Source: Candidatus Saccharimonadales bacterium (GTDB lineage Bacteria > Patescibacteriota > UBA1384 > 2-12-FULL-50-11). Taken from it: 64,000 bases of DNA. Under the pieces are notes generated by a model, which saw nothing but the letters and a program-made list of their open reading frames with translations, made no database searches and was not told the DNA's origin. Where the stretch lies: contig DATIHX010000008.1 of the NCBI GenBank assembly GCA_035480235.1, positions 96,104-160,103 of the forward strand, written 5' to 3'. Below, in pieces: positions 1 to 64,000 of the stretch. The position numbers and the translations under genes were made by a program. How positions within the stretch are numbered: position 1 is the stretch's first letter; every line of letters starts with the position of its first letter.

Positions 1-2470
1 GCGGGACGGATCCTGCTTTCAGCAATCTTTCTACGGTGTTAGGTGGGTAATGAGTCAATACATAGCTTCCGTCGCCTACGCGCCGCTCTTCGCCTGTGAT
101 GCCCCATTCCTTCAACCTGTCTCGTATCCATTTATCGCTTCTTGGAACCATCCGACGCAAGTCAGCCAGTGTCAACCATTTGCCAGCCCTGGGTACTCTC
201 CTAAGCAGTGCACGCATCCTATCGACGATAGAAGGCGGATAGTGCTCAGCAGTATACCCGCTGCTACCGAGCCGTTTTTGCCCTTCTCCGCTAAAGCTAA
301 CTAGGATCATCCGTCTAACTGTGGACTCGTCTGAGCCTAAAGCATTAACGACTTGATTCACAGTCAGCCAGTCACCAGATAGCGGGTACTTCTCGAGAAC
401 CTCCTTCAGAGCTTTAACCGCCGAGGGAGGATAGTGGGGTTTAACGTAACCCTTTGATAGGGAACGCCGATTCTCACTTTTAATCTCAAGTTGCTTGAGC
501 CGTAGCTTGACAATAGCCTTGCTGCTTCCAACCTCCTTTACAAGCTGGCTAACGGTGAGCCAGTCGCCTGCATCTGGAGCCTGCCTTCGGTATTTCTCCA
601 GCGCTTCTTGTGTTTCGGGGGGATAGTACTCAAATACTTGTCCTCCGGAATTTTGGCGCAGTTCAGACTTGGCCCCAATTTCTTGAAGCGCTACCTGAGC
701 CCACCCTAGGCTGAACCCGAGCGAGTCACTCATTTCTTTTGCCGTCCTCCAATCCTCCTGATAGGGAACGGTGGGGACAGCGGCCTTGACTGCTTCTACC
801 ACCTCCGGCGGATAAACCTCTACTGGCCGGCCAATCCGATCCAGCTGCTTCTCCGCTTTTTTCCGAAATGGTTTCAGGCGTGTCGCGATCCAGTTCTGTG
901 ACTTTCCGATCTCCTGACTAAGCTGGTAGCAGCTACGCCATCCTTCTTTTTGCCATGGAAACTCTTCATTCTCCTTTCTCAAGTCTTCAAGAACGTAAGG
1001 GGGATAGTGAAGAGCAACTCCTCTCCTGAACACGCGCTGTTGCGCAATATCAGCAAAACGAAGAAGTCGGACTGCTATCCAAGGCTCTGATCTGCCCAGG
1101 CATTTAGCCATGTGTGCAGCCGTCATCCAATCTTCCGCAGGTGGATAGAAGGGAGTGACGAGGTCAAAGACCGAGACCAGATCCCCGCCCCGAGTAAAAT
1201 CGGGAGGAACTTGAACGGTTGGAAGCACGTAATCGGGCCCGATGTACATGATGCCATTTGGAAGTTCTTGAAGAACTTCCGTCGGCATGAACTGAGCGAA
1301 GTTGTAGCTGTAGCCGTAGTTTTCGATCATATAGACGAAATCGACGATTAAGCAGAACTTCTTGCCCGGACAGATTCGCGTTCCCCGCCCCACTACTTGG
1401 GTGTAGCGGACCGCGCTCATCGTTGGGGCAGCCCAGACCACGCACTCGGTCATCGGTGCATCGAATCCCTCACCAATCACTTGGGGAGAGATGAGTACCT
1501 GGATCGAATCCGGGTGCTCGGGCGGAAGTTTATAGCGGAAAATCGCGTCGGTTGTGACGAATTCTCCGCTTAATGCCCTTGACTTACCTTGATTGACGGC
1601 TAGGCCGACGCTGTAGCCCATCTGCTTGAGAATCCGGGCAATCACGCACGCTTCCTGTTCGATTCGGTTGACAATGATGACCGTCTTCATGCCCGAAGGC
1701 AGGAAGCGCGTGCCAACTTCCGTCGCAATCCGTTCGAAAAGGTGCGGGTGATTGCCGAGTGCCTTGTTGATCCTTCGGTAGTTGAGCTTATTCATCTCTT
1801 TAACTTCCTTAGGCAACAAGACATGGGTATCGATTGCGATACCTGCCATCGGCGAGAGCCAACCCTTCATTATGCACTCGGGGAGAGGCATCGCGTCGAC
1901 GATCTCGAAGCCATACTCATTCGGCCACTTGTAGGCGCCGCTTGAGCGATAGGCCGTTGCGGTCAGGCCGACGATTGCATCAGGAGCAAGCTCCCGAAGA
2001 ATGTCGAGCCGTCTCCAGGTTCCAGAGTTGTGGACTTCGTCTACAATCGCCAGACCGAACTTGATGTCCAACCCTTTAGAGCGACGGTAGGCGGAAGCGA
2101 GTCCCTGCCAAGTCGCAAGGACAACCTTTCCTGACGTATCGGGGAAGACGCTATAGTCCGTACTTCCGGATTCCTGTTTGGCGTAATCGATCAGCACCTG
2201 CTTGCTCTGGTCGAGCAAGAGATTTTTGGCGCCAACGATCAGCAAGATTTTCTTGTGCGGCATTTGGCGAAGAATCCTCTGAATGATTACTCCTTTGCCA
2301 AAGCCGGTGGGCAGTGCCAGCATCGGGTGCGGCTTGTGGTGTCCATGAGTCCTCCAGTATTCGAGGACTCTTTTGACGGCGGCGAGCTGGCGCCAGTTGC
2401 GTCCTTTCGAACGCTTCTCGTCCAGCACTCCGTCTCTATTGATGTCCCCGGTTACACCGTGGATTGTCAT
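1..2470 (-). CDS. SF2 DEAD/DEAH-type helicase fused to tandem HTH-like W...HYPP modules; 3' end leaves window (partial)
   Basis: Hand translation from ATG 2470-2468 stays open to position 2, so it is absent from the ORF track. Motifs LPTGFGKG (I), AIVDEVH (II), TAT (III), QVVGRGTR (VI). GAGGAG lies 9 nt upstream of the ATG. The C-terminal half holds seven YPP motifs with a ~64-aa period. Confidence 0.85.
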   Translation of the reverse strand, partial: MTIHGVTGDINRDGVLDEKRSKGRNWRQLAAVKRVLEYWRTHGHHKPHPMLALPTGFGKGVIIQRILRQMPHKKILLIVGAKNLLLDQSKQVLIDYAKQESGSTDYSVFPDTSGKVVLATWQGLASAYRRSKGLDIKFGLAIVDEVHNSGTWRRLDILRELAPDAIVGLTATAYRSSGAYKWPNEYGFEIVDAMPLPECIMKGWLSPMAGIAIDTHVLLPKEVKEMNKLNYRRINKALGNHPHLFERIATEVGTRFLPSGMKTVIIVNRIEQEACVIARILKQMGYSVGLAVNQGKSRALSGEFVTTDAIFRYKLPPEHPDSIQVLISPQVIGEGFDAPMTECVVWAAPTMSAVRYTQVVGRGTRICPGKKFCLIVDFVYMIENYGYSYNFAQFMPTEVLQELPNGIMYIGPDYVLPTVQVPPDFTRGGDLVSVFDLVTPFYPPAEDWMTAAHMAKCLGRSEPWIAVRLLRFADIAQQRVFRRGVALHYPPYVLEDLRKENEEFPWQKEGWRSCYQLSQEIGKSQNWIATRLKPFRKKAEKQLDRIGRPVEVYPPEVVEAVKAAVPTVPYQEDWRTAKEMSDSLGFSLGWAQVALQEIGAKSELRQNSGGQVFEYYPPETQEALEKYRRQAPDAGDWLTVSQLVKEVGSSKAIVKLRLKQLEIKSENRRSLSKGYVKPHYPPSAVKALKEVLEKYPLSGDWLTVNQVVNALGSDESTVRRMILVSFSGEGQKRLGSSGYTAEHYPPSIVDRMRALLRRVPRAGKWLTLADLRRMVPRSDKWIRDRLKEWGITGEERRVGDGSYVLTHYPPNTVERLLKAGSVP

Positions 2471-2516
2471 GTACATTCACTCCTCGACCGTAACTGTCAC
2501 TGCAATTTTTTAGCAG

Positions 2517-2566
2517 TTCTGTCGGTCGAACAGGGGCTGCTTTGAGCCCATCTTCGACCGACAGAA
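2517..2566 (-). promoter_or_regulatory. 14-bp perfect inverted repeat in the predicted helicase 5' leader
   Basis: TTCTGTCGGTCGAA (2517-2530) and TTCGACCGACAGAA (2553-2566) with a 22-nt spacer. It lies between the predicted promoter and the ATG at 2470. Confidence 0.6.
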
Positions 2567-2600
2567 TATTACTTAAATGTTAAGCTGCAAATTCACCCGC

Positions 2601-2629
2601 AATGTACCACTTCTAACCTGAAAAGTCAA
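2601..2629 (-). promoter_or_regulatory. sigma70-like promoter for the helicase gene
   Basis: Minus strand reads TTGACT (2629-2624), 17 nt, TACATT (2606-2601). Confidence 0.55.
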
Positions 2630-2654
2630 GAGATTTAGCCATATTTTGCCTACC

Positions 2655-2681
2655 AAAAAAGACCTCTTGCGAGGTCTTTTT
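2655..2681 (-). terminator. intrinsic terminator after the Ser-rich protein gene
   Basis: GACCTC-TTGC-GAGGTC hairpin flanked by an A-run and a T-run. Confidence 0.7.
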
Positions 2682-2694
2682 CAGTCAAGGCTGT

Positions 2695-3258
2695 TTAGGC
2701 CAAGAGTTTCGCTTCTTTGCGAGCGCTTAAAAAGCGCTTCACAGAAGCAGCGAACAGGGTCATTGCACCAGGCAAGACCACTGTTTCGGCACCGGCTTGC
2801 GGCAGCGTGGTGGTGACGGTTTTAGTCGTCCCACAGCTGGTCACAGCTTTGGCGGCGCTGGAACTCGAAGAACTCGAGACAGCGGCAGCCGCGGCGGCCG
2901 AAGCGCTTGGGCAGTTCTGCGAAGCGACGATGGTTTTACCACCGGCACTGGCAGAAGCCGAAGAGCTGGCAGCAGAACTAGCGCTGGATGAGCTGGACGA
3001 ACCAGAACTCGAACCGGCACCAGAACCACTATTGCTGCCTGAACCCGCACTACCACTTGCACCAGCACCCGCAGAGGCACCAGCACCGGCACCGGCCGAA
3101 GCCGAACCGTGGCCAGCACTCGCGGAGGCAGAACTGGACGAGGACGAGCTAGAGCTTGAAGAGCTCGAGCTAGAACTCGAAGCAGCACTTACCAAGGCCG
3201 GAGTGGACAAGGCAATTGTTAAGGCAACTAAGATGGAAACAATAATTGTATTTTTCAT
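2695..3258 (-). CDS. secreted Ser/Ala/Gly-rich low-complexity protein with an LPxTG-like (LPQAG) C-terminal sorting signal
   Basis: N-terminal signal peptide MKNTIIVSILVALTIALSTPALVSA. The C-terminus is LPQAG, then a hydrophobic stretch, then KRFLSARKEAK. AAGGAG lies upstream of the start. Confidence 0.75.
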   Translation of the reverse strand: MKNTIIVSILVALTIALSTPALVSAASSSSSSSSSSSSSSSSSASASAGHGSASAGAGAGASAGAGASGSAGSGSNSGSGAGSSSGSSSSSSASSAASSSASASAGGKTIVASQNCPSASAAAAAAVSSSSSSSAAKAVTSCGTTKTVTTTLPQAGAETVVLPGAMTLFAASVKRFLSARKEAKLLA

Positions 3259-3319
3259 ATTATTCTCCTTTTAACATCTCACTTGCCTGAAGGCAAGTGG
3301 CATATTCTTTTACGTTTGT

Positions 3320-3348
3320 ATTACATTCACTTCCTCAACCAATGTCGA
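3320..3348 (-). promoter_or_regulatory. candidate internal promoter
   Basis: Minus strand reads TCGACA, 17 nt, TGTAAT. Confidence 0.4.
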
Positions 3349-3374
3349 CTGACTCATTAGTTAAAGAAGAAATG

Positions 3375-3407
3375 TCTCCACCCAATCGCGTTTGTGACGG
3401 GTGGAGA
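3375..3407 (-). terminator. hairpin after the Tat-signal protein gene
   Basis: TCTCCACCC / GGGTGGAGA 9-bp stem followed on the minus strand by a U-rich tract. Confidence 0.5.
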
Positions 3408-3419
3408 AAGGAAGGGGCG

Positions 3420-4268
3420 TTAGCCGCCAGAAGCGGCTGCCGCTGCGGACGCAGAAGCAGACGCCGAGGCGCTGGATGAACTCGACGACGAGCTGCTGCT
3501 CGAGGACGAGTTGTTGATGTTGTCGGACCGGCGAACCAACATGCCAATTGGGAAGGACGCCACTTTCAGAAAGTCCAGGACGTTGTCCCAGAAACTCTTG
3601 CTGTACACCCACTCGCGATCAGCCTGCAAATTGCCGGTGATCCTCAGGTGGTAGTGGCCCTGCTCGGCCGGCGGAACGGTGATGTTAATATCGCGCAGCT
3701 CAGGGACGAGCTGTTGGATAATCACATCATGTTCCACTGTAACTGCGTAGGGCTTGGGAATCTCGACCGTTTGGACGACGACTCGCTCTTCAGTCCAGAC
3801 CGGCACCGTCAACCTAACCACAAACGGGTAGGGTAACGGGTTGCCGCAGTTGTGCACCCAGCGGACAGTGGCACTAACCAACCAAACCCCGTCGCGTTGA
3901 ACGCGATCGTTGATGGTGGCGACCAGCAACTCACCTGCCCGGAGCTTGCCGGTACGAGTGTACTTCTTCTGCCCATCCCAAAACGCCAATTGCATCTTGG
4001 GGATGTCATAGTTGAAGCTGAAGCTAATCGTCTCATCGGCCTTATCCCGCGACAACGAGTGGAAGAACGGCAGCAACTCGTTCGAAGTGATCTCCGGAGT
4101 TAGACCGCCCTTGATGAAGGGGTGGCTGTCGAGCCTGAAGAAGCCTTGACCGTCCACCGGTTCGGGTTCCTGCGCAAAGAGCATTGCTGTCGCCCGTCGA
4201 GGTTTCAACAAAGCTGCGCCAGCGGCCGTGATGGCCGCCCCTAAAAGAAACTGACGACGTGTCATCAC
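3420..4268 (-). CDS. secreted protein with a twin-arginine (Tat) signal and a poly-Ser/Ala tail
   Basis: N-terminus MMTRRQFLLGAAITAAGAALL. C-terminus is S14 followed by ASASASASAAAAASGG. Confidence 0.75.
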   Translation of the reverse strand: MMTRRQFLLGAAITAAGAALLKPRRATAMLFAQEPEPVDGQGFFRLDSHPFIKGGLTPEITSNELLPFFHSLSRDKADETISFSFNYDIPKMQLAFWDGQKKYTRTGKLRAGELLVATINDRVQRDGVWLVSATVRWVHNCGNPLPYPFVVRLTVPVWTEERVVVQTVEIPKPYAVTVEHDVIIQQLVPELRDINITVPPAEQGHYHLRITGNLQADREWVYSKSFWDNVLDFLKVASFPIGMLVRRSDNINNSSSSSSSSSSSSSASASASASAAAAASGG

Positions 4269-5209
4269 TTACCTCCTTGCGGCCTCGTTCGCCGCACCTC
4301 ACACTGGTCGATGTTAATATTGGACAAGACTTCCATCTTGACCCAGACCCGGTGATAGCTGTCGGCACCAGAGCCGATCACCACCACCTCGACGACAGAT
4401 GCCGTCGCGACGACTTGGCCGTTGACGTAAACGGTTAGTTGTTCGCGAAGATTTGGAACCGGTTCGTTGCAACTCCACTTGATTGGCAGATAGCGGCAGA
4501 GCTTGATCGGAGCCGAATTGGCACCAACCTTTTCTTCCCGAAGCCGATTGTTTTCGTCGGTCAAGTCTTTAATGCGACGCATCAGATCGTCGGTATTGGC
4601 GCCACCTGTTTGGGCAGCGTCGCGTTTCCCTTGATCGTAAGCTTGCTTAATCGCCGCGTCGAGCTGACCAGCAGTCATGGATTGACCACCCTTGGTGGTT
4701 GCTACCGTTTCTGGAGCGTCAGTGTCGATGACGAACTGCGTTGCCGGAGCAGCTGAGGCGTCCTTATTCTGGTTGCCTTTACTGTCCTGGCCGACGAAGT
4801 AGGCTTCGATCGAATGTTCCAAGCCAAAGAACATGTCGTCGACCTGGATGTCGTGCGCGTTATGATTGGAAAGACCTTTGACGTGGATCTCCTCGTCCTT
4901 AAGCGCTCTAATACAACCACCACGAGGAAGACGAATTCTCCCTTGGTACGGTGGCGCATCAAATACGGCAACAATCGAGCCGTCAAAACGGATGCCGCAT
5001 GGACCAGGGTTGTGATCACCAGTCAGCGGCAAAACCCGGTAGTCCAGGTACGGACCGAGCAAGTCTTCACCAAGCCGGACCGCAACTCGGCCTTGACTGG
5101 TGTAGCGAATGTGCCATGACCCTATGAGCGCTGGCTTGACAGCCGCATTCGCTGACAAAGACAGCCCTAGGGTGAGAACGACGAAAATCAAAGCAAGAAT
5201 TTTTCTCAC
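4265..5209 (-). CDS. secreted hypothetical protein (Sec signal peptide)
   Basis: GTG start with AGGAG upstream. Signal peptide MRKILALIFVVLTLGLSLSANA. A 4-nt overlap with the downstream gene suggests translational coupling. Confidence 0.75.
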   Translation of the reverse strand: MRKILALIFVVLTLGLSLSANAAVKPALIGSWHIRYTSQGRVAVRLGEDLLGPYLDYRVLPLTGDHNPGPCGIRFDGSIVAVFDAPPYQGRIRLPRGGCIRALKDEEIHVKGLSNHNAHDIQVDDMFFGLEHSIEAYFVGQDSKGNQNKDASAAPATQFVIDTDAPETVATTKGGQSMTAGQLDAAIKQAYDQGKRDAAQTGGANTDDLMRRIKDLTDENNRLREEKVGANSAPIKLCRYLPIKWSCNEPVPNLREQLTVYVNGQVVATASVVEVVVIGSGADSYHRVWVKMEVLSNINIDQCEVRRTRPQGGK

Positions 5210-5455
5210 TTGTCTTTACTCCTCGCCCCATACGGGGCCTTGAATTCAATTTGCTAGTATGTTCAGTTGCGTTCGCAACCGGACGCTTCGAAGTTGCTGG
5301 GTTGAAGCCCAACAAGGCGCGAAGTTTTACCAGCGCCGTCTCAGCCAGGAGGAGGGAAGGAGGGAAACTGTCAATGCAAGGCAAGCCGAGCATTGGTGAC
5401 AGCTCTCCCTGATCCCAGCCGAGACGGCACCGATAAATTGATGGTTGCGAATGTA
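5210..5455 (-). promoter_or_regulatory. ~245-nt structured 5' leader of the secreted-protein operon
   Basis: It lies between promoter 5461-5489 and the GTG at 5209. Nested helices include 5335-5342/5421-5428 (GCCGTCTC/GAGACGGC) and 5368-5373/5397-5402. Confidence 0.45.
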
Positions 5456-5460
5456 CTTGG

Positions 5461-5489
5461 ATACTAGCATATGCTAGTTATTCTGTCGA
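5461..5489 (-). promoter_or_regulatory. extended -10 promoter
   Basis: Minus strand reads TCGACA, 17 nt, (TGC)TAGTAT. Confidence 0.6.
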
Positions 5490-5528
5490 TAAAACCGACA
5501 TATTATTAGCATATATTTCTCTCCTTTT

Positions 5529-5573
5529 AGCTCGTACATATTGAAGTACAAAAAAATATTTTTTGTACGAGCT
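5529..5573 (-). terminator. hairpin with two alternative pairings downstream of the small ORF
   Basis: AGCTCGTACA/TGTACGAGCT forms a 10-bp stem. The inner alternative is GTACAAAAAA/TTTTTTGTAC. Confidence 0.45.
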
Positions 5574-5704
5574 AGAAGGAAAGGGTGAAGCGGGGTTGCC
5601 GCTTCGCCGGATTAATCATTCTCGGTAAAAGTCGTTGGATCGTCGGAGTTACGAAAAATCGAATTCGCAACCATTTCTTCCGTGATGATCGAAACTGCCA
5701 ACCA

Positions 5705-5983
5705 CTAGAATTTTGAAGCAATAGCGGGATTGAGAATTACGCAAAGGGTCATCGGTATGTTGTTAGCGTTCTGATAACTAACCTTAACGATCCGCTGACC
5801 TTCATTGGTAATCTGGGGGACATCCATGTCGTGACCCTCTTTGAGCAGTTGCCGAATCTTGCTGCGAATATCTTGACCGTTCATCCTTTTTAATTGCTTA
5901 TAGTTTGAACGCTCTTTAAAACGATTAACGCAGTGCTGGGTGACATGAATTCCACCCCGGATTTTGAAATTTGCTTGAGCCAT
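5705..5983 (-). CDS. hypothetical small protein (92 aa from the second ATG)
   Basis: Track ORF 5705..5995. The ATG at 5983 is preceded by GGAGGGAG. Confidence 0.6.
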   Translation of the reverse strand: MAQANFKIRGGIHVTQHCVNRFKERSNYKQLKRMNGQDIRSKIRQLLKEGHDMDVPQITNEGQRIVKVSYQNANNIPMTLCVILNPAIASKF

Positions 5984-6123
5984 TACTCCCTCCATTCAGC
6001 CCGCGCATATATAATAGTGGTGAGCTGGATGGAGAGAACAAGATGTTAAGGTGGGTCGGTATATGCCACGGCTCTTTAGACCGCGGCGGCACGACCTGCG
6101 CCACTAATGAAAGTTGGGCGGGT

Positions 6124-6242
6124 CGGGCACCTAGCTGCCGGCTAGCACATTATGGCCAAGCTCCAAAAAGAGTAAATGGTAAAACCACCGAAACTTGTTG
6201 AAGTTGTTCTTAGCCCGTGCTAGTCAGCATTTTAGGTGCCCG
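6124..6242 (-). ncRNA. 119-nt rod-like imperfect hairpin within a ~280-nt leader (unclassified)
   Basis: CGGGCACCTA/TAGGTGCCCG (10 bp), GCTG/CAGC, CTAGCAC/GTGCTAG, GGCCAAG/CTTAGCC. The one mismatch is a G-U pair only on the minus-strand transcript. Confidence 0.35.
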
Positions 6243-6280
6243 CAACAAGTAAGTTTTTAGGCCCCTCGTTGTGTGCTCGA

Positions 6281-6309
6281 ATAGTAGCATATGCTCTTCC
6301 AAAAGTCAA
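6281..6309 (-). promoter_or_regulatory. consensus-like extended -10 promoter
   Basis: Minus strand reads TTGACT, 17 nt, (TGC)TACTAT. An AT-rich tract lies immediately upstream. Confidence 0.65.
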
Positions 6310-6430
6310 GACCTTTTGGGGCAATAATTTAATAACCAATATTCAAGTTACAAATAATATCCAAGTTCTTAATACTTAAATATTTCCCGTTTTAAGTATT
6401 ATTTATAACTTAGCTATTGAATATTATTAC

Positions 6431-7765
6431 TTACCTCGGGATGTATTGTGTTCCGCTGTCGGAATCTACGACTTCGTAGCCGTGCTGGAGGAGTTCGGCT
6501 TTGCGGTTGTCGGCCGTTAAGAAATCGCCTCTGGTCCGGGCGGCGTCACGGTCGGTAGCTAATTGCATCGCCTCGGCGTTCTTTTCTATTGGGGTGTACA
6601 CCAGGCCGAAAATATCCAAGAGTTTTTCTATTTCGGGTTTGCTGAGTGCGTCGGCGTGTTCGCCCCAGATTTGGAGGGCTAGCGGTGAATCCAGGTCGTC
6701 GTTGAGGGCGCTAATAATTTCTTCAAAGGTTTTATTATCTGAGTTCTCTGGGGCAACAGCATATGCCATAAAAATTTTCTTCCGGAGCGCGACACCTTGT
6801 TCCATCGAGGCCTTGGTGTAATCGAACGGTTTGCGGTAATGGGTTAGGTAGAAGGCTAGCCGAAGCTCGTTGGCCGAATACTGTTTGAGGGCGTCAGTCA
6901 CCAAGATACCGTTATGGAACGACTTGCTCATCTTTTGGCCGTTGACCGACAGCATGCCGGAGTGAACCCAGTAATGGGCCATCTCTTTGCCGGTTAGGCT
7001 CTCACTCTGAGCGATCTCGTTCTCATGGTGCGGGAAGACGTGCTCCACGGCCGAACCGTGAATATCGAAGGTATCGCCCAAGTATTTGCGGCTCATGGCT
7101 GAACATTCGATGTGCCAACCGGGGTAGCCGCGACCCCAGGGCGAGTCCCAGATGTAATCGTGGGTGGTAACGGGAGCAGCTTTCCAGAGGGCAAAATCGG
7201 CTGGCGAGCGCTTGTCTGAGGCCGTTTCTACCCGGGTTCCTGTCAGGACCTCGGTGAGGCCGCGGTGGCTGAGTTTGCCGTAATCCATATCTTTAGCAAC
7301 GCTAAAATAGACGTTATTCTGGGCAGTAACATATGCGAAACCTTTTTGAACCAGTTGTTCGATAAACTTGATAATATCTCCGATATGCTCCGAAGCTCTG
7401 GGAAATTGGTCCGGCGGGAGAATGTTGAGGCTCTTCAAATCTGACAGGTGGGCCTCGGTGAAGTGCTCAACAATCTGGCGTACCGTCTCGCCACTCTCCT
7501 GGGCCTTCTGTTGAACCTTATCGCGGCCGACTTCGGCGTCACCGGCTAGGTGGCCGACATCAGTGATGTTTTGAATGTATTCAACCTGGTAACCAGAGAA
7601 CCGCAAAAAACGATTCAAAAGGTCGAAACTCAGGTATGTCCGGGCGTGGCCGACGTGATCGTAGTCGTAAACGGTCGGACCGCAGACGTACATTTTCACC
7701 TTGTTCGGCTCAACAGGGTTAAAGTCTTCTTTCCGGCCGGAGAGGGTGTTGTAGAGCTGGAACAT
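6431..7765 (-). CDS. cysS: cysteinyl-tRNA synthetase
   Basis: HVGHARTY (HIGH-type) and KMSKS motifs over the full-length class I fold. Confidence 0.95.
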   Translation of the reverse strand: MFQLYNTLSGRKEDFNPVEPNKVKMYVCGPTVYDYDHVGHARTYLSFDLLNRFLRFSGYQVEYIQNITDVGHLAGDAEVGRDKVQQKAQESGETVRQIVEHFTEAHLSDLKSLNILPPDQFPRASEHIGDIIKFIEQLVQKGFAYVTAQNNVYFSVAKDMDYGKLSHRGLTEVLTGTRVETASDKRSPADFALWKAAPVTTHDYIWDSPWGRGYPGWHIECSAMSRKYLGDTFDIHGSAVEHVFPHHENEIAQSESLTGKEMAHYWVHSGMLSVNGQKMSKSFHNGILVTDALKQYSANELRLAFYLTHYRKPFDYTKASMEQGVALRKKIFMAYAVAPENSDNKTFEEIISALNDDLDSPLALQIWGEHADALSKPEIEKLLDIFGLVYTPIEKNAEAMQLATDRDAARTRGDFLTADNRKAELLQHGYEVVDSDSGTQYIPR

Positions 7766-7823
7766 TAAGTTAGTTGTACCTGAAATTGACGGCGAAAAAA
7801 AGCCAACCGCCGACCAACTTCCC

Positions 7824-7843
7824 GTATACGTTATAACGTATAC
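7824..7843. repeat. 20-nt perfect palindrome upstream of cysS
   Basis: GTATACGTTATAACGTATAC, 59-78 nt upstream of the cysS ATG. Confidence 0.9.
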
Positions 7844-7888
7844 AGTGAACTAGAAAACAAACCAATCTGCCGACAAGCCTTGCCGTGG

Positions 7889-8167
7889 TTACTCGTTGCC
7901 GTATTCGCTGCCGTAGGCCGGTTCGTCTTCTTCTTCCTCGGCGCGAAGGGCGTCGAGCGAGACGGTGTTTTCCTCGGCGCCGGCGGCAATTTCTTTGTCC
8001 GAGAGAAGGGCGTCGTCGGTAAGATCATCATCTATGTCGTCGCGTCCCTTTTTGGCTTTGACCGGTTCGTGGGTCATCGGTTCACCGCAGTTTGGGCAGA
8101 CGTCGCTAGCAACGCTGGTGGCGTGGCCGCAATGTTCGCAGACGTACATTTCTTCGTGATCAGACAT
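7889..8167 (-). CDS. small zinc-ribbon protein with an acidic tail
   Basis: CEHC...CPNC followed by a D/E-rich C-terminus. Confidence 0.7.
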   Translation of the reverse strand: MSDHEEMYVCEHCGHATSVASDVCPNCGEPMTHEPVKAKKGRDDIDDDLTDDALLSDKEIAAGAEENTVSLDALRAEEEEDEPAYGSEYGNE

Positions 8168-8251
8168 GATGGTTTAATTTTACTAGGAAATTTGGATTTG
8201 CAATAGAAGATGGATACCTCTCGTCTTTTTACTTAGCAACAGTAAAACAGA

Positions 8252-8275
8252 CTTGATATATTATAATATATCAAG
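8252..8275. repeat. 24-nt perfect palindrome (the core of the 54760-54799 palindrome)
   Basis: CTTGATATATTATAATATATCAAG, 85 nt upstream of the zinc-ribbon gene start. Confidence 0.9.
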
Positions 8276-8321
8276 GCGTTCGAGGGGAAAGAAGATTGTG
8301 TGTGTAAACTGGTAAGAAGCG

Positions 8322-8951
8322 TTAATTATTGTAGCTTCGGCGACCTTCGATGGCCCGGGAAAGAGTGAGTTCGTCGGCGTATTCGAGGTCACCGCCCACC
8401 GGCAGGCCGCGGGCGAGGCGGGTAACGATAATTTCTTTGCCGATTCGGCCGGCTTTGATCCGTTCGCGGATTTGTTCGTCGATATATAAGGAAGTGGCTT
8501 CGCCTTCCAGCGTTGGGTCGGGCGCCAAAATAACTTCTTTAACGCTGCCGTCTTCTAGGCGCTTGAGGAGCGATTCCACTTCCAAGTCCCCCGGCCCGAC
8601 GTTGTTGATTGGTGAAATTTGGCCGCCCAGGACGTGGTAACGGCCGTCGAACCGGGCTTTTTCTAGCGCCAGAACGTCCAGCGGTTCTTCTACTACTGCC
8701 ACTTTGTGAGCGACGCGGTCTTTGTCGGTGCAGATGTCACACGGATCGGTTTCGGCGACGATGTGGCAGATGTGGCAAGTGGTTAAGTTATCTTTGAGGG
8801 TGGAAAAAGAAGCGCCGAATTTTTTCAGTTCGTCGTCGCTCCGGCCGAGCAGGTAAAAGGTGAGGCGGTTAGCGGTTTTTGGCCCGATGCCGGGCAGCGA
8901 CGATAAGACTTCAGAGAGTCGTTGGATGGATTTGGGGAGAATCGATTTCAT
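8322..8951 (-). CDS. recR: recombination protein RecR
   Basis: HhH motif (LPGIGPKTANRL), C4 zinc finger and Toprim domain. The start is taken at the internal ATG (MKSILPK). Confidence 0.93.
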   Translation of the reverse strand: MKSILPKSIQRLSEVLSSLPGIGPKTANRLTFYLLGRSDDELKKFGASFSTLKDNLTTCHICHIVAETDPCDICTDKDRVAHKVAVVEEPLDVLALEKARFDGRYHVLGGQISPINNVGPGDLEVESLLKRLEDGSVKEVILAPDPTLEGEATSLYIDEQIRERIKAGRIGKEIIVTRLARGLPVGGDLEYADELTLSRAIEGRRSYNN

Positions 8952-9001
8952 CGCTTCGTCATTGTACTGGAAAAATCGAGCGTGGAAACATGGCAAGCCT
9001 C

Positions 9002-9030
9002 TTGACTTTTCGTCTGTTTTTTGATAGAGT
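9002..9030 (+). promoter_or_regulatory. promoter for the frameshifted gene
   Basis: TTGACT, 17 nt, (TGA)TAGAGT. Confidence 0.6.
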
Positions 9031-9065
9031 ATTTCAGAACATTGTTCATCGACATGGAGGCGAAA

Positions 9066-9547
9066 ATGATTTCAATTAATGGCCTTGATAAGGCTGCTGT
9101 TCTGGCAGCACTCTACAATGCGTCGCGGCCGCAGGGGATGGGCTTTATGCACTATGACCCGAAGCCGATGGAGGTTGAAGAAGCCCGAACTCTTCTGAGG
9201 GGGGGTCTTACTTAGAGTATCTGAAGGGTCGTGTTATGAAGATCGACCTTTCCACCGATGAGCTCGATCCCCGTCTCTACGACAGGGATAATGGCGACGG
9301 AACAGCCCAGAGGATTATCGAGATTCTGGCGGAGACGGGCGCGAGTAACAGCATCGTAGGTCAAGTGATTCATAGCGACGGGCGATCTAAAGCTGGGGAC
9401 GCAGTGCTGGAAAACCTACACGGCGACACGACTTTCGCACGGGATGGATCGGTTACAACAGTGATGGTTGGCCTTTCCGATGTTGCGGACGTCTTGGAGC
9501 CTGCGGTGAAAGCTGCCGTCGACAAAACGCCCCCACCCGGAGTCTAG
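9066..9547 (+). pseudogene. hypothetical ~160-aa protein split by a frameshift at a G7 tract
   Basis: ORF 9066..9215 (GGAGG 5 nt upstream) and ORF ..9547 join into one frame if the G-run 9199-9205 is read as G8 (...LRGGSYLEYLKGRVMKIDL...). Confidence 0.6.
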
Positions 9548-9558
9548 CTCACATACGG

Positions 9559-9590
9559 CCGTTATCGCATAAAAGCGATAACGGTTTTTT
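9559..9590. terminator. bidirectional intrinsic terminator
   Basis: CCGTTATCGC-ATAAAA-GCGATAACGG followed by T6. Confidence 0.8.
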
Positions 9591-9591
9591 C

Positions 9592-11856
9592 TTACTCGGT
9601 TTTGGCGACGGCAGCTTCGGTGGCTTCTTTCGTGAAGTCGCAATTAGAGCACTTGAGGCCGTCTTTTTTCTTTAATAGTAAGTGACCGCAGTCGGGGCAC
9701 TTTTCGGTGGTGGGTTCGTCCCAAAAAGCGGTTTTGCAAGCGGGGTAGTTGTTACAGCCCCAGAAAATTTTGCCGCGTTTGGAACGCTTCTTAACTAAAT
9801 CGCCTTTGGCGCAGTTGGGGCATTTGACGCCGGAGCTAACTTCCACGGATTTGGTGTATTTGCACTTCGGGTAGTTGCTGCAGCCAATAAACGTGCCGAA
9901 ACGACTTTGCTTCACAATTAATTCGCCGCCGTCTTCCGGGCATTTCTCTTTAATCATTTCTTGCAGAATTGGGCTGATGGCTTTTTCTTCGCTGCCGCCG
10001 GCCGTGCCCAAAAACGGCTCAGTGTGTTTGCAATCGGGGAAGCCGCTGCAGGCGTAGAACTTACCGAAACGGCCGAGTTTCAGCACGAGCGGCTTACCGC
10101 ACTTTGGGCAGATTTTATCTGTTTCCTCCACCACGTTTTTCTTTTCCAATGTCCCCTCTTTTTCTTTGAGGAGTAACGCAAACGGCTCGTAGAAATCCCG
10201 CAAAACCGGCACCAGCTGTTTGTCGCCATCGGCGATGTCGTCCAGCTCGTCTTCCATTTTGGCAGTGAAGTCATAGTCGATAATAGCCGGGAAGTTTTCT
10301 ACTAGTAAATCGGTGACCACGCCAGCCACGTCTTCCGGCACAAAGCGGCCGGTTTGCTTAGTCACGTAACCGCGGTCAACGATGGTGCTCATAATTGGCG
10401 CGTAAGTGGACGGCCGGCCGATGCCGCGCTTTTCCAGTTCTTTAACCAGCGTGGCTTCGGAATAACGAGCTGGCGGTTCGGTGAAGTGCTGCTCGGTTTC
10501 CATTTTCTTGACCGTCACCTTCTCGCCGGCGGTCATTTTAGGAAGTTTCACAAAACGTTCTTCCGAGTCTGGGTAAACTTTAAGAAATCCGTCAAAAGAC
10601 AGTTCGCGGCCGCGGGCAATTAAATCAATTTTAGCCGAACTGCCAACCCTGACGATGGTATTTTTAACTTCGGCCGGCGTCATCTGCGAGGCCATCGCCG
10701 CTTGCCAAATTAAGGTGTAAAGGCGGGCGTGGTCGCGCTCTAGGCTTTTGCTGGCCACTGCCGGCAGCAAGGCGAAATCGGTTGGGCGGATGGCTTCGTG
10801 GGCTTCTTGGGCGCCGCGAACTTTTTTGGTGAAAGTATTAGGCACGGCGGGTTGGTAGCGCTCACCGTATTGGCTAACAATCTGGGCGCGGGCTTGGGTT
10901 TTAGCAGTGTTCGATAAATTGTACGAATCGGTTCGCATGTAAGTAATTAGACCTTGGGCTGGGCGGCCGTCGACACTCATACCTTCGTAAAGGTCCTGAG
11001 CAATTTTCATTGTCCGTTTGGCGGAAAATCCGAGAACGCGCGAGGCCATCTGCTGCAAAGTGGAGGTAATGAGCGGCGGCGATGGGCGCAGCGTGGTGTT
11101 AGTTTCACTGATGTCGGCCACATTGAAATCGGCGTTTTTCAGTTGGTTTAAGATTTTGTCGACTTCGGCTTTGGTAGCCAGTTCCAACTTGGCGGTGGAG
11201 CCTTCTTTAACAAGCGTGGCCGGGAATTCGCCAGCGGCCGCTTTCAAGATAGCTTCCAATGTCCAGGATTCTTTGGGCACAAAAGCTTTAATTTCCCGTT
11301 CGCGCTCCACCACTAACCGCACGGCCACGCTTTGGACCCGGCCGGCCGATAAGCCGCGGTAAACTTTTTTCCACAGTAGCGGCGAGAGTTTATAGCCAAC
11401 TAAACGGTCTAGGGCTCGGCGGGCTTGTTGAGCATCAACCAGATTTTGATCGATATCTCTGGGGTTAGCTACCGCCTCTTGAACCGCCTGCTTGGTGATT
11501 TCCGAGAAGCTGACTCGGTGAATTTTGGGATTTGGTTTTTGGGGTTTGGTTTTTTCCAGGCCAAGAGCCTGGATAAGATGCCACGCGATCGCCTCGCCTT
11601 CGCGGTCTGGGTCGGGCGCCAGGTAAAGTTCGTCTGCGTCAGCGATATCTTTCTTTAATTCGGCTAGAACTTTTTTTGCCCGGACGATCGGCTGATAGTC
11701 GATGGCGAAGTCGTGATCCACATCGATGCCGAGTTTACTCTTCGGCAAATCGCGGACGTGGCCGAAAGAGGCTTTGACCGTAAAGTCTTTGCCAAGATAG
11801 CCAGCGATGGTTTTGGCTTTGGCAGGAGATTCGACAATAACAAGTTTTTTAGGCAT
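9592..11856 (-). CDS. topA: DNA topoisomerase I
   Basis: Toprim N-terminus, ITYMRTDS active-site region and multiple C-terminal C4 zinc fingers. Confidence 0.97.
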   Translation of the reverse strand: MPKKLVIVESPAKAKTIAGYLGKDFTVKASFGHVRDLPKSKLGIDVDHDFAIDYQPIVRAKKVLAELKKDIADADELYLAPDPDREGEAIAWHLIQALGLEKTKPQKPNPKIHRVSFSEITKQAVQEAVANPRDIDQNLVDAQQARRALDRLVGYKLSPLLWKKVYRGLSAGRVQSVAVRLVVEREREIKAFVPKESWTLEAILKAAAGEFPATLVKEGSTAKLELATKAEVDKILNQLKNADFNVADISETNTTLRPSPPLITSTLQQMASRVLGFSAKRTMKIAQDLYEGMSVDGRPAQGLITYMRTDSYNLSNTAKTQARAQIVSQYGERYQPAVPNTFTKKVRGAQEAHEAIRPTDFALLPAVASKSLERDHARLYTLIWQAAMASQMTPAEVKNTIVRVGSSAKIDLIARGRELSFDGFLKVYPDSEERFVKLPKMTAGEKVTVKKMETEQHFTEPPARYSEATLVKELEKRGIGRPSTYAPIMSTIVDRGYVTKQTGRFVPEDVAGVVTDLLVENFPAIIDYDFTAKMEDELDDIADGDKQLVPVLRDFYEPFALLLKEKEGTLEKKNVVEETDKICPKCGKPLVLKLGRFGKFYACSGFPDCKHTEPFLGTAGGSEEKAISPILQEMIKEKCPEDGGELIVKQSRFGTFIGCSNYPKCKYTKSVEVSSGVKCPNCAKGDLVKKRSKRGKIFWGCNNYPACKTAFWDEPTTEKCPDCGHLLLKKKDGLKCSNCDFTKEATEAAVAKTE

Positions 11857-11891
11857 GGAGTTTGCTTAGTATAACCTATACTTCTAGTTCT

Positions 11892-12075
11892 CAGCCAGGG
11901 CTGCCGTTCTATTCCAAAGGACAAGGGGCTTTTTGCGAGGCAGCCCCTTATCCTGTGGAGACTCCAATCCCTTCTCGCTTCTCTACGAGGTAAGGAGAAA
12001 ACCTCCGACTGCAAACCGGCAAATGGCACTGTTTGCTCCTCCGGTTTTAGGAACTATTTTATAGGCGACAAAAAG
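11892..12075 (+). ncRNA. structured intergenic repeat family, copy A
   Basis: Shares a conserved core and helices with 16825-17008, 38781-38971 and 51192-51383 (see findings). Confidence 0.6.
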
Positions 12076-12087
12076 AGAGGTAATACC

Positions 12088-12116
12088 TTGACTTTTTGGG
12101 ACGAATCTGCTAGTAT
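12088..12116 (+). promoter_or_regulatory. consensus-like extended -10 promoter
   Basis: TTGACT, 17 nt, (TGC)TAGTAT. Confidence 0.7.
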
Positions 12117-12158
12117 TCACCTGTTCTTTTACAGAACGGATACGGCAGGGAGGGATAC

Positions 12159-12770
12159 ATGAAAAGAATTACACTTGGGCTTCAACCTCGGAAAAGCTCC
12201 GGTGCCGGAGAAGTCCTTCTGGGACTTTTCGGAGGCACCCTATCGTTGCAGCGCATAGTCTTGGAGCGGGCATTTAAAGTGTTCCAGCCCAAGGCGCTTG
12301 ATTTCATCTGGCACATTCGGGAGAGCGAGAACCTCATTGCAGAGCCTCACCAGCTTTGGGTCGACTACCAGGCGTCGTTCGTCGATGCTGATTTCGAAGT
12401 TAGCGATAAGCTAACGTTGCTTGGTCAGTATTTGAAGGCGTTCGACGGACACCTCTTCAACGATAGCGAGGTGTGGGATGACGTGCTCCGCAATATGCCA
12501 GACACGCCCTACTGGAACCCCGAGTGGCCAATGCCAGCGCGCATCAAGGTCGGATGGGAGTATAGCAAGCCTCCGTACGATCTCACGGTTATCTATGGAG
12601 CTGACAGCGATGAGCAGATGGCCCACTTGCTCACACACCACCACCTCGACGACATCCTCAACGGGATGTTGCCAATCATTGAGGAATTTCTCAACAGAAA
12701 GGTACAAGAAATACTCAAGATGGATCCTTCGTGGTTCGATGAGGAATCAGAAGTCCTAGTTGAGGATTGA
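12159..12770 (+). CDS. hypothetical protein
   Basis: 203-aa ORF with GGGAGGG upstream, its own promoter and its own terminator. I recognise no motif. Confidence 0.7.
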   Translation: MKRITLGLQPRKSSGAGEVLLGLFGGTLSLQRIVLERAFKVFQPKALDFIWHIRESENLIAEPHQLWVDYQASFVDADFEVSDKLTLLGQYLKAFDGHLFNDSEVWDDVLRNMPDTPYWNPEWPMPARIKVGWEYSKPPYDLTVIYGADSDEQMAHLLTHHHLDDILNGMLPIIEEFLNRKVQEILKMDPSWFDEESEVLVED

Positions 12771-12779
12771 CCACAATTC

Positions 12780-12816
12780 AGCCGGACGAGACAAAATCTC
12801 GCCCGGCTATTTTTTT
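12780..12816. terminator. bidirectional terminator
   Basis: AGCCGGACGAG...CTCGCCCGGCT followed by T7. Confidence 0.75.
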
Positions 12817-13892
12817 AGACAATATTTGCCGGCGTCGTCTTGATGGACGAGCTCTAAAAGTTCCAATTGAGTAACGAGCGCCAGGAGGGTTTCGACCGGT
12901 TGGCTGGTTAGCTCAATTAACTGATCGATAGTCAGCGGTTCAGAGAGATTTTTGACGACAGTTTTGAGCTCAACGGTTAGATCTTCCGTGACGCTCCGCT
13001 TCGAACGCAACCCGTAATAATCGTCGAGTTGCTCGGCGTCGTCCAACAGCATCGCGCCTTTTTTAATTAAGAAATTGGTGCCTTCGGCTTGGTGGCGGGT
13101 GATGTCGCCCGGCACGGCAAAGAGGTCGCGGTTGTAATCGATGACGGATTTAGCAGTGGTCAGGCTGCCAGATTTTATCTTGGCTTCGATGACGACGGTG
13201 GCTGGCGCCAGTCCAGCTAAGATCCGGTTGCGGACCGGGAACTTCCAGGGCGCTGGCCGGTCGAGCGGCGGATATTCGCTAATTAGCGCTCCCCCATTTT
13301 CCACAATTTTATCACTCAAGCGGAAATGGTCGGTTGGGTAGATGGAGTCCAGGCCGCCGGCCAAAACGGCGATGGTTTTGCCATGACATTCCAGCGACCG
13401 TTCGTGGGCGGTTTTGTCGATGCCATAAGCTAAGCCAGAAGCGATGACGATCTTGCTAGCGAGTTTATCACTAAGTAAAGTTTTAACAGCCGCGAGCGCG
13501 TACGAAGACGGCTTGCGCGTTCCGACCACACTTAAAGCTTTTTGATGAGCTATTTTAATATCGCCGCGGTGGTAAAGCCAAAGCGGCGGATCGGGAATTT
13601 CTTTTAATAGTGGCGGATAGTTGGGGTCATCGATAGTAATAAGCTGAATATTTTTCGATTTTAATAGTCGTTCGCTGGCCGAAGTATTGGTTGGCCGGTT
13701 GACCAAAGCGTCGACTTGGCCGTTGGCTAAGCCGAGCTCGCGCCAGCCCATCTCGCCCATATCTAATAGTTCGCGACAGCTGGGAACTTTGGCCCGCAAA
13801 CGATTCCAACTAATCGGCCCCAGCGGTTGCAGCACCCCCAGCGCAATAATTTCCGCTGGCGTAATCCCCTTCAACCAAGCCTTCTTTGCCAT
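12807..13892 (-). CDS. dprA: DNA processing protein DprA/Smf
   Basis: GLAYGIDKTAHE and Rossmann-like DprA core, with a C-terminal winged-helix-like region. Confidence 0.9.
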   Translation of the reverse strand: MAKKAWLKGITPAEIIALGVLQPLGPISWNRLRAKVPSCRELLDMGEMGWRELGLANGQVDALVNRPTNTSASERLLKSKNIQLITIDDPNYPPLLKEIPDPPLWLYHRGDIKIAHQKALSVVGTRKPSSYALAAVKTLLSDKLASKIVIASGLAYGIDKTAHERSLECHGKTIAVLAGGLDSIYPTDHFRLSDKIVENGGALISEYPPLDRPAPWKFPVRNRILAGLAPATVVIEAKIKSGSLTTAKSVIDYNRDLFAVPGDITRHQAEGTNFLIKKGAMLLDDAEQLDDYYGLRSKRSVTEDLTVELKTVVKNLSEPLTIDQLIELTSQPVETLLALVTQLELLELVHQDDAGKYCLKK

Positions 13893-13991
13893 TTCGCGAG
13901 CGTTAGCGAACGGAAGAGAATGAATAACTCATTCCTTATATATACTGGAAAAAGTTCTAAAAGGTAATTTCGCTCATTCTTTCCATTCCCC

Positions 13992-14013
13992 ATTATATCT
14001 TTAAAGATATAAT
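13992..14013. repeat. 22-nt perfect palindrome
   Basis: ATTATATCTTTAAAGATATAAT. Confidence 0.9.
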
Positions 14014-14040
14014 AGAAACCTCTCTTACCCAAGAAATATG

Positions 14041-14074
14041 TACTACGTTATGCTTTATAAAGCATAACGTAGTA
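14041..14074. repeat. 34-nt perfect palindrome
   Basis: TACTACGTTATGCTTTATAAAGCATAACGTAGTA. Confidence 0.9.
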
Positions 14075-14158
14075 TTGGCAAATACTTATTAAATCCACCA
14101 TATGTGTTTAAACATATACTGCAAGTTGGTGACGAAAAACTGAATTCAGCTAACCCTA

Positions 14159-14187
14159 TTGACAGATCTTCCAAAAAATAGTATATT
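14159..14187 (+). promoter_or_regulatory. consensus -35 promoter
   Basis: TTGACA, 17 nt, TATATT. Confidence 0.7.
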
Positions 14188-14291
14188 TCCCTTACTTTCT
14201 GCGCTACGTGCGGCGCCCTGGTCCAGTAATTTACGATTGGGGTATATACATAGTAACAAGCTCGTTCGAGCGTAGGAGGGAACAAGGAAAG

Positions 14292-14317
14292 GCCGCCAGC
14301 AATGGTGGCTTTTTCTT
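14292..14317 (+). terminator. intrinsic terminator inside the leader (attenuator or sRNA end)
   Basis: GCCGCCA-GCAA-TGGTGGC followed by TTTTTCTT. It lies ~57 nt before the ATG at 14374. Confidence 0.7.
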
Positions 14318-14373
14318 AATGACAACTGACGTGGTAATTGATAGAATAACTCCAACGACTGTTTGGAGGAATA

Positions 14374-14694
14374 ATGGAGCACCTTAGAAAGATTGGAGCC
14401 AACGCAGAGGTTTACGAAGACTTGGGGAATCTCATCCTGACCGTCCGCAGTATGAGAGAAACATTTAGCGTTTCCTTGCCAAAAAGCCTTGCCGGCGAAT
14501 TAAGACAAATTCGCCACGTCAACCCGAAAGAGTTTGACAATATTATGGCCAGCCTAGCGAACCTCTACGAGAATTTTCACCTAGTAGCCATAATGACTTT
14601 TGGACTGTCTAAAACAAAACCGGAAGTTATGAACGAGCTCCGAGCCTTGATATGGAATTTTGGTAATAAGGTCAGCGATAAGATAGAAGGATAA
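14374..14694 (+). CDS. hypothetical protein
   Basis: 106-aa ORF with GGAGGA upstream. Confidence 0.7.
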   Translation: MEHLRKIGANAEVYEDLGNLILTVRSMRETFSVSLPKSLAGELRQIRHVNPKEFDNIMASLANLYENFHLVAIMTFGLSKTKPEVMNELRALIWNFGNKVSDKIEG

Positions 14695-14702
14695 AAACCG
14701 TT

Positions 14703-14729
14703 CCGCCACCTATCAAACGGTGGCTTTTT
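14703..14729 (+). terminator. intrinsic terminator
   Basis: CCGCCACC...GGTGGC followed by T5. Its 3' half (GGTGGCTTTTTCTTAAT) is identical to the terminator at 14303-14319. Confidence 0.7.
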
Positions 14730-14742
14730 CTTAATACTAACC

Positions 14743-14768
14743 AAAACCGGGCTGACGCCCGGCTTTTT
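14743..14768. terminator. bidirectional terminator after rplK
   Basis: AAAACCGGGC-TGAC-GCCCGGCTTTTT. Confidence 0.75.
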
Positions 14769-14788
14769 CTTACCCAGTTTCTTATTGG

Positions 14789-15214
14789 TTACTTCGCAAC
14801 TTCAATACCCATCGAGCGGGCGGTGCCTTCGATGATGCGCTCAGCTTGTTCGGGTGTCCGGGCGTTCAAATCTTTCATCTTGTTTTCGGCGATAGCCCGA
14901 ATTTGGTCTTTCGTCACCTTGCCAACTTTTTCTTTTTTGGCTTGGCCGGAACCTTTTTCTAACCCAGCGGCTTTGAGTAGTTGGTTGGCGGCCGGCGGAG
15001 TTTTAGTAATAAAGCTAAAAGTCCGGTCTTCGTAGACGGTCAGCTCAACCGGAATGATATTGTCGCCCATCGCCTTAGTAGCTTCGTTGAAGCCGGTGAT
15101 GAACTCCATCATGTTAACGCCGTGCGGGCCGAGGGCCGTACCGATCTGTTGGCCGGGGACGGCTTTACCGGCCGGTGCTTGGAGCTTAATAACGACTTTA
15201 ACTTTCTTGGCCAT
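14789..15214 (-). CDS. rplK: 50S ribosomal protein L11
   Basis: Typical L11 sequence ([18 protein letters not shown]...PPAA). Confidence 0.97.
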
Positions 15215-15549
15215 TAGAATCCACCTCGCGCGAAGGTTAGTAGGCTAAACAAATACGCCAAAACTAAGATAAATACTAAAAGAATAATTGCTTGGAGGCG
15301 GCCCAGCCAATTTTCCTCTCGGCCAAGGGTGAAAATCCCAAAAATAAAGCCACTGACTAACAGAATTGGGACGCCGGCAAAAACGATCGGGTAAAGAGCG
15401 GCTAGATATGGGTTGGTCGGGGCAACGCCGCTAAAGGGCGTCGCGTTGGCGTGATCGAGAATAACGTTGAGGATCGATCCGATCAGAGCTAAGCCGACGA
15501 CGATACTTAAAGTGAAAATATTTTTTGATTGGGGTTTGTAAATTGGCAT
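15214..15549 (-). CDS. small integral membrane protein inserted between nusG and rplK
   Basis: Three predicted TM helices. Its start and stop overlap the neighbouring genes. Confidence 0.6.
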
Positions 15550-16175
15550 TAGATTTTTTTAACTTGAAGAAAGTCGAGGTTAACCGGAGTTTCCCGGCCG
15601 AACATCGAAACCGAAACTTTAATTTTGCCTTTGACCGGGTCGACATCGGTAATTTTGCCTTCGTAACCTTTGAGCGGGCCGTCATTAATCCGGACCAAGT
15701 CGTCCACACTCAAGTCGACGGTGTGCTCCGGCTCGTCTTTGGCCATCCGAGCTTTAATCGAGTCGATCTCGGATTGTGGGATTGGGGTCGGGCGAACGCC
15801 AGAGCCCAAGAAGCCAGTAACGCTTGGGGTGTTGCGAACAACGTACCAAGATTCGTCCGTAACAATCATATTAACGAAGACATAGCCGGGAAACGATCGT
15901 TTTTCGACGGTTTTGCGCTTGCCGTTTTTAATTTCCACTTGCTTTTCTTTGGGCACAACCACCTCAAAAATGAAGTCTTTAAGTTTCAAAGTTTCAGCCC
16001 GTTGGTTAATATTTTCCGCTACTTGGTCTTCATAACCGGCGTAGGTGTGGATAACATACCAGCCAGCCACACCCGCTTGGCGGCCGAGTTCTTCCGGCTT
16101 ATCGGAGATGAGTTTGCTCTCGTCAATTGGAGCGGCGTCGATAGTGTCTTTAATGTCGTCAGTTTTGTCTGGCAT
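15549..16175 (-). CDS. nusG: transcription termination/antitermination factor NusG
   Basis: NGN domain plus KOW (GDLVRINDGPLKGYEGKI). Confidence 0.95.
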   Translation of the reverse strand: MPDKTDDIKDTIDAAPIDESKLISDKPEELGRQAGVAGWYVIHTYAGYEDQVAENINQRAETLKLKDFIFEVVVPKEKQVEIKNGKRKTVEKRSFPGYVFVNMIVTDESWYVVRNTPSVTGFLGSGVRPTPIPQSEIDSIKARMAKDEPEHTVDLSVDDLVRINDGPLKGYEGKITDVDPVKGKIKVSVSMFGRETPVNLDFLQVKKI

Positions 16176-16183
16176 TTTTTTAT

Positions 16184-16372
16184 TTAACGGTTAATTGCTA
16201 AAAGGAGTAATTTTTGGAGCAAATAGTCGACGCCGGCGAAAATCAGGGTGGCGACGGCCAAAGTGATAACCACCATCAGACTGTGGCGAATGACCGTATC
16301 GCGGTTTGGCCAGATAGTTTTCTTGCCTTCGTCAACGACGCCGTTAATGAAATTGATGGGAGCGAATTTCAT
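16184..16372 (-). CDS. secE: preprotein translocase subunit SecE
   Basis: 62 aa with a single TM helix, in the conserved position upstream of nusG. Confidence 0.85.
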   Translation of the reverse strand: MKFAPINFINGVVDEGKKTIWPNRDTVIRHSLMVVITLAVATLIFAGVDYLLQKLLLLAINR

Positions 16373-16737
16373 TACTTAGCGGCTTTCTTCGGTGCAGCTT
16401 TCTTGGCGGCTGGGGCTTTGGCTTCTGCTTTCTCGACTGGCTTTTCCGCAACTTTTCCGCCAATCGAAATCACTTCCAGCGCGCTCAGGTTCTGGCGATG
16501 GCCGTAGTGGCGAATGTAGCGAACTTTGTTTTTGAACTTCAAGCCGTGGATTTTTTCACCGCGCAGTTCTTCGGTAACTTTAAGGGTGACCGGAGTTTGG
16601 TCGAGTAAACTTTTGACAGTAATGGTCTCGCCGGCCTTCGTCTCCAGGCGGTTAACCTGGATTTTACTGCCCGCCAAAACGAGGTGCTGTTTGCCCCCGA
16701 GCTCGACGACGGCCCAATTGGTTTCGGTAGATGTCAT
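16372..16737 (-). CDS. rplU: 50S ribosomal protein L21 with a Lys/Ala-rich tail
   Basis: WAVVELGGKQHLV...HYGHRQ signature. Confidence 0.9.
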   Translation of the reverse strand: MTSTETNWAVVELGGKQHLVLAGSKIQVNRLETKAGETITVKSLLDQTPVTLKVTEELRGEKIHGLKFKNKVRYIRHYGHRQNLSALEVISIGGKVAEKPVEKAEAKAPAAKKAAPKKAAK

Positions 16738-16824
16738 ATTTTTAGAGTGTAACAGAGAATATTGTACTATTTTTTTAGAAATGCGTCAACGCGAGAAATA
16801 AGATCTTTTGAAGAATGCTTTTTG

Positions 16825-17008
16825 CAGCCAAGGCTACAGTTTTCATTGGAAAGGACAGGGGGCCTATTTGCGAGGCAGCCCCCTATCCTCTCCACTCCAA
16901 CCCCTGCACGCTTCTCACAGAGGTGTGGTGAAAACCTCCGGCTGCAAACCGGCAACTGGCACTGTTTGCTCCTACGGTTTTAGGAACTATTTAATAGCTA
17001 CAAAAAAG
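16825..17008 (+). ncRNA. structured intergenic repeat family, copy B
   Basis: Same architecture as copy A. Confidence 0.6.
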
Positions 17009-17029
17009 CTCGGGATTTCAAACCCGAGC
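17002..17029 (-). terminator. terminator of the membrane protein gene
   Basis: GCTCGGG-TTTGAAAT-CCCGAGC followed by T6 on the minus strand. Confidence 0.75.
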
Positions 17030-17038
17030 ATTGGGGAA

Positions 17039-17416
17039 CTATCTGGAGATAGAGGGCTTTTTTCGGTCAAACCACTCCACGAGGTTATGTGCCTGGAAGT
17101 ATACGAACCACCCCCAGACGAAATAAGCGGCCAGCAGCATTACCCAATCCAAGAGAAAGATGAGGAAGATTGAGAGAGAAAAGTGCTGGTTGTAGAGCTG
17201 CAGCTTGAGAAAGGCTGCTGCCGTCGCCGAGACGAATCCAGTAGGGTATTGGTACAAGAAAAGTGTATCATTGACCACAACCTTAACTGAAGCAAAGATT
17301 GTGAGGCCGGTCAGGATCAAAAAGCCTAAGACCGCCAGAATAATTAAAAAGAGCGTCATAACTTGCCTCCAAGCAAATGTTGAGAAAAGCTTAGCAAAAA
17401 TTCTCGAGAAAGTCAA
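17039..17416 (-). CDS. hypothetical membrane protein
   Basis: 125 aa with multiple hydrophobic helices. It overlaps the rodA stop. Confidence 0.6.
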   Translation of the reverse strand: MTFSRIFAKLFSTFAWRQVMTLFLIILAVLGFLILTGLTIFASVKVVVNDTLFLYQYPTGFVSATAAAFLKLQLYNQHFSLSIFLIFLLDWVMLLAAYFVWGWFVYFQAHNLVEWFDRKKPSISR

Positions 17417-18528
17417 GAGGCGAAGACGAATTTTTTGTGGCGGATGTGGATGGATTCGAGGATACCGAGGGCGGCGAGGTCGACGATAATGGCAGTGCCG
17501 CCGTAGGACATGAACGGCAATGGGATACCGGTAACGGGCAGTAGCCCGACGTTAATGCCGATATGAACCACTACTTGAAATAAGAGTTTGGCGGCAATAC
17601 CGATGGCCACGAGCTGGCCGAACGGGTCGGTCGACTCTCGGGCAATCGCCAGCACCCGCAAAATTAAGAAGGCGTAGAGGCCGAGCAGGATCATCGAGCC
17701 GACAAAACCGGTGGCTTCAGCGTAGCCGGCGAAGATAAAGTCGGCGTGCGGCACCGGTAAAAAGTTAAGGACCGTTTGCGAGCCTTGGCCGAAACCGCGG
17801 CCGGTCAGCCCGCCCGAACCGACGGCGATCAGGGCCTGGCGGACGTTATAGCCTTGACCCTCTGGGTCGGAAGCGGGGTTGAGAAATGTTGCGACCCGGT
17901 TTTTTTGGTAGGGCTTGAGGTGTCCCCAGGCCAGTGGGACAGCGACCACGAACAGCGCCGCGATCACGGCGAGCGTTCGCCAGTTCGGCTTGGCCGCTAA
18001 AAACAGGACGAGAAAGATCGTTAACAAGCAACCAGCGGTACCGAGGTCGGGCTGGGCCAGAACCAAACCAAAAGAGGCAACGGCCAGTAAAATATATAGA
18101 GTGGCGGCGCGCCAACTAACCTTGCCAATTCGTCCGCTCAAAAACTTGGCTCCAAAAATAATCGCGATCAGCTTGAAAATTTCGGCCGGCTGGACTTGAA
18201 AAAACCCTAGCGTCAGCCAACGGTGGGCGCCAAAAACCTTCAACACAAACGGCAGATGACTGGCCCACATCGGCAAAAGCGGCAACAGTAAAAGTAGGCC
18301 GATAATAAAGAGGGTTGAACTGACCGAGCCGATCGCCCGGTAGTCCGAGAACATAAAAATCGCCATGAAAACCAGGCCGATAAACGCGTATAGCAGCTGG
18401 CTGAGCGCTAACGAGGCGTGATGAGCAGCAAAGGTAATGGTGTAAATAGTGACGATGCCGGTGAGGAGTAACAAGAGCGGGATGAGAAGGGAGAACCAGT
18501 CAATTGGCAAGCTAAAGAGCTTGCGCAT
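17413..18528 (-). CDS. rodA: SEDS family peptidoglycan polymerase (RodA-like)
   Basis: FtsW/RodA/SpoVE family pattern of 10 TM helices, located outside the dcw cluster. Confidence 0.88.
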   Translation of the reverse strand: MRKLFSLPIDWFSLLIPLLLLLTGIVTIYTITFAAHHASLALSQLLYAFIGLVFMAIFMFSDYRAIGSVSSTLFIIGLLLLLPLLPMWASHLPFVLKVFGAHRWLTLGFFQVQPAEIFKLIAIIFGAKFLSGRIGKVSWRAATLYILLAVASFGLVLAQPDLGTAGCLLTIFLVLFLAAKPNWRTLAVIAALFVVAVPLAWGHLKPYQKNRVATFLNPASDPEGQGYNVRQALIAVGSGGLTGRGFGQGSQTVLNFLPVPHADFIFAGYAEATGFVGSMILLGLYAFLILRVLAIARESTDPFGQLVAIGIAAKLLFQVVVHIGINVGLLPVTGIPLPFMSYGGTAIIVDLAALGILESIHIRHKKFVFAS

Positions 18529-18947
18529 TACAGCTCGCCGTCTAAGGCGAGGTTGCCCAATTCGTCGGCCCGTTGGTTTTGCTCGCGACGGACGTGAACA
18601 AAACTCACCAGGTTATCGGCTTGCTCTAGTTTCATTTTTAATTTTTGAATCGCCTCAAAATGCGGCCGGAGCTCAGCGTTTTTCATTTTGTACTCGCCGT
18701 TCAGCTGCTTGACCATTAGCTCCGAGTCGGCAAAACAGGTAATTTCGTCGCTTCGCGGCGCCAGATCGTTCAGTTTAGTTAAGGCCGCCAGCAACGCTTG
18801 ATATTCGGCCTGGTTGTTGGTGGTGGCGGGAATGGTTTCGGCGTGCTCAATTATATCAGCCGCGGGAATTTCGATGACGTAGGCGATGGCTGCTGGGCCG
18901 GGGTTACCACGAGCGGCGCCGTCGGTGTGGATACGAATTTCAGCCAT
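18528..18947 (-). CDS. rnhA: ribonuclease HI
   Basis: IHTDGAARGNPGPAA...QAEY... RNase H fold motifs. Confidence 0.9.
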   Translation of the reverse strand: MAEIRIHTDGAARGNPGPAAIAYVIEIPAADIIEHAETIPATTNNQAEYQALLAALTKLNDLAPRSDEITCFADSELMVKQLNGEYKMKNAELRPHFEAIQKLKMKLEQADNLVSFVHVRREQNQRADELGNLALDGEL

Positions 18948-18984
18948 TGCTGTACTCTAGCAATTTCGAGCAAAACTCACAATC

Positions 18985-20010
18985 CTACGGAGTGACGTTA
19001 CCGGTTCCCCCATAGACATTAAAGTCGTAGATACTAAGTAAAGTGCCGGATTTGCGGTCGACGGTGGCCAACAGCGTCCGTTTGGTGGCGCCGGCGTAAC
19101 CGGTGGCGGTGATTTTGCTGACGGTGGAATCGAAGTTAACGTTGGCGCTGGTGGTGCCGCTGGAGCTGGTGACGGTGGAAAAGGTGGCGCCGACGCTGCC
19201 CAAATTGTAACAACTGGAGCCGACGCCGCTGGTGCCGAGTGGCCGAATGCGCAAAGTGCTCGCCACGCTGCCGCCGCCGGTACCGCCTCGTATCAGCAAA
19301 TTGGTTCCCTGGGCTGCCGAGTCGTAAGTGGGCTGGCTGCCGATTTGGCTAACGACCACTTGTGGCTGGAATTGAGTGCCGCTACCGTTTTGGTTGATTT
19401 GTTGAATCGTCACCGAGCAGCCGCTGGGGTTGCCGGTCCAGCTGAATTGATAGCGAAGATAATAGTCGTTGGTTGAATCGGGAAAACCGGTTAATTCCAA
19501 GCTGTCGTCTTGGGCGATCGGGCTGGCTAATGTCAGAGCGGCGTTGGTGGTTTTGTAGTCGACTTTCAAGTCGTAGTATTGGTGAACTGGGTTGTAGCCG
19601 CTGGTCGAGGTGATGGTAGTGTTATCCTGAACGTTGCCAACGGCACTGCCGGCGGTTAGGTCGTAGCGCTCAGCAGTACTTAAGACAGCCCCGTTGGTGT
19701 CGCGGCGAATGGTGTCGACGTTGCGGCCGAACCTAAAGCGAACCAAGCCGTCTTCGATGCCGGCTTTGGCGGCGTAATAAGCAGCGACGTTATCTTCGTC
19801 GGCCGACGACTGGCCAAACTGCACCAGCGCCAACCGCTGAACGCCGAGGGTTACCGTGACGATGCCGGCCACCACCAGCATAACGAAAATTAGACTACTC
19901 GCCGAGGATCGGCGAGCAGAATTACTGAATCTTCGAATTACTGAATTACTGATTTTTTCCGGATTTAGTAATTTAGTCATTGAGTTATTACGTAATTCTT
20001 TCTTAGTCAT
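18985..20010 (-). CDS. pilin-like/minor pilin protein with an AT-rich-encoded leader
   Basis: The start is taken at the ATG overlapping the upstream stop (ATGA). N-terminus MTKKELRNNSMTKLLNPEKISNSVIRRFSNS followed by a hydrophobic helix. Confidence 0.6.
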   Translation of the reverse strand: MTKKELRNNSMTKLLNPEKISNSVIRRFSNSARRSSASSLIFVMLVVAGIVTVTLGVQRLALVQFGQSSADEDNVAAYYAAKAGIEDGLVRFRFGRNVDTIRRDTNGAVLSTAERYDLTAGSAVGNVQDNTTITSTSGYNPVHQYYDLKVDYKTTNAALTLASPIAQDDSLELTGFPDSTNDYYLRYQFSWTGNPSGCSVTIQQINQNGSGTQFQPQVVVSQIGSQPTYDSAAQGTNLLIRGGTGGGSVASTLRIRPLGTSGVGSSCYNLGSVGATFSTVTSSSGTTSANVNFDSTVSKITATGYAGATKRTLLATVDRKSGTLLSIYDFNVYGGTGNVTP

Positions 20011-20816
20011 ATTGCTCCCGGCACCACCGTGGTATCTAAAGTGTAACAGGTGCCGGCGCCGAGGGTGGCGCAAGTTTGGGCAGCATCGCCGGCCGGTTTC
20101 AGATCGAAGTGGATTTTGACGTACGGCGAAGCCGTGGCGCTTTTGGCAGCGGCGATGTCGAGACCGCTAAAGACCGGCGTCAGGCCGCCAAGGCCGTCGG
20201 CGACGTAGGCGCTGCTCAACAAGTCGGCCGGGGTGGCTGGTGGGCTGGCCGCCGCACACGGCGCGGTTTGGCTGGCGACCACGGGGTTGCCGCCGCCAAG
20301 TGGGGTGCAAACCGACAAGCCGCGCAACTCGTAGACGTAAACGCTTGGCCGGTTATTGAGGGTTTGGGCGGCGTAGAGGCGCCAAACCAAATCCCCTGCC
20401 CCGGTGGCGCCTGGGTACTTCAACAGCAGTTCGGCTTCGTCACAGCCAAAAGCGTTACCCAACCGAACGCCCGTAAAGATGCTAGCCGGCGAGCCGCAGC
20501 TGCTTTTGAGCGAAGCTGGTTGGTCGACGGTATCCACGTAGTGCAAGTCGTTGGTGAGTTGGTCAGTCACCGACCGAGCGGCTTGAACTTGGGCCCGGAC
20601 GACGTTACTTTGGCTGCTAGAGCTGACCGAACGGGCAAAAGCGGCAATGGCCAGAACGATGAGGCCGGAAAAGATCAGCACCGAGACCAGGAGTTCGATG
20701 AGGGTGTAGGCTCGGCGAGAAGCTCTCGCCGAATGACTAAATCTCTGAATTACTGAATTACTGAGTCTATTTAGTAATTTAGTAATTTCGTAATTTCGTA
20801 ATTTTTTTCTGATCAT
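20007..20816 (-). CDS. type IV pilin-like protein (pseudopilin)
   Basis: 36-aa leader, then YTLIELLVSVLIF. ATGA overlap with the upstream gene. Confidence 0.75.
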   Translation of the reverse strand: MIRKKLRNYEITKLLNRLSNSVIQRFSHSARASRRAYTLIELLVSVLIFSGLIVLAIAAFARSVSSSSQSNVVRAQVQAARSVTDQLTNDLHYVDTVDQPASLKSSCGSPASIFTGVRLGNAFGCDEAELLLKYPGATGAGDLVWRLYAAQTLNNRPSVYVYELRGLSVCTPLGGGNPVVASQTAPCAAASPPATPADLLSSAYVADGLGGLTPVFSGLDIAAAKSATASPYVKIHFDLKPAGDAAQTCATLGAGTCYTLDTTVVPGAI

Positions 20817-21640
20817 TGCCCGCTCCCCCCGGTGCCAAAGTTGGCGCCACTGAATCCAGCCGTTTGCTCAAAGCCTTTCCAGTTGGTGAGTAATGTTGCC
20901 ACGTCGGCGACGGTGAAGCCGGTTTTATTGCTTGTAACAACCACCGAGCGAACTTTGACGGCGTTGCCGGCCGGGATGATGGTGGGGCTGTTGGTAGCAA
21001 CGCTGGAGAGTTCGTCGCGATTAAGACTGGCTTGAGTGTTGGTGCAGTAGTTGTTAGCGCTGTCGCAAGGGGCGGTGGTGTGCGAGCGGTCGCCGTCGCT
21101 GGCGATCGCTGAGCCGCCGGCGCTAGTGTTACAGCTATCGGTGGTGGCGTCCCGCCGGGTAACAGCCCCGACCGACTCCAGGCAAATCAGGCGAAAAGCC
21201 GTCAGCGACTGGCTGGTTTTGGCTTCGCTATTGGTGTTGTTAAGGGTAGTAAAATCGATGGTATTGCCCAGACCAGTGGCTTTAGTGAGCGCCCAATTGT
21301 TACCGTTTTGGCTTAACGTGTACCAGCCGTAATTAGCCGGGTCGGTGGCTTCGTTGAGCCAAATTGAGTTATTGCCGTCGTTGTTGCCCGCCAGTAAATT
21401 ATCGTCGCGATGAGCGGCGGTGAGCTCCAACCCCTCGCTGGCCCAACGGTTGAGAATGGTGACATCGGCGTTAACGGCTGTCCCCCGGATAATTGAGTTG
21501 TTGAGGCCAACAATCGCCCCGGAAACGATAAATAAGATACCCCCGGCAATTAGTACTTCCAACAACGTGAAACCCTTCTTAGAATTACTAAATAACTTAA
21601 TTTTAGTAATTTTATTATTTAGTAATTTTCTTATTGCCAT
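20813..21640 (-). CDS. type IV pilin-like protein
   Basis: MAIRKLLNNKITKIKLFSNSKKG then FTLLEVLIAGGILF. Confidence 0.8.
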   Translation of the reverse strand: MAIRKLLNNKITKIKLFSNSKKGFTLLEVLIAGGILFIVSGAIVGLNNSIIRGTAVNADVTILNRWASEGLELTAAHRDDNLLAGNNDGNNSIWLNEATDPANYGWYTLSQNGNNWALTKATGLGNTIDFTTLNNTNSEAKTSQSLTAFRLICLESVGAVTRRDATTDSCNTSAGGSAIASDGDRSHTTAPCDSANNYCTNTQASLNRDELSSVATNSPTIIPAGNAVKVRSVVVTSNKTGFTVADVATLLTNWKGFEQTAGFSGANFGTGGSGQ

Positions 21641-21651
21641 TTAGTCATTAC

Positions 21652-22335
21652 CTAGTTATAGGTTGAAGTTATTTTACCGGTAAAATTATCTACATTAACT
21701 GTGGCGGTGCGGCCGTTGAAAGTCAATTGGAAAAGCGGATGAGTAAAATTGGTGATGGTATCAACCTGCCAGCTCTTGCCAACTTTGCTGAAGCTGGTCA
21801 GCTGCTTGATCGGGGCTTTGAACGCCACCACGGCCGAGCTGGCCGACTGGTTAGCGAGGCTGTCGCCGCCCGAAAGTTGATCCTGTTCAACCAAGCAGCT
21901 ACTCGAAGTGGCGGCGGCGTTGATGCCGCAACTGCCGCCGTTCAAATCGGTAGAGAGCTTAACGATCCGGTAGCTGGTTTGCCCGCTCCCCGGGGCGATG
22001 AGTAGGGCGTAATAGGTGCTGTCTGGGTCGGCTTGAAAGTTTGAACTACCCGAAGAAAGCTGGGTAGAACCGGCCAGCAGCCGGACGTACTCAATTTTAC
22101 TTTCTAGCAAGGTGACGTCGTCGGCCAGACGATTAACAGAAAGTGACCGCGAGACATTAGTCACCAAGATGCCGGTTAACAGGCCAATAATGGCGATGGT
22201 GATTAATAACTCGACCAGAGTAAAAGCCCGCTTGCGAGGGAATATCGAATATCGAATTTCGAATTTCGAAACAAATCCAAAATACAAATTCTTAAATTTC
22301 GGATTTCGGATTTCGGATTTCGGATTTTCTTTCAT
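21652..22335 (-). CDS. type IV pilin-like protein
   Basis: The start ATG overlaps the pilD stop (ATGA). 37-aa leader MKENPKSEIRNPKFKN...RKRA followed by FTLVELLITIAIIG. Confidence 0.8.
   Translation of the reverse strand: MKENPKSEIRNPKFKNLYFGFVSKFEIRYSIFPRKRAFTLVELLITIAIIGLLTGILVTNVSRSLSVNRLADDVTLLESKIEYVRLLAGSTQLSSGSSNFQADPDSTYYALLIAPGSGQTSYRIVKLSTDLNGGSCGINAAATSSSCLVEQDQLSGGDSLANQSASSAVVAFKAPIKQLTSFSKVGKSWQVDTITNFTHPLFQLTFNGRTATVNVDNFTGKITSTYN
22240..22323 (-). repeat. two heptanucleotide tandem repeats inside the pilin leader coding region
   Basis: (GAATWTC)x4 at 22240-22267 and (ATTTCGG)x4 at 22296-22323. Confidence 0.9.
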
Positions 22336-23108
22336 AGCCCCATCCCCCCAAGGTACCAAGCGATAGCCGTGGTTCCCCAAAAAAGGGCGAGCAGGCCGCC
22401 GATAATCAGGAACGGCCCAAAGGGCACGGCGGTTTTCAGTTTAGCCCGTTTGGTTAAGAGTAAAATCGCCCCAAAAACGCCGCCGATCACAAAAGCCAAT
22501 GAGACAAAAACAATGGCGTTCGGGTAACCGGCCAGTAACCCTAGGCCGGCGGCTAGCTTCAAGTCGCCCTCGCCCATCCAGGTGCCGCGGCTGGGGTAAA
22601 CCAGGAGCGCCACCGGCAGAAAACCAATCAGTGCCCCGTACAAACTGTGCAATGGGTTCTGGTAGTACAAAAGCGAAAAAATGGCGGCGCCAAAAAGCAA
22701 AACGTAGGCAAAAAAGTCCGGGATCAACATCTCTTTAAGGTCGTGGAAAAACATCACTACCAAAGCGCCAATAGCGACGATAAAAGCGATGAAAGCGCCA
22801 ATTTGGGAGGCGAGGGTTAAGCTGGAAGTATTGAAAATTAAAAAGTAGCCGCCGGCCAGCAAAAAAGCCGTGGCAGTTTCCACTACCGGGTACTGCCAGG
22901 AAATTGGCCGGCCGCAGTAACGACAGCGGCCTTTGAGGGTGGCGTAACTAATAACCGGGATCAGGTCGTACCATCTTAAATCGGTGCGGCAGTCTGGGCA
23001 GTGGGAGCGACCGGTTAAAATGGTCCGCCACTCGTCAAAGCGCAAAATCACCACGTTCAAGAATGAGCCGAAGACTAAGCCGAAAACAAAAGCGACGATT
23101 CCCCCCAT
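22332..23108 (-). CDS. pilD: prepilin peptidase (A24 family)
   Basis: CPDC...RCRYC zinc motif, multi-TM, aspartyl peptidase A24 pattern. Confidence 0.93.
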   Translation of the reverse strand: MGGIVAFVFGLVFGSFLNVVILRFDEWRTILTGRSHCPDCRTDLRWYDLIPVISYATLKGRCRYCGRPISWQYPVVETATAFLLAGGYFLIFNTSSLTLASQIGAFIAFIVAIGALVVMFFHDLKEMLIPDFFAYVLLFGAAIFSLLYYQNPLHSLYGALIGFLPVALLVYPSRGTWMGEGDLKLAAGLGLLAGYPNAIVFVSLAFVIGGVFGAILLLTKRAKLKTAVPFGPFLIIGGLLALFWGTTAIAWYLGGMGL

Positions 23109-23197
23109 ACTTCATTCATAGTAACAGTTTTAGGCGCCGAGCAAAGGAGGGATTATCCCACTTTCAATTTTCCTTAATCGATAGATTCAATTCTACT

Positions 23198-23221
23198 AAA
23201 GGCAGGGTTTCCCCTGCCTTT
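23198..23221 (-). terminator. terminator after pilA
   Basis: AAAGGCAGGG-TTTC-CCCTGCCTTT. Confidence 0.75.
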
Positions 23222-23288
23222 AGAGTTTTTCAATGAAGTTGAAAAACTATTGCGGACCGCGATGCGGGACGCAAAGAGCCTGAAATCT

Positions 23289-23855
23289 CTATTGCGGACC
23301 GTAAACGACCCAAGCTCGGACGTTGTTACCCATAGTGGTTAACTGATACGCCGCGCCGTTACCTGGCGTTACTGTACCGGTCGCGCCGGCCAAGTACTCA
23401 CCGTTACCGGTGGCGACTGTGCCTTCCGTGCCGTTCTGCAAAGCCGCGGCCGCCGCATAGTTGGTGGTCGTAGCGTTCGAGGTGTATTTGGCGGTGTTGT
23501 AGCCAGTAAACACCTGCGAAGTCGCGCCGCCGGTGACGTACGAAGCCAAACAAGCGCCCAGCGTTACCCCAGCGTTGGCGCAGTTGGAAACCGTGCCGCC
23601 GTTGATGTTGACGCCGTTAGCCGCCGCCGTTGGGTAGGCCCCGGTCGTTTGATCGGAGTAGTACTGCTCCAACGTAGTCGAGAGCGTGCGCAAGTTATTC
23701 TTGGTTTGAGTGTCGGCGGCTCGCAGACGAGCACCGGTCAGCGAAGTAATAATCAACGCCGCCAAGATACCGATAATGGCGATGACGACGAGCAATTCAA
23801 TTAACGTAAACCCGCGCCGGCCAACCAAAGCAAAACCTTTTTTCATCTTATTCAT
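23289..23855 (-). CDS. pilA: type IV major pilin
   Basis: MNKMKKGFALVGRRG then FTLIELLVVIAIIGILAAL. It has its own promoter and terminator. Confidence 0.9.
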   Translation of the reverse strand: MNKMKKGFALVGRRGFTLIELLVVIAIIGILAALIITSLTGARLRAADTQTKNNLRTLSTTLEQYYSDQTTGAYPTAAANGVNINGGTVSNCANAGVTLGACLASYVTGGATSQVFTGYNTAKYTSNATTTNYAAAAALQNGTEGTVATGNGEYLAGATGTVTPGNGAAYQLTTMGNNVRAWVVYGPQ

Positions 23856-23939
23856 TGTTTCTCCTTTAAAGACTCATGAAGATTCAGCTTTCGTCGACCG
23901 CCCCTCTCGCAAACTATACCGGTGAAAGCCATTAACCTT

Positions 23940-23968
23940 ACTATCACCTGCCACATAATGGCTGTCAA
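23940..23968 (-). promoter_or_regulatory. pilA promoter
   Basis: Minus strand reads TTGACA, 17 nt, GATAGT. Confidence 0.6.
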
Positions 23969-23987
23969 GGTGACGCGGGAAAAAGCG

Positions 23988-25064
23988 TTATTGAATGACG
24001 CTGGAAAGGTTGTAGATCGGCACGATGATGGAGAAGATCAAGAACGCCACGCCGAGGCCGACAATCACAAAGACGATCGGCTCGACCAGCGCCGAGATAT
24101 TTTTAATCTGTTGGTTGGTTTGGGCTTCGTAGAAGTCGGCCAATTTTGATAAGACCTGTTCGAGTTTGCCGGTTTTTTCGCCGGCGGCGACCATTTCGGT
24201 GATGGCCGCTGGAAATTCGGGGAATTTGGCTAAGGTTTGGGAGATCGGGGCGCCGCGCTCGACGTTGCGGGCCACCACTAAGAGAGCGTCGCGGTAGACG
24301 ACGCTGTCGAGCACCAACGCCACCGAATCGAGGGCCGTAATAATCGGCACGCCGGCCGAGATCATAATGCCCAGAATCCGGGTGAAGCGGGCCATTTCCA
24401 AAGAAACGAACATCCCGCCGAAAACCGGAATTTTAATGACCCAAGTATTAATAAAACGCTGACCTTCTTCGCTCCGGACAAAGCGGATAATTAAGTAAAT
24501 TAATATTCCCAGGCCGATAATATAGAGGTACCAGTAGGCGATCAGCGAATTGGTCAGCGCTACGACCGTCCGGGTGGTCCAGGGCAAGGTGGCGTGGCTT
24601 TGTTTGAAGACTACTTCGAGGGCTGGGACGATCTTGGTGACCATAATAATGCCAACGAAAAACATCGCCACAATAATGAAAGCTGGGTAGAGTAAGGCCC
24701 CCAAAACTTTCGAGCGGAAGCCATAATCGCGCTCCAGTTCGTCGGCTAAGAGACCTAAAGCAACGTCGAGTTTACCCGAGGCTTCGCCGGCCGCCACCAC
24801 CGAAACAAAAACGTGATTGAAAACTTTTGGATGTTTTTGGATGGCATCGGAGAATTTGTAGCCGTTTTCCAAATCAGCGACGATCGCCGTTAAGGCCGTT
24901 TGAACGGCTTTGTTTTGCGACTGCTCGGCCAGCGAACGGGTGGCTTGGGCTAGCGGCAAGCCGGCATCCAGCATCACCGCCAGTTGCCGAGCCACAAACG
25001 ACCGATCCGACGCCGGCACCGTGCCCAAAATATTGGCAATAGACAGGCTTTGGGTCTGGGCCAC
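23988..25064 (-). CDS. pilC: type IV pilus platform protein (GspF/PilC family)
   Basis: Two GspF-like repeats with three TM helices. GTG start. Confidence 0.93.
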   Translation of the reverse strand: MAQTQSLSIANILGTVPASDRSFVARQLAVMLDAGLPLAQATRSLAEQSQNKAVQTALTAIVADLENGYKFSDAIQKHPKVFNHVFVSVVAAGEASGKLDVALGLLADELERDYGFRSKVLGALLYPAFIIVAMFFVGIIMVTKIVPALEVVFKQSHATLPWTTRTVVALTNSLIAYWYLYIIGLGILIYLIIRFVRSEEGQRFINTWVIKIPVFGGMFVSLEMARFTRILGIMISAGVPIITALDSVALVLDSVVYRDALLVVARNVERGAPISQTLAKFPEFPAAITEMVAAGEKTGKLEQVLSKLADFYEAQTNQQIKNISALVEPIVFVIVGLGVAFLIFSIIVPIYNLSSVIQ

Positions 25065-25129
25065 TAGAAATCTCCGATTTCTAGAATTACTAAATTACTG
25101 AATTTTTCCGGATTTAGTAATTTAATCAT
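25064..25129 (-). other. 21-codon AT-rich mini-ORF whose stop overlaps the pilC start (TAGTG)
   Basis: MIKLLNPEKFSNLVILEIGDF*. The nucleotide module is shared with the pilin leaders. Confidence 0.4.
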
Positions 25130-25197
25130 TTTGCGAAGTGATAACAGAGCGAATGTAAATGGATAATACATTTAGTAATTTAGTAATTATTTCCTCG

Positions 25198-26265
25198 TTA
25201 GTAGACCATCATCTTGAAGGCTTTCGGGTCGATCGCCCAAGCCAGCGCCGTGTCGATGGTAATCTCGCCGCGACTGACTAATTCGGCTAAGACTTTATCG
25301 AGGGCGATCATCCCTTCAGAGGCCGAGGTCTGAATAATGTTGGGTAGTTGGTGAGTCTTGCCTTCGCGGATGGTGTTACGAACGGCTGAGTTGGCCACCA
25401 TAATTTCGGTGGCCAGCACCCGCCCGCCCTGAACTTTCGGCAACAAACGCTGCGAGACCACGCCCAAAAGGACGTTAGCGAGTTGCATCCGCACTTGCAT
25501 TTGTTGATGCGGCGGGAAAACGTCGATAATTCGGTCGGCGGTTTGGGCGGCCGAGTTGGTGTGTAAAGTAGTGAACACCAGGTGGCCGGTTTCAGCCAGG
25601 GTTAAGGCGGCTTCGATGGTTTCCAAATCGCGCATCTCGCCCACTAAAACCACGTTCGGGTCCTCGCGCAAGGCGCTGCGCAAAGCCCGGCTGAAGGAAT
25701 TGGTATCAACGCCAACTTCTCGCTGAACGACGATCGACTTTTGATGCTCAAAAACGTACTCGATCGGGTCTTCGATGGTAATAATGTGTTCGGCCCGGGT
25801 TTGGTTGATATGCTCCACCAGCGCCGCCAAGGTGGTGGATTTGCCGTGACCGGTTGGGCCGGTAATGATCACAAAACCCTGGCTGGGCTCGGCAAAGCGC
25901 TCGAGAATTGGCGGCACGCCGAGTTGTTCCATCGTTTTAATGGCCACTGGAATCAGCCGCAGCGCCGCCCCGATGTTGCCCTTTTGGTAAAAAGCGTTGG
26001 TTCGGAAGCGCATCTTTTGGTAACCGAATGAAAAATCCAGCTCCCGCCGGGTAGTCAGCCGCTCTGTTTGCTCCGGCGTCATAATGCTGGAGAGTAGCCG
26101 TTCGGCCGTTTCGGCGGTCAGGACGCCTTGGTCGGTCAGCGCCAACAGCCGGCCGTCAACTCGCAAAATCGGTGGCGTCCCCACCGTGATATGTAAATCC
26201 GAAGCGTTTTTCTCGACCGCTAAGTCGAGTAAACTTTTCATCTGGGCAGTCAAAGCTTCAGCCAT
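25198..26265 (-). CDS. pilT: twitching motility ATPase PilT
   Basis: GPTGHGKST Walker A, 355 aa, PilT family. Confidence 0.95.
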   Translation of the reverse strand: MAEALTAQMKSLLDLAVEKNASDLHITVGTPPILRVDGRLLALTDQGVLTAETAERLLSSIMTPEQTERLTTRRELDFSFGYQKMRFRTNAFYQKGNIGAALRLIPVAIKTMEQLGVPPILERFAEPSQGFVIITGPTGHGKSTTLAALVEHINQTRAEHIITIEDPIEYVFEHQKSIVVQREVGVDTNSFSRALRSALREDPNVVLVGEMRDLETIEAALTLAETGHLVFTTLHTNSAAQTADRIIDVFPPHQQMQVRMQLANVLLGVVSQRLLPKVQGGRVLATEIMVANSAVRNTIREGKTHQLPNIIQTSASEGMIALDKVLAELVSRGEITIDTALAWAIDPKAFKMMVY

Positions 26266-26428
26266 TGTTAATTCCCTCCATGCTTATTCCCATCGTACAA
26301 TAAATAATTTTCATCGGCGAATCTGCCAACATTACAAATATCCAATAACCAATAATCAAGTAGCAAGGATTGAATATTAATTATTTGATTATTATTTGAA
26401 TATTGACTATTGATTATTGAAAATTTTT

Positions 26429-28903
26429 TCATTCGGTCGTTCCTGGTACTTCTTTAATCGAGGTCATGGTGACGCGCATCACTTCATCCACCGTCGTTAA
26501 GCCCTTGAGGGCTTTCATCAAGCCGTCTTGGACCATCGTCACCATGCCGTTTTTGATCGCCGCTTTCTGCAGCTCCGAGGCCGGGGCTTTCTTGACGGCC
26601 AAGTTTTCGATTTCTTCGTTCATCGCCATAACTTCGAAGATACCCACCCGGCCGCGGAAGCCATCGGTGCAGTTCGGGCAGCCTTTGCCGTGGTAGAAAA
26701 CCAGTTGCTCCAGATCCACCGCCTTCAACTGGCCGCTCGGCACGGCCGCCAATTCCCGTTGAGCCCGGGCCAACACCGCCGGCGGCACCGCCACTTTTTC
26801 CCGGCAGTCTTCGCAAATCCGCCGCACCAACCGCTGGCCGATGACGGCGTTTAACGACGAAGTGATGAGGAACGGCTCGATGCCCATATCGATCAAGCGC
26901 GGCAGCGCCCCCGAGGCTTCGTTGGTGTGAAGGGTGGAAAGCACCAAGTGGCCGGTCAGGGCCGCCTGGGTAGCCATCGCCGCCGTTTCCAAATCGCGGA
27001 TTTCGCCGACCATAATGACATTCGGGTCTTGGCGCAGCACCGAGCGCAAACCTTCGGCAAAAGTAAAGCCGATCTGCGGCATCACCTGGGCTTGGTTCAA
27101 ACCTGGCAGCTCGTACTCTACCGGGTCTTCCAGGGTAATAATGTTGACGCCGGGGCGGGAGATGCGCGTTAAAATGGAGTAAAGCGTGGTCGATTTACCG
27201 CTACCGGTCGGGCCGGTAGAGAGGATAATGCCGTACGGCTTGGCGATGTTTTTAATTAAGACGTCGAAGTTCGAGCCGGTCAGGCCCAACTGCTCCAGCG
27301 TTTGCATGCCCTCGGATTTATCCAGCAAGCGCATCACCACTTTTTCGCCGTGAATGGTCGGCAAGGTGGAAACCCGCAAATCGACTTGCCGTTTATCCAG
27401 CACCACATCAAACCGGCCGTCTTGCGGCACCCGGCTCTCGTCGATTTTCATTTTGGAGAGGATCTTAATGCGGGCGATGAGCGGCGCGTGCAAAAAGCTC
27501 GGCGCCTTAACGATGTCGTGCAAAATGCCGTCGATCCGGTAACGAATCCGCAAGTACTCTTTTTCGGTTTCCAGGTGGACGTCGCTGGCCCGCATCCGGA
27601 TGGCTAAGAACAGCACCGCTGCCACTACTTCCGGCACCATGCCGGTTTTGAAGACTTCGGCCAAATCAGCGGTGGAAGTGACTGGTTTTTTGATCAATTT
27701 ATCGAGGTCTTGGTCTTCCAATGAGGCCTGCTGGGCCTCGGCCATCCGGGCCAGCTCCTTCACCGACTCGGCTGTTGGCCGGTTGACGATATCGCCAGCC
27801 GTTAAGGTGACCAATGTTTGCTCGCCGGCGGCTGGCGGTTGGCTTTCACTCCTTAAAATCGGCGACGGGGTGGCCGAAGCTGGCACGGTTTCGCCGGTGG
27901 CAGCGCCTGGCGGGGCACCGGCCGTTTCCGCCAGAGGCGCGGCCGAAGGCAGCGCGCTTGGTGGTTGTTCGACCTGGCGAGCCGGATGGTAATACTTGGC
28001 TTCGGGGTAGAGCTTGAGCGCCGCTTCAAAAGAGGCCGTCGTCGTGCGGTAGCGGTCGATCAGCAGTTTGTTCCGGTTTTCGATGTAGGCCAAAATTTCT
28101 TTGACGTGGAGGCTCTCGGGTTCCACCATCGCCACTTTAATCATCGGCGGCTCGAATGGCCCGGGGTGGCGGCTGGCGTCAAAAACAATCAGTTGGTACC
28201 GTTTGGCTACCGCGTAAGGGATTTGGTTGAGAGTGGCCGGCGGAATTGCTTGGCCAGTTAAATCAATGGTTTTACCGACGCCTTCGACGGTTTTATGGAG
28301 CTCGGAATGTGCCGGCGTCGCGGCGATTGGCAGGCTTTTGGGCGGGGCCGGCGGAAGCGGCAGAATGTCGAGCGGAGCCGGTTTCAACTCGGCCGCTGGT
28401 TGGTCGTAGGCTTTAATCACCACCGCCTCGGCGTCGCCCGGCGGCACCACCACCAATTTAATATGGAGGCCTTTTTCTTTGCGCAGCCGCACCAACGCCC
28501 CCGGGGCGTCGCGCTGCAACAGCGCCGGGTCGGTAACGGCCAGGGTCAAAACGGCATTTTTCAGCTCGAAGGGTAGCACCTTATAGCGTTCGATCGCCTC
28601 GCGCGGCAAGAGCTTGACCACGCTGGGGTTAATCGGCCGGTCAACTAACCGTTCAAACGGTAAGCCAAAAAATTCGGCCAAGAGCTCCAAGAGCGGCTGC
28701 GGCTCAACCAGCCGGTGGTGCAGAATATAGGCGCGAATTTCGGCGATGGTTCGGCCGTGCAAAACTTGCCGGAAGCCGGGTTTCAGCAGCCCTTTTTCCA
28801 CCAAAAAATTCAGCAAACTCCGGGCAGAAGCGCTGGCTGGGGCGGAGAGATCGCCGGGCCGCGCTACCTTGTCCTCAACCGGTAAGTGGGTGTTGGCCGG
28901 CAT
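26429..28903 (-). CDS. pilB: type IV pilus assembly ATPase PilB/GspE with a long N-terminal extension
   Basis: GPTGSGKST, tetracysteine CEDC...CPNC, N-terminal GspE_N-like domains and a Pro/Ala-rich linker. Confidence 0.93.
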   Translation of the reverse strand: MPANTHLPVEDKVARPGDLSAPASASARSLLNFLVEKGLLKPGFRQVLHGRTIAEIRAYILHHRLVEPQPLLELLAEFFGLPFERLVDRPINPSVVKLLPREAIERYKVLPFELKNAVLTLAVTDPALLQRDAPGALVRLRKEKGLHIKLVVVPPGDAEAVVIKAYDQPAAELKPAPLDILPLPPAPPKSLPIAATPAHSELHKTVEGVGKTIDLTGQAIPPATLNQIPYAVAKRYQLIVFDASRHPGPFEPPMIKVAMVEPESLHVKEILAYIENRNKLLIDRYRTTTASFEAALKLYPEAKYYHPARQVEQPPSALPSAAPLAETAGAPPGAATGETVPASATPSPILRSESQPPAAGEQTLVTLTAGDIVNRPTAESVKELARMAEAQQASLEDQDLDKLIKKPVTSTADLAEVFKTGMVPEVVAAVLFLAIRMRASDVHLETEKEYLRIRYRIDGILHDIVKAPSFLHAPLIARIKILSKMKIDESRVPQDGRFDVVLDKRQVDLRVSTLPTIHGEKVVMRLLDKSEGMQTLEQLGLTGSNFDVLIKNIAKPYGIILSTGPTGSGKSTTLYSILTRISRPGVNIITLEDPVEYELPGLNQAQVMPQIGFTFAEGLRSVLRQDPNVIMVGEIRDLETAAMATQAALTGHLVLSTLHTNEASGALPRLIDMGIEPFLITSSLNAVIGQRLVRRICEDCREKVAVPPAVLARAQRELAAVPSGQLKAVDLEQLVFYHGKGCPNCTDGFRGRVGIFEVMAMNEEIENLAVKKAPASELQKAAIKNGMVTMVQDGLMKALKGLTTVDEVMRVTMTSIKEVPGTTE

Positions 28904-28906
28904 CCA

Positions 28907-29173
28907 TTAGAATCCGGCAAAAACGTTGTCGCGGCCGACTTCGCTCGGCTGAACATTGACCGGCACGTTCGACGGCACGTTCAGCTGGCTAACTTGCTTG
29001 TTTAAGGGGTTGGTAGACGCAAAAAGGTCGCGGGGAATGGTCGGCACCACCCGGGCTTTGGCGGTGACAGCAGCGCCCTTAGGCAAACTGAAAATTAGTT
29101 CCAAAATGAAGGCGACGATGACAATAATTAACAAGCCGATGCCGATCCAGGTTTCAATTTTACTATTTCGCAT
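28907..29173 (-). CDS. small single-TM pilus-cluster protein
   Basis: 88 aa with an N-terminal TM helix. The call rests on position only. Confidence 0.5.
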   Translation of the reverse strand: MRNSKIETWIGIGLLIIVIVAFILELIFSLPKGAAVTAKARVVPTIPRDLFASTNPLNKQVSQLNVPSNVPVNVQPSEVGRDNVFAGF

Positions 29174-29678
29174 TAACTACTCCTTGATAGACGAGCCCAA
29201 GCTGAATGGTGACGTTTAAGTTGCCGCTTTGGTCAGTGGCAACCGACTGGCTTTTCACCACCGCCGTCCGGATATTTTTATTAACGGCCGAAAGAAAAGC
29301 GCTGACCGCCGCTTGGCTACCGGTAAACGACAGGTGAACTGGCACCTGGGAGCCATCCGGCGTGCCGACGTTCACTTCGTTAAAGGTGACGCCACTACTG
29401 GAACCCAAGCCCTCCACCATCACTAGCACTTCCGGCACTTGGGCGGCTTTCGGCATCGCTAAAAAGAGGGCGGTCAGGGTGGCGGTGACGCCGCTGCCTT
29501 GGGCGCGGATGGCGTCGAGGTCGCTTAAGCGTTGGTTGTACGAGGCCACCTCCAGGTTAGCAACTTTCGCGTCTAAGGTGTTGGCGGAAAAGGCCTTAAC
29601 TTGGCCGTTAATCAGCCCAAACCAACCGACAATCGCCGCCAGCAGTAAAATCAGGCCGAGATGGCGTTTTTTCTTCAT
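29163..29678 (-). CDS. PilO-like pilus assembly protein
   Basis: N-terminal TM helix plus coiled coil. The call rests on position in the cluster. Confidence 0.55.
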   Translation of the reverse strand: MKKKRHLGLILLLAAIVGWFGLINGQVKAFSANTLDAKVANLEVASYNQRLSDLDAIRAQGSGVTATLTALFLAMPKAAQVPEVLVMVEGLGSSSGVTFNEVNVGTPDGSQVPVHLSFTGSQAAVSAFLSAVNKNIRTAVVKSQSVATDQSGNLNVTIQLGLVYQGVVNAK

Positions 29679-30292
29679 CGCAATACCCCTAGGTTAATTT
29701 GGCCGGAAATCGAAAAGGTTACTTGCCGGCTGCCGGAAGTAGCGGCGGTGAAGCCATTGGTGGCCAAGGTAACAGTGGAAAACGGCGTCGGCGTTCTAGC
29801 CTGTCCTTGCTGCCAAACCACCAAAGCTTTGGCCAAGCTGTCCAACGAGGCGGTTTTACCGTCGGCTTTAAACTGGCCGGCGTCGGTGATCGACAGGGTG
29901 GTCAGCTGGACGTTTTTGGGCGTCACGGCGTTGAGCTGGCTATAAAATTTCCCCCAGTCAACCTTACTGCTCAAAGCCGAGGCCAAGAGCGTGTTGCCGG
30001 AGAGGACCTGGTTGACTTCGTCGTTGATGGTTTTGTAATTGGCGGTTTGCAGCAAGGTTTGTTTGGCCGCTAAGGTTTTGTTGGCCGAGCTAATCCGGCT
30101 TTTTTGGTACAAATTTAACCCGACCAGCAAAATGATTTGAACCAGCACCACGAAAAAGATGATCGTCCCGAAGGTGTCGATGGTGTAGGTGTTAGCCGTG
30201 ACAGCGGCGATATCTTCCTTGAGCTGCGGTTGTGGGTTGCTGGGCAACCCCGTTTGCGGTTCCAAAATCCCCTCCTTACTTCTTATATTCAC
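29675..30292 (-). CDS. PilN-like pilus assembly protein
   Basis: Single TM helix plus a coiled-coil periplasmic region. The call rests on position. Confidence 0.55.
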   Translation of the reverse strand: MNIRSKEGILEPQTGLPSNPQPQLKEDIAAVTANTYTIDTFGTIIFFVVLVQIILLVGLNLYQKSRISSANKTLAAKQTLLQTANYKTINDEVNQVLSGNTLLASALSSKVDWGKFYSQLNAVTPKNVQLTTLSITDAGQFKADGKTASLDSLAKALVVWQQGQARTPTPFSTVTLATNGFTAATSGSRQVTFSISGQINLGVLR

Positions 30293-30386
30293 TGTACACG
30301 GCGGGCAAAAGAGGTGTCAATGCTTGAAAAATAGACCCGTTCCAGGTATCGTCGAGCTAATTGAACATTACAACTTGGAGGTTGAT

Positions 30387-31085
30387 GTGAACAAACGAGA
30401 ATTAGTTATTGCCATGTGGGCAGCCGGCATTATTCGATTCGCTGGAGAGGAGGAGGAAGGCTTCCGCTGGCAGCTGCACCGCCCTGGTCGGTTTCCGGAG
30501 GCGTCACTATCGCCGATGAAAATCGAATTTCGCTCAGCGGATACCGACAAGGAAAGACACGCTATAGTAGGTCTTCTGAAACTTAAAGCTGGAAAAGTGA
30601 TCGGCGACTACGTACGCCAAGAAAAATTAACGCCTCCCCAGCTGGTCTGCGGTGTGCCGAACGTTGGCATGACCGTAGCGGCCGGGCTTGTTCAGTACTG
30701 GCCATCGGTATCACAACCCCCTAGATTCTTCGCCGGTCTTCGCAAGCTTAACGATGAAATTAGCCTCAACCCACTGGCAAACTGGCCGAACAACGCCGAA
30801 GTTATGTTGGTTGACGACGTTTTGTCACACGCCGACAGTAAACTTCAAGCAATTAATATCTTAAAAGGACGAGCTTCAGTAAAAGCCATTGCCGTACTGG
30901 TTGACTATCAATTAGGCGGGCAGGCGAAGCTGGAAAGCGCTGGGGTGAAGGTGCTGGCCGTTATGCACGCAACAGAACTGTTGAACACGCTCGTGGATGA
31001 CAATCTCATTCCCTGGAGCACCCACAGTCGTTGCCTTCGTTGGTTTGAAGAAATTCGCCAGCTGACAGCTGCCGTCCGTGCTTGA
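30387..31085 (+). CDS. phosphoribosyltransferase (orotate PRTase-like)
   Basis: GTG start 5 nt after GGAGG. PRPP-binding loop VMLVDDVLSHADSKL. Confidence 0.72.
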   Translation: MNKRELVIAMWAAGIIRFAGEEEEGFRWQLHRPGRFPEASLSPMKIEFRSADTDKERHAIVGLLKLKAGKVIGDYVRQEKLTPPQLVCGVPNVGMTVAAGLVQYWPSVSQPPRFFAGLRKLNDEISLNPLANWPNNAEVMLVDDVLSHADSKLQAINILKGRASVKAIAVLVDYQLGGQAKLESAGVKVLAVMHATELLNTLVDDNLIPWSTHSRCLRWFEEIRQLTAAVRA

Positions 31086-31097
31086 TTCCCCACTCTT

Positions 31098-31120
31098 CCC
31101 GGCTCGTCCGGGATTTTTTT
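31098..31120 (+). terminator. intrinsic terminator
   Basis: CCCGG-CTCGT-CCGGG followed by T7. Confidence 0.7.
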
Positions 31121-31544
31121 AAATAAATTTTGTGTATTCAATAAAGTCCGTGTGTTGCATATCGTTTGGGCGGCGAGCGGTTTCTTTATAGCTGAGCTTT
31201 TCATAGAATTTTATGGCTGGCCAACCGTCGCCGGTTACTAGTCGAATCTTGTGCGCCTTATTCTCTACGGCGTACTCTTCAATCTTCGCCATTAGCTCGG
31301 TGCCGATTCCTTGGCCGCGTCTATTATGAGCAACGATTAAGTCGTTGATAGTACAGACACCGCCTTGAATTTTTCCCTGAATGATTCCTAATATTTCACC
31401 GTTATCTTCGGCCGAAAGATAGAATGGACGAGTAGTAAAATCAACATCAGCCGTACCATAATGCTCTTTATCGGCAATTGGCCATTCAATTTGCTCAAAC
31501 CTTTTAAGAGCATCCGATTTTTCTGTAACAAGATTTATATTCAT
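31119..31544 (-). CDS. GNAT family N-acetyltransferase
   Basis: RRGQGIGTELM acetyl-CoA motif. The start is taken at the internal ATG (MNINLV). Confidence 0.85.
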   Translation of the reverse strand: MNINLVTEKSDALKRFEQIEWPIADKEHYGTADVDFTTRPFYLSAEDNGEILGIIQGKIQGGVCTINDLIVAHNRRGQGIGTELMAKIEEYAVENKAHKIRLVTGDGWPAIKFYEKLSYKETARRPNDMQHTDFIEYTKFI

Positions 31545-31728
31545 GCAGCCCTTACACGACGCAATACGCAACCTCTCGCTGGAGTTTGAAGTTGATCTTA
31601 GCCATCTCAATAGTCTAAATAATAAGCTCAAACTTGTAACAGTCAATTCTTTTTCAGCTAAGGGTTTGCTATATTAGCATCGGTTGATACGTTGCCCAGA
31701 AAAGTGGCAGCTAGACCAAGGAAGTATC

Positions 31729-32505
31729 ATGCCAAGAACGTTAACATTAGAGCGCGAGCTCCTTCGCACCTTTAAGAGGTTGGACAAGTGGTCCGACTTC
31801 CTCGACCTATGGCCCCAGGTTGACACCGAAGAGGAGGCAAACAGTCTACTCTTCGTCGGGACTAAAATACTGTTAAGCACCACCCTACTGGACGCAAAAG
31901 CATTTTTGGAGGTAAGCGAACGGGCAGATTTTTATCTAACCATCAGTAATCACTCCAATCGCACATTGGCCACGACTGCCCAGCAACTAATCGTGAAGTA
32001 TCTTCTCCCGCAAGCTCAGACCGAAAACAGCTGGGCCGAATTGCATCTGAAGTTTCTGAAGTTTCTCGAGGAGCCGCTAACGAGCCTCTATGAGCCGCCG
32101 TATCCCCGTTTTGTTCACCAATACTTGTCAGATAGACTACTGAAAGCCACGCTTGGAGCAAAGCCCCGGTTAACGGCTCTAACACCGGTTTCCCCAGAGC
32201 TTCTAGGCCCACTAGTCGCTTGGGGCCTGGTTAGTGAACTTAGCTACTATCAGCTCACCGACTCCCAGAGGAAGCTCCTGGTGGAGTACTTTTCAAAGTA
32301 TCTCAAAGAACGGGAGCTCAGTCCGCTGGGTGCGTTCCAGAATTTTTACCCGAACGCGGGTTGGGATCGGATTAATAATGAGGTCTTGAGACATGGGGTG
32401 GATCAGCGGGTAGCTGAAGCCTTAGTTAGTATTACAGGCCACCAAGACTTTCACGCAGCCGCTCAAGGCCGGGAACCAACAGCGCTCCTCAAGGCCCTTG
32501 CTTAG
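31729..32505 (+). CDS. hypothetical protein
   Basis: ATG preceded by AAGGAAG. I recognise no motif. Confidence 0.6.
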   Translation: MPRTLTLERELLRTFKRLDKWSDFLDLWPQVDTEEEANSLLFVGTKILLSTTLLDAKAFLEVSERADFYLTISNHSNRTLATTAQQLIVKYLLPQAQTENSWAELHLKFLKFLEEPLTSLYEPPYPRFVHQYLSDRLLKATLGAKPRLTALTPVSPELLGPLVAWGLVSELSYYQLTDSQRKLLVEYFSKYLKERELSPLGAFQNFYPNAGWDRINNEVLRHGVDQRVAEALVSITGHQDFHAAAQGREPTALLKALA

Positions 32506-32659
32506 CCTATCTTTCTTCCCCGGAAAATCCGGGGATTTTTATTTCTGCAGGGGTTAGTTGACGCATTTCAAACAGCAGCTATAAATGCCGATGATGATTT
32601 CAAATTAAAAGATTTAGTCACGACTTTCAACTTATCAGGCGATTTATTAGCCACCAGGG

Positions 32660-33040
32660 CTAGCTAGTAATGTACCGACTCCCGGATTTTGAATAAGCTT
32701 CAACTTCGTATTTGTTGTCACTGTAACCTTTAGTTAAAGATTCGATTGTGTAAAGAAACGGGTGGATGAACGGTTCTCTTTCATACTGCTGGACGTGAAT
32801 CAACTCGTGAGCTAAATCTTTTTCATCAGCTGTCGGTCCTAGCTGAACGACACTGCCATTAACTAACGCTCTGATGCCCTTTTGACCCGGCAACCAAGAG
32901 TACCACCAAAAGCTCCTCACCTTAAAAATAAAGGCAAACGGTTTACGTGATACAGCCAAGCTGAGGGGAAGCGACAAAAGCACTAAAACCAAACCCACTA
33001 TAGTCCAAGGCAGATTCAGTATGAAGCTAATTAGTTTCAT
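32660..33040 (-). CDS. membrane-anchored HExxH metallopeptidase-like protein
   Basis: N-terminal TM helix and LAHELIHVQQ motif. Confidence 0.6.
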   Translation of the reverse strand: MKLISFILNLPWTIVGLVLVLLSLPLSLAVSRKPFAFIFKVRSFWWYSWLPGQKGIRALVNGSVVQLGPTADEKDLAHELIHVQQYEREPFIHPFLYTIESLTKGYSDNKYEVEAYSKSGSRYITS

Positions 33041-33692
33041 CGAGCCGGAAGAGTCCGTAAGTCATAAAACCGAAGCCAGTTCCCGGCCCGATGGCCGAAT
33101 TCAGTTCTTTAATTTCAAGGTTATTTTCTTTCGCTAATTCCGGCAGTAACTTTAAATCTGCAAAATCACCCCAAGAAAGATATACTCTTGCCCCCGGCTT
33201 TAGATGACTTTTTAACTCACGGAAAAATCGTTTAGTTGCTTGGTTGTTTTCGTCCCAAAAACAGATTTCGGTTTTATTGGATGGTTTTTTAGCCGTAAAA
33301 GGTGGATTGATTGTTATTACGTCGAATTTTTTGTCTTTCACTGGTTCAAATAAATCCCCTTCGATGAACTCGATATTCTTCAGTCCTAATTTCTTTTTAT
33401 TAAAGTTAGCGTTCTTGACCGCTTCTGGATTAAGGTCAACACCAATAACGTGACCCGCTCCGAGCGTGGCTGCTTTTAGGGCAATAACTCCCATTCCAGT
33501 ACACAGGTCAAGCACCTCGTCGCCTTTATAAACCTCCATTACCTCACACATCAATCGACTATCTGAGCCGCCGCCATAGACGTGAGGAAAGATTGTTAGG
33601 TCTAAATCCACCAAGTTCTTATCGTATGGGTCACTTAGTGTACTGATTTTTTTAATTTCTTCCGCCTGACGTTGCAAAGACGCTTTTGTCAT
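33027..33692 (-). CDS. class I SAM-dependent methyltransferase (NPPF type)
   Basis: DLCTGMGVIAL motif I and ITINPPF motif IV. The start ATG overlaps the SET gene stop. Confidence 0.85.
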   Translation of the reverse strand: MTKASLQRQAEEIKKISTLSDPYDKNLVDLDLTIFPHVYGGGSDSRLMCEVMEVYKGDEVLDLCTGMGVIALKAATLGAGHVIGVDLNPEAVKNANFNKKKLGLKNIEFIEGDLFEPVKDKKFDVITINPPFTAKKPSNKTEICFWDENNQATKRFFRELKSHLKPGARVYLSWGDFADLKLLPELAKENNLEIKELNSAIGPGTGFGFMTYGLFRLDETN

Positions 33693-34189
33693 CTCATTTT
33701 TCCTAGGATAAACCAGGCGAAGTTGTTGCCGTATTTTTGTTGGAGCTCCGGCTTTTGCCAATCACGGCCGGTAATATGATGGCGGCACGTGGGGTTGCCA
33801 CAGCTACACTCAAAGTTATCGTCGTTATTAAAAATCGTGGCGTAGTCGACGCTTAACTCTTCACCGGCGTGAATATCCCGTAGAGCCACGCAGGCGATTT
33901 GCCCATTGATAGCCATATTCGGCTCACAGCAGTGGTTGAAGAAAATCATCGACTCTTCGAACTCGTCCTTAGTCAGCGGAGCCATATAAATATCATCGGT
34001 AATTTGAATATGAGAGTGATTAACAATATCCCAATTAGCCTCTAGAGTTGCCCGGTCAATTAGATGGCCATTTTTAACGGCTAATAGCTCACCTTTTTTA
34101 ATAGCCTCTTTTGCAAAAAAACCTCGGCCGCTGATGTGGCTCGGCTTTCCTTTTTCGGTCTTTGGTGAAATCCACGAAGCAACACTCAT
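33689..34189 (-). CDS. SET-domain protein (putative lysine methyltransferase)
   Basis: GRGFFA..., FFNHCCEPN, ELSVDY and post-SET CSCGNPTCR. Confidence 0.85.
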   Translation of the reverse strand: MSVASWISPKTEKGKPSHISGRGFFAKEAIKKGELLAVKNGHLIDRATLEANWDIVNHSHIQITDDIYMAPLTKDEFEESMIFFNHCCEPNMAINGQIACVALRDIHAGEELSVDYATIFNNDDNFECSCGNPTCRHHITGRDWQKPELQQKYGNNFAWFILGKMR

Positions 34190-34260
34190 AGACGTATTTT
34201 ACTCCTGGGATTAGGATTGTCGAGCTATAACTTTTTAATAGAATTGGCTAGTTCGGGGAA

Positions 34261-34977
34261 ATGTTCAATAAATGTTTGGTGGTCAAGGGCGAGCGTAAAC
34301 ACGATATGACCAAGTACGATTCTGAGTGGTTCACGCTCAAAAAGATAGTTAAATGCAAAAAGTGTGGTCGAGCCGTTTCCTCTTATTGGGGTCGCAAGAA
34401 CATCTACCTCCGCTGTAGCGGCTCAGGCCAGAATAGCTGTGGCAACCCAAATACCGCCGAATCGCTCGTCATTGGCCCGATTATCGATGATATCGCTCAA
34501 GCTCAAGTACCCGAGAATCTTATCCCAAAAGTGATTGCTGAACTAAAGAATCGGCACGAAAACCAGCAGCTCTATTTCACGCAAAATATCGAGCAAACCA
34601 GGAAAGAGTACGACGGAATCAAGGAAAAAATGAAAAGAATTTACTACGACCTAATGGACGGTCGTATTACTCCGCAGCTGCACGACGAAATCGCAAATGA
34701 ATTAGAAGGTCGGCAGCAGATTCTTAACGACCGGCTCAAAAAGCTAACGAGTGATAACAAAAGCTTCCAAGTAACCGCTTCTTACCTGTTAGACCTCGCC
34801 CAGCGAGCTTCTGAGCTTTTCAAATGTTCGAATTACGAGCTTAGACACAAGCTTCTGAGTTACATGCTTTCGAACATCGAATTAGAGGACAAAAAGCTCT
34901 CGTATGTGCTCAACGACCCCTTTAAAACCATCATCGAGCAAAAGAAAAAGGCCCAAGCTGGACCTAATTCTACTATT
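34261..34977 (+). pseudogene. C-terminal fragment of a large serine recombinase (zinc ribbon plus coiled coil, no catalytic domain)
   Basis: CKKCG...LRCSG...CGN zinc-ribbon pattern and coiled coil. The resolvase N-terminus is missing. The ORF tail reads through the antisense of tRNA-Trp. Confidence 0.6.
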
Positions 34978-35051
34978 TGGCAGGGACGGGGAGAATCGAA
35001 CTCCCAGTTCGGGTTTTGGAGACCCGTGGTTTACCATTAACCGACGTCCCT
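34978..35051 (-). tRNA. tRNA-Trp (CCA)
   Basis: Folded by hand: acceptor AGGGACG/CGTCCCT, anticodon loop CTCCAAA, T-arm GGGAG-TTCGATT-CTCCC, CCA encoded. Confidence 0.92.
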
Positions 35052-35096
35052 AAAGAACTGTTTAATCTTACCAATTGTTGCTCTTTGGGTCGAGGT

Positions 35097-35120
35097 AAGA
35101 AAAAAGGCCCCGAAGGGGCC
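35097..35120 (-). terminator. terminator after the kinase-like gene
   Basis: GGCCCC-GAA-GGGGCC followed on the minus strand by a U-run. Confidence 0.75.
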
Positions 35121-35128
35121 GTGGTAAT

Positions 35129-35701
35129 TCAGCGATAGAATTGGATAACTTCCCAGTTGTCGGTAGCCCAGCACTTCAAAAACTGATGAAGATTAGCCAA
35201 CTCCCCGGTGTTGTTAACGACAACATCCGCCATCGCGATGGGACCGCCAGTCTGAAGGTTCTCCAGCTGGGCGTGATCACGAGCGATAGCATCCTCACGA
35301 GAAAGCGCCCGATCAGGCCGTTTGGCGGCTCGATCATAGCGCAATTCTGGCGGGGCCCAGACGGCCATAACGATCATTTGAGGAAACCTCTCCTTGAGAA
35401 ATAGGTACTCAGCCCAAGAGTAAAGGCCATCAATGACCGTGTCTCCCAACTTGAGTTTCGCCTCAATCTCTTCCAGGTTAAGCAATGCCATTGCCGCCGG
35501 GCCGTGATCCCTGCGGAGCTGTTCGCGAAGCGGTTTCTCATGTTCCTGGGTGTGGGGTAATCCTTTTTCATCAAGAACCCTCAAGACCGTGCCACCGAAA
35601 TAGACCTTCTCAAAACGCATATATTCGACGAGGTACGAGACAACCTCGCCCTTTCCGCTGAAGGGCATCCCTACAACGGCAATCAGACGATTACTTGCCA
35701 T
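35129..35701 (-). CDS. P-loop nucleotide/nucleoside kinase-like protein
   Basis: Walker A VVGMPFSGKGEV, ~190 aa, kinase-sized. Confidence 0.6.
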   Translation of the reverse strand: MASNRLIAVVGMPFSGKGEVVSYLVEYMRFEKVYFGGTVLRVLDEKGLPHTQEHEKPLREQLRRDHGPAAMALLNLEEIEAKLKLGDTVIDGLYSWAEYLFLKERFPQMIVMAVWAPPELRYDRAAKRPDRALSREDAIARDHAQLENLQTGGPIAMADVVVNNTGELANLHQFLKCWATDNWEVIQFYR

Positions 35702-35748
35702 AGCGGAATACTACTTGTTTTCAACCGAGATGTCCAGACCCTCAGGCC

Positions 35749-35913
35749 TTACTTACTCTCTTTGTGAGCGGTGGCTTTTTGGCAACGCTTGCAAAACTTC
35801 ATCAACTCCAGGCGGGTTGGGGTTTTGACTTTGTTTTTCTCACTATAATAGTTCCGTTCTTTGCAGACGGAGCATTCCAGCGTGATGCGTTCGCGGGTGG
35901 ATTTCTTGGCCAT
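35749..35913 (-). CDS. rpmG: 50S ribosomal protein L33 (zinc-binding type)
   Basis: Hand-translated 54 aa, [54 protein letters not shown]. It falls below the ORF-track size cut-off. Confidence 0.9.
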
Positions 35914-35969
35914 TTGTTTTTCTAGTTTATCTGAAAAATATTAAACTGTCCAGATTATATTGTTTTTTG

Positions 35970-36041
35970 AGCCGCCCGTGGGAATTGGACCCACGACCCC
36001 TTCCTTACCATGGAAGTGCTCTGCCACTGAGCTAGGGCGGC
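35970..36041 (-). tRNA. tRNA-Thr (GGT)
   Basis: Acceptor GCCGCCC/GGGCGGC and anticodon loop ATGGTAA. The T-loop reads TCCAATT, with C at position 55, which is unusual. Confidence 0.82.
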
Positions 36042-36093
36042 GATTGGCTAACAGAACAATTTTACCAAAAAGTCTACTGAAAAATAAGAGAAG

Positions 36094-36181
36094 GCTGGGG
36101 GTAGGAAGTCGTCGAGTACTCCTCCGGAAACTCGTCCGCGAGTAAGCGACAATACTCGCGAACTCGTTAGCGAACCCCAGC
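36094..36181 (-). other. tRNA-Tyr-derived tRNA-like element or pseudogene
   Basis: It shares the acceptor stem (GCTGGGG/CCCCAGC), the AACGAG D-region and the CCTAC T-stem half with tRNA-Tyr. The interior is replaced by other hairpins. Confidence 0.4.
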
Positions 36182-36205
36182 AAAGCTGACGGTTCGAGCC
36201 TCTAG

Positions 36206-36244
36206 CACACATAAAAGCTCCCGATTTGGGAGCTTTTATGTGTG
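36206..36244. terminator. 17-bp perfect hairpin directly after tRNA-Tyr
   Basis: CACACATAAAAGCTCCC-GATTT-GGGAGCTTTTATGTGTG. Confidence 0.6.
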
Positions 36245-36326
36245 CTGGGGGTAGGATTCGAACCTACGAAGACACAAGGCCAGCAGATTTACAGTCTGCC
36301 CTCGTTGACCGCTTGAGTACCCCAGC
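36243..36326 (-). tRNA. tRNA-Tyr (GTA)
   Basis: Acceptor GCTGGGG/CCCCAGC, anticodon loop CTGTAAA, long variable arm and T-arm GTAGG-TTCGAAT-CCTAC. Confidence 0.92.
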
Positions 36327-36390
36327 AAAAACATAAGGTGCTCACTAATTCTAACAAAAATATGGTTAGAATTCGACAGCGGGCGATAGC

Positions 36391-36981
36391 TTAACGCTTT
36401 TTGGCCAGTAACCAATCTGGCTCTGGAATAAAAGTAATTTCTTTCCAGTTATCGATCTCATGCTCAGTAAAGTCGTAATATTTTTGGTAGGCGGTCTCGA
36501 CGCTACCGTGCATCGCCTCTTGCCAGTTCAACTCAAGCTTCTGAGCTAGCTCTTTTAACTCGCTTTCTGAACTAGCTTCAAGCTCGACAAAAGTTGGGAT
36601 CCACGGCCAGGTATCGATAGTAATCTCACCAGTCCCAAATTTCCATTTTTCCCTTTTAGTTTCTTGATAGGCCTTTTGCTCCAGCCCAATTGCGATTAAC
36701 AAATCGGCGGTCTTTTGAAAATCGCCAACCGTCGTTTCGATTTCCTTAGTGCCGTGCAGCGAGCGGTCATTAAGCTGTTTGTAAGTAAAGGTAATTTTGT
36801 CGCCTTCGTCGCGGACCCGAACCCAACCGCCGATTTTTTCAAGGCGTGAATCTGGATAATCAAAAACGATCCGGCGCATTTGCCGTTCGGAATACTCCAA
36901 TCTTGCTCCAAGTTTTTTAAGCAATTTCCGGAGCTTTTCTGGGTCGATATCTAAAAACTTGGCTTCAACTTCTACTTCCAT
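36391..36981 (-). CDS. CYTH-domain protein (CyaB/thiamine triphosphatase-like)
   Basis: N-terminal EVEVEAKF (ExExK) signature, 196 aa. Confidence 0.8.
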   Translation of the reverse strand: MEVEVEAKFLDIDPEKLRKLLKKLGARLEYSERQMRRIVFDYPDSRLEKIGGWVRVRDEGDKITFTYKQLNDRSLHGTKEIETTVGDFQKTADLLIAIGLEQKAYQETKREKWKFGTGEITIDTWPWIPTFVELEASSESELKELAQKLELNWQEAMHGSVETAYQKYYDFTEHEIDNWKEITFIPEPDWLLAKKR

Positions 36982-36983
36982 CG

Positions 36984-37056
36984 AGCCACCTGTCGGATTT
37001 GAACCGACGACCCGCGCATTACAAATGCGCCGCTCTGGCCGCTGAGCTAAGGTGGC
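36984..37056 (-). tRNA. tRNA-Thr (TGT)
   Basis: Acceptor GCCACCT/AGGTGGC, anticodon loop TTTGTAA and T-arm GTCGG-TTCAAAT-CCGAC. Confidence 0.92.
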
Positions 37057-37149
37057 AAAATCTCAAAATTCTGCGAATTTTGGTGGGAACAAAATACAAA
37101 GATGCGGGATTCACGAACAAGCTATATTTTACCCTAAAAACCGGGAAAC

Positions 37150-37764
37150 TTAACCGTTTAAGAGCTGTTCAAGCAGCGTTCGGTACTTCGGCGTCACCGG
37201 GTCAATCGTGATCGCTTCCCGCACCGACGCGATGGCTTTTTGCTCGTCTTTATTGCCCATATAGGCTAGCGCCAAGTTGTAGTGGCGACTGGGGTTGTAT
37301 TTATCGAGTTTAACGGCCACTTTCAACGACTCGATAGCGTCGGAAAAACTTTTTTGCTGCAAGTAAAGCAGGCCGAGCTTGGCGTAGGCCCGGGCGTCTT
37401 TGGGGTTATTGGCGGCGGCTTTGAGGAAAAATTGCTCGGCTTCGCTGTATTTTTTCTCTTTTAAGAGCCGGTCACCCTCTTCAAAATGGCTGGATAGCTC
37501 TGGTTTGTCGCTCATCGGCTCTTCTTGCCAAAACTGGTGTTCGCCACCCAAGCTGACTGGCACCCCAGTCGGCCGGCCGGAGCGAACCCGTTCGCGCTGG
37601 CGAATTTGGGCGATCGTCCGCGCCCACAAACGGTTGAGCGCCGCCATCACCGCCTGGGCGGACCGGTTGAGTGTTTGGCCGATGGCGCCACCGCTATAGA
37701 GCCGGCGGGCCAGTAAAATAATCACTAGCGCCACCGCCACAAAGAAAATAATCTGGCTAAGCAT
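37150..37764 (-). CDS. membrane-anchored TPR-repeat protein
   Basis: The start is taken at MLSQIIFFVAVALVIILLA. C-terminal TPR-like repeats. Confidence 0.7.
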   Translation of the reverse strand: MLSQIIFFVAVALVIILLARRLYSGGAIGQTLNRSAQAVMAALNRLWARTIAQIRQRERVRSGRPTGVPVSLGGEHQFWQEEPMSDKPELSSHFEEGDRLLKEKKYSEAEQFFLKAAANNPKDARAYAKLGLLYLQQKSFSDAIESLKVAVKLDKYNPSRHYNLALAYMGNKDEQKAIASVREAITIDPVTPKYRTLLEQLLNG

Positions 37765-38374
37765 TCTTCTTGTTTTTACTCTGATTAGCCGGCCGCTGCA
37801 AGAGGAACCGGTCGATAACCAGTTTTTGGTTGCAGTTGTGCTCCAGGCGGGTAACGGCTGCTTCCAGGGCCGACAAGCAGTTGCCGTCGGCCAACTCCCC
37901 AAACTGGTCTAGTTGGTAGTGCAGCTCCCGCCGAAACAGCTCAATCAGCCCGGTCCGGTCTTTAGCGCTTTGTAAAATTTTCAGGTCCGCCGAGACCTCG
38001 CCAGTTAACACCGGCTGAAGCTGGGCGGCGGCAGCCTGGCCGATCACCACTTGAAGGCGCGAACGAACGGTGGGCAACAACCCTTCGGCCGAGCGGACTT
38101 CCAGGATGATGGTTAAGGCCGGTGGTGGTTCTTCCAAAACTTTTAGGAGCGTATTTTGGTGGATGACGCTCAAGGCTTCGGCGTTTTTGATAAGCGCTAA
38201 GCGTTGCGCACCATGCGGGCGCTGGTAAAAGGTGGCGATTAGTTGGCGGAGCGTTTTCACTTCCAGACCCCCGGCGTTTACCGTCAACCGGTCGACTGGC
38301 AACACATCGGTTAGCGCCGCTTCGTCGAGCTGGCCGACTACCACATACGACCGGCCGGGCAGGAAATTTGGCAT
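37757..38374 (-). CDS. holB: DNA polymerase III delta-prime-like subunit (short form)
   Basis: LLKVLEEPPP and PTVRSRLQ motifs. The N-terminal P-loop region is lacking. Confidence 0.75.
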   Translation of the reverse strand: MPNFLPGRSYVVVGQLDEAALTDVLPVDRLTVNAGGLEVKTLRQLIATFYQRPHGAQRLALIKNAEALSVIHQNTLLKVLEEPPPALTIILEVRSAEGLLPTVRSRLQVVIGQAAAAQLQPVLTGEVSADLKILQSAKDRTGLIELFRRELHYQLDQFGELADGNCLSALEAAVTRLEHNCNQKLVIDRFLLQRPANQSKNKKNA

Positions 38375-38428
38375 GAAGGCATTGTAGCGCAAGCGCGGCG
38401 CCGAGCAAGAAAGGGGCTTGCGCAATCT

Positions 38429-38457
38429 TTGACGGCTAGGGCGGCGTTTGGTATCAT
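38429..38457 (+). promoter_or_regulatory. promoter giving a leaderless or near-leaderless transcript
   Basis: TTGACG, 17 nt, TATCAT. The ATG lies 8 nt after the -10. Confidence 0.6.
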
Positions 38458-38465
38458 ATACCTAC

Positions 38466-38750
38466 ATGCCTTTTGAAGACAAAACCCTCAAGTGCAAAGA
38501 GTGCGGCCAAGATTTTATATGGACGGCCGGCGAGCAGCAATTTTTTGCCGACAAAGGTTTTACTAATAAGCCGACCCGCTGCAAAGACTGCCGCAAGATG
38601 AACCGCCAAAAAGTGGAAGCGGAATACTACAAAATTACCTGTTCTGATTGCGGCCAGATCGGCGAGGCGATGTTTAAGCCGAAAGATCCAGATGCCAAGA
38701 TTTATTGCAAAAACTGCTTCGAAACCCGCTTTTTGACGAAGGCAGCCTAG
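38466..38750 (+). CDS. double zinc-ribbon protein
   Basis: CKECG...CKDC and CSDCG...CKNC. Confidence 0.75.
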   Translation: MPFEDKTLKCKECGQDFIWTAGEQQFFADKGFTNKPTRCKDCRKMNRQKVEAEYYKITCSDCGQIGEAMFKPKDPDAKIYCKNCFETRFLTKAA

Positions 38751-38780
38751 GCTGCAGAACTATTTTTTATTTACTGTCTT

Positions 38781-38971
38781 ATGTGGCTAGCGCCACTGAC
38801 TATTATTTGAGGGTGAGGGGGCTAATTTGCTAAGCCGCCCCCTACACCCTCAAACTCCCTACCCCCGCAAGCTTCCTTTGCGGGGCAGTGGTGCAAGCTG
38901 ATGGCTGTCAACCGGCAACTGGCACTGTTTCCTCCATCAGCTTGAAGAACTATTTTATCGGCGGCAAAAAA
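38781..38971 (+). ncRNA. structured intergenic repeat family, copy C
   Basis: See findings. Confidence 0.6.
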
Positions 38972-38984
38972 TTGGGGAAAAGCA

Positions 38985-39013
38985 TTGACAATTAGTTCGA
39001 AATATGCTATAGT
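38985..39013 (+). promoter_or_regulatory. consensus extended -10 promoter
   Basis: TTGACA, 17 nt, (TGC)TATAGT. Confidence 0.72.
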
Positions 39014-39037
39014 TTCTCGGTGTGACGCAACACAAAT

Positions 39038-39295
39038 ATGATTATGCGCACACCACTAAACGGCCTTCGGCCGCCAACAGCATTGCCGCAAGGCATTACT
39101 ATCGTCAACGTTCAGGTACTTTGGGCGACGGGAATACCTGTCTTTGTAAGCCTACCAGCTGGTGTTGAACTAGCTAGTCAGGACTTCATTGGTGGTGTTA
39201 TCCGTTTACCTAAAGGCTCTTACTACTGGAGCTGGCAACTTACCATCTGGGTAGAGTGTCTAACCGAAGTAGTCAGGAGCGGCACTTGGATATGA
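39038..39295 (+). CDS. hypothetical small protein
   Basis: 85-aa ORF lying between a consensus promoter and a terminator. Confidence 0.6.
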   Translation: MIMRTPLNGLRPPTALPQGITIVNVQVLWATGIPVFVSLPAGVELASQDFIGGVIRLPKGSYYWSWQLTIWVECLTEVVRSGTWI

Positions 39296-39299
39296 ATTC

Positions 39300-39328
39300 T
39301 TTGCTCGCCTTCCCAGGCGAGCTTTTTC
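39300..39328. terminator. bidirectional terminator
   Basis: GCTCGCC-TTCCCAG-GCGAGC followed by T5. Confidence 0.75.
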
Positions 39329-39562
39329 TTACGCGGATTTGGCGGGAGTTGAAGTAGCGGCAGCGGGGACGCGGGCGGTTTTGGAGTTCAGGCCGGCGGC
39401 TTTGAGAGTCCGGCGGCAACGGGAACAGATATACAAACCGTTCCACTTTTGAAGGTTTGGCCGCATCAGCCGCTTGGTTTTATGCAGCGACTTGGGGCGG
39501 TTGTTGGCGGATACGGCAGTTTTACCGCAGAGCGCACAAAATGTATTTTTCGAAACTTCCAT
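39329..39562 (-). CDS. rpmB: 50S ribosomal protein L28
   Basis: CALCGK...NNRPKSLHKTKRLMRPNLQ pattern. Confidence 0.88.
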   Translation of the reverse strand: MEVSKNTFCALCGKTAVSANNRPKSLHKTKRLMRPNLQKWNGLYICSRCRRTLKAAGLNSKTARVPAAATSTPAKSA

Positions 39563-39634
39563 TTTATGAAGCCTCGGCGGAATAAAAGAAAGATAACAAT
39601 TTCATCTGGTACGTCCCATGATATACTAAACCGG

Positions 39635-40270
39635 ATGTCTCTTCAAGCGCTCGGCCCGAGTTTATTGCAGGCCGTTATCCTTATTGTCATCTTACTTTTC
39701 AGCTTATCGGTTCACGAAGCGGCCCACGGCGCGGTGGCTTATTTATTTGGCGACGACACCGCCAAACGGTTTGGCCGGTTAACGCTTAACCCGCTGGCTC
39801 ACTGGGACCGCGTTGGGACGACGTTACTCGCGGGGCTGATTTTACTCAACGCTTTCGGCATCGCCGTGCCGGTGATCGGCTGGGGCAAACCAGTGCCGGT
39901 GGACGAAAGCAAAATGGACAATCCCCGCTTCCAGGGCCTGCAAGTGGCGTTAGCCGGCCCGATGAGCAACTTTATTTTAGCGGCGATCATCGCCTTAATC
40001 GCCCGTTTCATCCCGATGCCAGCTTGGCTCAGCAGCGCGTTGGCTTTAGCGGTTTTTATTAATTTATTCCTAATGTTTTTCAACCTGCTGCCGATCCCGC
40101 CGCTCGACGGCTCGCGGATTTTGCGGCTTTTTATCAGCGACGAGGCCTACTACCGCCTCGCCTCCAACCCTATTCTTTTCTTCGTTATTTTCTTTGTAGT
40201 GATTTACTACTTGGCCGCGCCGCTCCAAACCCTCACTAGCCATTTGGCCGGCTTTCTACTGGGCGGGTAA
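39635..40270 (+). CDS. site-2 protease family (M50) membrane metalloprotease
   Basis: HEAAHG motif and multi-TM. The start is taken at the ATG 7 nt after TATACT. Confidence 0.8.
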   Translation: MSLQALGPSLLQAVILIVILLFSLSVHEAAHGAVAYLFGDDTAKRFGRLTLNPLAHWDRVGTTLLAGLILLNAFGIAVPVIGWGKPVPVDESKMDNPRFQGLQVALAGPMSNFILAAIIALIARFIPMPAWLSSALALAVFINLFLMFFNLLPIPPLDGSRILRLFISDEAYYRLASNPILFFVIFFVVIYYLAAPLQTLTSHLAGFLLGG

Positions 40271-40287
40271 TAATAATTGTGGTTTGA

Positions 40288-40419
40288 CCAGAAAACAATT
40301 TTTGCTGACTTACGCAGCCGATTTGCTTGGTTCCGAGGTTACTGCCGAGGAAAATCGGCGAGGAATTAAGTGAGGAGCCGCTGGAAGCGACGAGCGGTCG
40401 AGGAAATTCGGTTTTCTGG
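40288..40419 (+). ncRNA. 132-nt closed multi-helix domain in an ORF-free region (unclassified; strand uncertain)
   Basis: CCAGAAAAC/GTTTTCTGG closing helix, GCCGATTT/AAATCGGC and CCGCT/AGCGG. Confidence 0.35.
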
Positions 40420-40701
40420 CCTAGGCACCGCCTTTTTCGCTTCCCTCCATTGAGCTGACAACCAAAATCCCCTATTCTAAACTCTGCTTCGCTGCTGATT
40501 TTACGAAGTGGCTCGTAATAATTTCACCGGGAATCTGCCCGTTGGGCGGCGCTCTGTTTTACTCGGCGTCGATCGGCCATAGCCTTGGCTAAGACCAGAG
40601 GATTCCGTTCTTCCCAGTATTGCTTGGTTGGGATTCGTCTCGATTTGGCATTTTGGGGCCAAGAAAATCGGTGCCACTTCGTTACTCGGTAGCGGAGCTT
40701 G

Positions 40702-40947
40702 CGGAGTGTGGCGCAGTTGGGCCGAAGCGGTAATGAGAAGCAAACTGCTTTGCTTCGAATCGCTGAGGCGGGTTTTGGCCTGTCGCATACTTGCGACGAC
40801 AAAACCCCGGAAGCGCGCAAAGCATTTTGGTCAGGCCATAGCGCAGTTGGTAGCGCGTCGGGCTGGGGGTCCGAAGGTCGTGAGTTCAAATCTCACTGGC
40901 CTGACCAAGATGCTTTGAGGTCGCTGGTTCAAATCCAGTCACTCCGA
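40702..40947 (+). other. tRNA-shaped scaffold whose helices bracket tRNA-Pro (nested or disrupted tRNA)
   Basis: Acceptor 40702-40708/40940-40946, D-stem 40711-40714/40813-40816, 8-bp helix 40818-40825/40910-40917 and T-arm 40923-40939. Confidence 0.45.
40832..40907 (+). tRNA. tRNA-Pro (GGG)
   Basis: C1-G72 acceptor CAGGCCA/TGGCCTG, anticodon loop CTGGGGG, T-arm GTGAG-TTCAAAT-CTCAC, CCA encoded. Confidence 0.92.
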
Positions 40948-40997
40948 CAGAAGAGTTGCCCTTCAAGAGCAAAACGGTGTATACGTAAAGGAAGGTA

Positions 40998-42932
40998 ATG
41001 ACCCAAACCGAGAATACCTTTTCAGTTGTTAAGCTACACTCTACTGAGCGACCAGCTGATCGTTTTATCGGCGCCGAAACCGAGCAACTTATCGCCAGCG
41101 GCCAAGAAGTCCTTTTGGTTAGCTTGGTGGAAATAAACAATCGCTGGCAGACCGCCATCGATTTGGGGAAAACCATCCATTCGGCCTTTGTAAAAAGTTA
41201 CAAAGAAAGCACCCAGCGGTCGCTCTTAACCAAATTCGAAAGCGCCCTGAAAACGCTCAATCAGCTGCTCGACGACGCCGAAGCCAAAGCGACAGAGCCG
41301 GTCCATTGCGCGCTCGGGGTTTTTTCGGGCGGGCAGCTCTATTTTTCCACTATTAATTACGGCCACATTCTGCTCTGGCGGCGGCAGAAACTCAGCCAAA
41401 TTAGTGGAGCTCATTTGGCGGGCGAACGGTTCGCTTCGGTGACCAGCGGCGATATTAAAAAAGACGATTGGCTGATTTTTGGTAGCCAAACGCTGAGAGA
41501 ACTAGTAAAGAAAAATGACGGCGAAGGCTGGGAGACGGGCGATAAAAAAACACTGCTCAAGGACATAGCCGAAAGCGCTGAGGCGACCGACTACCCGTTG
41601 CTGGCCGCTATTGCCGTGGCGCCAAGCCAACTAAGCCAGTTCGAAACGATCAAGCTCGACGTTAGCGGCGCCAAACCAATCGTTACTATTTCTGGTATTT
41701 TGGCCAGCTTAGCGACGGCCGGGCAAGCCATCAAAACTATTTTTAGCCGCTCTGTCACTGCAGCAAAAACCCGAAAAAAACCCGCCAAGCCCGCCGAAGT
41801 GAAGGGGTCAGAGCCAACAGACGAAGGCGATCAGCTACAAGGTGAGTTAGCAGCTCCAACGCCGAAACGCCGCCGTTTTCCGGTTATTCCAGTGCTGGCT
41901 GGCGTGGTAGTACTTGCCCTGCTGATCGCGGGCGGCATTATTATCCGCAACGAATTTCGCCGCGTCGGCAAAGTACCGACCGTAGCCGCTTCAAATATCA
42001 GCGATTTAGCCGCGAAAACCGCAACCAAAGATATGTTCGCTTTTATCGAACAAAATCTGACCGTCGACAATTACAAAAACTTAACCGCTAAACAGCGAGC
42101 TGCTTTCGGCCAAACGCTGGCCGCTCAAAATATCGGTATCGTTGACCAAACCGCCAAGGCCGCGACGTTGGATAACCCGATCGTGGCGATGGACAACACC
42201 GCCGGCAGTTTGTATTTGATCGACAATACCGGCCAGCTCTGGCGTCAGCAGACCAGCACTCCAACCAAAGTGACGCAAGCGAGTTTAATCGCCAACCCGG
42301 TTAGCTTGGCGGCGCTGGCCGACAATAAAATACTAGTCGCTGATCAAGCTGGGGCGATCTGGTTATTTGACGGCTCGGCTAGCCAGCCGGTTAATCTAAC
42401 CTTACCGACGACGCTGACTCAGGGGCCGAAACTCTTGCAAAAATTCGGCAGCAGCAATTTATATATTTACCAAACTTCCACCGGCGCTATTTATAAAGTG
42501 GGCGGCTTTGTTCACGATATCGTGCCGACCGGCAGCACCACTACGCCCGGGCCGGACGGGACCACCCCCCCGCCGCCGCCCTGGGTAGCTAGCAGCGTTT
42601 TGAATTTCGGCACTTTTGATGACTGGGCCGTGCCGGGCGATTTCATCGGCGGGGTCGATAGTGGCGTCATTAAGAACTTCACCAAAAATAAATTGGAGAA
42701 TTTGAGCGTCCAATATTACACCGACAATACGCCGCTCCGCTTGAGTTTAACCGCCACTGCCAACCAACTGGCTGTCGCTCGTGGCAAATTCGTGACAATT
42801 TATTCAACCACCGATGGCGGTAAGCAGAGCGAAAAAGCTCTGGTTTCCGACGCCACAATTACCGATCTCTCTCCCGGCCCCGGCGGCAGTTTGTTCGTCG
42901 CGGCTGGCAAAACCCTCTTCAAAATTCCGTAA
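40998..42932 (+). CDS. large hypothetical membrane protein (cytoplasmic N-domain, one TM helix, extracytoplasmic C-domain)
   Basis: 644-aa ORF with TM helix FPVIPVLAGVVVLALLIAGGIII and a proline run before the C-terminal region. Confidence 0.75.
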   Translation: MTQTENTFSVVKLHSTERPADRFIGAETEQLIASGQEVLLVSLVEINNRWQTAIDLGKTIHSAFVKSYKESTQRSLLTKFESALKTLNQLLDDAEAKATEPVHCALGVFSGGQLYFSTINYGHILLWRRQKLSQISGAHLAGERFASVTSGDIKKDDWLIFGSQTLRELVKKNDGEGWETGDKKTLLKDIAESAEATDYPLLAAIAVAPSQLSQFETIKLDVSGAKPIVTISGILASLATAGQAIKTIFSRSVTAAKTRKKPAKPAEVKGSEPTDEGDQLQGELAAPTPKRRRFPVIPVLAGVVVLALLIAGGIIIRNEFRRVGKVPTVAASNISDLAAKTATKDMFAFIEQNLTVDNYKNLTAKQRAAFGQTLAAQNIGIVDQTAKAATLDNPIVAMDNTAGSLYLIDNTGQLWRQQTSTPTKVTQASLIANPVSLAALADNKILVADQAGAIWLFDGSASQPVNLTLPTTLTQGPKLLQKFGSSNLYIYQTSTGAIYKVGGFVHDIVPTGSTTTPGPDGTTPPPPPWVASSVLNFGTFDDWAVPGDFIGGVDSGVIKNFTKNKLENLSVQYYTDNTPLRLSLTATANQLAVARGKFVTIYSTTDGGKQSEKALVSDATITDLSPGPGGSLFVAAGKTLFKIP

Positions 42933-42961
42933 AAAAAATCCCCGAAGACTCAGCTTCGGGG
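42932..42961 (-). terminator. terminator (U-run on the minus strand)
   Basis: CCCCGAAG-ACTCAG-CTTCGGGG with an A8 run on the plus side. Confidence 0.7.
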
Positions 42962-43058
42962 ACAAGTGTTCACTTCGCCCACTCTTTCAACCGTCGTCGG
43001 TAGATTTGGGCGACGATCGCTACCTGGCTAGCGGCGTACTCCTTAATTGGCTGTTTGG

Positions 43059-43979
43059 TTACGGGTGAGTTCGTTTGCTGTCGTGAGCAGCTAACAGCCC
43101 CGTTCTAGTGAGCCAAATAATTTGAATCCTGCTCAAACCCGTCTCATTTACCACGTCTCTCATCCGCAGCCACTGCTCTTCTTCGAGAAGTTGATGGCTA
43201 GCCAAAGCTTTCTCGAGTTCGGCCTGCCAGCTGTCAGGATGATGAACGGTCTTTCCGGGGTTGAGGTAGTAACCCCTGGCCCCTTTTTCAAGACTGCGAA
43301 GCCTTTGATGACAGGCAGGCGAACAAGTTCTCCGCCGGCGCATCCCCTTGACAATAAGGTTATTGCATTCGGGATTCTCGCACTTGCTTTTATCAAGCAA
43401 CGCTGAGAGCTCCGCGAAGCCTTCTCGTGTCAGAACGATTCGATTGCGGTCAACCCGCCGCCAACCGGCAATTCTCCCTGTTAAGCACCAATTTTCAATC
43501 GTTTTCTCATCCTTAACACCCGTTTTAGTGCACGCCTTCTTAAGGCTGACGCAAGACTTCTTCAAGGCCTGGGGGCCGAAGAGTTTCTTAATCAACCGCA
43601 ATCTCCGGTGAACAGGGGGGTAATGCGGCCAGGTTGACAAGGCAAGTGTCTTAGCGATGTATCCGATGGAGTAACCTTGCCTATAAAGTGCCCAAACAAC
43701 GAACAAAGACTTCAGCTCGTAATATCCTCTTGGTCGCGGCCGAACTCCTTCTGTTGTATGCCGAACTGGTTGATCAAGCTTATTGAAAACAAAACGGAGC
43801 TGACCGCTGGATAGATCCAATTGATCCAGGATTTCTTGGAACGCATAGCCCTGGTCGATCAACGTCTGAACCTCCCTCATCCGGCGCTGAATACGAAGTT
43901 GGGTACTGCCTTTTACCTGACCGGGTCGTTTGGCTTTAACCACCCCAAGAGGTGGCGTGCGATCTAATTGTTGAGACAT
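43059..43979 (-). CDS. multi-HTH protein with a zinc ribbon and a HYPP module
   Basis: The start ATG is preceded by GGAGG. Excisionase/MerR-like HTH segments (ETGLSRIQIIWLTRTGLL; TIENWCLTGRIAGWRR), CENPEC...CSPAC and WPHYPP. Confidence 0.7.
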   Translation of the reverse strand: MSQQLDRTPPLGVVKAKRPGQVKGSTQLRIQRRMREVQTLIDQGYAFQEILDQLDLSSGQLRFVFNKLDQPVRHTTEGVRPRPRGYYELKSLFVVWALYRQGYSIGYIAKTLALSTWPHYPPVHRRLRLIKKLFGPQALKKSCVSLKKACTKTGVKDEKTIENWCLTGRIAGWRRVDRNRIVLTREGFAELSALLDKSKCENPECNNLIVKGMRRRRTCSPACHQRLRSLEKGARGYYLNPGKTVHHPDSWQAELEKALASHQLLEEEQWLRMRDVVNETGLSRIQIIWLTRTGLLAAHDSKRTHP

Positions 43980-44028
43980 CCGATACCTCCGAAGGTGGAA
44001 ATGTGCGCCCGAAAATCCGAGCAATTGA

Positions 44029-44057
44029 ATAATACTTGAATTGGCTTAAGAAATCAA
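44029..44057 (-). promoter_or_regulatory. promoter of the multi-HTH gene
   Basis: Minus strand reads TTGATT, 17 nt, TATTAT. Confidence 0.6.
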
Positions 44058-44061
44058 GAGA

Positions 44062-45666
44062 CTAAGTGCTTTTTTCTTTGACCATCTTGCTCGGCGCAGA
44101 AATCCCCATCAACTCCAGCGTTCGCTTGACGGTAATACTCGCTGCTTTCAAAATTGCTAAGCGGGATTGAGCGATTTCCGCTGGTTCGCCCAGCACCCGG
44201 AGCTTCTCGTAAAACGTGTGAACGTCGGTGGCCAAAGCTGTAGCGAAATGGGCCAGTTTGTGAACTTCCAAACTTCCGCTGAGTTCGGCCACCAAATCCG
44301 GAAATTGAATAATCCGCAGCAATAACTGCCGCTCGGCTGGCTGCGACAAAACGATTTTTTCCGGCAACTCAAACTCGTTTTCCTTGGAAAATTCCCGAAA
44401 GATCGAGGAAATCCGGGCGTAGGCGTATTGAATATAAAACACCGGATTTTGGCTGGAACTCGACTTGGCGATATCAAAATTAAAATCGAGATGGCTATCA
44501 ACCGAGCGTGACAGGAAAAAGAACCGGGCGACGTCAGCACCGACTTCATCCAACACTTCATCCAACGCCACGTAATTGCCGGCTCGTTTACTCATCTTCA
44601 CTTCTTTGCCTTTTTCAAACAGCCGAACAATTTGGGTGATCACCCAATCGAGCTGGCCGCCCCAGGTGTAATGATCACGGAGCACCCCTTCAATAACCAT
44701 GTTCATTTGACGAGTGTACTGGAAGTGGTCAGCGCCGCCGACCCAAATCAACCGGTGATAACCACGTTGGATTTTGTAGCTATGATAAGCGATGTCGTTC
44801 GCAAAGTACGTCGGCAAGCCGTCGGAACGGACCAAAACCCGGTCTTCCGAGTCGCCAAAACGAGTGGTCGAGAGCCAAGTGGCGCCGTCAGCGTCGTAGG
44901 TGAGGCCGCGCAGCTTCAATAAATCCATCGTTTTTTTATAAACGCCGGTTTGATGCAACGATTTTTCCGAGAAAAACTGATGGAAATTAATCCCTAACTG
45001 ACGCAAAACCGGCTTAATCATCGTTTCCATGATAATCACCACCGCCTCTTCGCCGGCGTCGCGATCGGTTTTAGCCTTAATTCGGCTCCGGAGCTCGTCG
45101 ACGTACGGACCGCTATATTGTTTGGCTGGATCGTCGCCGTGCAAAACCGAGTGGCCCAGGTGATCGACTTGGGTGCCGGTATCGTTCAAGTAGAACTCCC
45201 GCATCACCGTACAGCCGTAGAGCTCGAGGACCCGGGCGATCGCTTCGCCCACAAAGGCGCCGCGACCGTTAGCCAGCGTTAATGGCCCGGTTGGGTTAGC
45301 CGAAACATATTCCAACAAAACCCGGGTTTCTTTGCCGGCATCGCTTTTGCCGAAATTGTCGGGCGATTTCAATATTGCCGCAACAGTAGTGGCCAAATAA
45401 TCGTCGGTGACGGTGAAATTAATAAAACCGGGCGTGGCGACGTTAACCGAGCGAAAACTCTGATGAGCCGTTAACTCGGCGACAATTTTTTGAGCCAGGG
45501 CCACCGGGGCCTGGCCGGCCGGCTCGGCGCCGACCAAAGCGACGTTAGTGGAAAAATCGCCGAAAATTGGTTTTTTCGCCGGCTCGATAGCAAAAACCGG
45601 TGGCTCGGCTTGAACCACTTTTTTATAAGCCTGACGAATATGTTCGCGCAGTTCGCCTAAAACCAT
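44062..45666 (-). CDS. argS: arginyl-tRNA synthetase
   Basis: SANPTGPL (HIGH-equivalent), MSKRAG and a DALR anticodon-binding C-terminus. Confidence 0.95.
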   Translation of the reverse strand: MVLGELREHIRQAYKKVVQAEPPVFAIEPAKKPIFGDFSTNVALVGAEPAGQAPVALAQKIVAELTAHQSFRSVNVATPGFINFTVTDDYLATTVAAILKSPDNFGKSDAGKETRVLLEYVSANPTGPLTLANGRGAFVGEAIARVLELYGCTVMREFYLNDTGTQVDHLGHSVLHGDDPAKQYSGPYVDELRSRIKAKTDRDAGEEAVVIIMETMIKPVLRQLGINFHQFFSEKSLHQTGVYKKTMDLLKLRGLTYDADGATWLSTTRFGDSEDRVLVRSDGLPTYFANDIAYHSYKIQRGYHRLIWVGGADHFQYTRQMNMVIEGVLRDHYTWGGQLDWVITQIVRLFEKGKEVKMSKRAGNYVALDEVLDEVGADVARFFFLSRSVDSHLDFNFDIAKSSSSQNPVFYIQYAYARISSIFREFSKENEFELPEKIVLSQPAERQLLLRIIQFPDLVAELSGSLEVHKLAHFATALATDVHTFYEKLRVLGEPAEIAQSRLAILKAASITVKRTLELMGISAPSKMVKEKST

Positions 45667-45667
45667 A

Positions 45668-45733
45668 TCAATAAAGAATTATTAAATTACTGAATTTTTG
45701 AATTACAAAATTAGAATTGAGTAATTTAGTCAT
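45668..45733 (-). other. 21-codon AT-rich mini-ORF ending 1 nt before the argS ATG
   Basis: MTKLLNSNFVIQKFSNLIILY*. The module is shared with the pilin leaders. Confidence 0.4.
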
Positions 45734-45822
45734 TGAGTTATTTAGTAATTTGGCCAGGCGGAATTGATCGTACCGACTAAACAACAACCCCAGTATATTC
45801 TTCACTTAGCCAATCAGCAACA

Positions 45823-46689
45823 CTATTGCCCGACGTAGTAATTGTATGGTCCAGGATTGGTGGTACCGCCACCACCACCGCCCGTGTCCGGTACGCAAAC
45901 GCCGTTAACCAAGATTTGGCCGACTGGGCAGCTGGTGGTACCGCCGCCCCCACCGCCGCCATCGCAAGTTGTTGTGCCGTCGGGGTTAACGTGGCAAGTC
46001 CCGCCTCCCACTTGAGCGTGGGCAACAGTGGCAAAAAGCCCACCTGGCGGTAAAATCGTGATATAGTTTGTTGCTATTTTCACCCCGCTAGCGCTACGTG
46101 AAATAACATGTTGATCGCAGTCATAGGGCTGGCCGCCAAAGCTGGCGATCCAAACGTGGCTGAGGCGAACGCACTCCAGCTGGTCGGCGCTGCCGGCGGC
46201 GAATTGGTGTTCCAGCGATGTTGTCAAACGATAGTGTTTGGCCACGGCCGCTACAGAAGCGGCCCCGCTGGTTTCGGTAGTTGAAAGGTTGAAATAATAG
46301 GAAAAGGTCGGCGAGCGAACGTCGTTGGGAATAGTCGGCAGGTAATGGCTGAAGGTGCCGCAGCCATCGCTGTAGGAGGCTAATTGGCTGGTTTTTGTCC
46401 AAACCAGTGTTGGGCTGGGGTTGAGGCCACCGCCCGGGTAAACGCCAACGGCTGATTGATCGCTACAGGTTTTATCCAACTGCCGGGCGCTAAAAGCTTG
46501 AGCGATTTGGTTTAAATCGGATTTACGCACCGCGTCGCGGGCTTGCGCCTGGGCTTGAGCGTAAACGTAGGTGCCCAGCGCCAAGAGTATGCCGATGATG
46601 GCGATAACAGCCAGCGACTCAATGAGAGTAAAGCCGCGACGAGCATGATTGGAGATCAGTGATTTAGGGCTTAGAATCTTAAGCTGCAT
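45823..46689 (-). CDS. type IV pilin-like protein with a Gly/Thr/Cys-rich C-terminus
   Basis: MQLKILSPKSLISNHARRG then FTLIESLAVIAIIGILLAL. GGGGGGTT repeats near the C-terminus. Confidence 0.85.
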   Translation of the reverse strand: MQLKILSPKSLISNHARRGFTLIESLAVIAIIGILLALGTYVYAQAQAQARDAVRKSDLNQIAQAFSARQLDKTCSDQSAVGVYPGGGLNPSPTLVWTKTSQLASYSDGCGTFSHYLPTIPNDVRSPTFSYYFNLSTTETSGAASVAAVAKHYRLTTSLEHQFAAGSADQLECVRLSHVWIASFGGQPYDCDQHVISRSASGVKIATNYITILPPGGLFATVAHAQVGGGTCHVNPDGTTTCDGGGGGGGTTSCPVGQILVNGVCVPDTGGGGGGTTNPGPYNYYVGQ

Positions 46690-46726
46690 CTTGCGGTTAT
46701 TTTCGTAAATCTTAATTCCTCAATCT

Positions 46727-47905
46727 TTATTCCTTGCCCTTGTAGTGTAATTCATAAAACCGGTGCTTGCCAATTTGCAAAGCCGCTGGGCCGGTCGTGA
46801 GATTAATTTTGGTCGTTGGATTGTTCGCCACTTTTTTACCTAAGCGAACCGCCCCTTGTTCAATTAAACGACGGGCTTCCGAGCTACTTTCGTGAGTGGC
46901 GATGACCACGGCTTGGATTACGGTAATTTCCGAGTCGGGTGAGTCGACTTTTTTGACCAATGACGGGTCGAGCTGTTTGTCGCGGAAAGTTTTATTGAAA
47001 ATACTTTCAGCTTGATCGGCGACCTCTTGGCCGTGGTAAAGGGCCACTATTTGAGCGGCGACTTCGGCTTTAGCCTCGCGCGGGTGAGGCTCGAGTTTTT
47101 TGACTTGCGCATCGTCCATCACAGCCGCCAAGACGGCATAATCTTTAATGATACTGTCTGGTATGCGCATTAATTTGCCGAACATCTGATCGGCTGGCTC
47201 GCTTAAACCCACGTAGTTACCGAACGATTTACTCATTTTTTTAACGCCATCTAGCCCGAGTAATGGCTTCATACAAATCACCGCTTGCGGCTGTTTGCCC
47301 AGCTTCTTTTGGAGCTCTCGGCCCATCAGCATATTGAGACGTTGGTCCCAACCGCCAATCTCCACGTCGATCTCTAAATGAACGGAATCAATGCCCTGAA
47401 CAATTGGGTAAAAGAGTTCGTGAAAACCGACCGATTCCTTGTTTTTTAACCGATTGGCGAAATCTTCACGCTCAATTAAAGTATTTAACGACACCTGCAT
47501 AGCCGTACCGATAAAACTACCGAGCGTTAACGGTTGTAGCCACTCCGAATTGTAGATGATATGGGTATTTTGAACGTCTAAAACCAATTCCGCTTGTTTC
47601 AGATAGGTTTCCATATTGGCCCGGATCTCGGCTTCGCTCAAAACCGGCCGGGCGTTCTGCCGGCCGGACGGGTCGCCGATTGAGGCCGTAAAATCACCGA
47701 TCACGAGATAGCATTGATGACCGAGCTCTTGGAATTGCTTGAGTTTGCGTAGCACTACGGCGTGACCCAGGTGTAAGTCGGGGCTGGTTGGGTCGACGCC
47801 GAGCTTAATATTCAGCGGTCTCTCAGAGGCCAAGAGTAAGTTAAGCTCACCCTCCGTGATGATTTCTTGGATGCCCCAGGTTAATATCTCGCTCGTGGCT
47901 TGCAT
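46727..47905 (-). CDS. tyrS: tyrosyl-tRNA synthetase
   Basis: DLHLGH, KMSKS and a C-terminal S4-like domain. Confidence 0.95.
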   Translation of the reverse strand: MQATSEILTWGIQEIITEGELNLLLASERPLNIKLGVDPTSPDLHLGHAVVLRKLKQFQELGHQCYLVIGDFTASIGDPSGRQNARPVLSEAEIRANMETYLKQAELVLDVQNTHIIYNSEWLQPLTLGSFIGTAMQVSLNTLIEREDFANRLKNKESVGFHELFYPIVQGIDSVHLEIDVEIGGWDQRLNMLMGRELQKKLGKQPQAVICMKPLLGLDGVKKMSKSFGNYVGLSEPADQMFGKLMRIPDSIIKDYAVLAAVMDDAQVKKLEPHPREAKAEVAAQIVALYHGQEVADQAESIFNKTFRDKQLDPSLVKKVDSPDSEITVIQAVVIATHESSSEARRLIEQGAVRLGKKVANNPTTKINLTTGPAALQIGKHRFYELHYKGKE

Positions 47906-47909
47906 TGCT

Positions 47910-47939
47910 TTGACTTAGTATATCTCTGTACAATATAAG
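47910..47939 (+). promoter_or_regulatory. promoter of the PBP gene (leaderless-type spacing)
   Basis: TTGACT, 18 nt, TATAAG. The ATG lies 6 nt after the -10. Confidence 0.55.
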
Positions 47940-47945
47940 TTGTCG

Positions 47946-50828
47946 ATGGCGAAGAAATTCCCAATCCGCTGGCCCCGATTCCGTAACCCGCTGAAAAACC
48001 CGGTCAACTTAACTCAGATCCAAAAGAATCTTTTTGGCAAAAAATCAGCCAAAAGTTTCCGCTGGAGCTGGAAAACCGCTGGGAAGATTTTCCTGTGGGG
48101 GCTGGCGGCTTTTGTTTTAATTATTGTTTTTCTATTCGCCTGGTACGCCAAAGACTTGCCGACGCCTGGCAAACTCAAAACCCTGATCGCCGCCAGCGGC
48201 TCCACCCGCCTTTATGACCGCAACGGCGGCGCCCTCTACACCATTTCTGGCGACAAGCGGCAGATCGTCATCGACTCGAATCAAATTCCTCAAAATGTTA
48301 AACAGGCGACTGTGGCGATCGAGGACAAACGCTTTTATTCCAACCCTGGCGTCGACGTTCGTGGCATCGCCCGGGCGGCCTTTGTGGACCTCTTCCATCG
48401 CGGCGGGCTGCAGGGCGCTTCCACCATCACCCAACAATTAGTCAAGCAAACGGTGGTGAACGGCACCAGCCGCTCGCTCACCTATAAAATCAAAGACGCC
48501 ATTGTGGCGATTGAAGTGGAGGCGCTCTTCACCAAAGACGAAATTTTAACGATGTATTTGAACGCCATTCCCTACGGCGGCAATAACTACGGCATCGAAG
48601 CGGCGGCTCGGGCTTTTTATGGGGTCAGCGCCAAAGACTTAACTTTAAGCCAAGCCGCCACCTTGGCTTCACTGCCCCAGCGACCAACGACCCTTTCGCC
48701 GTACGGCCCCCATACCGACCTGTTGCTTCAGCGCCGCAATTACACGCTGGACGTGATGACCAAACAGGGCAACATCACCACTGCCCAAGCCAAAGATGCC
48801 AAAGCTCAAGCCCTCGGCACCATTGCCCGGGGCGCCGCCGATTCGTCAACCGCCCCGCATTTCGTGCAATACGTCAAAGACTGGTTAGTTAGTTACTTCA
48901 AAGCCCAACTCGGCGACGAGCAGCTAGCCGAAGCGAAAGTGGAAGACGGCGGCCTGAAAGTTGTCACGACGCTTGACCCAAGCAAACAAGGCCTGGCCGA
49001 ACAGGCGATCCAGCAAGGCGTGGCCACTACCCTCAAACGAGCCGGGGCCAGCAACGCCTCAATGGTTTCGCTCGATCCGAAAACCGGGCAGATCTTGGCG
49101 ATGGTCGGCTCGATCGACTACTCCAACTCGAAATTTGGTCAAGTTAATATGGCGGTGTCACCGCGGCAACCCGGTTCCAGTTTCAAGCCGATCGTCTACG
49201 CCACCGCTTTTAAAGGTTCGTTCAGCCCTGGCACCACTTTATTTGACTTGAAAACTGATTTTGGCGGCGGTTACGTGCCACAAAACTACACCGGCGGTTT
49301 TGTGGGGCCGATCACCATCCGTAACGCCATCGGTAACTCGCTCAACATTCCGGCTGTTAAGACGCTGGGCTTAATTGGCGTGGACCAAGCTTTAAAAACC
49401 GCTAGTGATTTGGGAATTACCACGCTCGGCACCGACCCGGGCAAATACGGCTTATCGCTCGCTTTGGGCTCTGGCGAAGTTCGAGTGGTTGATATGGCTG
49501 CCGCCTACGGCGCGTTTGCCAACAACGGGATGGCGATGGGCAGTACCCCCATTTTGAAAATCACTGATTCCAGCAATAAAGTGCTGGTGGACAACACTAA
49601 CCCGCCGGCCGGCAAACAGGTTTTGGATCCGGCTATCGCCTACGAAATTTCCAATATGCTCTCTGACGTCAACGCTAAAAAACCAGAATTTGCCCGAGTG
49701 CTGAACGTCCTAACCTTGCCAAACCGCCCCGTCGCTACCAAAACTGGGACCTCCAACAACACCCGCGACGCTTGGACGATCGGCTACACACCGCAGCTGG
49801 TTACCGCCGTTTGGGCCGGCAACAACGACAACACGCCGATGGGTAGCGCTTCGATCGGTGCCATCGCTGCCGCCCCGATGTGGGAACAATTTATGCAAAA
49901 TGCGCTCAAAGATCAGCCAGTTGTGCAGTTTGATAAGCCGTCAACCGTCACCACCGCCACTATCGATCGGTATTCTAATTTACTGCCCAGCCCCAACGAC
50001 CCGGCCACCACCACCGACATTTTCGCCCCCTGGCAAATCCCCACCAAGCCCGACGGCACCCACGTTTCGGTCCGGGTCTGCCGCGAAAACGGCCTGCCCG
50101 CCGACAGCTCAATTCCCGACGCCCTCACCACCACCAAAATTTTCACCGCCGTTCACTCGGAAATGCCCAATAACCCCAATTGGGAGGGGCCGGTTCATGC
50201 CTGGGCGGTCGCTAACGGTTTGTACGGTCCGCCGCCGAGCGATAAATGCACCAGCGGCAATAACACCGCGCCAACCGTGACGATTACTAGCCCGGCCAAC
50301 CACGCCACCGTCAGCGGCCCGACTGCGATTGCGGCCGACGCCAGCGCGCCGAGCGGCGTTGCGTCGGTTCAATTCAGTATTGATAATACGGCGATTGCCA
50401 CCGACTCCGACGCGCCGTATTCCACCAGCTACGATATGAACCAGCTGACGAGCGGCTCGCACACCATTTCGGCGCTGGTGACCAGCAGCTCTGGTTCCAC
50501 GGCCACCAGCCAAATTACCGTCACCGTTTCGAGTGACACGACGGCGCCGCACGAAGTGAGTAGTTTCAACGGCACGGCGATTGTTGGCGGCGTCACCTTA
50601 ACTTGGGCGAATCCGAATGATTCGGACTTTGTCACCACCCGCATTTATTATCGCCGTCAAAATTCCGGCTCAGTCTATACGGTATTGCCGGTGAACGGCG
50701 CGCCCGGTTCCAGTGGCAACGCCACCATCACTGGCCTGGCTCACGTCGCCTACGAGTTCGTCGCTAAAACGGTGGACTCGAGCGGTAACGAATCCAGCGG
50801 TACGACAATCTTTCTTACCCCGCTATAG
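47946..50828 (+). CDS. class A penicillin-binding protein (PBP1A) with C-terminal Ig/FN3-like domains
   Basis: GT51 motif EDKRFYSNPGVD and transpeptidase motifs SSFKP and KTGT. N-terminal TM helix. Confidence 0.93.
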   Translation: MAKKFPIRWPRFRNPLKNPVNLTQIQKNLFGKKSAKSFRWSWKTAGKIFLWGLAAFVLIIVFLFAWYAKDLPTPGKLKTLIAASGSTRLYDRNGGALYTISGDKRQIVIDSNQIPQNVKQATVAIEDKRFYSNPGVDVRGIARAAFVDLFHRGGLQGASTITQQLVKQTVVNGTSRSLTYKIKDAIVAIEVEALFTKDEILTMYLNAIPYGGNNYGIEAAARAFYGVSAKDLTLSQAATLASLPQRPTTLSPYGPHTDLLLQRRNYTLDVMTKQGNITTAQAKDAKAQALGTIARGAADSSTAPHFVQYVKDWLVSYFKAQLGDEQLAEAKVEDGGLKVVTTLDPSKQGLAEQAIQQGVATTLKRAGASNASMVSLDPKTGQILAMVGSIDYSNSKFGQVNMAVSPRQPGSSFKPIVYATAFKGSFSPGTTLFDLKTDFGGGYVPQNYTGGFVGPITIRNAIGNSLNIPAVKTLGLIGVDQALKTASDLGITTLGTDPGKYGLSLALGSGEVRVVDMAAAYGAFANNGMAMGSTPILKITDSSNKVLVDNTNPPAGKQVLDPAIAYEISNMLSDVNAKKPEFARVLNVLTLPNRPVATKTGTSNNTRDAWTIGYTPQLVTAVWAGNNDNTPMGSASIGAIAAAPMWEQFMQNALKDQPVVQFDKPSTVTTATIDRYSNLLPSPNDPATTTDIFAPWQIPTKPDGTHVSVRVCRENGLPADSSIPDALTTTKIFTAVHSEMPNNPNWEGPVHAWAVANGLYGPPPSDKCTSGNNTAPTVTITSPANHATVSGPTAIAADASAPSGVASVQFSIDNTAIATDSDAPYSTSYDMNQLTSGSHTISALVTSSSGSTATSQITVTVSSDTTAPHEVSSFNGTAIVGGVTLTWANPNDSDFVTTRIYYRRQNSGSVYTVLPVNGAPGSSGNATITGLAHVAYEFVAKTVDSSGNESSGTTIFLTPL

Positions 50829-50886
50829 GGCTTGATTTTTCTACCTTTTTGGCACACACTACTCTTAACACTCGTCTGGGAGATGA

Positions 50887-51159
50887 ATGCGCATGCTTAA
50901 CTTCGTCCTAATCTTGATTGTTTGCCAGCTTGCTTTGGCTATTTACTCCTTCCTGGAGGGAAAATGGGGCAAGAAAAACTCCTCCAAGCTACTCCTTGCT
51001 GGAGTAACGACTATGACTACCTATCTTTCGTTTCTGTTGCTAGCACCACTGCTGAAGGATAATCTGTCACCCTATCTTGTGGGAAGCAGCATCTCTTTGT
51101 TTGTCTGTTTGCTCAGCTATTACTGGGGCTTAGTCAGCTCTCGTAACAATGCCGCCTAG
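50887..51159 (+). CDS. small membrane protein
   Basis: 90 aa with three hydrophobic helices. Confidence 0.55.
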   Translation: MRMLNFVLILIVCQLALAIYSFLEGKWGKKNSSKLLLAGVTTMTTYLSFLLLAPLLKDNLSPYLVGSSISLFVCLLSYYWGLVSSRNNAA

Positions 51160-51163
51160 TTCC

Positions 51164-51187
51164 GCCGCGCGCCAGCGCGGCTTTTTT
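51164..51187 (+). terminator. intrinsic terminator
   Basis: GCCGCGC-GCCA-GCGCGGC followed by T6. Confidence 0.8.
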
Positions 51188-51191
51188 GATT

Positions 51192-51383
51192 CTTTTTGCC
51201 GTCAATACAATAGTTCCTAAAACCGGAGGAGGAAACAGTGCCAGTTGCCGGTTGACAGCCGGAGGTTTTCTCCTTGTTCCCGACCAGGGAAGCGTGCCGG
51301 GGTACGGGGGTTTGGGGGCCTAGGGGGCGGCGTCGCAATAAGCCCCCTGGCCCCCAAATAATAGTAAGTGGCGCTAGCCACAT
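51192..51383 (-). ncRNA. structured intergenic repeat family, copy D
   Basis: Inverted orientation. It begins 10 nt after the radA stop. Confidence 0.6.
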
Positions 51384-51393
51384 AAAATGGTGA

Positions 51394-52707
51394 TTACTTA
51401 ATCGTAAATAATTTCGGCAGATCGCGGATCGAGTTGAATTTTGTCGCGACGGTGTAACCGAGCCGTTTAGCTTCTTTGGCCCGGCGCTCGGCGCCAAAGG
51501 CGGCTCGGACTTCGCCGAGCAAACCGACCTCACCAAAAATCACCAACTTCGGCGGTAAGGTTTTTTTATTTAAGCCGGAGACGCAGGCGGCACAGACGGC
51601 CACATCAACGCCGGGATCTTTCAGCGTAAAGCCGCCAACCACATTCACATAAACATCGTAGGAGCTAAAAGCGGCGCCAAGACGATTTTCCAAAACCGCC
51701 AGCAGTAGCGTTAAACGATTAGCATCGATCCCCTGGGCTGTTCGTTTCGGGTAACCGAAACTGGTTTTCGTCACCAGCGCCTGAATCTCTACCACAAACG
51801 CTCGGCTTCCTTCCATCGTCATCGTCAGCGCTCGGCCGGGCACGTCTTCCGTTAGAAGCCCGGCAAAAATCCGGCCTGGGTCGGCCACTACTTCAAAGCC
51901 GGTTTCGCCGAGCTGCCAAATACCGACTTCTTCGGTCGAACCAAACCGGTTTTTATCGGGCCGAAGCACGCGCAGGCCGGTCCGGCGTTCGCCTTCCAGA
52001 TACAAAACCACATCGACTAAATGCTCCAAAACTCGTGGCCCGGCCATCACCCCTTCTTTGGTCACGTGGCCGACCAACAAAATTGCGACGCCGGTCAGTT
52101 TGGCGAGTTGCTGGAAGCGCCAGCCGTTATCGCGCACTTGGGTGAGCGACCCGGGTGCGCCTGGTAAGGCGTCGTCGTAAATAGTTTGGATAGAATCGAT
52201 CACCACCAGTGCCGGTTTTTCGTTTTTAATGGCCGCGATAATTTTATTGATGTTGCGTTCAGGGCTAAGGCGGAGTTTGGTTTTATTCAGACCCAGGCGG
52301 GTTGAGCGCAAGTGAATTTGCTCCAACGATTCTTCAGCCGAAAAATAGAGCGAATTTGGGACGCTGGCGGCCAGTTGTAAAAGCAGCGTACTTTTACCGA
52401 CGCCCGGGTTGCCAGCGAGTAACATAATCGAGCCCGGCACAATGCCGGGGTCGTCCCCGCCTAACACTCGGTCGAATTCGGCCAGCCCGCTTTGAATGCG
52501 TAAGTGTTTGGCAACGGTAATTTGGCTAATTTCCGTCAGCTCAGCTGGGTCACTATTAACGGCGACGCCGCCCCGGCCAGTGACAGTCGGTTCGATCGCC
52601 TCTTCCACGATCGTATTCCACTCACCACAGACCGGGCATTTGCCGGCCCACGAACCAAAATGCGACCCGCAGCTTTCGCAAACAAAACTTTGTTTCGGCT
52701 TGGCCAT
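51394..52707 (-). CDS. radA: DNA repair protein RadA/Sms
   Basis: C4 zinc finger, GNPGVGKST, KNRFG and a Lon-like C-terminal domain. Confidence 0.95.
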   Translation of the reverse strand: MAKPKQSFVCESCGSHFGSWAGKCPVCGEWNTIVEEAIEPTVTGRGGVAVNSDPAELTEISQITVAKHLRIQSGLAEFDRVLGGDDPGIVPGSIMLLAGNPGVGKSTLLLQLAASVPNSLYFSAEESLEQIHLRSTRLGLNKTKLRLSPERNINKIIAAIKNEKPALVVIDSIQTIYDDALPGAPGSLTQVRDNGWRFQQLAKLTGVAILLVGHVTKEGVMAGPRVLEHLVDVVLYLEGERRTGLRVLRPDKNRFGSTEEVGIWQLGETGFEVVADPGRIFAGLLTEDVPGRALTMTMEGSRAFVVEIQALVTKTSFGYPKRTAQGIDANRLTLLLAVLENRLGAAFSSYDVYVNVVGGFTLKDPGVDVAVCAACVSGLNKKTLPPKLVIFGEVGLLGEVRAAFGAERRAKEAKRLGYTVATKFNSIRDLPKLFTIK

Positions 52708-52732
52708 TGGTTTCAAGCTGCCAGGAAATTAA

Positions 52733-52987
52733 CTAAAAGAAAAGAGGCCCCGGTTGGGCCTCGATGCGATAGGATGTTTTGGGCTTCGATTCCTCGAAGG
52801 CCTTACCATGGCCGGTTTGGTCACTGACATAGGCGAGAAATGAGAACGCCAGGCCTAGAACCATAAGGCCAATTCCGCCAATCATTCCCCTCAGCTGTAC
52901 CTCTCCCTTGCTAAGTAACCAAGCGAACATAAAGGCAACTGCCCCAATGAACGAGACCCCCGAACTAATTATCAACACTGCGATCAT
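52733..52987 (-). CDS. small membrane protein
   Basis: 84 aa with two TM helices. Confidence 0.5.
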   Translation of the reverse strand: MIAVLIISSGVSFIGAVAFMFAWLLSKGEVQLRGMIGGIGLMVLGLAFSFLAYVSDQTGHGKAFEESKPKTSYRIEAQPGPLFF

Positions 52988-53040
52988 ACTTCACCAACCT
53001 ATAAAGGATTGGTGTTACTATACCAGAAATCGCTGACAAT

Positions 53041-54720
53041 TCAAGAGTTTCGAGTGACTTTTTCAATCCTGTGATCGGTCGGCTGGTAGTCGGCGAGTTT
53101 GAATTGTAAACGAGTATTACCGTTCCAGTGGTTTTGCTCCAAAGCGCCAAAAAGGTGGGCGGTAGTATGCGGCGATTCGGCGAAACGGCCGGCCAGCCCA
53201 AAACCAACCACTTCCAAATCTCGGCCGTCCAATTTAGCTTGCCATTTCAAATGCCTGCCGTCTTTACCCATCGTCCGCGGGCTGTCGAGCTTGGCATATT
53301 TAATAATGAATTTTGGTGACGGATTAGCTTGCCCAAACGGCGCCAATTTTTCCACTGCCTTGGCAGTTGTTAAACTAACTTCGTCCGGGGTTAAAATCGC
53401 GTCGGCCGTTAAGACCGGCACTAAATCTTCTGGCGCAATATTTTTTTTGGCGTGAGCTTTCAAACTATCAACGAATTTTGGCAGCTCGGTTTTTTTCAGC
53501 CGTAAACCGGCGGCTTGCTGATGGCCACCGTGACTAAGTAGGTGCTCGGCTGAGAAATCCAAGCCGTCAATGATTGAGTACTCGCCGATCGACCGAGCGC
53601 TGCCGGTCAATTCCTCGCCCTGACCAGTCAAAATAACCACTGGTCGGTTGTGCCGATAACTAAGTTTGCCGGCTGAGAGACCAATCACCCCGGCCGGCCA
53701 AGCATCGCCGGCTATCACAAAAAGATGGTCGTCAATTTTATTTTGAGCCCACAACGCCTTCTCGGCTTCCGCCGTCGCGGTTTCCATTACCCCTTGGCGT
53801 TCGGTATTGAGTTGGTTAATGATTCGAGCTTTTTCTTGGGCCTCTTCGATGGTTTTGGCCATCAATAATTCAAAGGCCGGGTAGTTGTCGCCCATTCGGC
53901 CGGAAGCGTTAAGGCGCGGCCCCAAAACGTAGCCCAAATTTTCGGCCGAAAGTTTAAGCGGATCGAGGCCAGCGATATCAAGCAAAGCTTGTAAACCTAG
54001 TCGCTGAGTTTTACGCAACACTTGCAAACCGTAGTGAACGAGCAAGCGGTTCTCGCCCTTCATCACCATCATGTCGGCGACGGTCGAGATGGCCACTAAA
54101 TCTAAAAGCCACTTGCGAAAACCTTCGGTCAATATGCCAGGGAAATCGGCCGAAAGCGCTTCCACAAACTTGTAAGCCAAGGCGCAGCCGCAGAGATAGT
54201 TGAATGGGTACTTCGAGCCGGGGACGTACGGGTCGATCACGGCGTCGGCCGGCGGTAATTCGGTTTTCGGCAAGTGATGATCGAGGACAATCACTGCTAG
54301 GCCGAGTTTTTTGGCGAGCGTGATTTCTTCAACGGCCGCGATGCCGGTATCAACGGTAATTAATAATTGTGACGATTTGGCCGCTATTTCAACGTCTTTC
54401 AATTTCAAGCCGTAGCCATCGGCCCGGGTGGGAATGACCACCTTATACCGAAGTCCGAGCCGTTCCATCAAAGTCGCCAGCACCGCTGAGGCGGGTGTGC
54501 CGTCGGCGTCGTAATCACCGAAGATTGTCACGAACCATTTGGCTTTGACGGCTTTTTTCATTAATTCCCGGGCCGCTTTCATATCGGGCAACAAATTTGG
54601 GTCGTGCAGATTGGCAAAATCGAGCGCCAAATCGGTTTCGGTGAGTCCGCGAATTTTGGACAAGTGCGTTACTAAATCGTCATCTTGGCGGGCGTAAACC
54701 CGCCATCTGGTTTTTGGCAT
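53041..54720 (-). CDS. recJ: single-stranded-DNA-specific exonuclease RecJ
   Basis: DHH family motifs (GDYDADG, VLDHH) and a DHHA1 domain. ATG at 54720; the alternative GTG is at 54729. Confidence 0.93.
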   Translation of the reverse strand: MPKTRWRVYARQDDDLVTHLSKIRGLTETDLALDFANLHDPNLLPDMKAARELMKKAVKAKWFVTIFGDYDADGTPASAVLATLMERLGLRYKVVIPTRADGYGLKLKDVEIAAKSSQLLITVDTGIAAVEEITLAKKLGLAVIVLDHHLPKTELPPADAVIDPYVPGSKYPFNYLCGCALAYKFVEALSADFPGILTEGFRKWLLDLVAISTVADMMVMKGENRLLVHYGLQVLRKTQRLGLQALLDIAGLDPLKLSAENLGYVLGPRLNASGRMGDNYPAFELLMAKTIEEAQEKARIINQLNTERQGVMETATAEAEKALWAQNKIDDHLFVIAGDAWPAGVIGLSAGKLSYRHNRPVVILTGQGEELTGSARSIGEYSIIDGLDFSAEHLLSHGGHQQAAGLRLKKTELPKFVDSLKAHAKKNIAPEDLVPVLTADAILTPDEVSLTTAKAVEKLAPFGQANPSPKFIIKYAKLDSPRTMGKDGRHLKWQAKLDGRDLEVVGFGLAGRFAESPHTTAHLFGALEQNHWNGNTRLQFKLADYQPTDHRIEKVTRNS

Positions 54721-54759
54721 GAGCCCCACTGTAACACAAGTTCAAAAATACTCTTCGCT

Positions 54760-54799
54760 CACGTACCCTTGATATATTATAATATATCAAGGGTACGTG
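54760..54799. repeat. 40-nt perfect palindrome upstream of recJ
   Basis: CACGTACCCTTGATATATTATAATATATCAAGGGTACGTG. The inner 24 nt are identical to 8252-8275. Confidence 0.92.
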
Positions 54800-54946
54800 T
54801 TTTATGCTTTGCGGGAATACCTCAATTGGTAAGCCGCGCGGGGGAGCAGTCACCGAAGGCGAAGCGGCAGGCGAAGAAGTAGCTGCCAAGGGCGAAAGTC
54901 TGGGAGATTCATTGATGAGTCCAGCTCACAACACCGGCTATCTTGG

Positions 54947-55744
54947 TTATTGGACATAAGCGCTGCCGGGAACGCGTAAATCCACATGGTCGTGGATGGC
55001 GTCGTGTTTGGCTTTGAGGATTTCTATGAGCGTTGCCACTTGGCCGGTGGCCGGTTGATCGAGGGTGAAAAGCGCACTGATTGGGCTATTAGCGGCAAAG
55101 GGGACGGTTGGGTCGGTGGAAGCGGTTAAGCTCGCCCCGACTTGAAACAAACTATCGCCGATAAATAATTGGCTGGTCGTTAAATGGCTACTGGTAAGAG
55201 CGGTAAAAAGTTCAACGTATTTTTCGACGGTTTGGCGCGAGGCCACGGTTTGGCCCAGGTGCGGGGCGCTCCCGCCGCGATCTTCTATTATTATTGCCCC
55301 GGTTGGTGGTGTGGCGGCAGCGTAGGCAAAACCGTCCGCATCAACCGCCATAATTTTATCTCCGGCCTTCCAATAGAGGGTGGCATGGCGAAGCGTAACC
55401 GCACATTTGAGCGTGCCGGGTATCCCCCGCCGGCAGTTAAGCTGCGAGAGAGTTGGCAAGCTATTTTTGACCCGCGTCACATCGGCAAACAAGGTGCCGG
55501 ATAGTAAAGAATCGCCTTTGAGTTTTTGCAAAGCGGCTACTAATTCTGGTGTGCCGCCCCCCGCTAACTCGACCGTTTGGACCCGGAAAGCCGGCAGTTG
55601 GCCGACGATATAAAATGCCACCACTAGCGCCAAAAGGCAAAAGAGCGGCCAGAGCTTACGATATTGGGAGAGGTCTAACCGGGCTGGCGGCGGCCGGTAC
55701 GACGCATTAAAAACTTTCGGCGTTCGCCGAGCTCGGCCCATCAT
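54947..55744 (-). CDS. ftsQ: FtsQ-like cell division protein (TM helix plus POTRA)
   Basis: Single TM helix followed by FRVQTVELAGG (POTRA-like). The start is uncertain (55744 or 55801) and overlaps the murB end. Confidence 0.7.
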   Translation of the reverse strand: MMGRARRTPKVFNASYRPPPARLDLSQYRKLWPLFCLLALVVAFYIVGQLPAFRVQTVELAGGGTPELVAALQKLKGDSLLSGTLFADVTRVKNSLPTLSQLNCRRGIPGTLKCAVTLRHATLYWKAGDKIMAVDADGFAYAAATPPTGAIIIEDRGGSAPHLGQTVASRQTVEKYVELFTALTSSHLTTSQLFIGDSLFQVGASLTASTDPTVPFAANSPISALFTLDQPATGQVATLIEILKAKHDAIHDHVDLRVPGSAYVQ

Positions 55745-56699
55745 CCGTTGCTGCCGCTCCCTCATCTGGCCAGTATCCCAAAAAATGGAGCCGCTCATCA
55801 AGCGGGTAGCCGCTCCCCGCCGCCAAAGCCTTCAATTCGCTGACAACTTGGCGAAAAACTTGGGCGTTAGCGCGGTCGTGCCGCCGCTTAATGAGGCCGG
55901 TCGTTGGGTCGAAATGAACGCCGAGTTTCCGCCAGCGGTTGAGGGCGGCTTTATCGTTCAATTCAACCGGCCAGTTTTGCACGAAGACTTGCCCCAGCGC
56001 CGGGCGGGCCAACAGCGGTGCCCGGGCCTGCCGAAAAGTTTTCAAGCGCCGGAGAATCTCCGTTTGGTCAATTTGGGAAAACTGGAGCCGAACGCTTAAG
56101 ATTACCGGCGTTTCGATGATTGAGTCTGGGAACATCCGCCCGAAGGCCGGGCTGGCAATTTCTGAACCGCTGACGCTAATTACCTGGCCGGCCGCGCCGC
56201 CAGGCACAAACAAAATTAATTCTTTGACCGCGCCCAAAATATGTTTGCCGGTGAAGCCGGCGTTGGTGGCTACCGCGCCGCCGAGGGTGCCTGGCACAGC
56301 CGCTAAAAACTCCAGACCGCCCAACCCTTGGGCGGCCGCCACATTTAATAATCGGTCAGTGGAAACACCCGAATCAACAACGATATGGCTGGTCTGGTGG
56401 TCGCCCATTATTCGGTTACTCCGATTAATAATGACTAGGCCAGGGAAACCGATGTCGGAGGCCAGCATCCCCGAGCCGCCGCCAACCACGGCGAGCGGCA
56501 CCCGAAACTGGCTGGCTAGCCGGGTGGCATCAATCAAGTCGGCAACGGCGTTGGCTGTCACCAAATATTCGGCCGTGCCACCTAACTTTGTAGAAAAATA
56601 CTGGCCCAGCGGCTGGTGAGCGCTAAACTGCTCACCGAAGCGAGCACGAAGTTCAGTGGTAAAACTAGCTGGTTTTTCTGGCTTTGCCCGCGCGCTCAT
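55707..56699 (-). CDS. murB: UDP-N-acetylenolpyruvoylglucosamine reductase
   Basis: FAD-binding VVGGGSGML and a MurB C-terminal domain. Confidence 0.9.
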   Translation of the reverse strand: MSARAKPEKPASFTTELRARFGEQFSAHQPLGQYFSTKLGGTAEYLVTANAVADLIDATRLASQFRVPLAVVGGGSGMLASDIGFPGLVIINRSNRIMGDHQTSHIVVDSGVSTDRLLNVAAAQGLGGLEFLAAVPGTLGGAVATNAGFTGKHILGAVKELILFVPGGAAGQVISVSGSEIASPAFGRMFPDSIIETPVILSVRLQFSQIDQTEILRRLKTFRQARAPLLARPALGQVFVQNWPVELNDKAALNRWRKLGVHFDPTTGLIKRRHDRANAQVFRQVVSELKALAAGSGYPLDERLHFLGYWPDEGAAATDDGPSSANAESF

Positions 56700-56708
56700 C
56701 GCCGGCCG

Positions 56709-58121
56709 CTATTCGGTCCGGCCTAGCTTATCGTAAATCTTATAGACGTCGCCGGCGCCAATCAGTAGCACCACGTCTTTGCTGGTGACGAAACTTTTCA
56801 AATAGAGCGCTGCTTCGTCGAGCGACGAGCGGTACTCGACGTCCGGCTTCAAAAGTTTCGTCGCATCGATTAGATCTTTAATCGTCACATAGCCGGATTT
56901 TTCCCGGGCTGAGGCCCAGATATTTAACAAAATTAACTTGTCGGCCTCCCGCAAGGCCGAGGCGAACTCTTTGAGCATTTTGCCGGTTCTTGAATAGGTG
57001 TGCGGCTGGAAAACGGCGACGATCCGCTTGGTGGGAAAACGGCGGCGGGCGGCATCGAACAAAAACCGCAAAGCCGTGGGGTGGTGGGCGTAATCGTCGA
57101 AAATTTCGGCGCCGTTAAACTGGCCCAGTAACTCGAACCGGCGCTTGGGTGCGGCAAAATGTCGGAGGGCTTTAACAATCGCCGCTTCGGTAACGCCCAG
57201 TTGCAAAGCCATCAAAACCGCGGCGGTCGCATTCAAGACGTTGTGGCGGCCCGGCAAGGTTAATTCAACCGGTCCGATCGTTCGGTCGGCGGCCTTAATT
57301 TTGAAGGTTAGCTGGACGGGCGTTTCTTTTAAATCGGTAATTTGATATTTGGCGCCCGGTTCGAAGCCGAACGTTAGCACCTCGCGGTCGACGCGCCGCG
57401 CCGCCAACCGCCGAACTAGCGGCCAATCGCTGCAGGCCACCATCACCCCATCGCGCGGCAGCTTCAAGCTTAAGCGGTAAAAGACGTTATAAATTTGCTC
57501 GACCGTTTGGTAAACGTCGGGATGGTCGTATTCGATGGAAGTCACAATTAAATGTTTGAGCGGTAAATCCAGAAATTTCGCCTCTAAGTCGGTGTCGGAT
57601 TTTTTGTACTCGTCGGCTTCGGCCACAAAATATTTGCCGTCGCCGATATGGCCGTTGCCGGACAGGCCGGGAATATCACTAGTGCCAATCGAGTAACTGG
57701 GCGAGAAGCCGGCGCTCACTAGAATGAAGGCCAGCATTGAGCAGGTAGTGGTTTTGCCGTGGGTGCCGGCGACGCCGACGCCTTCAAAATTATTCATCAG
57801 CCGGCCGAGCATCTCGGAACTGGAGATAATTGGCAGCCGTAAACTCTTGGCGGCTTTGAATTCGATGTTGGTCGGACCAAACGAGGCGCCGACCACCACC
57901 AAATCCGGCTTGTTGGCTTTATTTAAGTGAGCGGCGTCAAAGCCGTTAAAATACTTTAGATTATGCTCTTTCAGCAAATGATCCGTTATAAATTCCTCGG
58001 CCACGTCGCTACCCCTAACTTCGTAACCGAGCTCTTTGGCCATCACCGCCAGGCCGCTCATCGCCACGCCTTTGATGCCGATGAAATAGACCGACTTCGG
58101 CTCGGGCTTCGGCTTAGCCAT
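56709..58121 (-). CDS. murC: UDP-N-acetylmuramate--L-alanine ligase
   Basis: GIKGVAMSGLA and GTHGKTTT. Confidence 0.95.
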   Translation of the reverse strand: MAKPKPEPKSVYFIGIKGVAMSGLAVMAKELGYEVRGSDVAEEFITDHLLKEHNLKYFNGFDAAHLNKANKPDLVVVGASFGPTNIEFKAAKSLRLPIISSSEMLGRLMNNFEGVGVAGTHGKTTTCSMLAFILVSAGFSPSYSIGTSDIPGLSGNGHIGDGKYFVAEADEYKKSDTDLEAKFLDLPLKHLIVTSIEYDHPDVYQTVEQIYNVFYRLSLKLPRDGVMVACSDWPLVRRLAARRVDREVLTFGFEPGAKYQITDLKETPVQLTFKIKAADRTIGPVELTLPGRHNVLNATAAVLMALQLGVTEAAIVKALRHFAAPKRRFELLGQFNGAEIFDDYAHHPTALRFLFDAARRRFPTKRIVAVFQPHTYSRTGKMLKEFASALREADKLILLNIWASAREKSGYVTIKDLIDATKLLKPDVEYRSSLDEAALYLKSFVTSKDVVLLIGAGDVYKIYDKLGRTE

Positions 58122-59238
58122 TGGTTATCTCCGTCATCACTTTGTTTAAAGTGCCAGCTTCGTCGAAATAGTTGTGAAGAGTTTGCCCCAGTTGCTCCCG
58201 CTGCTCGGCGTTAGTTAGTAAATCTTCAACGATGTTAGCGAATAATTCCGGGGTTAGTTGGTGCTGTTCGCGCACCACTGCCGCGCCGGCTTTCTCCAGA
58301 ATCTTGGCGTTAATCACCTGGTGGTTGCCAGCTGCTGTGGGCAGTGGAATGAGAAAAACTGGCTTTTTAAAAAGTGCCGCTTCGGCCGTGGTAGTGGCGC
58401 TCGCCCGGGTAATTAACAGGTCGGCCATCTGAAAATAAAGCGGCAGTTCGCGGTCGATGAAGCTATACGGCTTGTAGTGATTTTGATCCTTGGCCGGCAG
58501 TTGGTTTTTTAGGGCCATACACTGCTCATACTCCTTTTCGCCCGTTAAGTGAACCACGTCGGCGCTAGAGAGCAAGCGGCCGAGAGTTTTTTTAACATAA
58601 GCGTTGATGGCGATGGAACCTTGACTGCCCGGCAAAATCAAAACTAATAGTCGGGCTTTTTTTGGCGCTTTCAGTGCCGCCGCTTGGCGGAGTGCCCGGC
58701 GGATCGGCATCCCCACTTGCTGGAAGCGGCGGTCGGCAAACGGAAAAACTGATGGCGAAAAGTTGGTCAAAACCCGCCGCGCGAAACGGGCGCCAATTTT
58801 GTTGGCCAATCCCATCACTGCGTCCGATTCATGCACCAGAATCGGCACTCCGACCAATTTGGCCGCCACCACCATCGGCACCGCTACCGCCCCCCCCTTA
58901 CTAAAAACTAACCGCGGCCTGAGGCGGCGCAGTATTGCGAAGGCCTGAAAAAACCCCACCAGCACCCGGCCGGCATCGGCCAAGTTAGCGAAAAACGCCG
59001 ACCAATTGCCGTAGCGGCGCAATTTGCCGCTCATTATTCCCAGAAACGGCCAGCCCAATTCGGCCATCATTGTTTCTTCGCGGCTTTGCCGAGAACCAAC
59101 AAAAATAAACGGCAGTTGCCGGCTTTTTAACTCTTCGCCGATGGCGATAAGCGGCGTTATATGGCCGCCGGTCCCACCGCCAACTAACAAGATTGGACGA
59201 TTTGGGAGCGGACGAATTTTCCGACCGTTTTCTGCCAT
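58114..59238 (-). CDS. murG: undecaprenyldiphospho-muramoylpentapeptide beta-N-acetylglucosaminyltransferase
   Basis: GGGTGGHITP, GT28 family. Confidence 0.95.
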   Translation of the reverse strand: MAENGRKIRPLPNRPILLVGGGTGGHITPLIAIGEELKSRQLPFIFVGSRQSREETMMAELGWPFLGIMSGKLRRYGNWSAFFANLADAGRVLVGFFQAFAILRRLRPRLVFSKGGAVAVPMVVAAKLVGVPILVHESDAVMGLANKIGARFARRVLTNFSPSVFPFADRRFQQVGMPIRRALRQAAALKAPKKARLLVLILPGSQGSIAINAYVKKTLGRLLSSADVVHLTGEKEYEQCMALKNQLPAKDQNHYKPYSFIDRELPLYFQMADLLITRASATTTAEAALFKKPVFLIPLPTAAGNHQVINAKILEKAGAAVVREQHQLTPELFANIVEDLLTNAEQREQLGQTLHNYFDEAGTLNKVMTEITNG

Positions 59239-59241
59239 CTC

Positions 59242-60357
59242 TTAATCTGTAGTTTCTCTGGAGCAATTTGTCAAAAGCCCGAGCATCGCCATCGAAACAA
59301 CCAGCGACGAACCGCCGTAACTAACAAACGGTAGTGGTACGCCGGTTAAGGGGATGGCGCCGAGCATCCCGCCGATATTAATTAAGGCTTGCACGATAAT
59401 AACTGTCGCCACCCCTACCGCCACCAGTTGAACAAATTGGCTGTTAGCCCGGCCAGCCAGTAAATAACCGCGCCAGGCCAAAAATACAAAAGCCACAATT
59501 ACCAGTGAGGCTCGCACAAAACCGAGCTCTTCAGCAATCACTGCAAAAATCGAGTCCGTGTAGGCTTGCGGCAGGTAAGCGTACTTGCTAATTCCCTGGC
59601 CGAAACCGACGCCCCACGGCCCGCCGCTGCCGATAGCGATCACCGCTTGCTGGGTGTGGTAGGCGCCGCCCAAGGTGTCGGTACTTTGGTTGTTTTGATG
59701 CAAAAACGTCGTCAGCCGAGCCGCCCGGTACGGCGCAATCAGAATTAAGCCCACAATCGCCACGCCGATCACGGCTAACACCCCCCCAAATTGCCACCAA
59801 CTGGCTCTGGCGACGAAAAAAATCGTCAGCGCTAAAGCCACTAAAATCAACATCGTCCCCATATCTTTCTCTAAAATCACCAGGCCGCCGATCGCCGCCA
59901 GAATTCCCAAAAACGGCAATAGGCCTTGGGTAAAACTCTTAATTTTATCGCCCTTGGCGGCAAACCAGCCGGCTAAATAAATAACCAAAAAGAGTTTGGC
60001 AAATTCTGACGGCTGGAACTGAAAAAACCCTAAATTAATCCAGCGGTGAACGCCAGCGATTTTCGGGCCGATCACCAAAACCAAAACCAAGAGCACCAAG
60101 GTCGCAATTAAATACCGGGACCGGGCAGCGTACAATCGGTCCAGCGGCAGGCGCAAAAAATAGAAAAAACCGGCCAAGCCAATCAACCAAAAGATCAACT
60201 GACGAATAAAAAAATAATATTGGTTGCCGAAATTATTAGCGGCAATAATTTGCGAAGCCGAAAGCACCATCACTAAACCAAACAGCGACAAGATAATACC
60301 GACCGTCGGGATGCTCACATCAATGCGTTTGTGCAGACGAAGTTTAAAGCTGCTCAT
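59242..60357 (-). CDS. ftsW: SEDS protein FtsW
   Basis: FtsW/RodA family within the dcw cluster. The start is taken at MSSFKLRL. Confidence 0.9.
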   Translation of the reverse strand: MSSFKLRLHKRIDVSIPTVGIILSLFGLVMVLSASQIIAANNFGNQYYFFIRQLIFWLIGLAGFFYFLRLPLDRLYAARSRYLIATLVLLVLVLVIGPKIAGVHRWINLGFFQFQPSEFAKLFLVIYLAGWFAAKGDKIKSFTQGLLPFLGILAAIGGLVILEKDMGTMLILVALALTIFFVARASWWQFGGVLAVIGVAIVGLILIAPYRAARLTTFLHQNNQSTDTLGGAYHTQQAVIAIGSGGPWGVGFGQGISKYAYLPQAYTDSIFAVIAEELGFVRASLVIVAFVFLAWRGYLLAGRANSQFVQLVAVGVATVIIVQALINIGGMLGAIPLTGVPLPFVSYGGSSLVVSMAMLGLLTNCSRETTD

Positions 60358-61705
60358 TGACCGCCCCTTGAAACTTCTCACCGCGGTCAGCCGCGTTCTC
60401 AAACATATCTTTGCTAGCGCAAGCTGGGCTAAGTAACACCGTGTCGCCGGCCTGGGCCCGGGCCTTCGCCAACTGGACAGCCTCAGCCATGCTGGCGGCC
60501 TCAAAAATCGGCAGCGCCTGGTTGAGTTTTTCGATCGCCGTTTTCAGCCGTGGCCCTTCTTCGCCGAGCAAAACCACTATTTTGATAGTTGATTCAACGA
60601 CAGTTCGGGCTAAATCTTCAAATTGCGCGCCCTTGCGCGAGCCACCACCGATCCAAACCAGCGGCGTTTCAATACTTTCAATCGCCGCCATCGCCGCGTC
60701 CGGCGCCGTCGCGTACGAGTCGTCCACGTAAGTCACGCCGCCGAACGTCCCGATAGTTTGCAGGCGATGCGGCAGCGGCTGAAAGTTTCTTAAGCCTTGC
60801 TTGATAGCTGGGACATCACATCCTAATTCCCGCGCCACCGCCGTGGCTAAGGCCGCGTCCAAATAGATGTGGCGGCCCTTCAGGCCGAGTTCCTTAAAAT
60901 TAATCATTTCGTTATGACCAACATCAACTTCGCCGGTTGGCTCAACGACGATATCGCCCCTTTCTTCGCCGACGCCCAAACGGCGCGCCGTCGAATTGTT
61001 AGCGATGTCTTGAACAATTTTGGAGTCGGCGGCGTAGACCAAAAAGTCGGTGGTGGTTTGAAAAGCGGTGATGTTAGCCTTGGCTTCAGCGTATTTTTCA
61101 AAAGTCGGGTGAAAATTCGGGCTACGAGCAGACAGCGGCGCTAAATGATCCGGAACAATCGGCAAGGTGACGGCGATGTGCGGGCTGTGACTAATGTCTT
61201 CAAGCTGAAAACTCGAAAGTTCCATTACTACCACAGTGTCCGGGTGAATGTCGTCTAGAACTTCAAAGATGACTTTACCGATATTGCCGGCCACAATGAC
61301 GTCGCGGCCGGCTGATTCCAAAATCGAACCAATCATTGTGCTGGTAGTGCCCTTGCCCTTGGTGCCGGTGACGCCAACGGTGACCCCCAGCCCGAGGGCG
61401 AAAAAAAGATCCATCGCCGAAGTCCGGACCGGCTGGGCCGTTTTGTCCTTTAGAGCCTCATCGACTCGGGCGACGGGCAGCCCCGGCGAACGGAAAACGT
61501 AATCGAATTGATCGAGGTTCTCTAAATGGGCGTCACCGATATTCAACCGGACGTGGCCTTCGTAAACATTCGCCAATGTTACCGGCCACTGCTCGCAAAG
61601 CGTCACTACCGCCCGGTGTTCCAGCAGGTGGGAAATGAGGCTCATATTTTCCATTCCGGCACCGAGCAAAGCGACTTTTTTGTCCTGAAAATCCGACCAC
61701 TGCAT
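60344..61705 (-). CDS. murD: UDP-N-acetylmuramoylalanine--D-glutamate ligase
   Basis: GTKGKGTT and Mur ligase domains. The start is taken at MQWSDF. Confidence 0.93.
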   Translation of the reverse strand: MQWSDFQDKKVALLGAGMENMSLISHLLEHRAVVTLCEQWPVTLANVYEGHVRLNIGDAHLENLDQFDYVFRSPGLPVARVDEALKDKTAQPVRTSAMDLFFALGLGVTVGVTGTKGKGTTSTMIGSILESAGRDVIVAGNIGKVIFEVLDDIHPDTVVVMELSSFQLEDISHSPHIAVTLPIVPDHLAPLSARSPNFHPTFEKYAEAKANITAFQTTTDFLVYAADSKIVQDIANNSTARRLGVGEERGDIVVEPTGEVDVGHNEMINFKELGLKGRHIYLDAALATAVARELGCDVPAIKQGLRNFQPLPHRLQTIGTFGGVTYVDDSYATAPDAAMAAIESIETPLVWIGGGSRKGAQFEDLARTVVESTIKIVVLLGEEGPRLKTAIEKLNQALPIFEAASMAEAVQLAKARAQAGDTVLLSPACASKDMFENAADRGEKFQGAVNEQL

Positions 61706-61794
61706 CTCTTTGAGTATGCCAGAATTAGCCTGAGAAAAGAACCGACAAAATATGTTATTGTGAGGACAAAGCTGAACCTTGGGAGTATAAACTG

Positions 61795-62043
61795 ATGGAC
61801 GCAAAAACCTTACTTGAGCAATTCCGGGAAGAGAAGATCTCCCCTCAAGCATTTCATGAATCGGTCAATTGCTTGTCGGCAAACGAGAAGCGAAAATTTC
61901 AAGTGTTAGCCCGTGAGAAGCTTCGCCAAAGTCTGAAAGACGGTAGCCTAATGAGACGGGTCTACGACGCGGCTCGACCAGTTCTCGAAAGACATGACAT
62001 GATAATGCGTTACGACGGCCAATCCGGCCGTTACCGTGTCTGA
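61795..62043 (+). CDS. hypothetical small protein on the opposite strand inside the dcw cluster
   Basis: 82-aa ORF followed by a strong terminator. Confidence 0.55.
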   Translation: MDAKTLLEQFREEKISPQAFHESVNCLSANEKRKFQVLAREKLRQSLKDGSLMRRVYDAARPVLERHDMIMRYDGQSGRYRV

Positions 62044-62052
62044 CAACTTTTC

Positions 62053-62075
62053 AGCTCCTTCGGGAGCTTTTTTTA
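62053..62075 (+). terminator. intrinsic terminator
   Basis: AGCTCC-TTCG-GGAGCT followed by T7. Confidence 0.8.
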
Positions 62076-62113
62076 TAGCCGCCCTAAAGCGGCTAAGTTT
62101 TCAGTACTAGAAA

Positions 62114-63139
62114 CTATCGTCCAATCACGTACACAAACAACCCCAAAAGCGAGGCAACAAAAGAGATGACCCAAAAGCGCATGGTTATTTTTGGCTCGGG
62201 CCAGCCAAGCGCCTCCAAATGATGGTGAACCGGTGCTGAAAGAAAAATCTTCTTGCCGTGCCGGAGTTTTTTACTGAGAATTTGCAAAATGGTGGTAATG
62301 CCTTCGGCGTAAAGAATAAAAGCAATCAGCGGCAGGATAATGACCGTATCGGTGAGGAAGGCTAAGACAGCGATAGTAATCCCCAGCGCCATCGCGCCAG
62401 TATCGCCCATGAAGAAGCGGGCCGGATAGATATTAAACCACAAGAAGGCCATCAGCGCCCCGAGCATGGTGCCGCAAAAGGCCGCCAGTTCGGTCTTGCC
62501 TTGCAGGAGCGCGATAATGCCAAAAGCGGCGAAACAACTGGCGGCGGTGCCGCCGAGCAGGCCGTCCAGCCCATCAGTTTGGTTGGCCGAAAATGTCGTA
62601 AAGACCACCACCAGCACAAACAACGGGATGTACCAGGCGCCGATCGTTTGCACGCCGAGGCCGGGAATGGATAAGACATTAAAGCCGAGTTTGGAGTAAA
62701 ACCACCAAGCACCAATTAAGGCGATGACGGCGTAGAGCAAGAGTTTCCAGCGAAATTTTAGGCCGCCGCGGTTCGGCCCGACGCCGTAGATATTCATCAA
62801 GTCGTCGGCCGCGCCCACCAGGCCGGTGGAAACTAGCACAAAAAGCGGCAGCCAGGTTTGGGCCCGACTTAAGTTCATTAAGAGCGTAATAACGGCGACG
62901 GTAATCCAAATCAGCAACCCGCCCATCGTCGGGGTATTTTCTTTGTGCTTGTGCAACGAATAAAAAATTGGGGCCTTTTTCTCGTCGAAACCGGTTTGGC
63001 GAATTTTTTTACCCAAACGGTTTTTGTATAAAAAGTCGGTGAAGAGCGGCGTCCACAAAATAGCGACGATAAACGACAAGCTAGAAAGCCAGAAGGTTTT
63101 GGCCAGGGCGAAATGGGTGACGTCAAGTAGGTTACTCAT
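62114..63139 (-). CDS. mraY: phospho-N-acetylmuramoyl-pentapeptide transferase
   Basis: 10-TM MraY pattern with the NxxNxxDGxDGL-like motif (ANQTDGLDGL). Confidence 0.95.
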   Translation of the reverse strand: MSNLLDVTHFALAKTFWLSSLSFIVAILWTPLFTDFLYKNRLGKKIRQTGFDEKKAPIFYSLHKHKENTPTMGGLLIWITVAVITLLMNLSRAQTWLPLFVLVSTGLVGAADDLMNIYGVGPNRGGLKFRWKLLLYAVIALIGAWWFYSKLGFNVLSIPGLGVQTIGAWYIPLFVLVVVFTTFSANQTDGLDGLLGGTAASCFAAFGIIALLQGKTELAAFCGTMLGALMAFLWFNIYPARFFMGDTGAMALGITIAVLAFLTDTVIILPLIAFILYAEGITTILQILSKKLRHGKKIFLSAPVHHHLEALGWPEPKITMRFWVISFVASLLGLFVYVIGR

Positions 63140-64000
63140 GGATGTTGGCCTGGTTTTCTAGCGCGGTAATTATCTTTTCTAAATGAAGCGAGTGCGACCC
63201 CTTCACCAGCACTGTATCCCCATCTTTCAAAATTGCCAAGATGCCTTTGGCGGCCTCGTCGGCGGTCGCGTACCACTGGTCAGGTTGATAATGCTTGGCT
63301 AGCTCACCGACTCCAATAATTAGGTTGACACTTGATCGGGCTAATTGCCCTATTTGACCGTGAAATTTTGCCTCCCCTGGCCCCAATTCGCGCATCTCCC
63401 CCAGGACAGCGACATGCCGGCCGGGCAGCAGCCGCAACCGGTTGAAGGCCGCCTCCATCGCTAACGGCGAGGCGTTATACGAGTCGTCCAACACTCGCCA
63501 CGAGCCGATTCTTTTCTCATCGAAGCGGTGCTCGGGTTGGTGATAATTTTTCAGCCCACTGGCAATTTTTTCGGTATGGACTTTTAGTTCGGCACCAACC
63601 GCCTTGGCAAATTCGGTGGCGATAAGTTCCAGCGGCGTCACAATTTCCCGGACTTTGGCTTTGGCTCGCGAACGGTGCGCTTCGCGGTACGGGTCGGCGT
63701 GGTTTAAGAAAACGACGCCGGTTGGTTTAGTCCGCTCGGCCAGGAACCCTTCGTCGTGCGCCATCTCGGCCTCATCTTTGTAATTCATTAAATGAGCCGG
63801 CCCGACGATGGTAATGACGCCGTAATCCGGCTGAAGTTTTTTGGTAATTTTGTCTAAATCGCCGGTTTGGTCGGTGCCGAACTCGAGCACTAAGTATTTT
63901 GGCAGCCGGCCAAATAGGCCGCGCCACTTGGCGCTAATTAAGATTTTTAGCCAACCCCAAAACCCGACCTTGTGCTTGTAAAAATCGATCTCAAAGCCCA
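63132..64000 (-). CDS. murF: UDP-N-acetylmuramoyl-tripeptide--D-alanyl-D-alanine ligase (5' end beyond window)
   Basis: The frame stays open upstream of the track ORF to position 64000 (checked by hand). Mur ligase middle and C-terminal domains. Confidence 0.88.
   Translation of the reverse strand, partial: GFEIDFYKHKVGFWGWLKILISAKWRGLFGRLPKYLVLEFGTDQTGDLDKITKKLQPDYGVITIVGPAHLMNYKDEAEMAHDEGFLAERTKPTGVVFLNHADPYREAHRSRAKAKVREIVTPLELIATEFAKAVGAELKVHTEKIASGLKNYHQPEHRFDEKRIGSWRVLDDSYNASPLAMEAAFNRLRLLPGRHVAVLGEMRELGPGEAKFHGQIGQLARSSVNLIIGVGELAKHYQPDQWYATADEAAKGILAILKDGDTVLVKGSHSLHLEKIITALENQANIHE

Follow-up and report, generated by a model that had tools for sequence, protein, structure and literature searches.

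The 21-codon open reading frame (ORF) that ends directly before argS belongs to a dispersed palindromic DNA repeat, and we conclude with high confidence that a copy of this repeat family was inserted in the argS leader. This repeat is the unit of homology; it is neither a product of chance nor specific to argS. In our preferred interpretation, to which we assign a probability of roughly 0.6, the cassette is a MIRU-like or RPE-like dispersed palindromic repeat, in which ribosomes read through the built-in frame and this translation is coupled to the gene that follows. Translation of the argS mini-ORF and its coupling to argS are proposed with moderate confidence; the peptide itself is probably without function. 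The cassette is not an argS-specific or arginine-responsive control element.

The argS mini-ORF and its surroundings

The window, i.e. the whole stretch of 64,000 nucleotides that was analysed, contains the mini-ORF exactly as originally predicted, with base 45667 alone between its TGA and the argS ATG (45666-45664). The coordinates of this and other features are given in Table 1. Upstream of the mini-ORF ATG, neither a Shine-Dalgarno (SD)-like motif nor any other recognisable initiation signal was found. SD-like motifs were also missing at the argS ATG in the window and in three orthologues (four species). The longer frame around the mini-ORF includes in-frame TTG codons at 45787-45782, which coincide with the predicted 5' end of the argS transcript. 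The 45-aa ORF upstream of argS belonged to no Pfam family, and consensus scans called no promoter or terminator on the argS cassette. With Rfam gathering thresholds, five tRNAs were the only matches in the whole window, and positions 45550-45900 gave no match at E ≤ 1, hence neither a T-box nor a riboswitch nor any other known leader. The gene downstream of argS (43059-44024, minus strand) encodes a 321-aa protein with a weak match to the resolvase-type HTH_7 domain and a Cys-rich C-terminal part, otherwise without a family.

Table 1. Positions of the argS region and of the repeat copies in the window (all on the minus strand).
Feature	Position	Strand	Remarks
argS (arginine--tRNA ligase)	44062..45666	-	Pfam Arg_tRNA_synt_N, tRNA-synt_1d, DALR_1
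argS start region UGGU..UAGGCG	45654..45665	-	weakly predicted pairing with CGCCUGGCCA (45760-45751), base of the cassette hairpin
argS mini-ORF, 21 codons, MTKLLNSNFVIQKFSNLIILY and stop	45668..45733	-	ATG 45733-45731, TGA 45670-45668
full open frame around the argS mini-ORF	45668..45805	-	45 codons from GTG 45805
cassette, argS copy, 76 nt	45676..45751	-	palindromic, AT-rich
left-arm units, argS copy		-	AAATTACTAAAT (45751-45740), AAATTACTCAAT (45727-45716)
right-arm units, argS copy		-	ATTCAGTAATTT (45695-45684), TTAATAATTC (45685-45676)
putative argS promoter	45792..45820	-	-35 TTGCTG (45820-45815), 17-nt spacer, -10 TATACT (45797-45792)
pilin-like gene upstream of argS	45823..46689	-	RRG/FTLIESL, N_methyl motif; L062 orthologue with cassette in-frame in leader
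mini-ORF upstream of pilC, 21 codons, MIKLLNPEKFSNLVILEIGDF and stop	25064..25129	-	TAG overlaps pilC GTG by 1 nt
cassette hairpin, pilC copy	25084-25123	-	distal units 25170-25188
predicted second hairpin at pilC	25084-25064	-	CTAGAAATC-GGA-GATTTCTAG; encloses pilC SD/start region and mini-ORF stop
cassette in-frame, 5' coding region of PilX-like gene	19920..20010	-	MTKKELRNNSMTKLLNPEKISNSVIRRFSNSARRSSA-SSLIFVML; gene 18985-20010
cassette in-frame, prepilin leader	20740..20816	-	MIRKKLRNYEITKLLNRLSNSVIQRFSHSARASRRA/YTLIELL; G-for-T variants avoid in-frame TAA
cassette in-frame, prepilin leader	21583..21640	-	MAIRKLLNNKITKIKLFSNSKKG/FTLLE

Architecture of the cassette

The repeat is a palindromic DNA array of 8-nt units, (AAATTACK)n-loop-(MGTAATTY)n, with a length of about 45-120 nt. 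In the argS copy, the central spacer contains a degenerate unit. The GC content is ~20-25% in the cassette and ~34% over 200 nt, compared with ~50% in the other DNA of this region. The palindromic pattern was found at five sites in the window against none expected, all of them on the minus strand. Every cluster with both unit types, in the window as well as in related loci, displays the unit order '>><<', and two small clusters consist of right-arm units only. All copies can be folded into AU-rich hairpins; for the argS copy, the stability of the hairpin showed no excess over shuffled sequences (z = -0.5 to -0.9).

One and the same unit reads as KLLN or ITK depending on the register, and successive units change the frame. 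Thus, the repeat is a feature of the DNA and not a conserved peptide. A pure run of three units yields TAA in every frame, and copies located in coding regions carry G-for-T unit variants exactly where an in-frame TAA would arise. One frame is open through the argS cassette, while the other two close within 6-9 codons; that an ORF exists at all thus follows from the repeat. Since a peptide profile search in 5.8 billion proteins matched only four small ORFs, the mini-ORF product is not a conserved small protein.

Copies in the same genome

The sample of the genome comprised the window and contigs of the metagenome-assembled genome (MAG) GCA_964636455.1 (Candidatus Saccharimonadales), whose ArgS is an exact match to that encoded in the window. 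This sample of ~92 kb contains six copies of the cassette, three of them in-frame in prepilin-like leaders and three non-fused. Of the latter, two precede pilC and argS, respectively, and one separates rpsL from rpsG. No more copies were present in ~8 kb beyond both window ends.

The type IV pilus (T4P) cluster of the window (18985-28903) includes pilB, pilT, pilC, the genes for a major pilin and PilD, and several minor pilin-like genes. The frame upstream of pilC is open for 35 codons. The copy between rpsL and rpsG (contig L075 of GCA_964636455.1) holds a 31-codon ORF, which starts right after the TAA of the S12 gene and whose own TAA overlaps the rpsG ATG; a second small hairpin over the start region is predicted there as at pilC (z = -4.9). 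The mini-ORFs of all three non-fused copies end in close vicinity to the next start, at -1, +1, and +1. The original prediction had paired the argS and pilC mini-ORFs by length, N-terminus and ending. Both do have 21 codons and are placed tightly against a start, but their equal length is coincidental, given the 31 codons of the third intergenic copy, and the homology extends upstream of the ATG. In an alignment, the ATG of the argS mini-ORF pairs with a Met codon in the interior of a pilin-like leader (...AATAACTCAATGACTAAATTACT..., 19985-20007), so that the homology does not begin at this codon.

This pilin-like leader is the place near 19968-19990 with which the argS copy had been compared. 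The recurrence is real at the DNA level: the 25-mer quoted in the original prediction is found at 45718-45742 and 19965-19989 with one mismatch, and shuffles expect none. The latter site, however, is not a mini-ORF but the 5' coding region of a PilX-like gene. Orthologues of this gene in L009 and L057 have short N-termini, and those of the prepilin with the cassette at 21583-21640 have leaders of 5-10 aa in L009 and L059. Loop sequences such as CCGGAAAAA are common to the pilC and pilin-like copies.

Copies in related genomes

Relatives were gathered by a metagenome scan, which gave six related contigs, and as contigs retrieved via ArgS, S12 and cassette-peptide matches (L numbers). A search for the palindromic pattern in GTDB representative genomes returned 54 stretches, nearly all of them chance occurrences in AT-rich genomes, and one relevant Saccharibacteria MAG. 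The copies identified in relatives are located between pilT and pilC (the same position as in the window), between the S14 and S8 genes, between the L22 and S3 genes, between rnhA and rodA, in the rpsL 5' UTR (two species), and upstream of topA (two species). Further copies occur after recR, after pilC, upstream of an M50 peptidase gene, and between two tRNA genes. The last one, a minimal copy (AATTACTAATTTCGTAATTTAGTAATTC; L056, 9709-9735), is situated where no protein-coding explanation applies. The original prediction had raised the possibility that other housekeeping genes carry the module; this is the case for the rpsL-rpsG junction in the same genome and for rpsL, rpsH, rpsC, rodA, and topA in relatives. 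About half of all copies are in or beside T4P genes. Exact 8-mers persist between species whose ArgS proteins are only ~70-80% identical.

In-frame fusion of the cassette was restricted to prepilin-like genes (5 of 5 cases, versus none of the 8 other gene loci tabulated), and orthologues of the fused genes without the cassette have short leaders. Such a restriction is expected if proteins tolerate extra N-terminal residues only as part of a leader that is removed by cleavage between G/A and F/Y. The copy in L009 straddles the true start of the prepilin gene after pilD, with its left arm in the UTR, the ATG behind the last unit of this arm, and a right arm that is translated as FSNSVIQKFSNS.

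Filled and empty sites at argS and elsewhere

The gene order tyrS-pilin-argS is kept in the window and in three orthologous loci, with ArgS identities of 82%, 79%, and 73%. Of these four loci, only that of the window has the full cassette at argS. The closest orthologous locus, L062 (82% ArgS identity), retains it in decayed form, and it is lacking in L063 and L064, which identifies the argS copy as a lineage-specific insertion and not as a regulator of argS. Since the argS orthologues do without it, the cassette is dispensable for argS. Occupancy differs at other loci as well. The site upstream of topA is filled in L031 and L057 and empty in the window. The cassette separates rnhA and rodA in L057; these two genes overlap in the window. 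The pilin gene next to argS bears a cassette in its leader in L062 and not in the window. One cassette subfamily occupies different loci in these two organisms. No clear target-site duplication was seen at argS, and no mobilising enzyme was identified for the cassette.

Just after the stop of the pilin gene, a promoter motif (-35 TTGCNG, 17 nt, TATACT) is kept with its spacing in the window, L062, and L063, and thus in all of the four species except L064, which shows a TATAAT arrangement. It is this conservation that points to a putative argS promoter and a transcription start near 45785; a stricter sigma-70 scan did not flag the site. With this predicted start, the cassette would lie inside an argS 5' UTR of ~119 nt.

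Position of the ORFs relative to gene starts

The distances between ORF stops and the following starts are listed in Table 2. The test set consisted of nine copies that were found by the DNA motif, not by the ORF, and that have a gene within ~55 nt downstream. Five of these nine have a stop within -2..+1 of the start, against 0.64 expected from spacer-only shuffles (~8-fold excess, P ~4e-5); this figure has to be read with the reservation that the copies are not phylogenetically independent and that the -2..+1 range was picked after seeing the data. The base rate of stops at gene junctions is 4-14% per slot (71 called genes). Some ORFs also begin on the stop of the upstream gene, namely those following S12 (TAA, then ATG), S14 (TAATG), and L22 (ATGA). 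In 6 of 17 motif-found copies no abutting ORF was present: those at topA in two species, in the tRNA spacer, after recR, after pilC, and at the M50 peptidase gene. The excess of sense over antisense ORFs was only modest. The repeat itself thus explains the existence of an ORF but not the position at which it ends. The claim that the mini-ORFs represent a functional leader or uORF module and not chance is therefore upheld as far as a repeated module with abutting stops is concerned; what recurs, however, is DNA and not a peptide, and argS is not its regulatory target.

Table 2. Position of the ORF stop end relative to the next start (negative, gap in nt; positive, overlap in nt).
Downstream gene	Source	Distance	Remarks
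argS	window	-1	
pilC	window	+1	
rpsG	L075	+1	
rpsL	L058	-2	
rpsL	L067	+1	
rodA	L057	+1	
rpsH	L066	+8	ORF starts on the S14 stop (TAATG)
pilC	L056	+14	
rpsC	L068	-70	followed by a second mini-ORF overlapping the S3 ATG
M50 peptidase gene	L056	-27	
topA	L031, L057		no long ORF

SD-like motifs were recognised in 30 of the 71 called genes; at many ATGs, TATACT stands 6-11 nt upstream. Boxes of the type TATACT, TACAAT or TATAAT, located 6-11 nt before the ATG and not accompanied by an SD, were observed at gene starts in L001, L062, L063, and L064 and at 11866-11877 in the window. They suggest that leaderless or very short-leader mRNAs are widespread in this group. The ORFs upstream of rpsL in L075 (9950-10003) and L076 (2940-3003) deserve separate mention. 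They directly follow a -10-like box (TAGAAT), begin with a duplicated S12 N-terminus (MPTINQL... and MPT..., respectively) and leave 3 nt or 1 nt to the true rpsL ATG. Their layout resembles that of an insertion immediately behind a start codon that was once leaderless.

Other repeat families and neighbouring ORFs

Several unrelated unit families were recognised, including AAATTACT, CCGAAAT, CTCAAAA, and TTTTCAA. Arrays of unrelated units can show the same bridging layout. In L069, a 46-codon ORF lies between rpoB and rpoC with a 0-nt gap and a 1-nt overlap, and in L009 a 37-codon ORF bridges rnhA and rodA. Palindromic CTCAAAA/TTTTGAG arrays fill these two junctions (L069, 1805-1945; L009, 6271-6387); their ORFs start at or just before the upstream stop and end 1 nt into the downstream ATG.

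In the window, the leader of a prepilin whose start codon overlaps the pilD stop (ATGA; 22240-22334, minus strand) is composed of (CCGAAAT)x4.6 and (TCGAAAT/TCGATAT)x4.4 units. It reads MKENPKSEIRNPKFKNLYFGFVSKFEIRYSIFPRKRA/FTLVELL and has a similar architecture with a different unit family. The AT-rich pilB-pilT spacer (26266-26428, minus strand) is made of 7-nt and 11-nt tandem units (ATTGAAT x8, AATAACC, ATTATTTGATT), followed by the SD-like sequence GGAGGGAAT and pilT. Inside topA (9592-11856, minus strand), a 7/14-nt tandem repeat TTTTGGG/ATTTGGT (plus strand, 11523-11554) encodes KTKPQKPNPK, apparently as a repeat inserted in-frame into the gene of a housekeeping protein. The rpsG-fusA spacer of L075 (10988-11179) is filled by a 63-codon ORF for a strongly hydrophobic product (MKVPGIFKLLVSIVVIVELFVG...), which overlaps the fusA start; an 83-codon ORF occupies this place in L076, L078, L079, L080, and L083.

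Comparison with known repeat families

Full-text literature searches on Saccharibacteria and Patescibacteria revealed no report of repeats of this kind. According to a 2025 review (PMC12548453), the insertion of MIRUs at start codons couples their internal ORF to the gene, which minimises harm; in a polycistron, the ends of MIRUs overlap with the neighbouring genes (PMC3184786). The cassette resembles MIRUs, which are 40-100 bp long, as a short dispersed repeat in operons or at gene starts, whose small ORF overlaps or abuts the flanking stop and start; in MIRUs, this is supposed to leave downstream translation undisturbed. The host clade, too, is rich in SD-less and leaderless genes. Corresponding placements are the junctions pilT-pilC, rpsL-rpsG, S14-S8, L22-S3, and rnhA-rodA and the 5' UTRs of argS and rpsL, and the stop of the internal ORF overlaps or abuts the next start in the five unbiased copies noted above. 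The differences are that the cassette is AT-rich and palindromic with inverted 8-nt arrays, that its spacing to the start varies (-2 to +1, +8, +14) in contrast to the fixed -4 overlap of MIRUs, and that four contig pairs showed no variation in tandem copy number. The host phylum is Patescibacteria, and the likeness is one of functional class, not of homology.

RPEs are palindromic repeats with an open frame, which occur between genes and in-frame inside coding genes (Ogata et al. 2000, as related in PMC3184786). The five prepilin-like genes with an in-frame palindromic repeat and an open host frame correspond to this pattern. Compared with RPEs, which reside in surface loops of many proteins, the cassette is shorter, and its in-frame copies are confined to prepilin-like N-terminal leaders. 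The Neisseria REP2 repeat is located just upstream of genes, pilus genes included, and supplies a 5' UTR and an ATG fused downstream (PMC3184786). The L009 prepilin is similar in that its true start is the ATG at the left arm's end; unlike REP2, no promoter or RBS has been demonstrated in the cassette, and at argS a separate conserved promoter would lie upstream.

With extragenic palindromes of the REP/BIME and MITE type the cassette shares small size, arrangement in arrays, and filled and empty orthologous sites. REPs are GC-rich imperfect palindromes of 20-40 bp with a GTAG or CGTC tag (PMC3733652). Membership in the REP/RAYT system was rejected because of the GC content of ~20-25%, the lack of a GTAG/CGTC tag, and the 8-nt unit structure. 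No Y1_Tnp was found by tblastn in the window or in the ~92 kb sampled from the genome. Single-copy IS200-like Y1_Tnp genes, 57% identical and without flanking cassettes, lie between the major pilin gene and pilD in L009 (900-1484; likewise in L061) and L059 (3385-3978). They resemble a domesticated RAYT and are absent at that position of the window. MITEs are defined by terminal inverted repeats and a target-site duplication; the inverted arms and the filled and empty sites of the cassette agree with the former, while a clear duplication is lacking at argS. The short ORFs before rpsL in L075 and L076 do carry a duplicated S12 start.

Proposed scenario

We propose that a repeat copy entered the argS 5' UTR in the window lineage, with the putative conserved promoter directly behind the pilin stop on one side and the argS start, which lacks an SD, on the other. 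The cassette may spread by transposition or gene conversion. At genes with a cleaved N-terminus, such as those for prepilins, the open frame would simply fuse to the gene; at genes intolerant of an N-terminal extension, copies would survive where the frame closes at the start codon. Ribosomes would translate through the hairpin-forming insert, terminate at or beside the argS AUG, and then re-initiate or unmask this AUG. The basal stem of CGCCUGGCCA with UGGU..UAGGCG, predicted in both the MFE and the centroid structure and statistically undistinguished (z = -0.9), would hide the AUG. With such translational coupling, the insert would do little harm to argS expression.

Going further, the short-unit hairpin arrays may be regarded as selected portable translation modules and not as tolerated selfish DNA. 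The hairpin together with a basal stem or second hairpin would hide the RBS or start, the mini-ORF would open it, and prepilin leaders would be a second use of the module. We consider this reading quite improbable. If true, expression of the T4P genes as well as of argS, rpsL, rpsG, rpsH, rpoC, and rodA would depend on upstream translation or on a unit-recognising factor.

Alternative interpretations

Somewhat unlikely is the view that the cassette is an untranslated REP- or MITE-like hairpin, which affects mRNA stability, processing or weak termination, or is just tolerated, and whose ORF is a by-product. It agrees with the AU-rich hairpins formed by all copies, with the copies in a tRNA spacer or at gene 3' ends that lack an ORF, and with a mini-ORF that has no SD, has one open frame intrinsic to its units, and finds hardly any counterparts among known proteins. 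The ~8-fold excess of stops abutting starts and the ORFs that exactly fill the S12-S7, S14-S8, and rpoB-rpoC spacers speak against it, as does the lack of a terminator-like site on the cassette. The palindromic arrangement, the 8-mers conserved between species with ArgS ~70-80% identical, and the association of about half of the copies with T4P genes could also suggest an operator array, in which a dimeric DNA-binding regulator would recognise AATTACT/AGTAATT half-sites and co-control T4P and some housekeeping genes. Tandem spacing of 8 bp and variable unit numbers are unusual for operators, though; unrelated unit families occur at equivalent positions, many copies lie inside coding sequences, and the orthologous argS, topA, and rodA sites may be either filled or empty. 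Such an array is very unlikely.

Even less credit is due to a pseudogenised prepilin leader downstream of the orphan pilin gene, i.e. a remnant of a pilin 5' end, or a silent donor for gene conversion. The argS copy lies 70 nt after a pilin gene and is near-identical to the leader DNA of the gene at 18985-20010, and the loop sequences shared by intragenomic copies suggest gene conversion; yet no mature-pilin sequence follows the cassette, and copies also reside in ribosomal-protein operons. A variant of this idea starts from phase-variable short-sequence repeats, of which CTCTT in the signal-peptide region of Neisseria opa genes is an example. Units of 8 nt, not a multiple of three, are indeed present in leader-coding DNA, but their number was unchanged in a small sample of four near-identical contig pairs (L056/L059, L058/L060, L009/L061, and L001/window). 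An argS-specific leader, either an Arg-sensing attenuation peptide or a T-box-like element, would account for a short ORF beside a hairpin in the 5' UTR of an aminoacyl-tRNA synthetase gene. It is effectively refuted: none of the 21 codons of the mini-ORF encodes Arg, a terminator/antiterminator pair and an Rfam match are both lacking, the cassette is not conserved at the argS orthologues, and it occurs at unrelated genes. The MIRU-like or RPE-like repeat with a coupled frame remains our preferred reading.

Implications

The cassette explains odd features in the annotation of CPR genomes, namely long low-complexity prepilin leaders and orphan ORFs of 20-50 codons between essential genes, and gives a rule for their recognition. 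It also lends itself to the study of translational coupling and re-initiation as they would occur in nature, in a lineage that is poor in SD motifs and rich in leaderless genes and in which translation has hardly been explored. Because the episymbiotic life of Saccharibacteria depends centrally on type IV pili, changes that such repeats bring about in pilin leaders and at the junctions of pilus genes may have consequences for the expression of pili in these bacteria.

Follow-up and report, generated by a model that had tools for sequence, protein, structure and literature searches.

The space between radA and the small gene that converges on it raises the question of what occupies it. A preliminary description had placed there an inverted copy, D, of a repeat with three further copies (A, B and C) elsewhere in the window, that is, in the whole 64,000-nucleotide stretch of Candidatus Saccharimonadales DNA analysed here. 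It had also divided the copies into two subfamilies with different genomic contexts. The issue is therefore what kind of element copy D represents, and whether its subtypes go with the genes that surround it.

Four intergenic copies in the window

Repeat searching, nhmmer and a covariance model run with and without filters all yield exactly four copies in the window, with nhmmer E-values of 1e-58 to 2e-61. The element is about 185-195 nt long and intergenic, and is found in either orientation. The window has 4 copies in 64 kb, spaced 4.9-22 kb from one another; in the family-carrying loci of close relatives the density is about one copy per 10-20 kb. The copies and their neighbours are given below, the strand of each copy being that of the orientation adopted in the preliminary description (hereafter, the reference orientation).

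9592-11856, minus strand: topA (Pfam)
11890..12077, plus strand (reference orientation): repeat copy A, between topA (divergent) and ORF12159
16372-16737, minus strand: rplU (Pfam)
16822..17009, plus strand (reference orientation): repeat copy B, between the ORF17039 terminator and the rplU promoter
38448-38750, plus strand: zf_Tbcl zinc-ribbon gene (Pfam)
38781..38973, plus strand (reference orientation): repeat copy C, between the zf_Tbcl stop and the ORF39038 promoter
50887..51159, plus strand: small membrane-protein ORF, 90 aa, with 49% protein identity to the corresponding ORF of locus L006 (see below)
51164..51191, plus strand: intrinsic terminator of ORF 50887-51159, GCCGCGCGCCAGCGCGGC-TTTTTTGATT (terminator scan)
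51192..51383, minus strand in the reference orientation, probable functional strand plus: repeat copy D, whole element (covariance-model match 51197-51383, 193.8 bits)
51394-52716, minus strand: radA ORF, probable start 52707, stop codon 51394-51396 (identity confirmed by Pfam)

Copy D had been described as the sole minus-strand copy in the window and the covariance model bears this out, with three matches on the plus strand and one on the minus strand. The position assigned to it is equally accurate: its ATGTGGCTAGCGCCAC end is separated from the radA stop by the 10 nt at 51384-51393, while the other end, beginning at 51192, abuts the terminator of the convergent ORF 50887-51159. In the repeat search, the segment 51191-51275 gives inverted matches to 11992-12076 (89%), 16927-17008 (84%) and 38903-38970 (87%). 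The ATGTGGCTAGCGCCAC sequence occurs exactly twice in the window, at 38781-38796 (plus strand) and 51368-51383 (minus strand), against 0.02 occurrences expected by chance; among the window copies, C and D do share one type of 5′ hairpin and A and B another. The repeat search also extends the likeness between C and D beyond the 5′ side of this hairpin (H1) into the 3′ end of radA, as an AT-rich stretch about 59% identical. This extension is probably due to chance.

The remaining copies lie 35 nt from the topA start (A, divergent), 86 nt from the rplU start (B, divergent, the rplU promoter, TTGACG-17-TACAAT, lying in between) and 30 nt past the stop of the co-oriented zf_Tbcl gene (C). Checking of the coordinates thus upholds, for the window, the contexts originally reported: C and D are found 3′ of a co-oriented gene, A and B are divergent from topA and rplU.

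The copies have no reading frame in common, as frames differ between copies and D contains stops, and the six-frame peptides of the repeat gave no match in a protein database. Three coding candidates, namely the MPVAG* peptide that follows GGAGGAGG, a 54-aa ORF on the reference strand and a 121-aa ORF running over A, were discarded because frame and length are not conserved.

Hairpins H1 to H4 and the favoured strand

In the reference orientation the element reads H1, T-rich spacer, H2, C-rich linker, H3, H4 and a tail, GGAACTATTTTAT-GGCGRCAAAAAG. In copy D the parts are as follows (no strand is assigned to the hairpins).

51368..51381: H1 hairpin, GTGGC-TAGC-GCCAC, 5 bp, 12 nt from the radA stop
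51314..51355: H2, 14-bp GC-rich hairpin with conserved loop TTGCGARG (reference orientation)
51279..51302: H3, a short and less regular hairpin (structure alignments)
51219..51269: H4, conserved core with closing stem AAAACCGGAGG...CCGGAGGTTTT around CAGTGCCAGTTGCCGG
51192..51218, plus strand: conserved end segment CTTTTTGCCGTCAATACAATAGTTCCT, with a TAnAAT box (TACAAT) at 51206-51211

H1 comes in at least three sequence types, with the pairings GTGGC/GCCAC, CAGCC/GGCTG and GCAGC/GCTGC. The outer stem of H2 is likewise found as GGGGGCC/GGCCCCC, GAGGGTG/CACCCTC and GGGGACC/GGTCCCC; in H2 as a whole, 6-7 pairs show double changes and 88-91% of the alignment cells are paired. In H3 the paired fraction is 75% when the plus strand is read versus 61.5% when the minus strand is read. 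The closing stem of H4 spans 11 positions and encloses an invariant CCGGCAACTGGCACTGTTT. This stem covaries: most copies have the common form AAAACC-TCC-GG/CC-TCC-GGTTTT, and a fully paired variant, CAAGCTGATGG/CCATCAGCTTG, is present in copy C and in a copy from a relative (L016). The TAnAAT box (TAAAAT, TACAAT or TATAAT) is retained despite indels in A, C and D as well as in D′, B′ and C′, the counterparts of window copies in a related genome (see below); a promoter scan revealed no -35 partner for it.

The structure was assessed by laying a hand-drawn fold onto MAFFT-only alignments of the seven full copies. Paired cells amount to 81% on the reference strand and 85% on the complement, compared to 75-78% in shuffles, and pairs with double changes number 15-16, compared to 4.7-6.9 in shuffles, none of the 500 shuffles reaching the observed figure. 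A model-fitted alignment of 12 sequences agrees with the MAFFT-only result. The copies covered (seven full and four partial, from about five genomes) are few and several are related by descent, so that covariation counts overstate the number of independent events; however, controls in which the 3′ partners were slid by 1-3 columns preserve this relatedness and yet yield only 1-5 double-change pairs, far short of the observed count. In H1, H2 and the H4 stem, base pairing is preserved by compensatory substitutions.

Folding differs between the two strands. The mean folding z-score against dinucleotide shuffles is -3.6 for the complement and -2.6 for the reference strand, and the complement is never clearly worse. 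Module by module, folding energy favours the complement 9 to 1 for H1, 7 to 0 for H2, 7 to 1 for H3 and 5 to 1 for H4, the complement being lower in 28 of the 31 comparisons. G·U pairs in the module folds number 27 on the complement and 12 on the reference strand; what appear as A·C mismatches on the latter are G·U pairs on the former, copy B providing examples in H2 and H3. Transcribed strands of structured RNAs usually bear such an asymmetry, which suggests that the functional strand is the complement of the reference orientation. The asymmetry is, however, of moderate size, and a single strand of DNA that folds would give rise to it as well. If the complement is indeed the functional strand, the radA-proximal end of D would be the 3′ end, placing the element tail-to-tail with radA; A, B and C would be read on the minus strand, with A and B co-directional with topA and rplU, respectively. 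On the complement, B lies between an upstream terminator and the rplU promoter. Scans of the favoured strand at the four copies identified no convincing sigma-70-type promoter and no intrinsic or U-tract terminator belonging to the element. A G-quadruplex was considered and rejected, as the G-runs of the complement match a G4 motif in two copies, C and D, and fail to do so in A and B. A link to the direction of replication was also dropped, since comparing copy orientation with GC skew was not informative.

Copies in related genomes

Homologues of RadA comprise a small clade at 86-89% identity, followed by a gap down to about 70%; matches near 61% carry the names Berkelbacteria or Patescibacteria. 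In assembly GCA_034680565.1, whose RadA is 89% identical, three of the four window sites are occupied by a copy that also has the orientation of its window counterpart:

L006 11326-11511, same orientation as D: D′ (radA site), 11 nt after the radA stop
L013 8484-8677, same orientation as B: B′ (rplU site), between a small ORF and rplU
L014 10311-10505, same orientation as C: C′ (zf_Tbcl site), after the zf_Tbcl stop

At the fourth site of this genome the DprA-TopA gap measures 24 nt, copy A and ORF12159 being both missing. Two loci with an 87% identical RadA (L007 and L008) carry a copy 6 nt after radA, and L016 carries one at the rplU site, in each case interrupted by the end of the contig. 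In L009 and L010, radA abuts a PBP gene, with neither a repeat nor a small ORF in that position; L009 harbors a diverged copy between mraY and murD, a site where the window has none. The zf_Tbcl site of L017 contains no repeat and is occupied instead by a different promoter-to-terminator unit. No copy was detected within 21 kb in either of the two relatives at 68-69% identity (L011 and L012). The 90-aa ORF and the radA-site repeat are both present in the window and in L006, and both absent from L009, L010 and L012. The family thus occupies three orthologous window sites and has undergone gains or losses at some sites. Five short-read contigs (L001, L002, L007, L008 and L016) all terminate inside the element, as a multi-copy repeat breaks the assembly.

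Searching GTDB representative genomes, JGI metagenomes and IMG/VR with the 21-nt core AACCGGCAANTGGCACTGTTT returned one coding-sequence match each and nothing real; two of these three matches encode a TG[KN]WHCF primase-like motif (L003 and L005). Evidently, the GTDB representative set does not include the relatives that carry the element. A concatenated query made of four lineage-specific neighbour proteins matched solely a distant M50 protease. Rfam 15 gave no match at gathering threshold over the window and, over B, C and D on both strands, noise only (miRNA and snoRNA models, E >= 0.01). Plasmid and phage collections contained no match to the element, and a literature search yielded no description of it. 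The family appears to be undescribed and confined to a single clade, at genus level, of the Saccharimonadales (Patescibacteria/CPR).

Sequence conservation is unevenly distributed. When the window genome is compared with GCA_034680565.1, radA shows identities of 89% in protein, 76% in DNA and 37% at four-fold sites, which are thus saturated; the small ORF beside D is 49% identical in protein. H4 is 94% identical between D and D′ and 96% between B and B′, and 90-98% identical among all copies with the common closing stem, paralogs and orthologs alike. In copy C, which bears the variant stem, H4 is 69-78% identical to the others and 73% to its ortholog C′. That H4 is nearly invariant while the four-fold sites of radA are saturated indicates that its primary sequence is probably under purifying selection. 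Continuous homogenisation from a constrained source is an alternative, and gene conversion, rather than selection, could account in part for the near-identity among paralogs.

The variable half of the element shows a different pattern, with paralogs 75% (A-B) and 81% (C-D) identical and orthologs 53% (B-B′), 67% (C-C′) and 72% (D-D′) identical. In addition, modules are found in new combinations: B′ joins an A/B-like H1 to C/D-like H2 and H3, and the rplU-site copy of L016 bears the H4 stem variant otherwise present only in C. With paralogs closer than orthologs and modules reassorted, the copies must exchange sequence within a genome.

These findings bear on the proposal that the two subfamilies have different gene contexts. 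The proposal describes the window correctly but does not extend to the relatives, which contradict it as a general rule. With two copies on either side, a perfect match of two binary labels would arise by chance with a probability of 1/3. Moreover, the radA-site copy of L007 and L008, directly 3′ of radA, has an A/B-type hairpin, GCAGCCGAGGCTGC, and an A/B-type linker, GGACTCC, and in L009 an A/B-like copy begins 7 nt after the stop of the co-oriented mraY. Since paralogs are more alike than orthologs, the “subfamilies” look like the product of within-genome homogenisation and not of adaptation to context. Context-dependent subfamilies, if real, would imply functional specialisation; the cross-genome data argue against it.

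Interpretation of the element and likeness to known systems

Copy D and its relatives make up a family of lineage-specific non-coding elements with four hairpins, H1-H4, which we consider, with moderate confidence, to be most likely a small structured RNA. The core is almost unchanged between species, and the element is therefore probably functional. Its persistence would be due to a function exerted as a structured single-stranded molecule, and a small RNA, read from the complement of the reference orientation, is the likeliest form of it. In the case of D, the transcript would run on the plus strand, from the T-run just past the ORF 50887-51159 terminator to a point 10 nt short of the radA stop. 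H4 would serve as the sequence-specific functional module, making contact with a protein or a nucleic acid, and H1-H3 as the structural scaffold. The RNA might act in trans or, alternatively, as a cis element that ends transcripts or insulates adjacent transcription units from each other. The gains and losses seen among relatives would fit a mobile element as well.

The genomes of Patescibacteria (CPR) are tiny and streamlined, and the element occupies several of their rare long intergenic gaps in the region studied. Its survival at the same sites across saturated synonymous divergence makes it a good candidate for a functional RNA, with a core of 50-80 nt more conserved than the adjacent protein genes. 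Its presence also explains why short-read assemblies break at these places. We know of few lineage-specific non-coding RNAs or repeat families described in Patescibacteria, and our literature search found none. The covariance model can be used on whole genomes and the strand assignment provides a prediction for metatranscriptomes.

The main rival explanation, possible though on balance unlikely, is that the family is a selfish, non-autonomous interspersed repeat, of the BOX/ERIC/bcr1/Correia kind or a PATE derived from IS200/IS605, whose hairpins serve mobilisation or are simply tolerated. Several properties of the family are those of such a repeat: it is multi-copy, intergenic and present in both orientations; there are empty sites at radA (L009 and L010), at DprA/TopA (GCA_034680565.1) and at zf_Tbcl (L017), and an extra copy at mraY/murD in L009; modules reassort, paralogs are homogenised, and assemblies break at the element. 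Its ends, however, lack the hallmarks of a mobile element that were looked for. Local alignment of the first 30 nt with the reverse complement of the last 30 nt detected no terminal inverted repeats in any of the seven full copies (scores 4-6, shuffle p 0.36-1.0), and the 15-nt flanks share just 3-5 matching bases in every copy, so that no target-site duplication or other flanking direct repeat is discernible. A classical MITE can be dismissed on these grounds. The flanking bases vary at both ends, which leaves no TAM-like target. Neither the window nor the syntenic loci L006, L013 and L014 encode a transposase or an integrase (150 kb of syntenic DNA in the case of transposases), the sole recombinase-like ORF in this material being a serine-recombinase fragment at a tRNA island. 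Copy density is low. Finally, three of the four sites are orthologously occupied, with H4 94-96% identical in two of the three ortholog pairs, and a decaying insertion would be expected to differ.

A second alternative, which we deem improbable, views the element as a folded single-stranded DNA or protein-bound recombination site that acts as a landing pad for small gene cassettes, in analogy to attC or a tRNA-att site. On the 3′ side (reference orientation) of every window copy there is a small, lineage-specific ORF unit; two of these, ORF12159 and ORF39038, each possess a promoter and a terminator. The units change from genome to genome whereas the repeat persists: the rplU-site copy is accompanied by three different ones, and ORF39038 is missing in L014. 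At radA, the 90-aa ORF and the repeat occur together or not at all, and the strand asymmetry is compatible with folded single-stranded DNA. Against this, variable small-ORF slots devoid of the repeat are equally common (L11/DprA, TopA/RecR and the tRNA island), and it is for this reason that we assign the explanation a low probability. Furthermore, no integrase is found nearby, the four helices and dispersed single copies are unlike attC arrays, and the orientation of the cargo is mixed, two units being co-directional and two convergent. By a similarly long shot, the family could represent a new class of functional element in CPR bacteria, either a structured RNA or a folded single-stranded DNA site, whose invariant H4 is recognised by a dedicated protein and whose position marks or mediates the exchange of small cassettes (promoter, ORF and terminator) between conserved housekeeping genes. 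If the cassette-exchange reading were true, it would mean an integron-like or tRNA-att-like landing pad in genomes thought to be without such machinery.

Very improbable is the explanation that H1 and the T-rich tail of D form the radA transcription terminator and that the rest is chance or a decaying duplication. The terminator scan lists H1 of D on the minus strand, which is the radA strand, as a terminator-like structure (GTGGCTAGCGCCAC, 5 pairs, followed by the tail TTACTATTAT), and in C, C′, D′ and L008 as well H1 is located a few bases past a co-oriented stop. Yet, A and B bear H1 where no gene ends, and H1 must thus belong to the repeat; it always leads the same H2-H4 series. In addition, the relatives that are free of the element show no terminator whatsoever after radA, and the element is far too conserved for decay. 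H1 may nonetheless double as the radA terminator in D, where its resemblance to a terminator is weak.

We find it hardly credible that the element is a double-stranded DNA regulatory site, such as a sigma-54-type promoter (TGGCAC...TTGC) or another operator: the invariant core does contain TGGCAC-TGT-TTGC in A, B, L006 and L013, but the GG-GC spacing is two bases shorter than the established consensus and TTTCC replaces TTTGC, with loss of the GC dinucleotide, in C, D and C′, which led us to reject the promoter; more generally, the fold suggested by the compensatory changes and by the asymmetry between strands is single-stranded, and the copies are not upstream of a common class of genes. A type I toxin-antitoxin system was rejected as well, because A and C adjoin co-directional, non-membrane ORFs with promoters of their own, and B and D, when read on the favoured strand, run in the direction of the small ORF rather than antisense to it.

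A small structured RNA, the reading we favour, can be set against the known systems that the element resembles. Like the present element, which is short, non-coding, multi-copy and intergenic with a structure that undergoes compensatory changes, BOX of Streptococcus pneumoniae, ERIC/IRU of enterobacteria and bcr1 of Bacillus cereus are intergenic non-coding sequences of 100-200 nt found in both orientations, with compensated secondary structure, a modular mosaic make-up and a narrow clade of hosts. To our knowledge there is no sequence relation between them. The element differs in its much lower copy density, in the orthology of three of its four sites with a core under apparent purifying selection, in having no TTTAT-type flanking duplication and in residing in a CPR bacterium with a very small genome. 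MITEs (Correia/NEMIS, RUP) are similarly short, non-coding and multi-copy, and vary in presence between relatives, but the element has no terminal inverted repeats or target-site duplications and no parent IS in the window or the syntenic loci.

The IS200/IS605 PATEs and the omega-RNAs of TnpB/IscB also have no terminal inverted repeats or target-site duplications and have a hairpin at or near each end, an RNA-like body of about 150-200 nt with several helices and an asymmetry in favour of one strand. Unlike them, the element has no conserved flanking target or TAM; tnpA, tnpB and iscB are absent from the window and the syntenic loci, and the element matched no family in the Rfam library, which presumably includes the HEARO, IS605-orfB and omega-RNA models. 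The attC sites of integrons are likewise structured, strand-asymmetric and adjacent to small variable gene cassettes. An attC site, however, is one imperfect hairpin of 57-141 nt, in arrays beside the integrase, whereas the element consists of four helices over 185-195 nt, in dispersed single copies with no adjacent integrase. Multi-copy sRNAs, such as Qrr, LhrC and csRNA, differ from the element in having a recognisable promoter-terminator pair, and the element copies lie closer to the terminators and stop codons of their neighbours than is typical of sRNA genes. With these sRNAs the element shares the organisation in several paralogous, structured, intergenic units of about 100-200 nt, the combination of a conserved module with variable scaffold hairpins, and the presence of orthologs in sister species.

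The zf_Tbcl site and the repeat core

At window 38737-38771, the zf_Tbcl stop codon falls within the loop of a hairpin, GCAGCCTAGGCTGC, that resembles the H1 variant of repeat copies A and B; next comes AGAACTATTTTTTAT, which duplicates the tail motif of the repeat. Exact occurrences of GAACTATTT in the window are confined to the tails of copies A, B and C and to this zf_Tbcl-stop site; the equivalent place in the sister genome GCA_034680565.1 (L014 10288-10300) reads AAACTATTTTAT. Hairpin and tail motif together may represent the remnant of a second repeat copy. In another relative, the place of copy C is occupied by a promoter (TTGATC-17-TACAAT), a GC-rich, transcript-like stretch of approximately 300 nt, and a strong terminator (L017 1700-2060). 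This segment, which found no match in an Rfam search, is a candidate that may correspond to another unknown RNA gene.

By chance, the 21-nt core of the repeat encodes TG(K/N)WHCF, and the core matches in two of three public collections (L003 311-336 and L005 10912-10935) are coding sequences carrying TG(K/N)WHCF, a zinc-finger, primase-like motif. The coincidence constitutes a trap for pattern searches.

Small ORF units and a low-GC stretch

Two ORFs adjacent to repeat copies each form a self-contained promoter-ORF-terminator unit:

12088-12806, window: unit of ORF12159 (203 aa), near-consensus promoter, own terminator
38985-39328, window: unit of ORF39038 (85 aa), near-consensus promoter, own terminator

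Neither ORF has a family match, and both are missing from GCA_034680565.1. What lies between RodA and the rplU-site repeat differs among three genomes, each having its own, unrelated unit in this slot:

17039-17416, window: 125-aa membrane ORF
8224-8445, L013 (sister genome): 73-aa soluble ORF
11117-11235, L016 (another relative): tiny promoter-terminator unit

GC content is low (0.46-0.48) across window positions 30000-37100, where the genes include GNAT, methyltransferase, SET and AAA. A large serine recombinase is represented by a C-terminal fragment (34261-35040, PF13408); the fragment overruns into a tRNA gene (34981-35051), with four further tRNA genes alongside. Gene content at the corresponding position of GCA_034680565.1 differs. 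The stretch looks like a decayed genomic island.

Palindromes and 8-nt arrays

The sequence CTTGATATATTATAATATATCAAGG, a perfect 25-nt palindrome, occurs twice in the window, the two occurrences being 46 kb apart; the 68% relative carries CCGTATATATTATAATATATACGG downstream of radA:

8252-8276, window: CTTGATATATTATAATATATCAAGG
54767-54791, window: CTTGATATATTATAATATATCAAGG
11360-11385, L011 (68% relative): CCGTATATATTATAATATATACGG

Short gaps in the type IV pilus/pilin gene region contain recurring arrays of 8-nt units, in which AATTACTG is followed by its inverse, ATTTAGTA. A similar array, built of TTAGGGTT/TTAGAATT, is found 3' of radA in the same relative:

19916-20010, window: 8-nt unit array
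20728-20816, window: 8-nt unit array
21580-21648, window: 8-nt unit array
25065-25201, window: 8-nt unit array
45665-45771, window: 8-nt unit array
11455-11485, L011: similar array

As candidates, these arrays could provide binding sites for a regulator.

Follow-up and report, generated by a model that had tools for sequence, protein, structure and literature searches.

What is a perfect palindrome of 40 nucleotides doing just upstream of recJ in a Saccharimonadales genome, and why does its core reappear beside recR? Saccharibacteria have tiny genomes and few regulators, and almost none of their regulatory sites have been mapped. A sequence-only reading of the 64,000-nt stretch of DNA analysed here (hereafter the window) had drawn attention to this palindrome. 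It had offered several explanations for it: an operator for a dimeric regulator of DNA-repair or competence genes, a cruciform or RNase III-type hairpin, or a bidirectional -10 element.

The sequences proved to be as that reading described them. The palindrome upstream of recJ (site A; Table 1) has no spacer between its arms, and its inner 24 nt return, letter for letter, at one other place (site B), so that the core occurs exactly twice in the window. By chance no recurrence is expected, and none of 100 shuffles of the window gave a match; a third copy was sought in the window at up to 3 and at up to 6 mismatches, and none was found. On the minus strand, the core at site B is followed by TCTGTTTTAC. 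The 40-mer is present with 100% identity in an independent MAG contig (L001), and in a contig of a 99.8%-identical strain (L002) the first base falls inside the palindrome; it is therefore not a one-off assembly artefact. The mirrored artefact ORFs attributed to the palindrome, 54680-54889 on the minus and 54685-54882 on the plus strand, are likewise there and have the peptide VPLIYYNISRVR in common. A literature search found no paper with the motif, and Rfam 15, run on both sites at gathering and permissive thresholds, returned only generic miRNA-model hairpin matches far below threshold. A match to the motif in a viral collection was rejected as an unrelated giant-virus contig of 25% GC.

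Table 1. Palindromes, spacers and associated features of the window, with the gene contexts of the 22-mer in metagenome contigs.
Feature	Position	Strand	Description
Site A	54760-54799	.	40-nt perfect zero-spacer palindrome, 20-nt arms, CACGTACCCTTGATATATTATAATATATCAAGGGTACGTG; 24-nt core plus 8-nt GC-rich outer arms CACGTACC/GGTACGTG
Core copy A	54768-54791	.	CTTGATATATTATAATATATCAAG; arms TTGATATAT/ATATATCAA around TATA
Core copy B (site B)	8252-8275	.	identical to core copy A; no extra palindromic extension
Overlapping TATAAT hexamers	54776-54783	.	at the dyad centre: 54778-54783 (+), 54781-54776 (-)
T-rich tract	54800-54811	+	TTTTATGCTTTG; directly 3' of the hairpin, antisense to the flanking genes; terminator-like in the scan
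Spacer, ftsQ-like stop to recJ ATG	54721-54946	-	226 nt, lineage-specific
Spacer, recR to zinc-ribbon gene	8168-8321	-	expanded: 154 nt against 39-47 nt in relatives
Native promoter-like block of the zinc-ribbon gene	8177-8203	-	TTGCAA-N15-TAAAAT; ends 9 nt before the ATG, downstream of the core
Orphan ORF	54804-54959	+	51 aa; starts 5 nt past the palindrome
Palindrome of 20 nt	7824-7843	.	perfect, GTATACGTTATAACGTATAC, centre TTATAA; in the expanded zinc-ribbon-to-cysS spacer
Palindrome of 34 nt	14041-14074	.	perfect, zero-spacer, centre TTATAA
Palindrome of 22 nt	13992-14013	.	perfect, ATTATATCTTTAAAGATATAAT, centre TTTAAA
22-mer in L123			pilin-like gene beside recO, then an ORF of unknown function
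22-mer in L124/L126			murJ, then lepA
22-mer in L127			cbtA, then an SRPBCC-family gene
22-mer in L129			tRNA-Ser, then a PilB-type ATPase gene

The gene neighbourhoods, too, are those first described, and all genes flanking the two sites lie on the minus strand. The RecJ and CysS sequences encoded here match proteins of a Candidatus Saccharimonadales MAG without a single difference. At site A, the order is an ftsQ-like gene (54947-55801), the palindrome and recJ (ATG at 54720), with 39 nt from palindrome to ATG. At site B, it is recR (8322-8996), the core, a gene for a 92-aa zinc-ribbon protein (ATG at 8167) and cysS, with 84 nt from the core to the zinc-ribbon ATG. In four relatives, whose RecJ proteins are 82, 80, 78 and 61% identical, the gap between ftsQ and recJ is only 2-6 nt and holds a GGAG-type ribosome-binding site; recJ of the window has no clear Shine-Dalgarno sequence. 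The recR/zinc-ribbon/cysS region was compared with that of three relatives (CysS identity 84, 76 and 73%), in which 41-57 nt separate the zinc-ribbon gene from cysS; the window has 123 nt there. In an alignment with the related locus L136, TTACTGTTGC follows the recR stop in L136 and the palindrome in the window; an insertion of about 76 nt therefore starts right after the recR stop, and the core sits at its 3' edge. The promoter-like block of the zinc-ribbon gene is kept in L136, where CTGTTGC...AAATCCAAATTT..GTAAAATTAAA is common to both sequences. A further insertion specific to this lineage, about 36 nt long (TAAGTAAAAAGACGAGAGGTATCCATCTTCTATTGC; window 8204-8239, minus strand), with a repeated TGC at its bounds, splits CTGTTGC from AAATCC, which are contiguous in L136.

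This setting bears directly on the supposed link to DNA repair or competence. The motif is missing from the orthologous ftsQ-recJ and recR-zinc-ribbon junctions of all the relatives examined, because the DNA that bears it does not exist there. It was found neither in the relatives' loci L131-L137 (8-22 kb each), even at 6 mismatches, nor at the dprA and type IV pilus genes of the window itself. The sequence-only reading had named conservation at the orthologous promoters of relatives as the check on its proposal, and the check came out against it. A conserved operator of DNA-repair or competence genes is thus not supported by the sequence comparison. Other candidates for a function of the ftsQ-recJ spacer were considered separately. 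The 147 nt of it that lie beyond the palindrome fold no better than shuffled sequences on either strand (z about +0.5), and a small RNA or structured leader in this remainder was rejected on that ground. The 51-aa ORF was rejected as a conserved gene, having no Pfam match and 0 homologues in 1.84 billion representatives.

The other half of the operator proposal, a site for a dimeric regulator, stands up better, since the 9-4-9 arrangement of the core arms is that of an ArsR/SmtB promoter footprint. When species-representative genomes were scanned with the degenerate pattern TTGATATAT-N4-ATATATCAA, the matches listed were mostly chance ones in AT-rich DNA. In the Saccharimonadales locus L075, however, a gene for a 95-aa ArsR/SmtB protein (NCBIfam NF033788) has TATTGATATATT-TA-AATATATCAATA 10-13 nt ahead of its ATG. 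Dimers of SmtB, CzrA, CadC and ArsR bind imperfect 12-2-12 inverted repeats, and we take the 12-2-12 layout in L075 to be typical for operators of this family. A profile search of the matches listed placed an ArsR-like ORF 2-26 nt from the motif at no fewer than nine loci, belonging to Saccharimonadales, Daviesbacteria, Gammaproteobacteria, Trueperaceae, Meiothermus and Bacteroidetes; the motif precedes ArsR-like genes at this distance in at least five phyla. Among the matches listed, ArsR-adjacent loci numbered 12 of the 74 with a GC content of at least 0.35, against 0 of the 45 AT-rich ones.

The same arrangement is seen in loci that were found by protein homology and not by the motif. Four arsR-Bac_luciferase-F420_oxidored operons (L139, L142, L144 and L145, the L142 protein being named as one of Ca. 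Mycosynbacter amalyticus) carry TTGAWATAT-WTAA-ATWTATCWA and then TATAAT at the same position, directly before the gene, and the DNA around the operator is otherwise unalignable. The motif on these five Saccharibacteria arsR promoters, L075 included, is a phylogenetic footprint of a putative operator overlapping the promoter, and among the arsR operons it shows the degeneracy that is normal for operators. The window core has both consensus arms perfect at the same 4-nt spacing; its arms and N4 are identical to those in L075 and differ from the other four by at most 2 mismatches. The operon itself, which encodes ArsR, a luciferase-like monooxygenase and an F420-dependent oxidoreductase, is conserved across Saccharibacteria with the operator footprint in its promoter (4077-4400 in L075, and around 3960-4300 or 9970-10300 in L139, L142, L144 and L145), and its upstream neighbours sometimes include an MFS transporter or cation-efflux gene.

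Our preferred explanation, which we hold tentatively and would put somewhat short of an even chance, is that the core is an orphan, consensus-strength putative ArsR/SmtB operator placed over -10-like boxes and furnished with a GC clamp at recJ. The 22-24-nt core would be the dyad binding site for a winged-helix ArsR/SmtB dimer, and the cognate regulator would be encoded elsewhere in the source Saccharimonadales genome. The core lies between co-directional housekeeping genes, in intergenic DNA of recent acquisition, and overlaps TATAAT and TGnTATATT boxes on both strands. Because of this overlap, a bound regulator might either cover a weak promoter that has no -35 element or stop transcription of the upstream operon from continuing into recJ-radA and zinc-ribbon-cysS, and release of the regulator would then raise the expression of both gene pairs. 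At recJ, the site gains eight GC-rich pairs on each side, which would make it a highly stable hairpin or cruciform, and a T-run adjoins it on the antisense strand. Besides the agreement with the arsR promoters, the all-Watson-Crick symmetry that runs through the centre suits recognition of double-stranded DNA better than of RNA, and both sites are intergenic and upstream of genes.

There are, however, several observations that an ArsR-type operator does not readily accommodate. No ArsR-like or other helix-turn-helix gene was detected among the 30 ORFs tested in the window, and none of the ArsR matches could be traced to the source MAG. The sites adjoin ftsQ and recJ, and recR and the zinc-ribbon gene, not an ArsR, transporter, monooxygenase, resistance or efflux gene, and no TATAAT follows the operator as it does in the arsR promoters. 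Over all 24 nt the two copies agree, even in the TATA centre and the C/G flanks, which are unconstrained in the footprint; degenerate copies, which a normal regulon would have, are absent from the window at up to 6 mismatches. Further, the symmetric flank extensions differ among six instances of the palindrome in a way that protein contacts do not explain, the orthologous junctions of relatives lack the motif, and the downstream genes retain conserved promoters of their own. The shape of the motif is also not exclusive to ArsR, as two alphaproteobacterial matches adjoin an Xre-type regulator. In these two Alphaproteobacteria (L058, 7085-7783; L065, 5016-5704), the degenerate pattern is followed, after about 77 nt, by a conserved gene for an Xre-type helix-turn-helix protein of about 197 aa and not by an ArsR gene.

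The symmetric flanks lead to the first and strongest alternative, which we regard as somewhat unlikely: a young structural palindrome produced by a process acting on DNA, with no dedicated regulator. Its source would be a miniature palindromic mobile element, an inverted duplication or a template switch, possibly one that targets hairpin centres, and any effect as a cruciform, on insulation or on weak termination would be merely incidental. In fact, site A does not stand alone. Zero-spacer palindromes that are perfect over arms of 9 nt or more number five in the window; shuffles give 0.35, and other Saccharibacteria loci totalling 165 kb contain only 3. The distribution of arm lengths is normal up to 8 nt, beyond which there are outliers of 10, 11, 12, 17 and 20 nt. 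TTATAA, a hexamer found only 11 times in the window, is the centre of four of these palindromes, and all five lie in spacers longer than their counterparts in relatives. The palindromes of 20 and 34 nt have the outer arms TACGTTA/TAACGTA in common, and those of 34 and 40 nt each look like one palindrome nested within another. Ordinary terminators in the source genome are different in form, being GC-rich hairpins with asymmetric, non-palindromic loops and adjacent T-runs, and the perfect palindromes are therefore a separate population. More than 60 arm pairs include zero G-T pairs, all being Watson-Crick with symmetry through the centre, and this pattern points to symmetry at the level of DNA.

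Instances from elsewhere add to this picture. Across 241 million metagenome records, exact matches to the 22-mer, AT-rich chance ones aside, were found in five further contigs of about 44-50% GC, with L124 and L126 representing the same locus. When the flanks of 7 instances were compared, nothing common was found outside the palindrome. Nevertheless, the symmetry continues past the 22-mer in all six independent instances, for 9, 1, 3, 3, 1 and 6 nt, where chance would give about 0.33 bases per instance; the extensions are perfectly complementary, differ in sequence from one instance to the next and contain no G-T pair. Identical copies without degenerate ones, symmetric flanks that differ and the presence of five palindromes in the window therefore leave room for a palindrome-generating or mobile process, as do the perfect-or-absent state of the copies and the occurrence of the 22-mer at non-orthologous sites. 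On the other hand, common flanks, terminal repeats, target-site duplications and a transposase are all lacking. The core sits within larger insertions (226 nt and about 76 nt) and was not inserted alone, two copies in 64 kb and five other contigs in the whole metagenome search are very few, and the coincidence of the arms with the ArsR footprint is left unexplained. A MITE or a larger common unit was rejected, the flanks being unrelated.

Saccharimonadales may harbour an undescribed miniature, perfectly symmetric palindromic element with a conserved, AT-rich, TTATAA-centred core of 22-24 nt. It would be made or copied at the DNA level, would give rise to new spacers between genes that were once coupled, and might be recognised by an ArsR-type protein. 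Such an element might be produced by hairpin-primed or template-switch synthesis, or by insertion into the centres of existing hairpins. We consider this reading unlikely.

Several other non-coding and coding features of the window deserve mention in their own right. Between the L11 operon and dprA, at 14159-14330 (plus strand), lies a conserved non-coding stretch of about 130 nt that combines a near-consensus promoter (TTGACA-N17-TATATT, 14159-14187) with a terminator hairpin followed by a T-run. It has long invariant runs in common with L136 and L137, whose proteins are only 76-84% identical, and no Rfam match, and it is a candidate for an unannotated small RNA gene. A dispersed family of intergenic repeats, each about 190 nt long and 73-89% identical, has copies at 11892-12076, 16825-17007, 38779-38971 and 51191-51385, one of them inverted; it contains G/C-rich hairpins such as TTTGGGGGCCTAGGGG...CCCCCTGGCCCCCAAA, an independent MAG contig ends in its radA-side copy, and it may represent a MITE-like element or a terminator module. 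A second family, of short AATTACTAAATTACTGAAT-type inverted repeats (19916-20001, 20728-20807, 25084-25130 and 45685-45750), is found in or near the 5' regions of genes around the type IV pilus and pilin-like cluster and may be a shared promoter or operator element. Finally, the window encodes domains that are unusual for a reduced genome, in RNase H/RVT_3-like, SET-domain and treble-clef zinc-finger proteins (genes at 18528-18947, minus strand; 33689-34189, minus strand; and 38448-38750, plus strand).

The second alternative takes up the suggestion of a bidirectional -10 element. TATAAT does occur on both strands of the centre, and a consensus scan found no -35 partner for it, in agreement with the sequence-only reading. 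That reading had overlooked that each core arm also reads TGaTATATT, an extended -10-like box that the scan flags as TG-TATATT at site B. Consensus boxes (TATAAT and TGnTATATT) are therefore present on both strands, and a bidirectional -10 element is possible at the level of consensus. Under this alternative, the core would be a -35-independent bidirectional promoter, newly acquired, that uncouples recJ-radA and zinc-ribbon-cysS from their upstream operons. The extended -10 TG is in keeping with it, as is the replacement of a tight GGAG junction by the insertion before a recJ gene that has no clear Shine-Dalgarno sequence; in L126 and L129, moreover, RGGTAAAAW -10-like boxes are found about 55 nt downstream of the core centre. 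Yet these are consensus matches only, the downstream genes keep conserved promoters near their ATG, the distance to the start codon is inconsistent (39 against 84 nt), and a promoter needs neither perfect dyad symmetry nor a GC clamp. We judge this reading quite unlikely. As a separate matter, native promoters of this clade seem to hug the start codon: a -10-like RGTAAAAT or CAGGTAMAAC ends about 9-12 nt before the ATG, and such start-proximal boxes were seen in the window at 8177-8203 and 7766-7805 (both on the minus strand) and in the regions upstream in L126 and L129, which suggests leaderless or very short-leader mRNAs.

A third alternative places the function in RNA, as an intrinsic or bidirectional terminator or an RNase III site between the operon and the downstream genes. 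The element does lie between co-directional genes, 46-147 nt past the upstream stop codon, and long, perfectly paired stems serve as terminators in Saccharibacteria, for example in L144. The cruciform or RNase III hairpin of the sequence-only reading is physically plausible for the full 40-mer, with predicted folding energies of -31.5 kcal/mol as RNA (z = -9) and -17.7 kcal/mol as DNA. The 24-mer core alone, by contrast, is predicted to be weak (-10.9 and -5.6 kcal/mol, respectively), and the stem at site B has 2 GC pairs. The T-run is no more uniform. At site A it is antisense and the minus strand has no adjacent T-run; on the sense strand, a T-rich tract follows the core partially at site B and in L127, and none does in L126 or L129. 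A GC-rich stem with a U-tract on the transcribed strand, as expected of an intrinsic terminator, is found at neither site, and the ordinary terminators of this genome are, as described above, of another kind. The conserved sequence, the symmetric loop and the zero G-U pairs likewise argue against selection at the RNA level, and we find an RNA hairpin function very unlikely.

A chromosome-organisation or recombination site (parS-like, dif-like or an invertase target), although such sites are typically perfect palindromes kept identical in few copies, and although the perfect-or-none copies, their exact cross-species conservation at non-orthologous sites and a layout also readable as 11-6-11, as in dif, recall them, is scarcely credible, as the window has no canonical parS (the best match to TGTTNCACGTGAAACA has 3 mismatches, which is chance level, and parS was rejected), the core is unlike the parS consensus and, to our knowledge, resembles no dif consensus, and gene order between the sites is collinear with a relative's contig, so that inversion or recombination between the two copies was rejected as well.

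If the preferred ArsR-type operator is correct, these sites would yield a testable operator consensus, TTGAWATAT-N4-ATWTATCWA, for a widespread ArsR-family operon of Saccharibacteria, and they would show an operator recruited or copied into new spacers that split the dcw cluster from recJ-radA, and recR from zinc-ribbon-cysS. If a palindrome-forming process is responsible instead, it would represent an unrecognised source of intergenic innovation in reduced genomes. Either way, the palindromes should not be taken as the signal of a conserved DNA-repair regulon.

It is instructive to compare the two sites with systems that are already known. LexA-type SOS boxes and competence boxes are likewise palindromes upstream of recombination genes, as here before recJ-radA and beside recR; the present palindrome, unlike them, is found neither at orthologous promoters nor at the dprA and pilus genes of the window, and we know of no published LexA or CRP-S/cin-box consensus that the core resembles. 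Intrinsic and bidirectional terminators resemble site A in being hairpins between co-directional genes, with an 18-bp stem, a 4-nt loop and TTTTAT on one strand. Site A departs from them in its antisense T-run, and the core in its AT-rich, conserved sequence and self-complementary loop; several instances, moreover, have no U-tract. Dispersed palindromic repeats, such as REP/BIME, Correia and other MITEs and the Rickettsia palindromic elements, are also short intergenic palindromes that occupy non-orthologous sites and are missing in relatives. Here, however, the copy number is very low (two in 64 kb, with no RAYT among the ORFs screened), the element is much shorter than known MITEs, and of the hallmarks of MITEs and insertion sequences no terminal inverted repeats, no common flanks among 7 instances and no duplication at the relatives' junctions were found. 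ArsR/SmtB operators, finally, differ from the core in lying over the promoter of arsR or of a resistance or efflux operon, whereas neither site is beside an arsR, metal or efflux gene; the core is, in addition, perfectly symmetric including its centre, its window copies are identical rather than degenerate, and its symmetric flanks vary among instances. Yet in the half-sites themselves the likeness is close: like these operators, the core is an AT-rich dyad of about 22-26 bp, and it has the same arms at the same 4-nt spacing as the promoters of five Saccharibacteria arsR genes.
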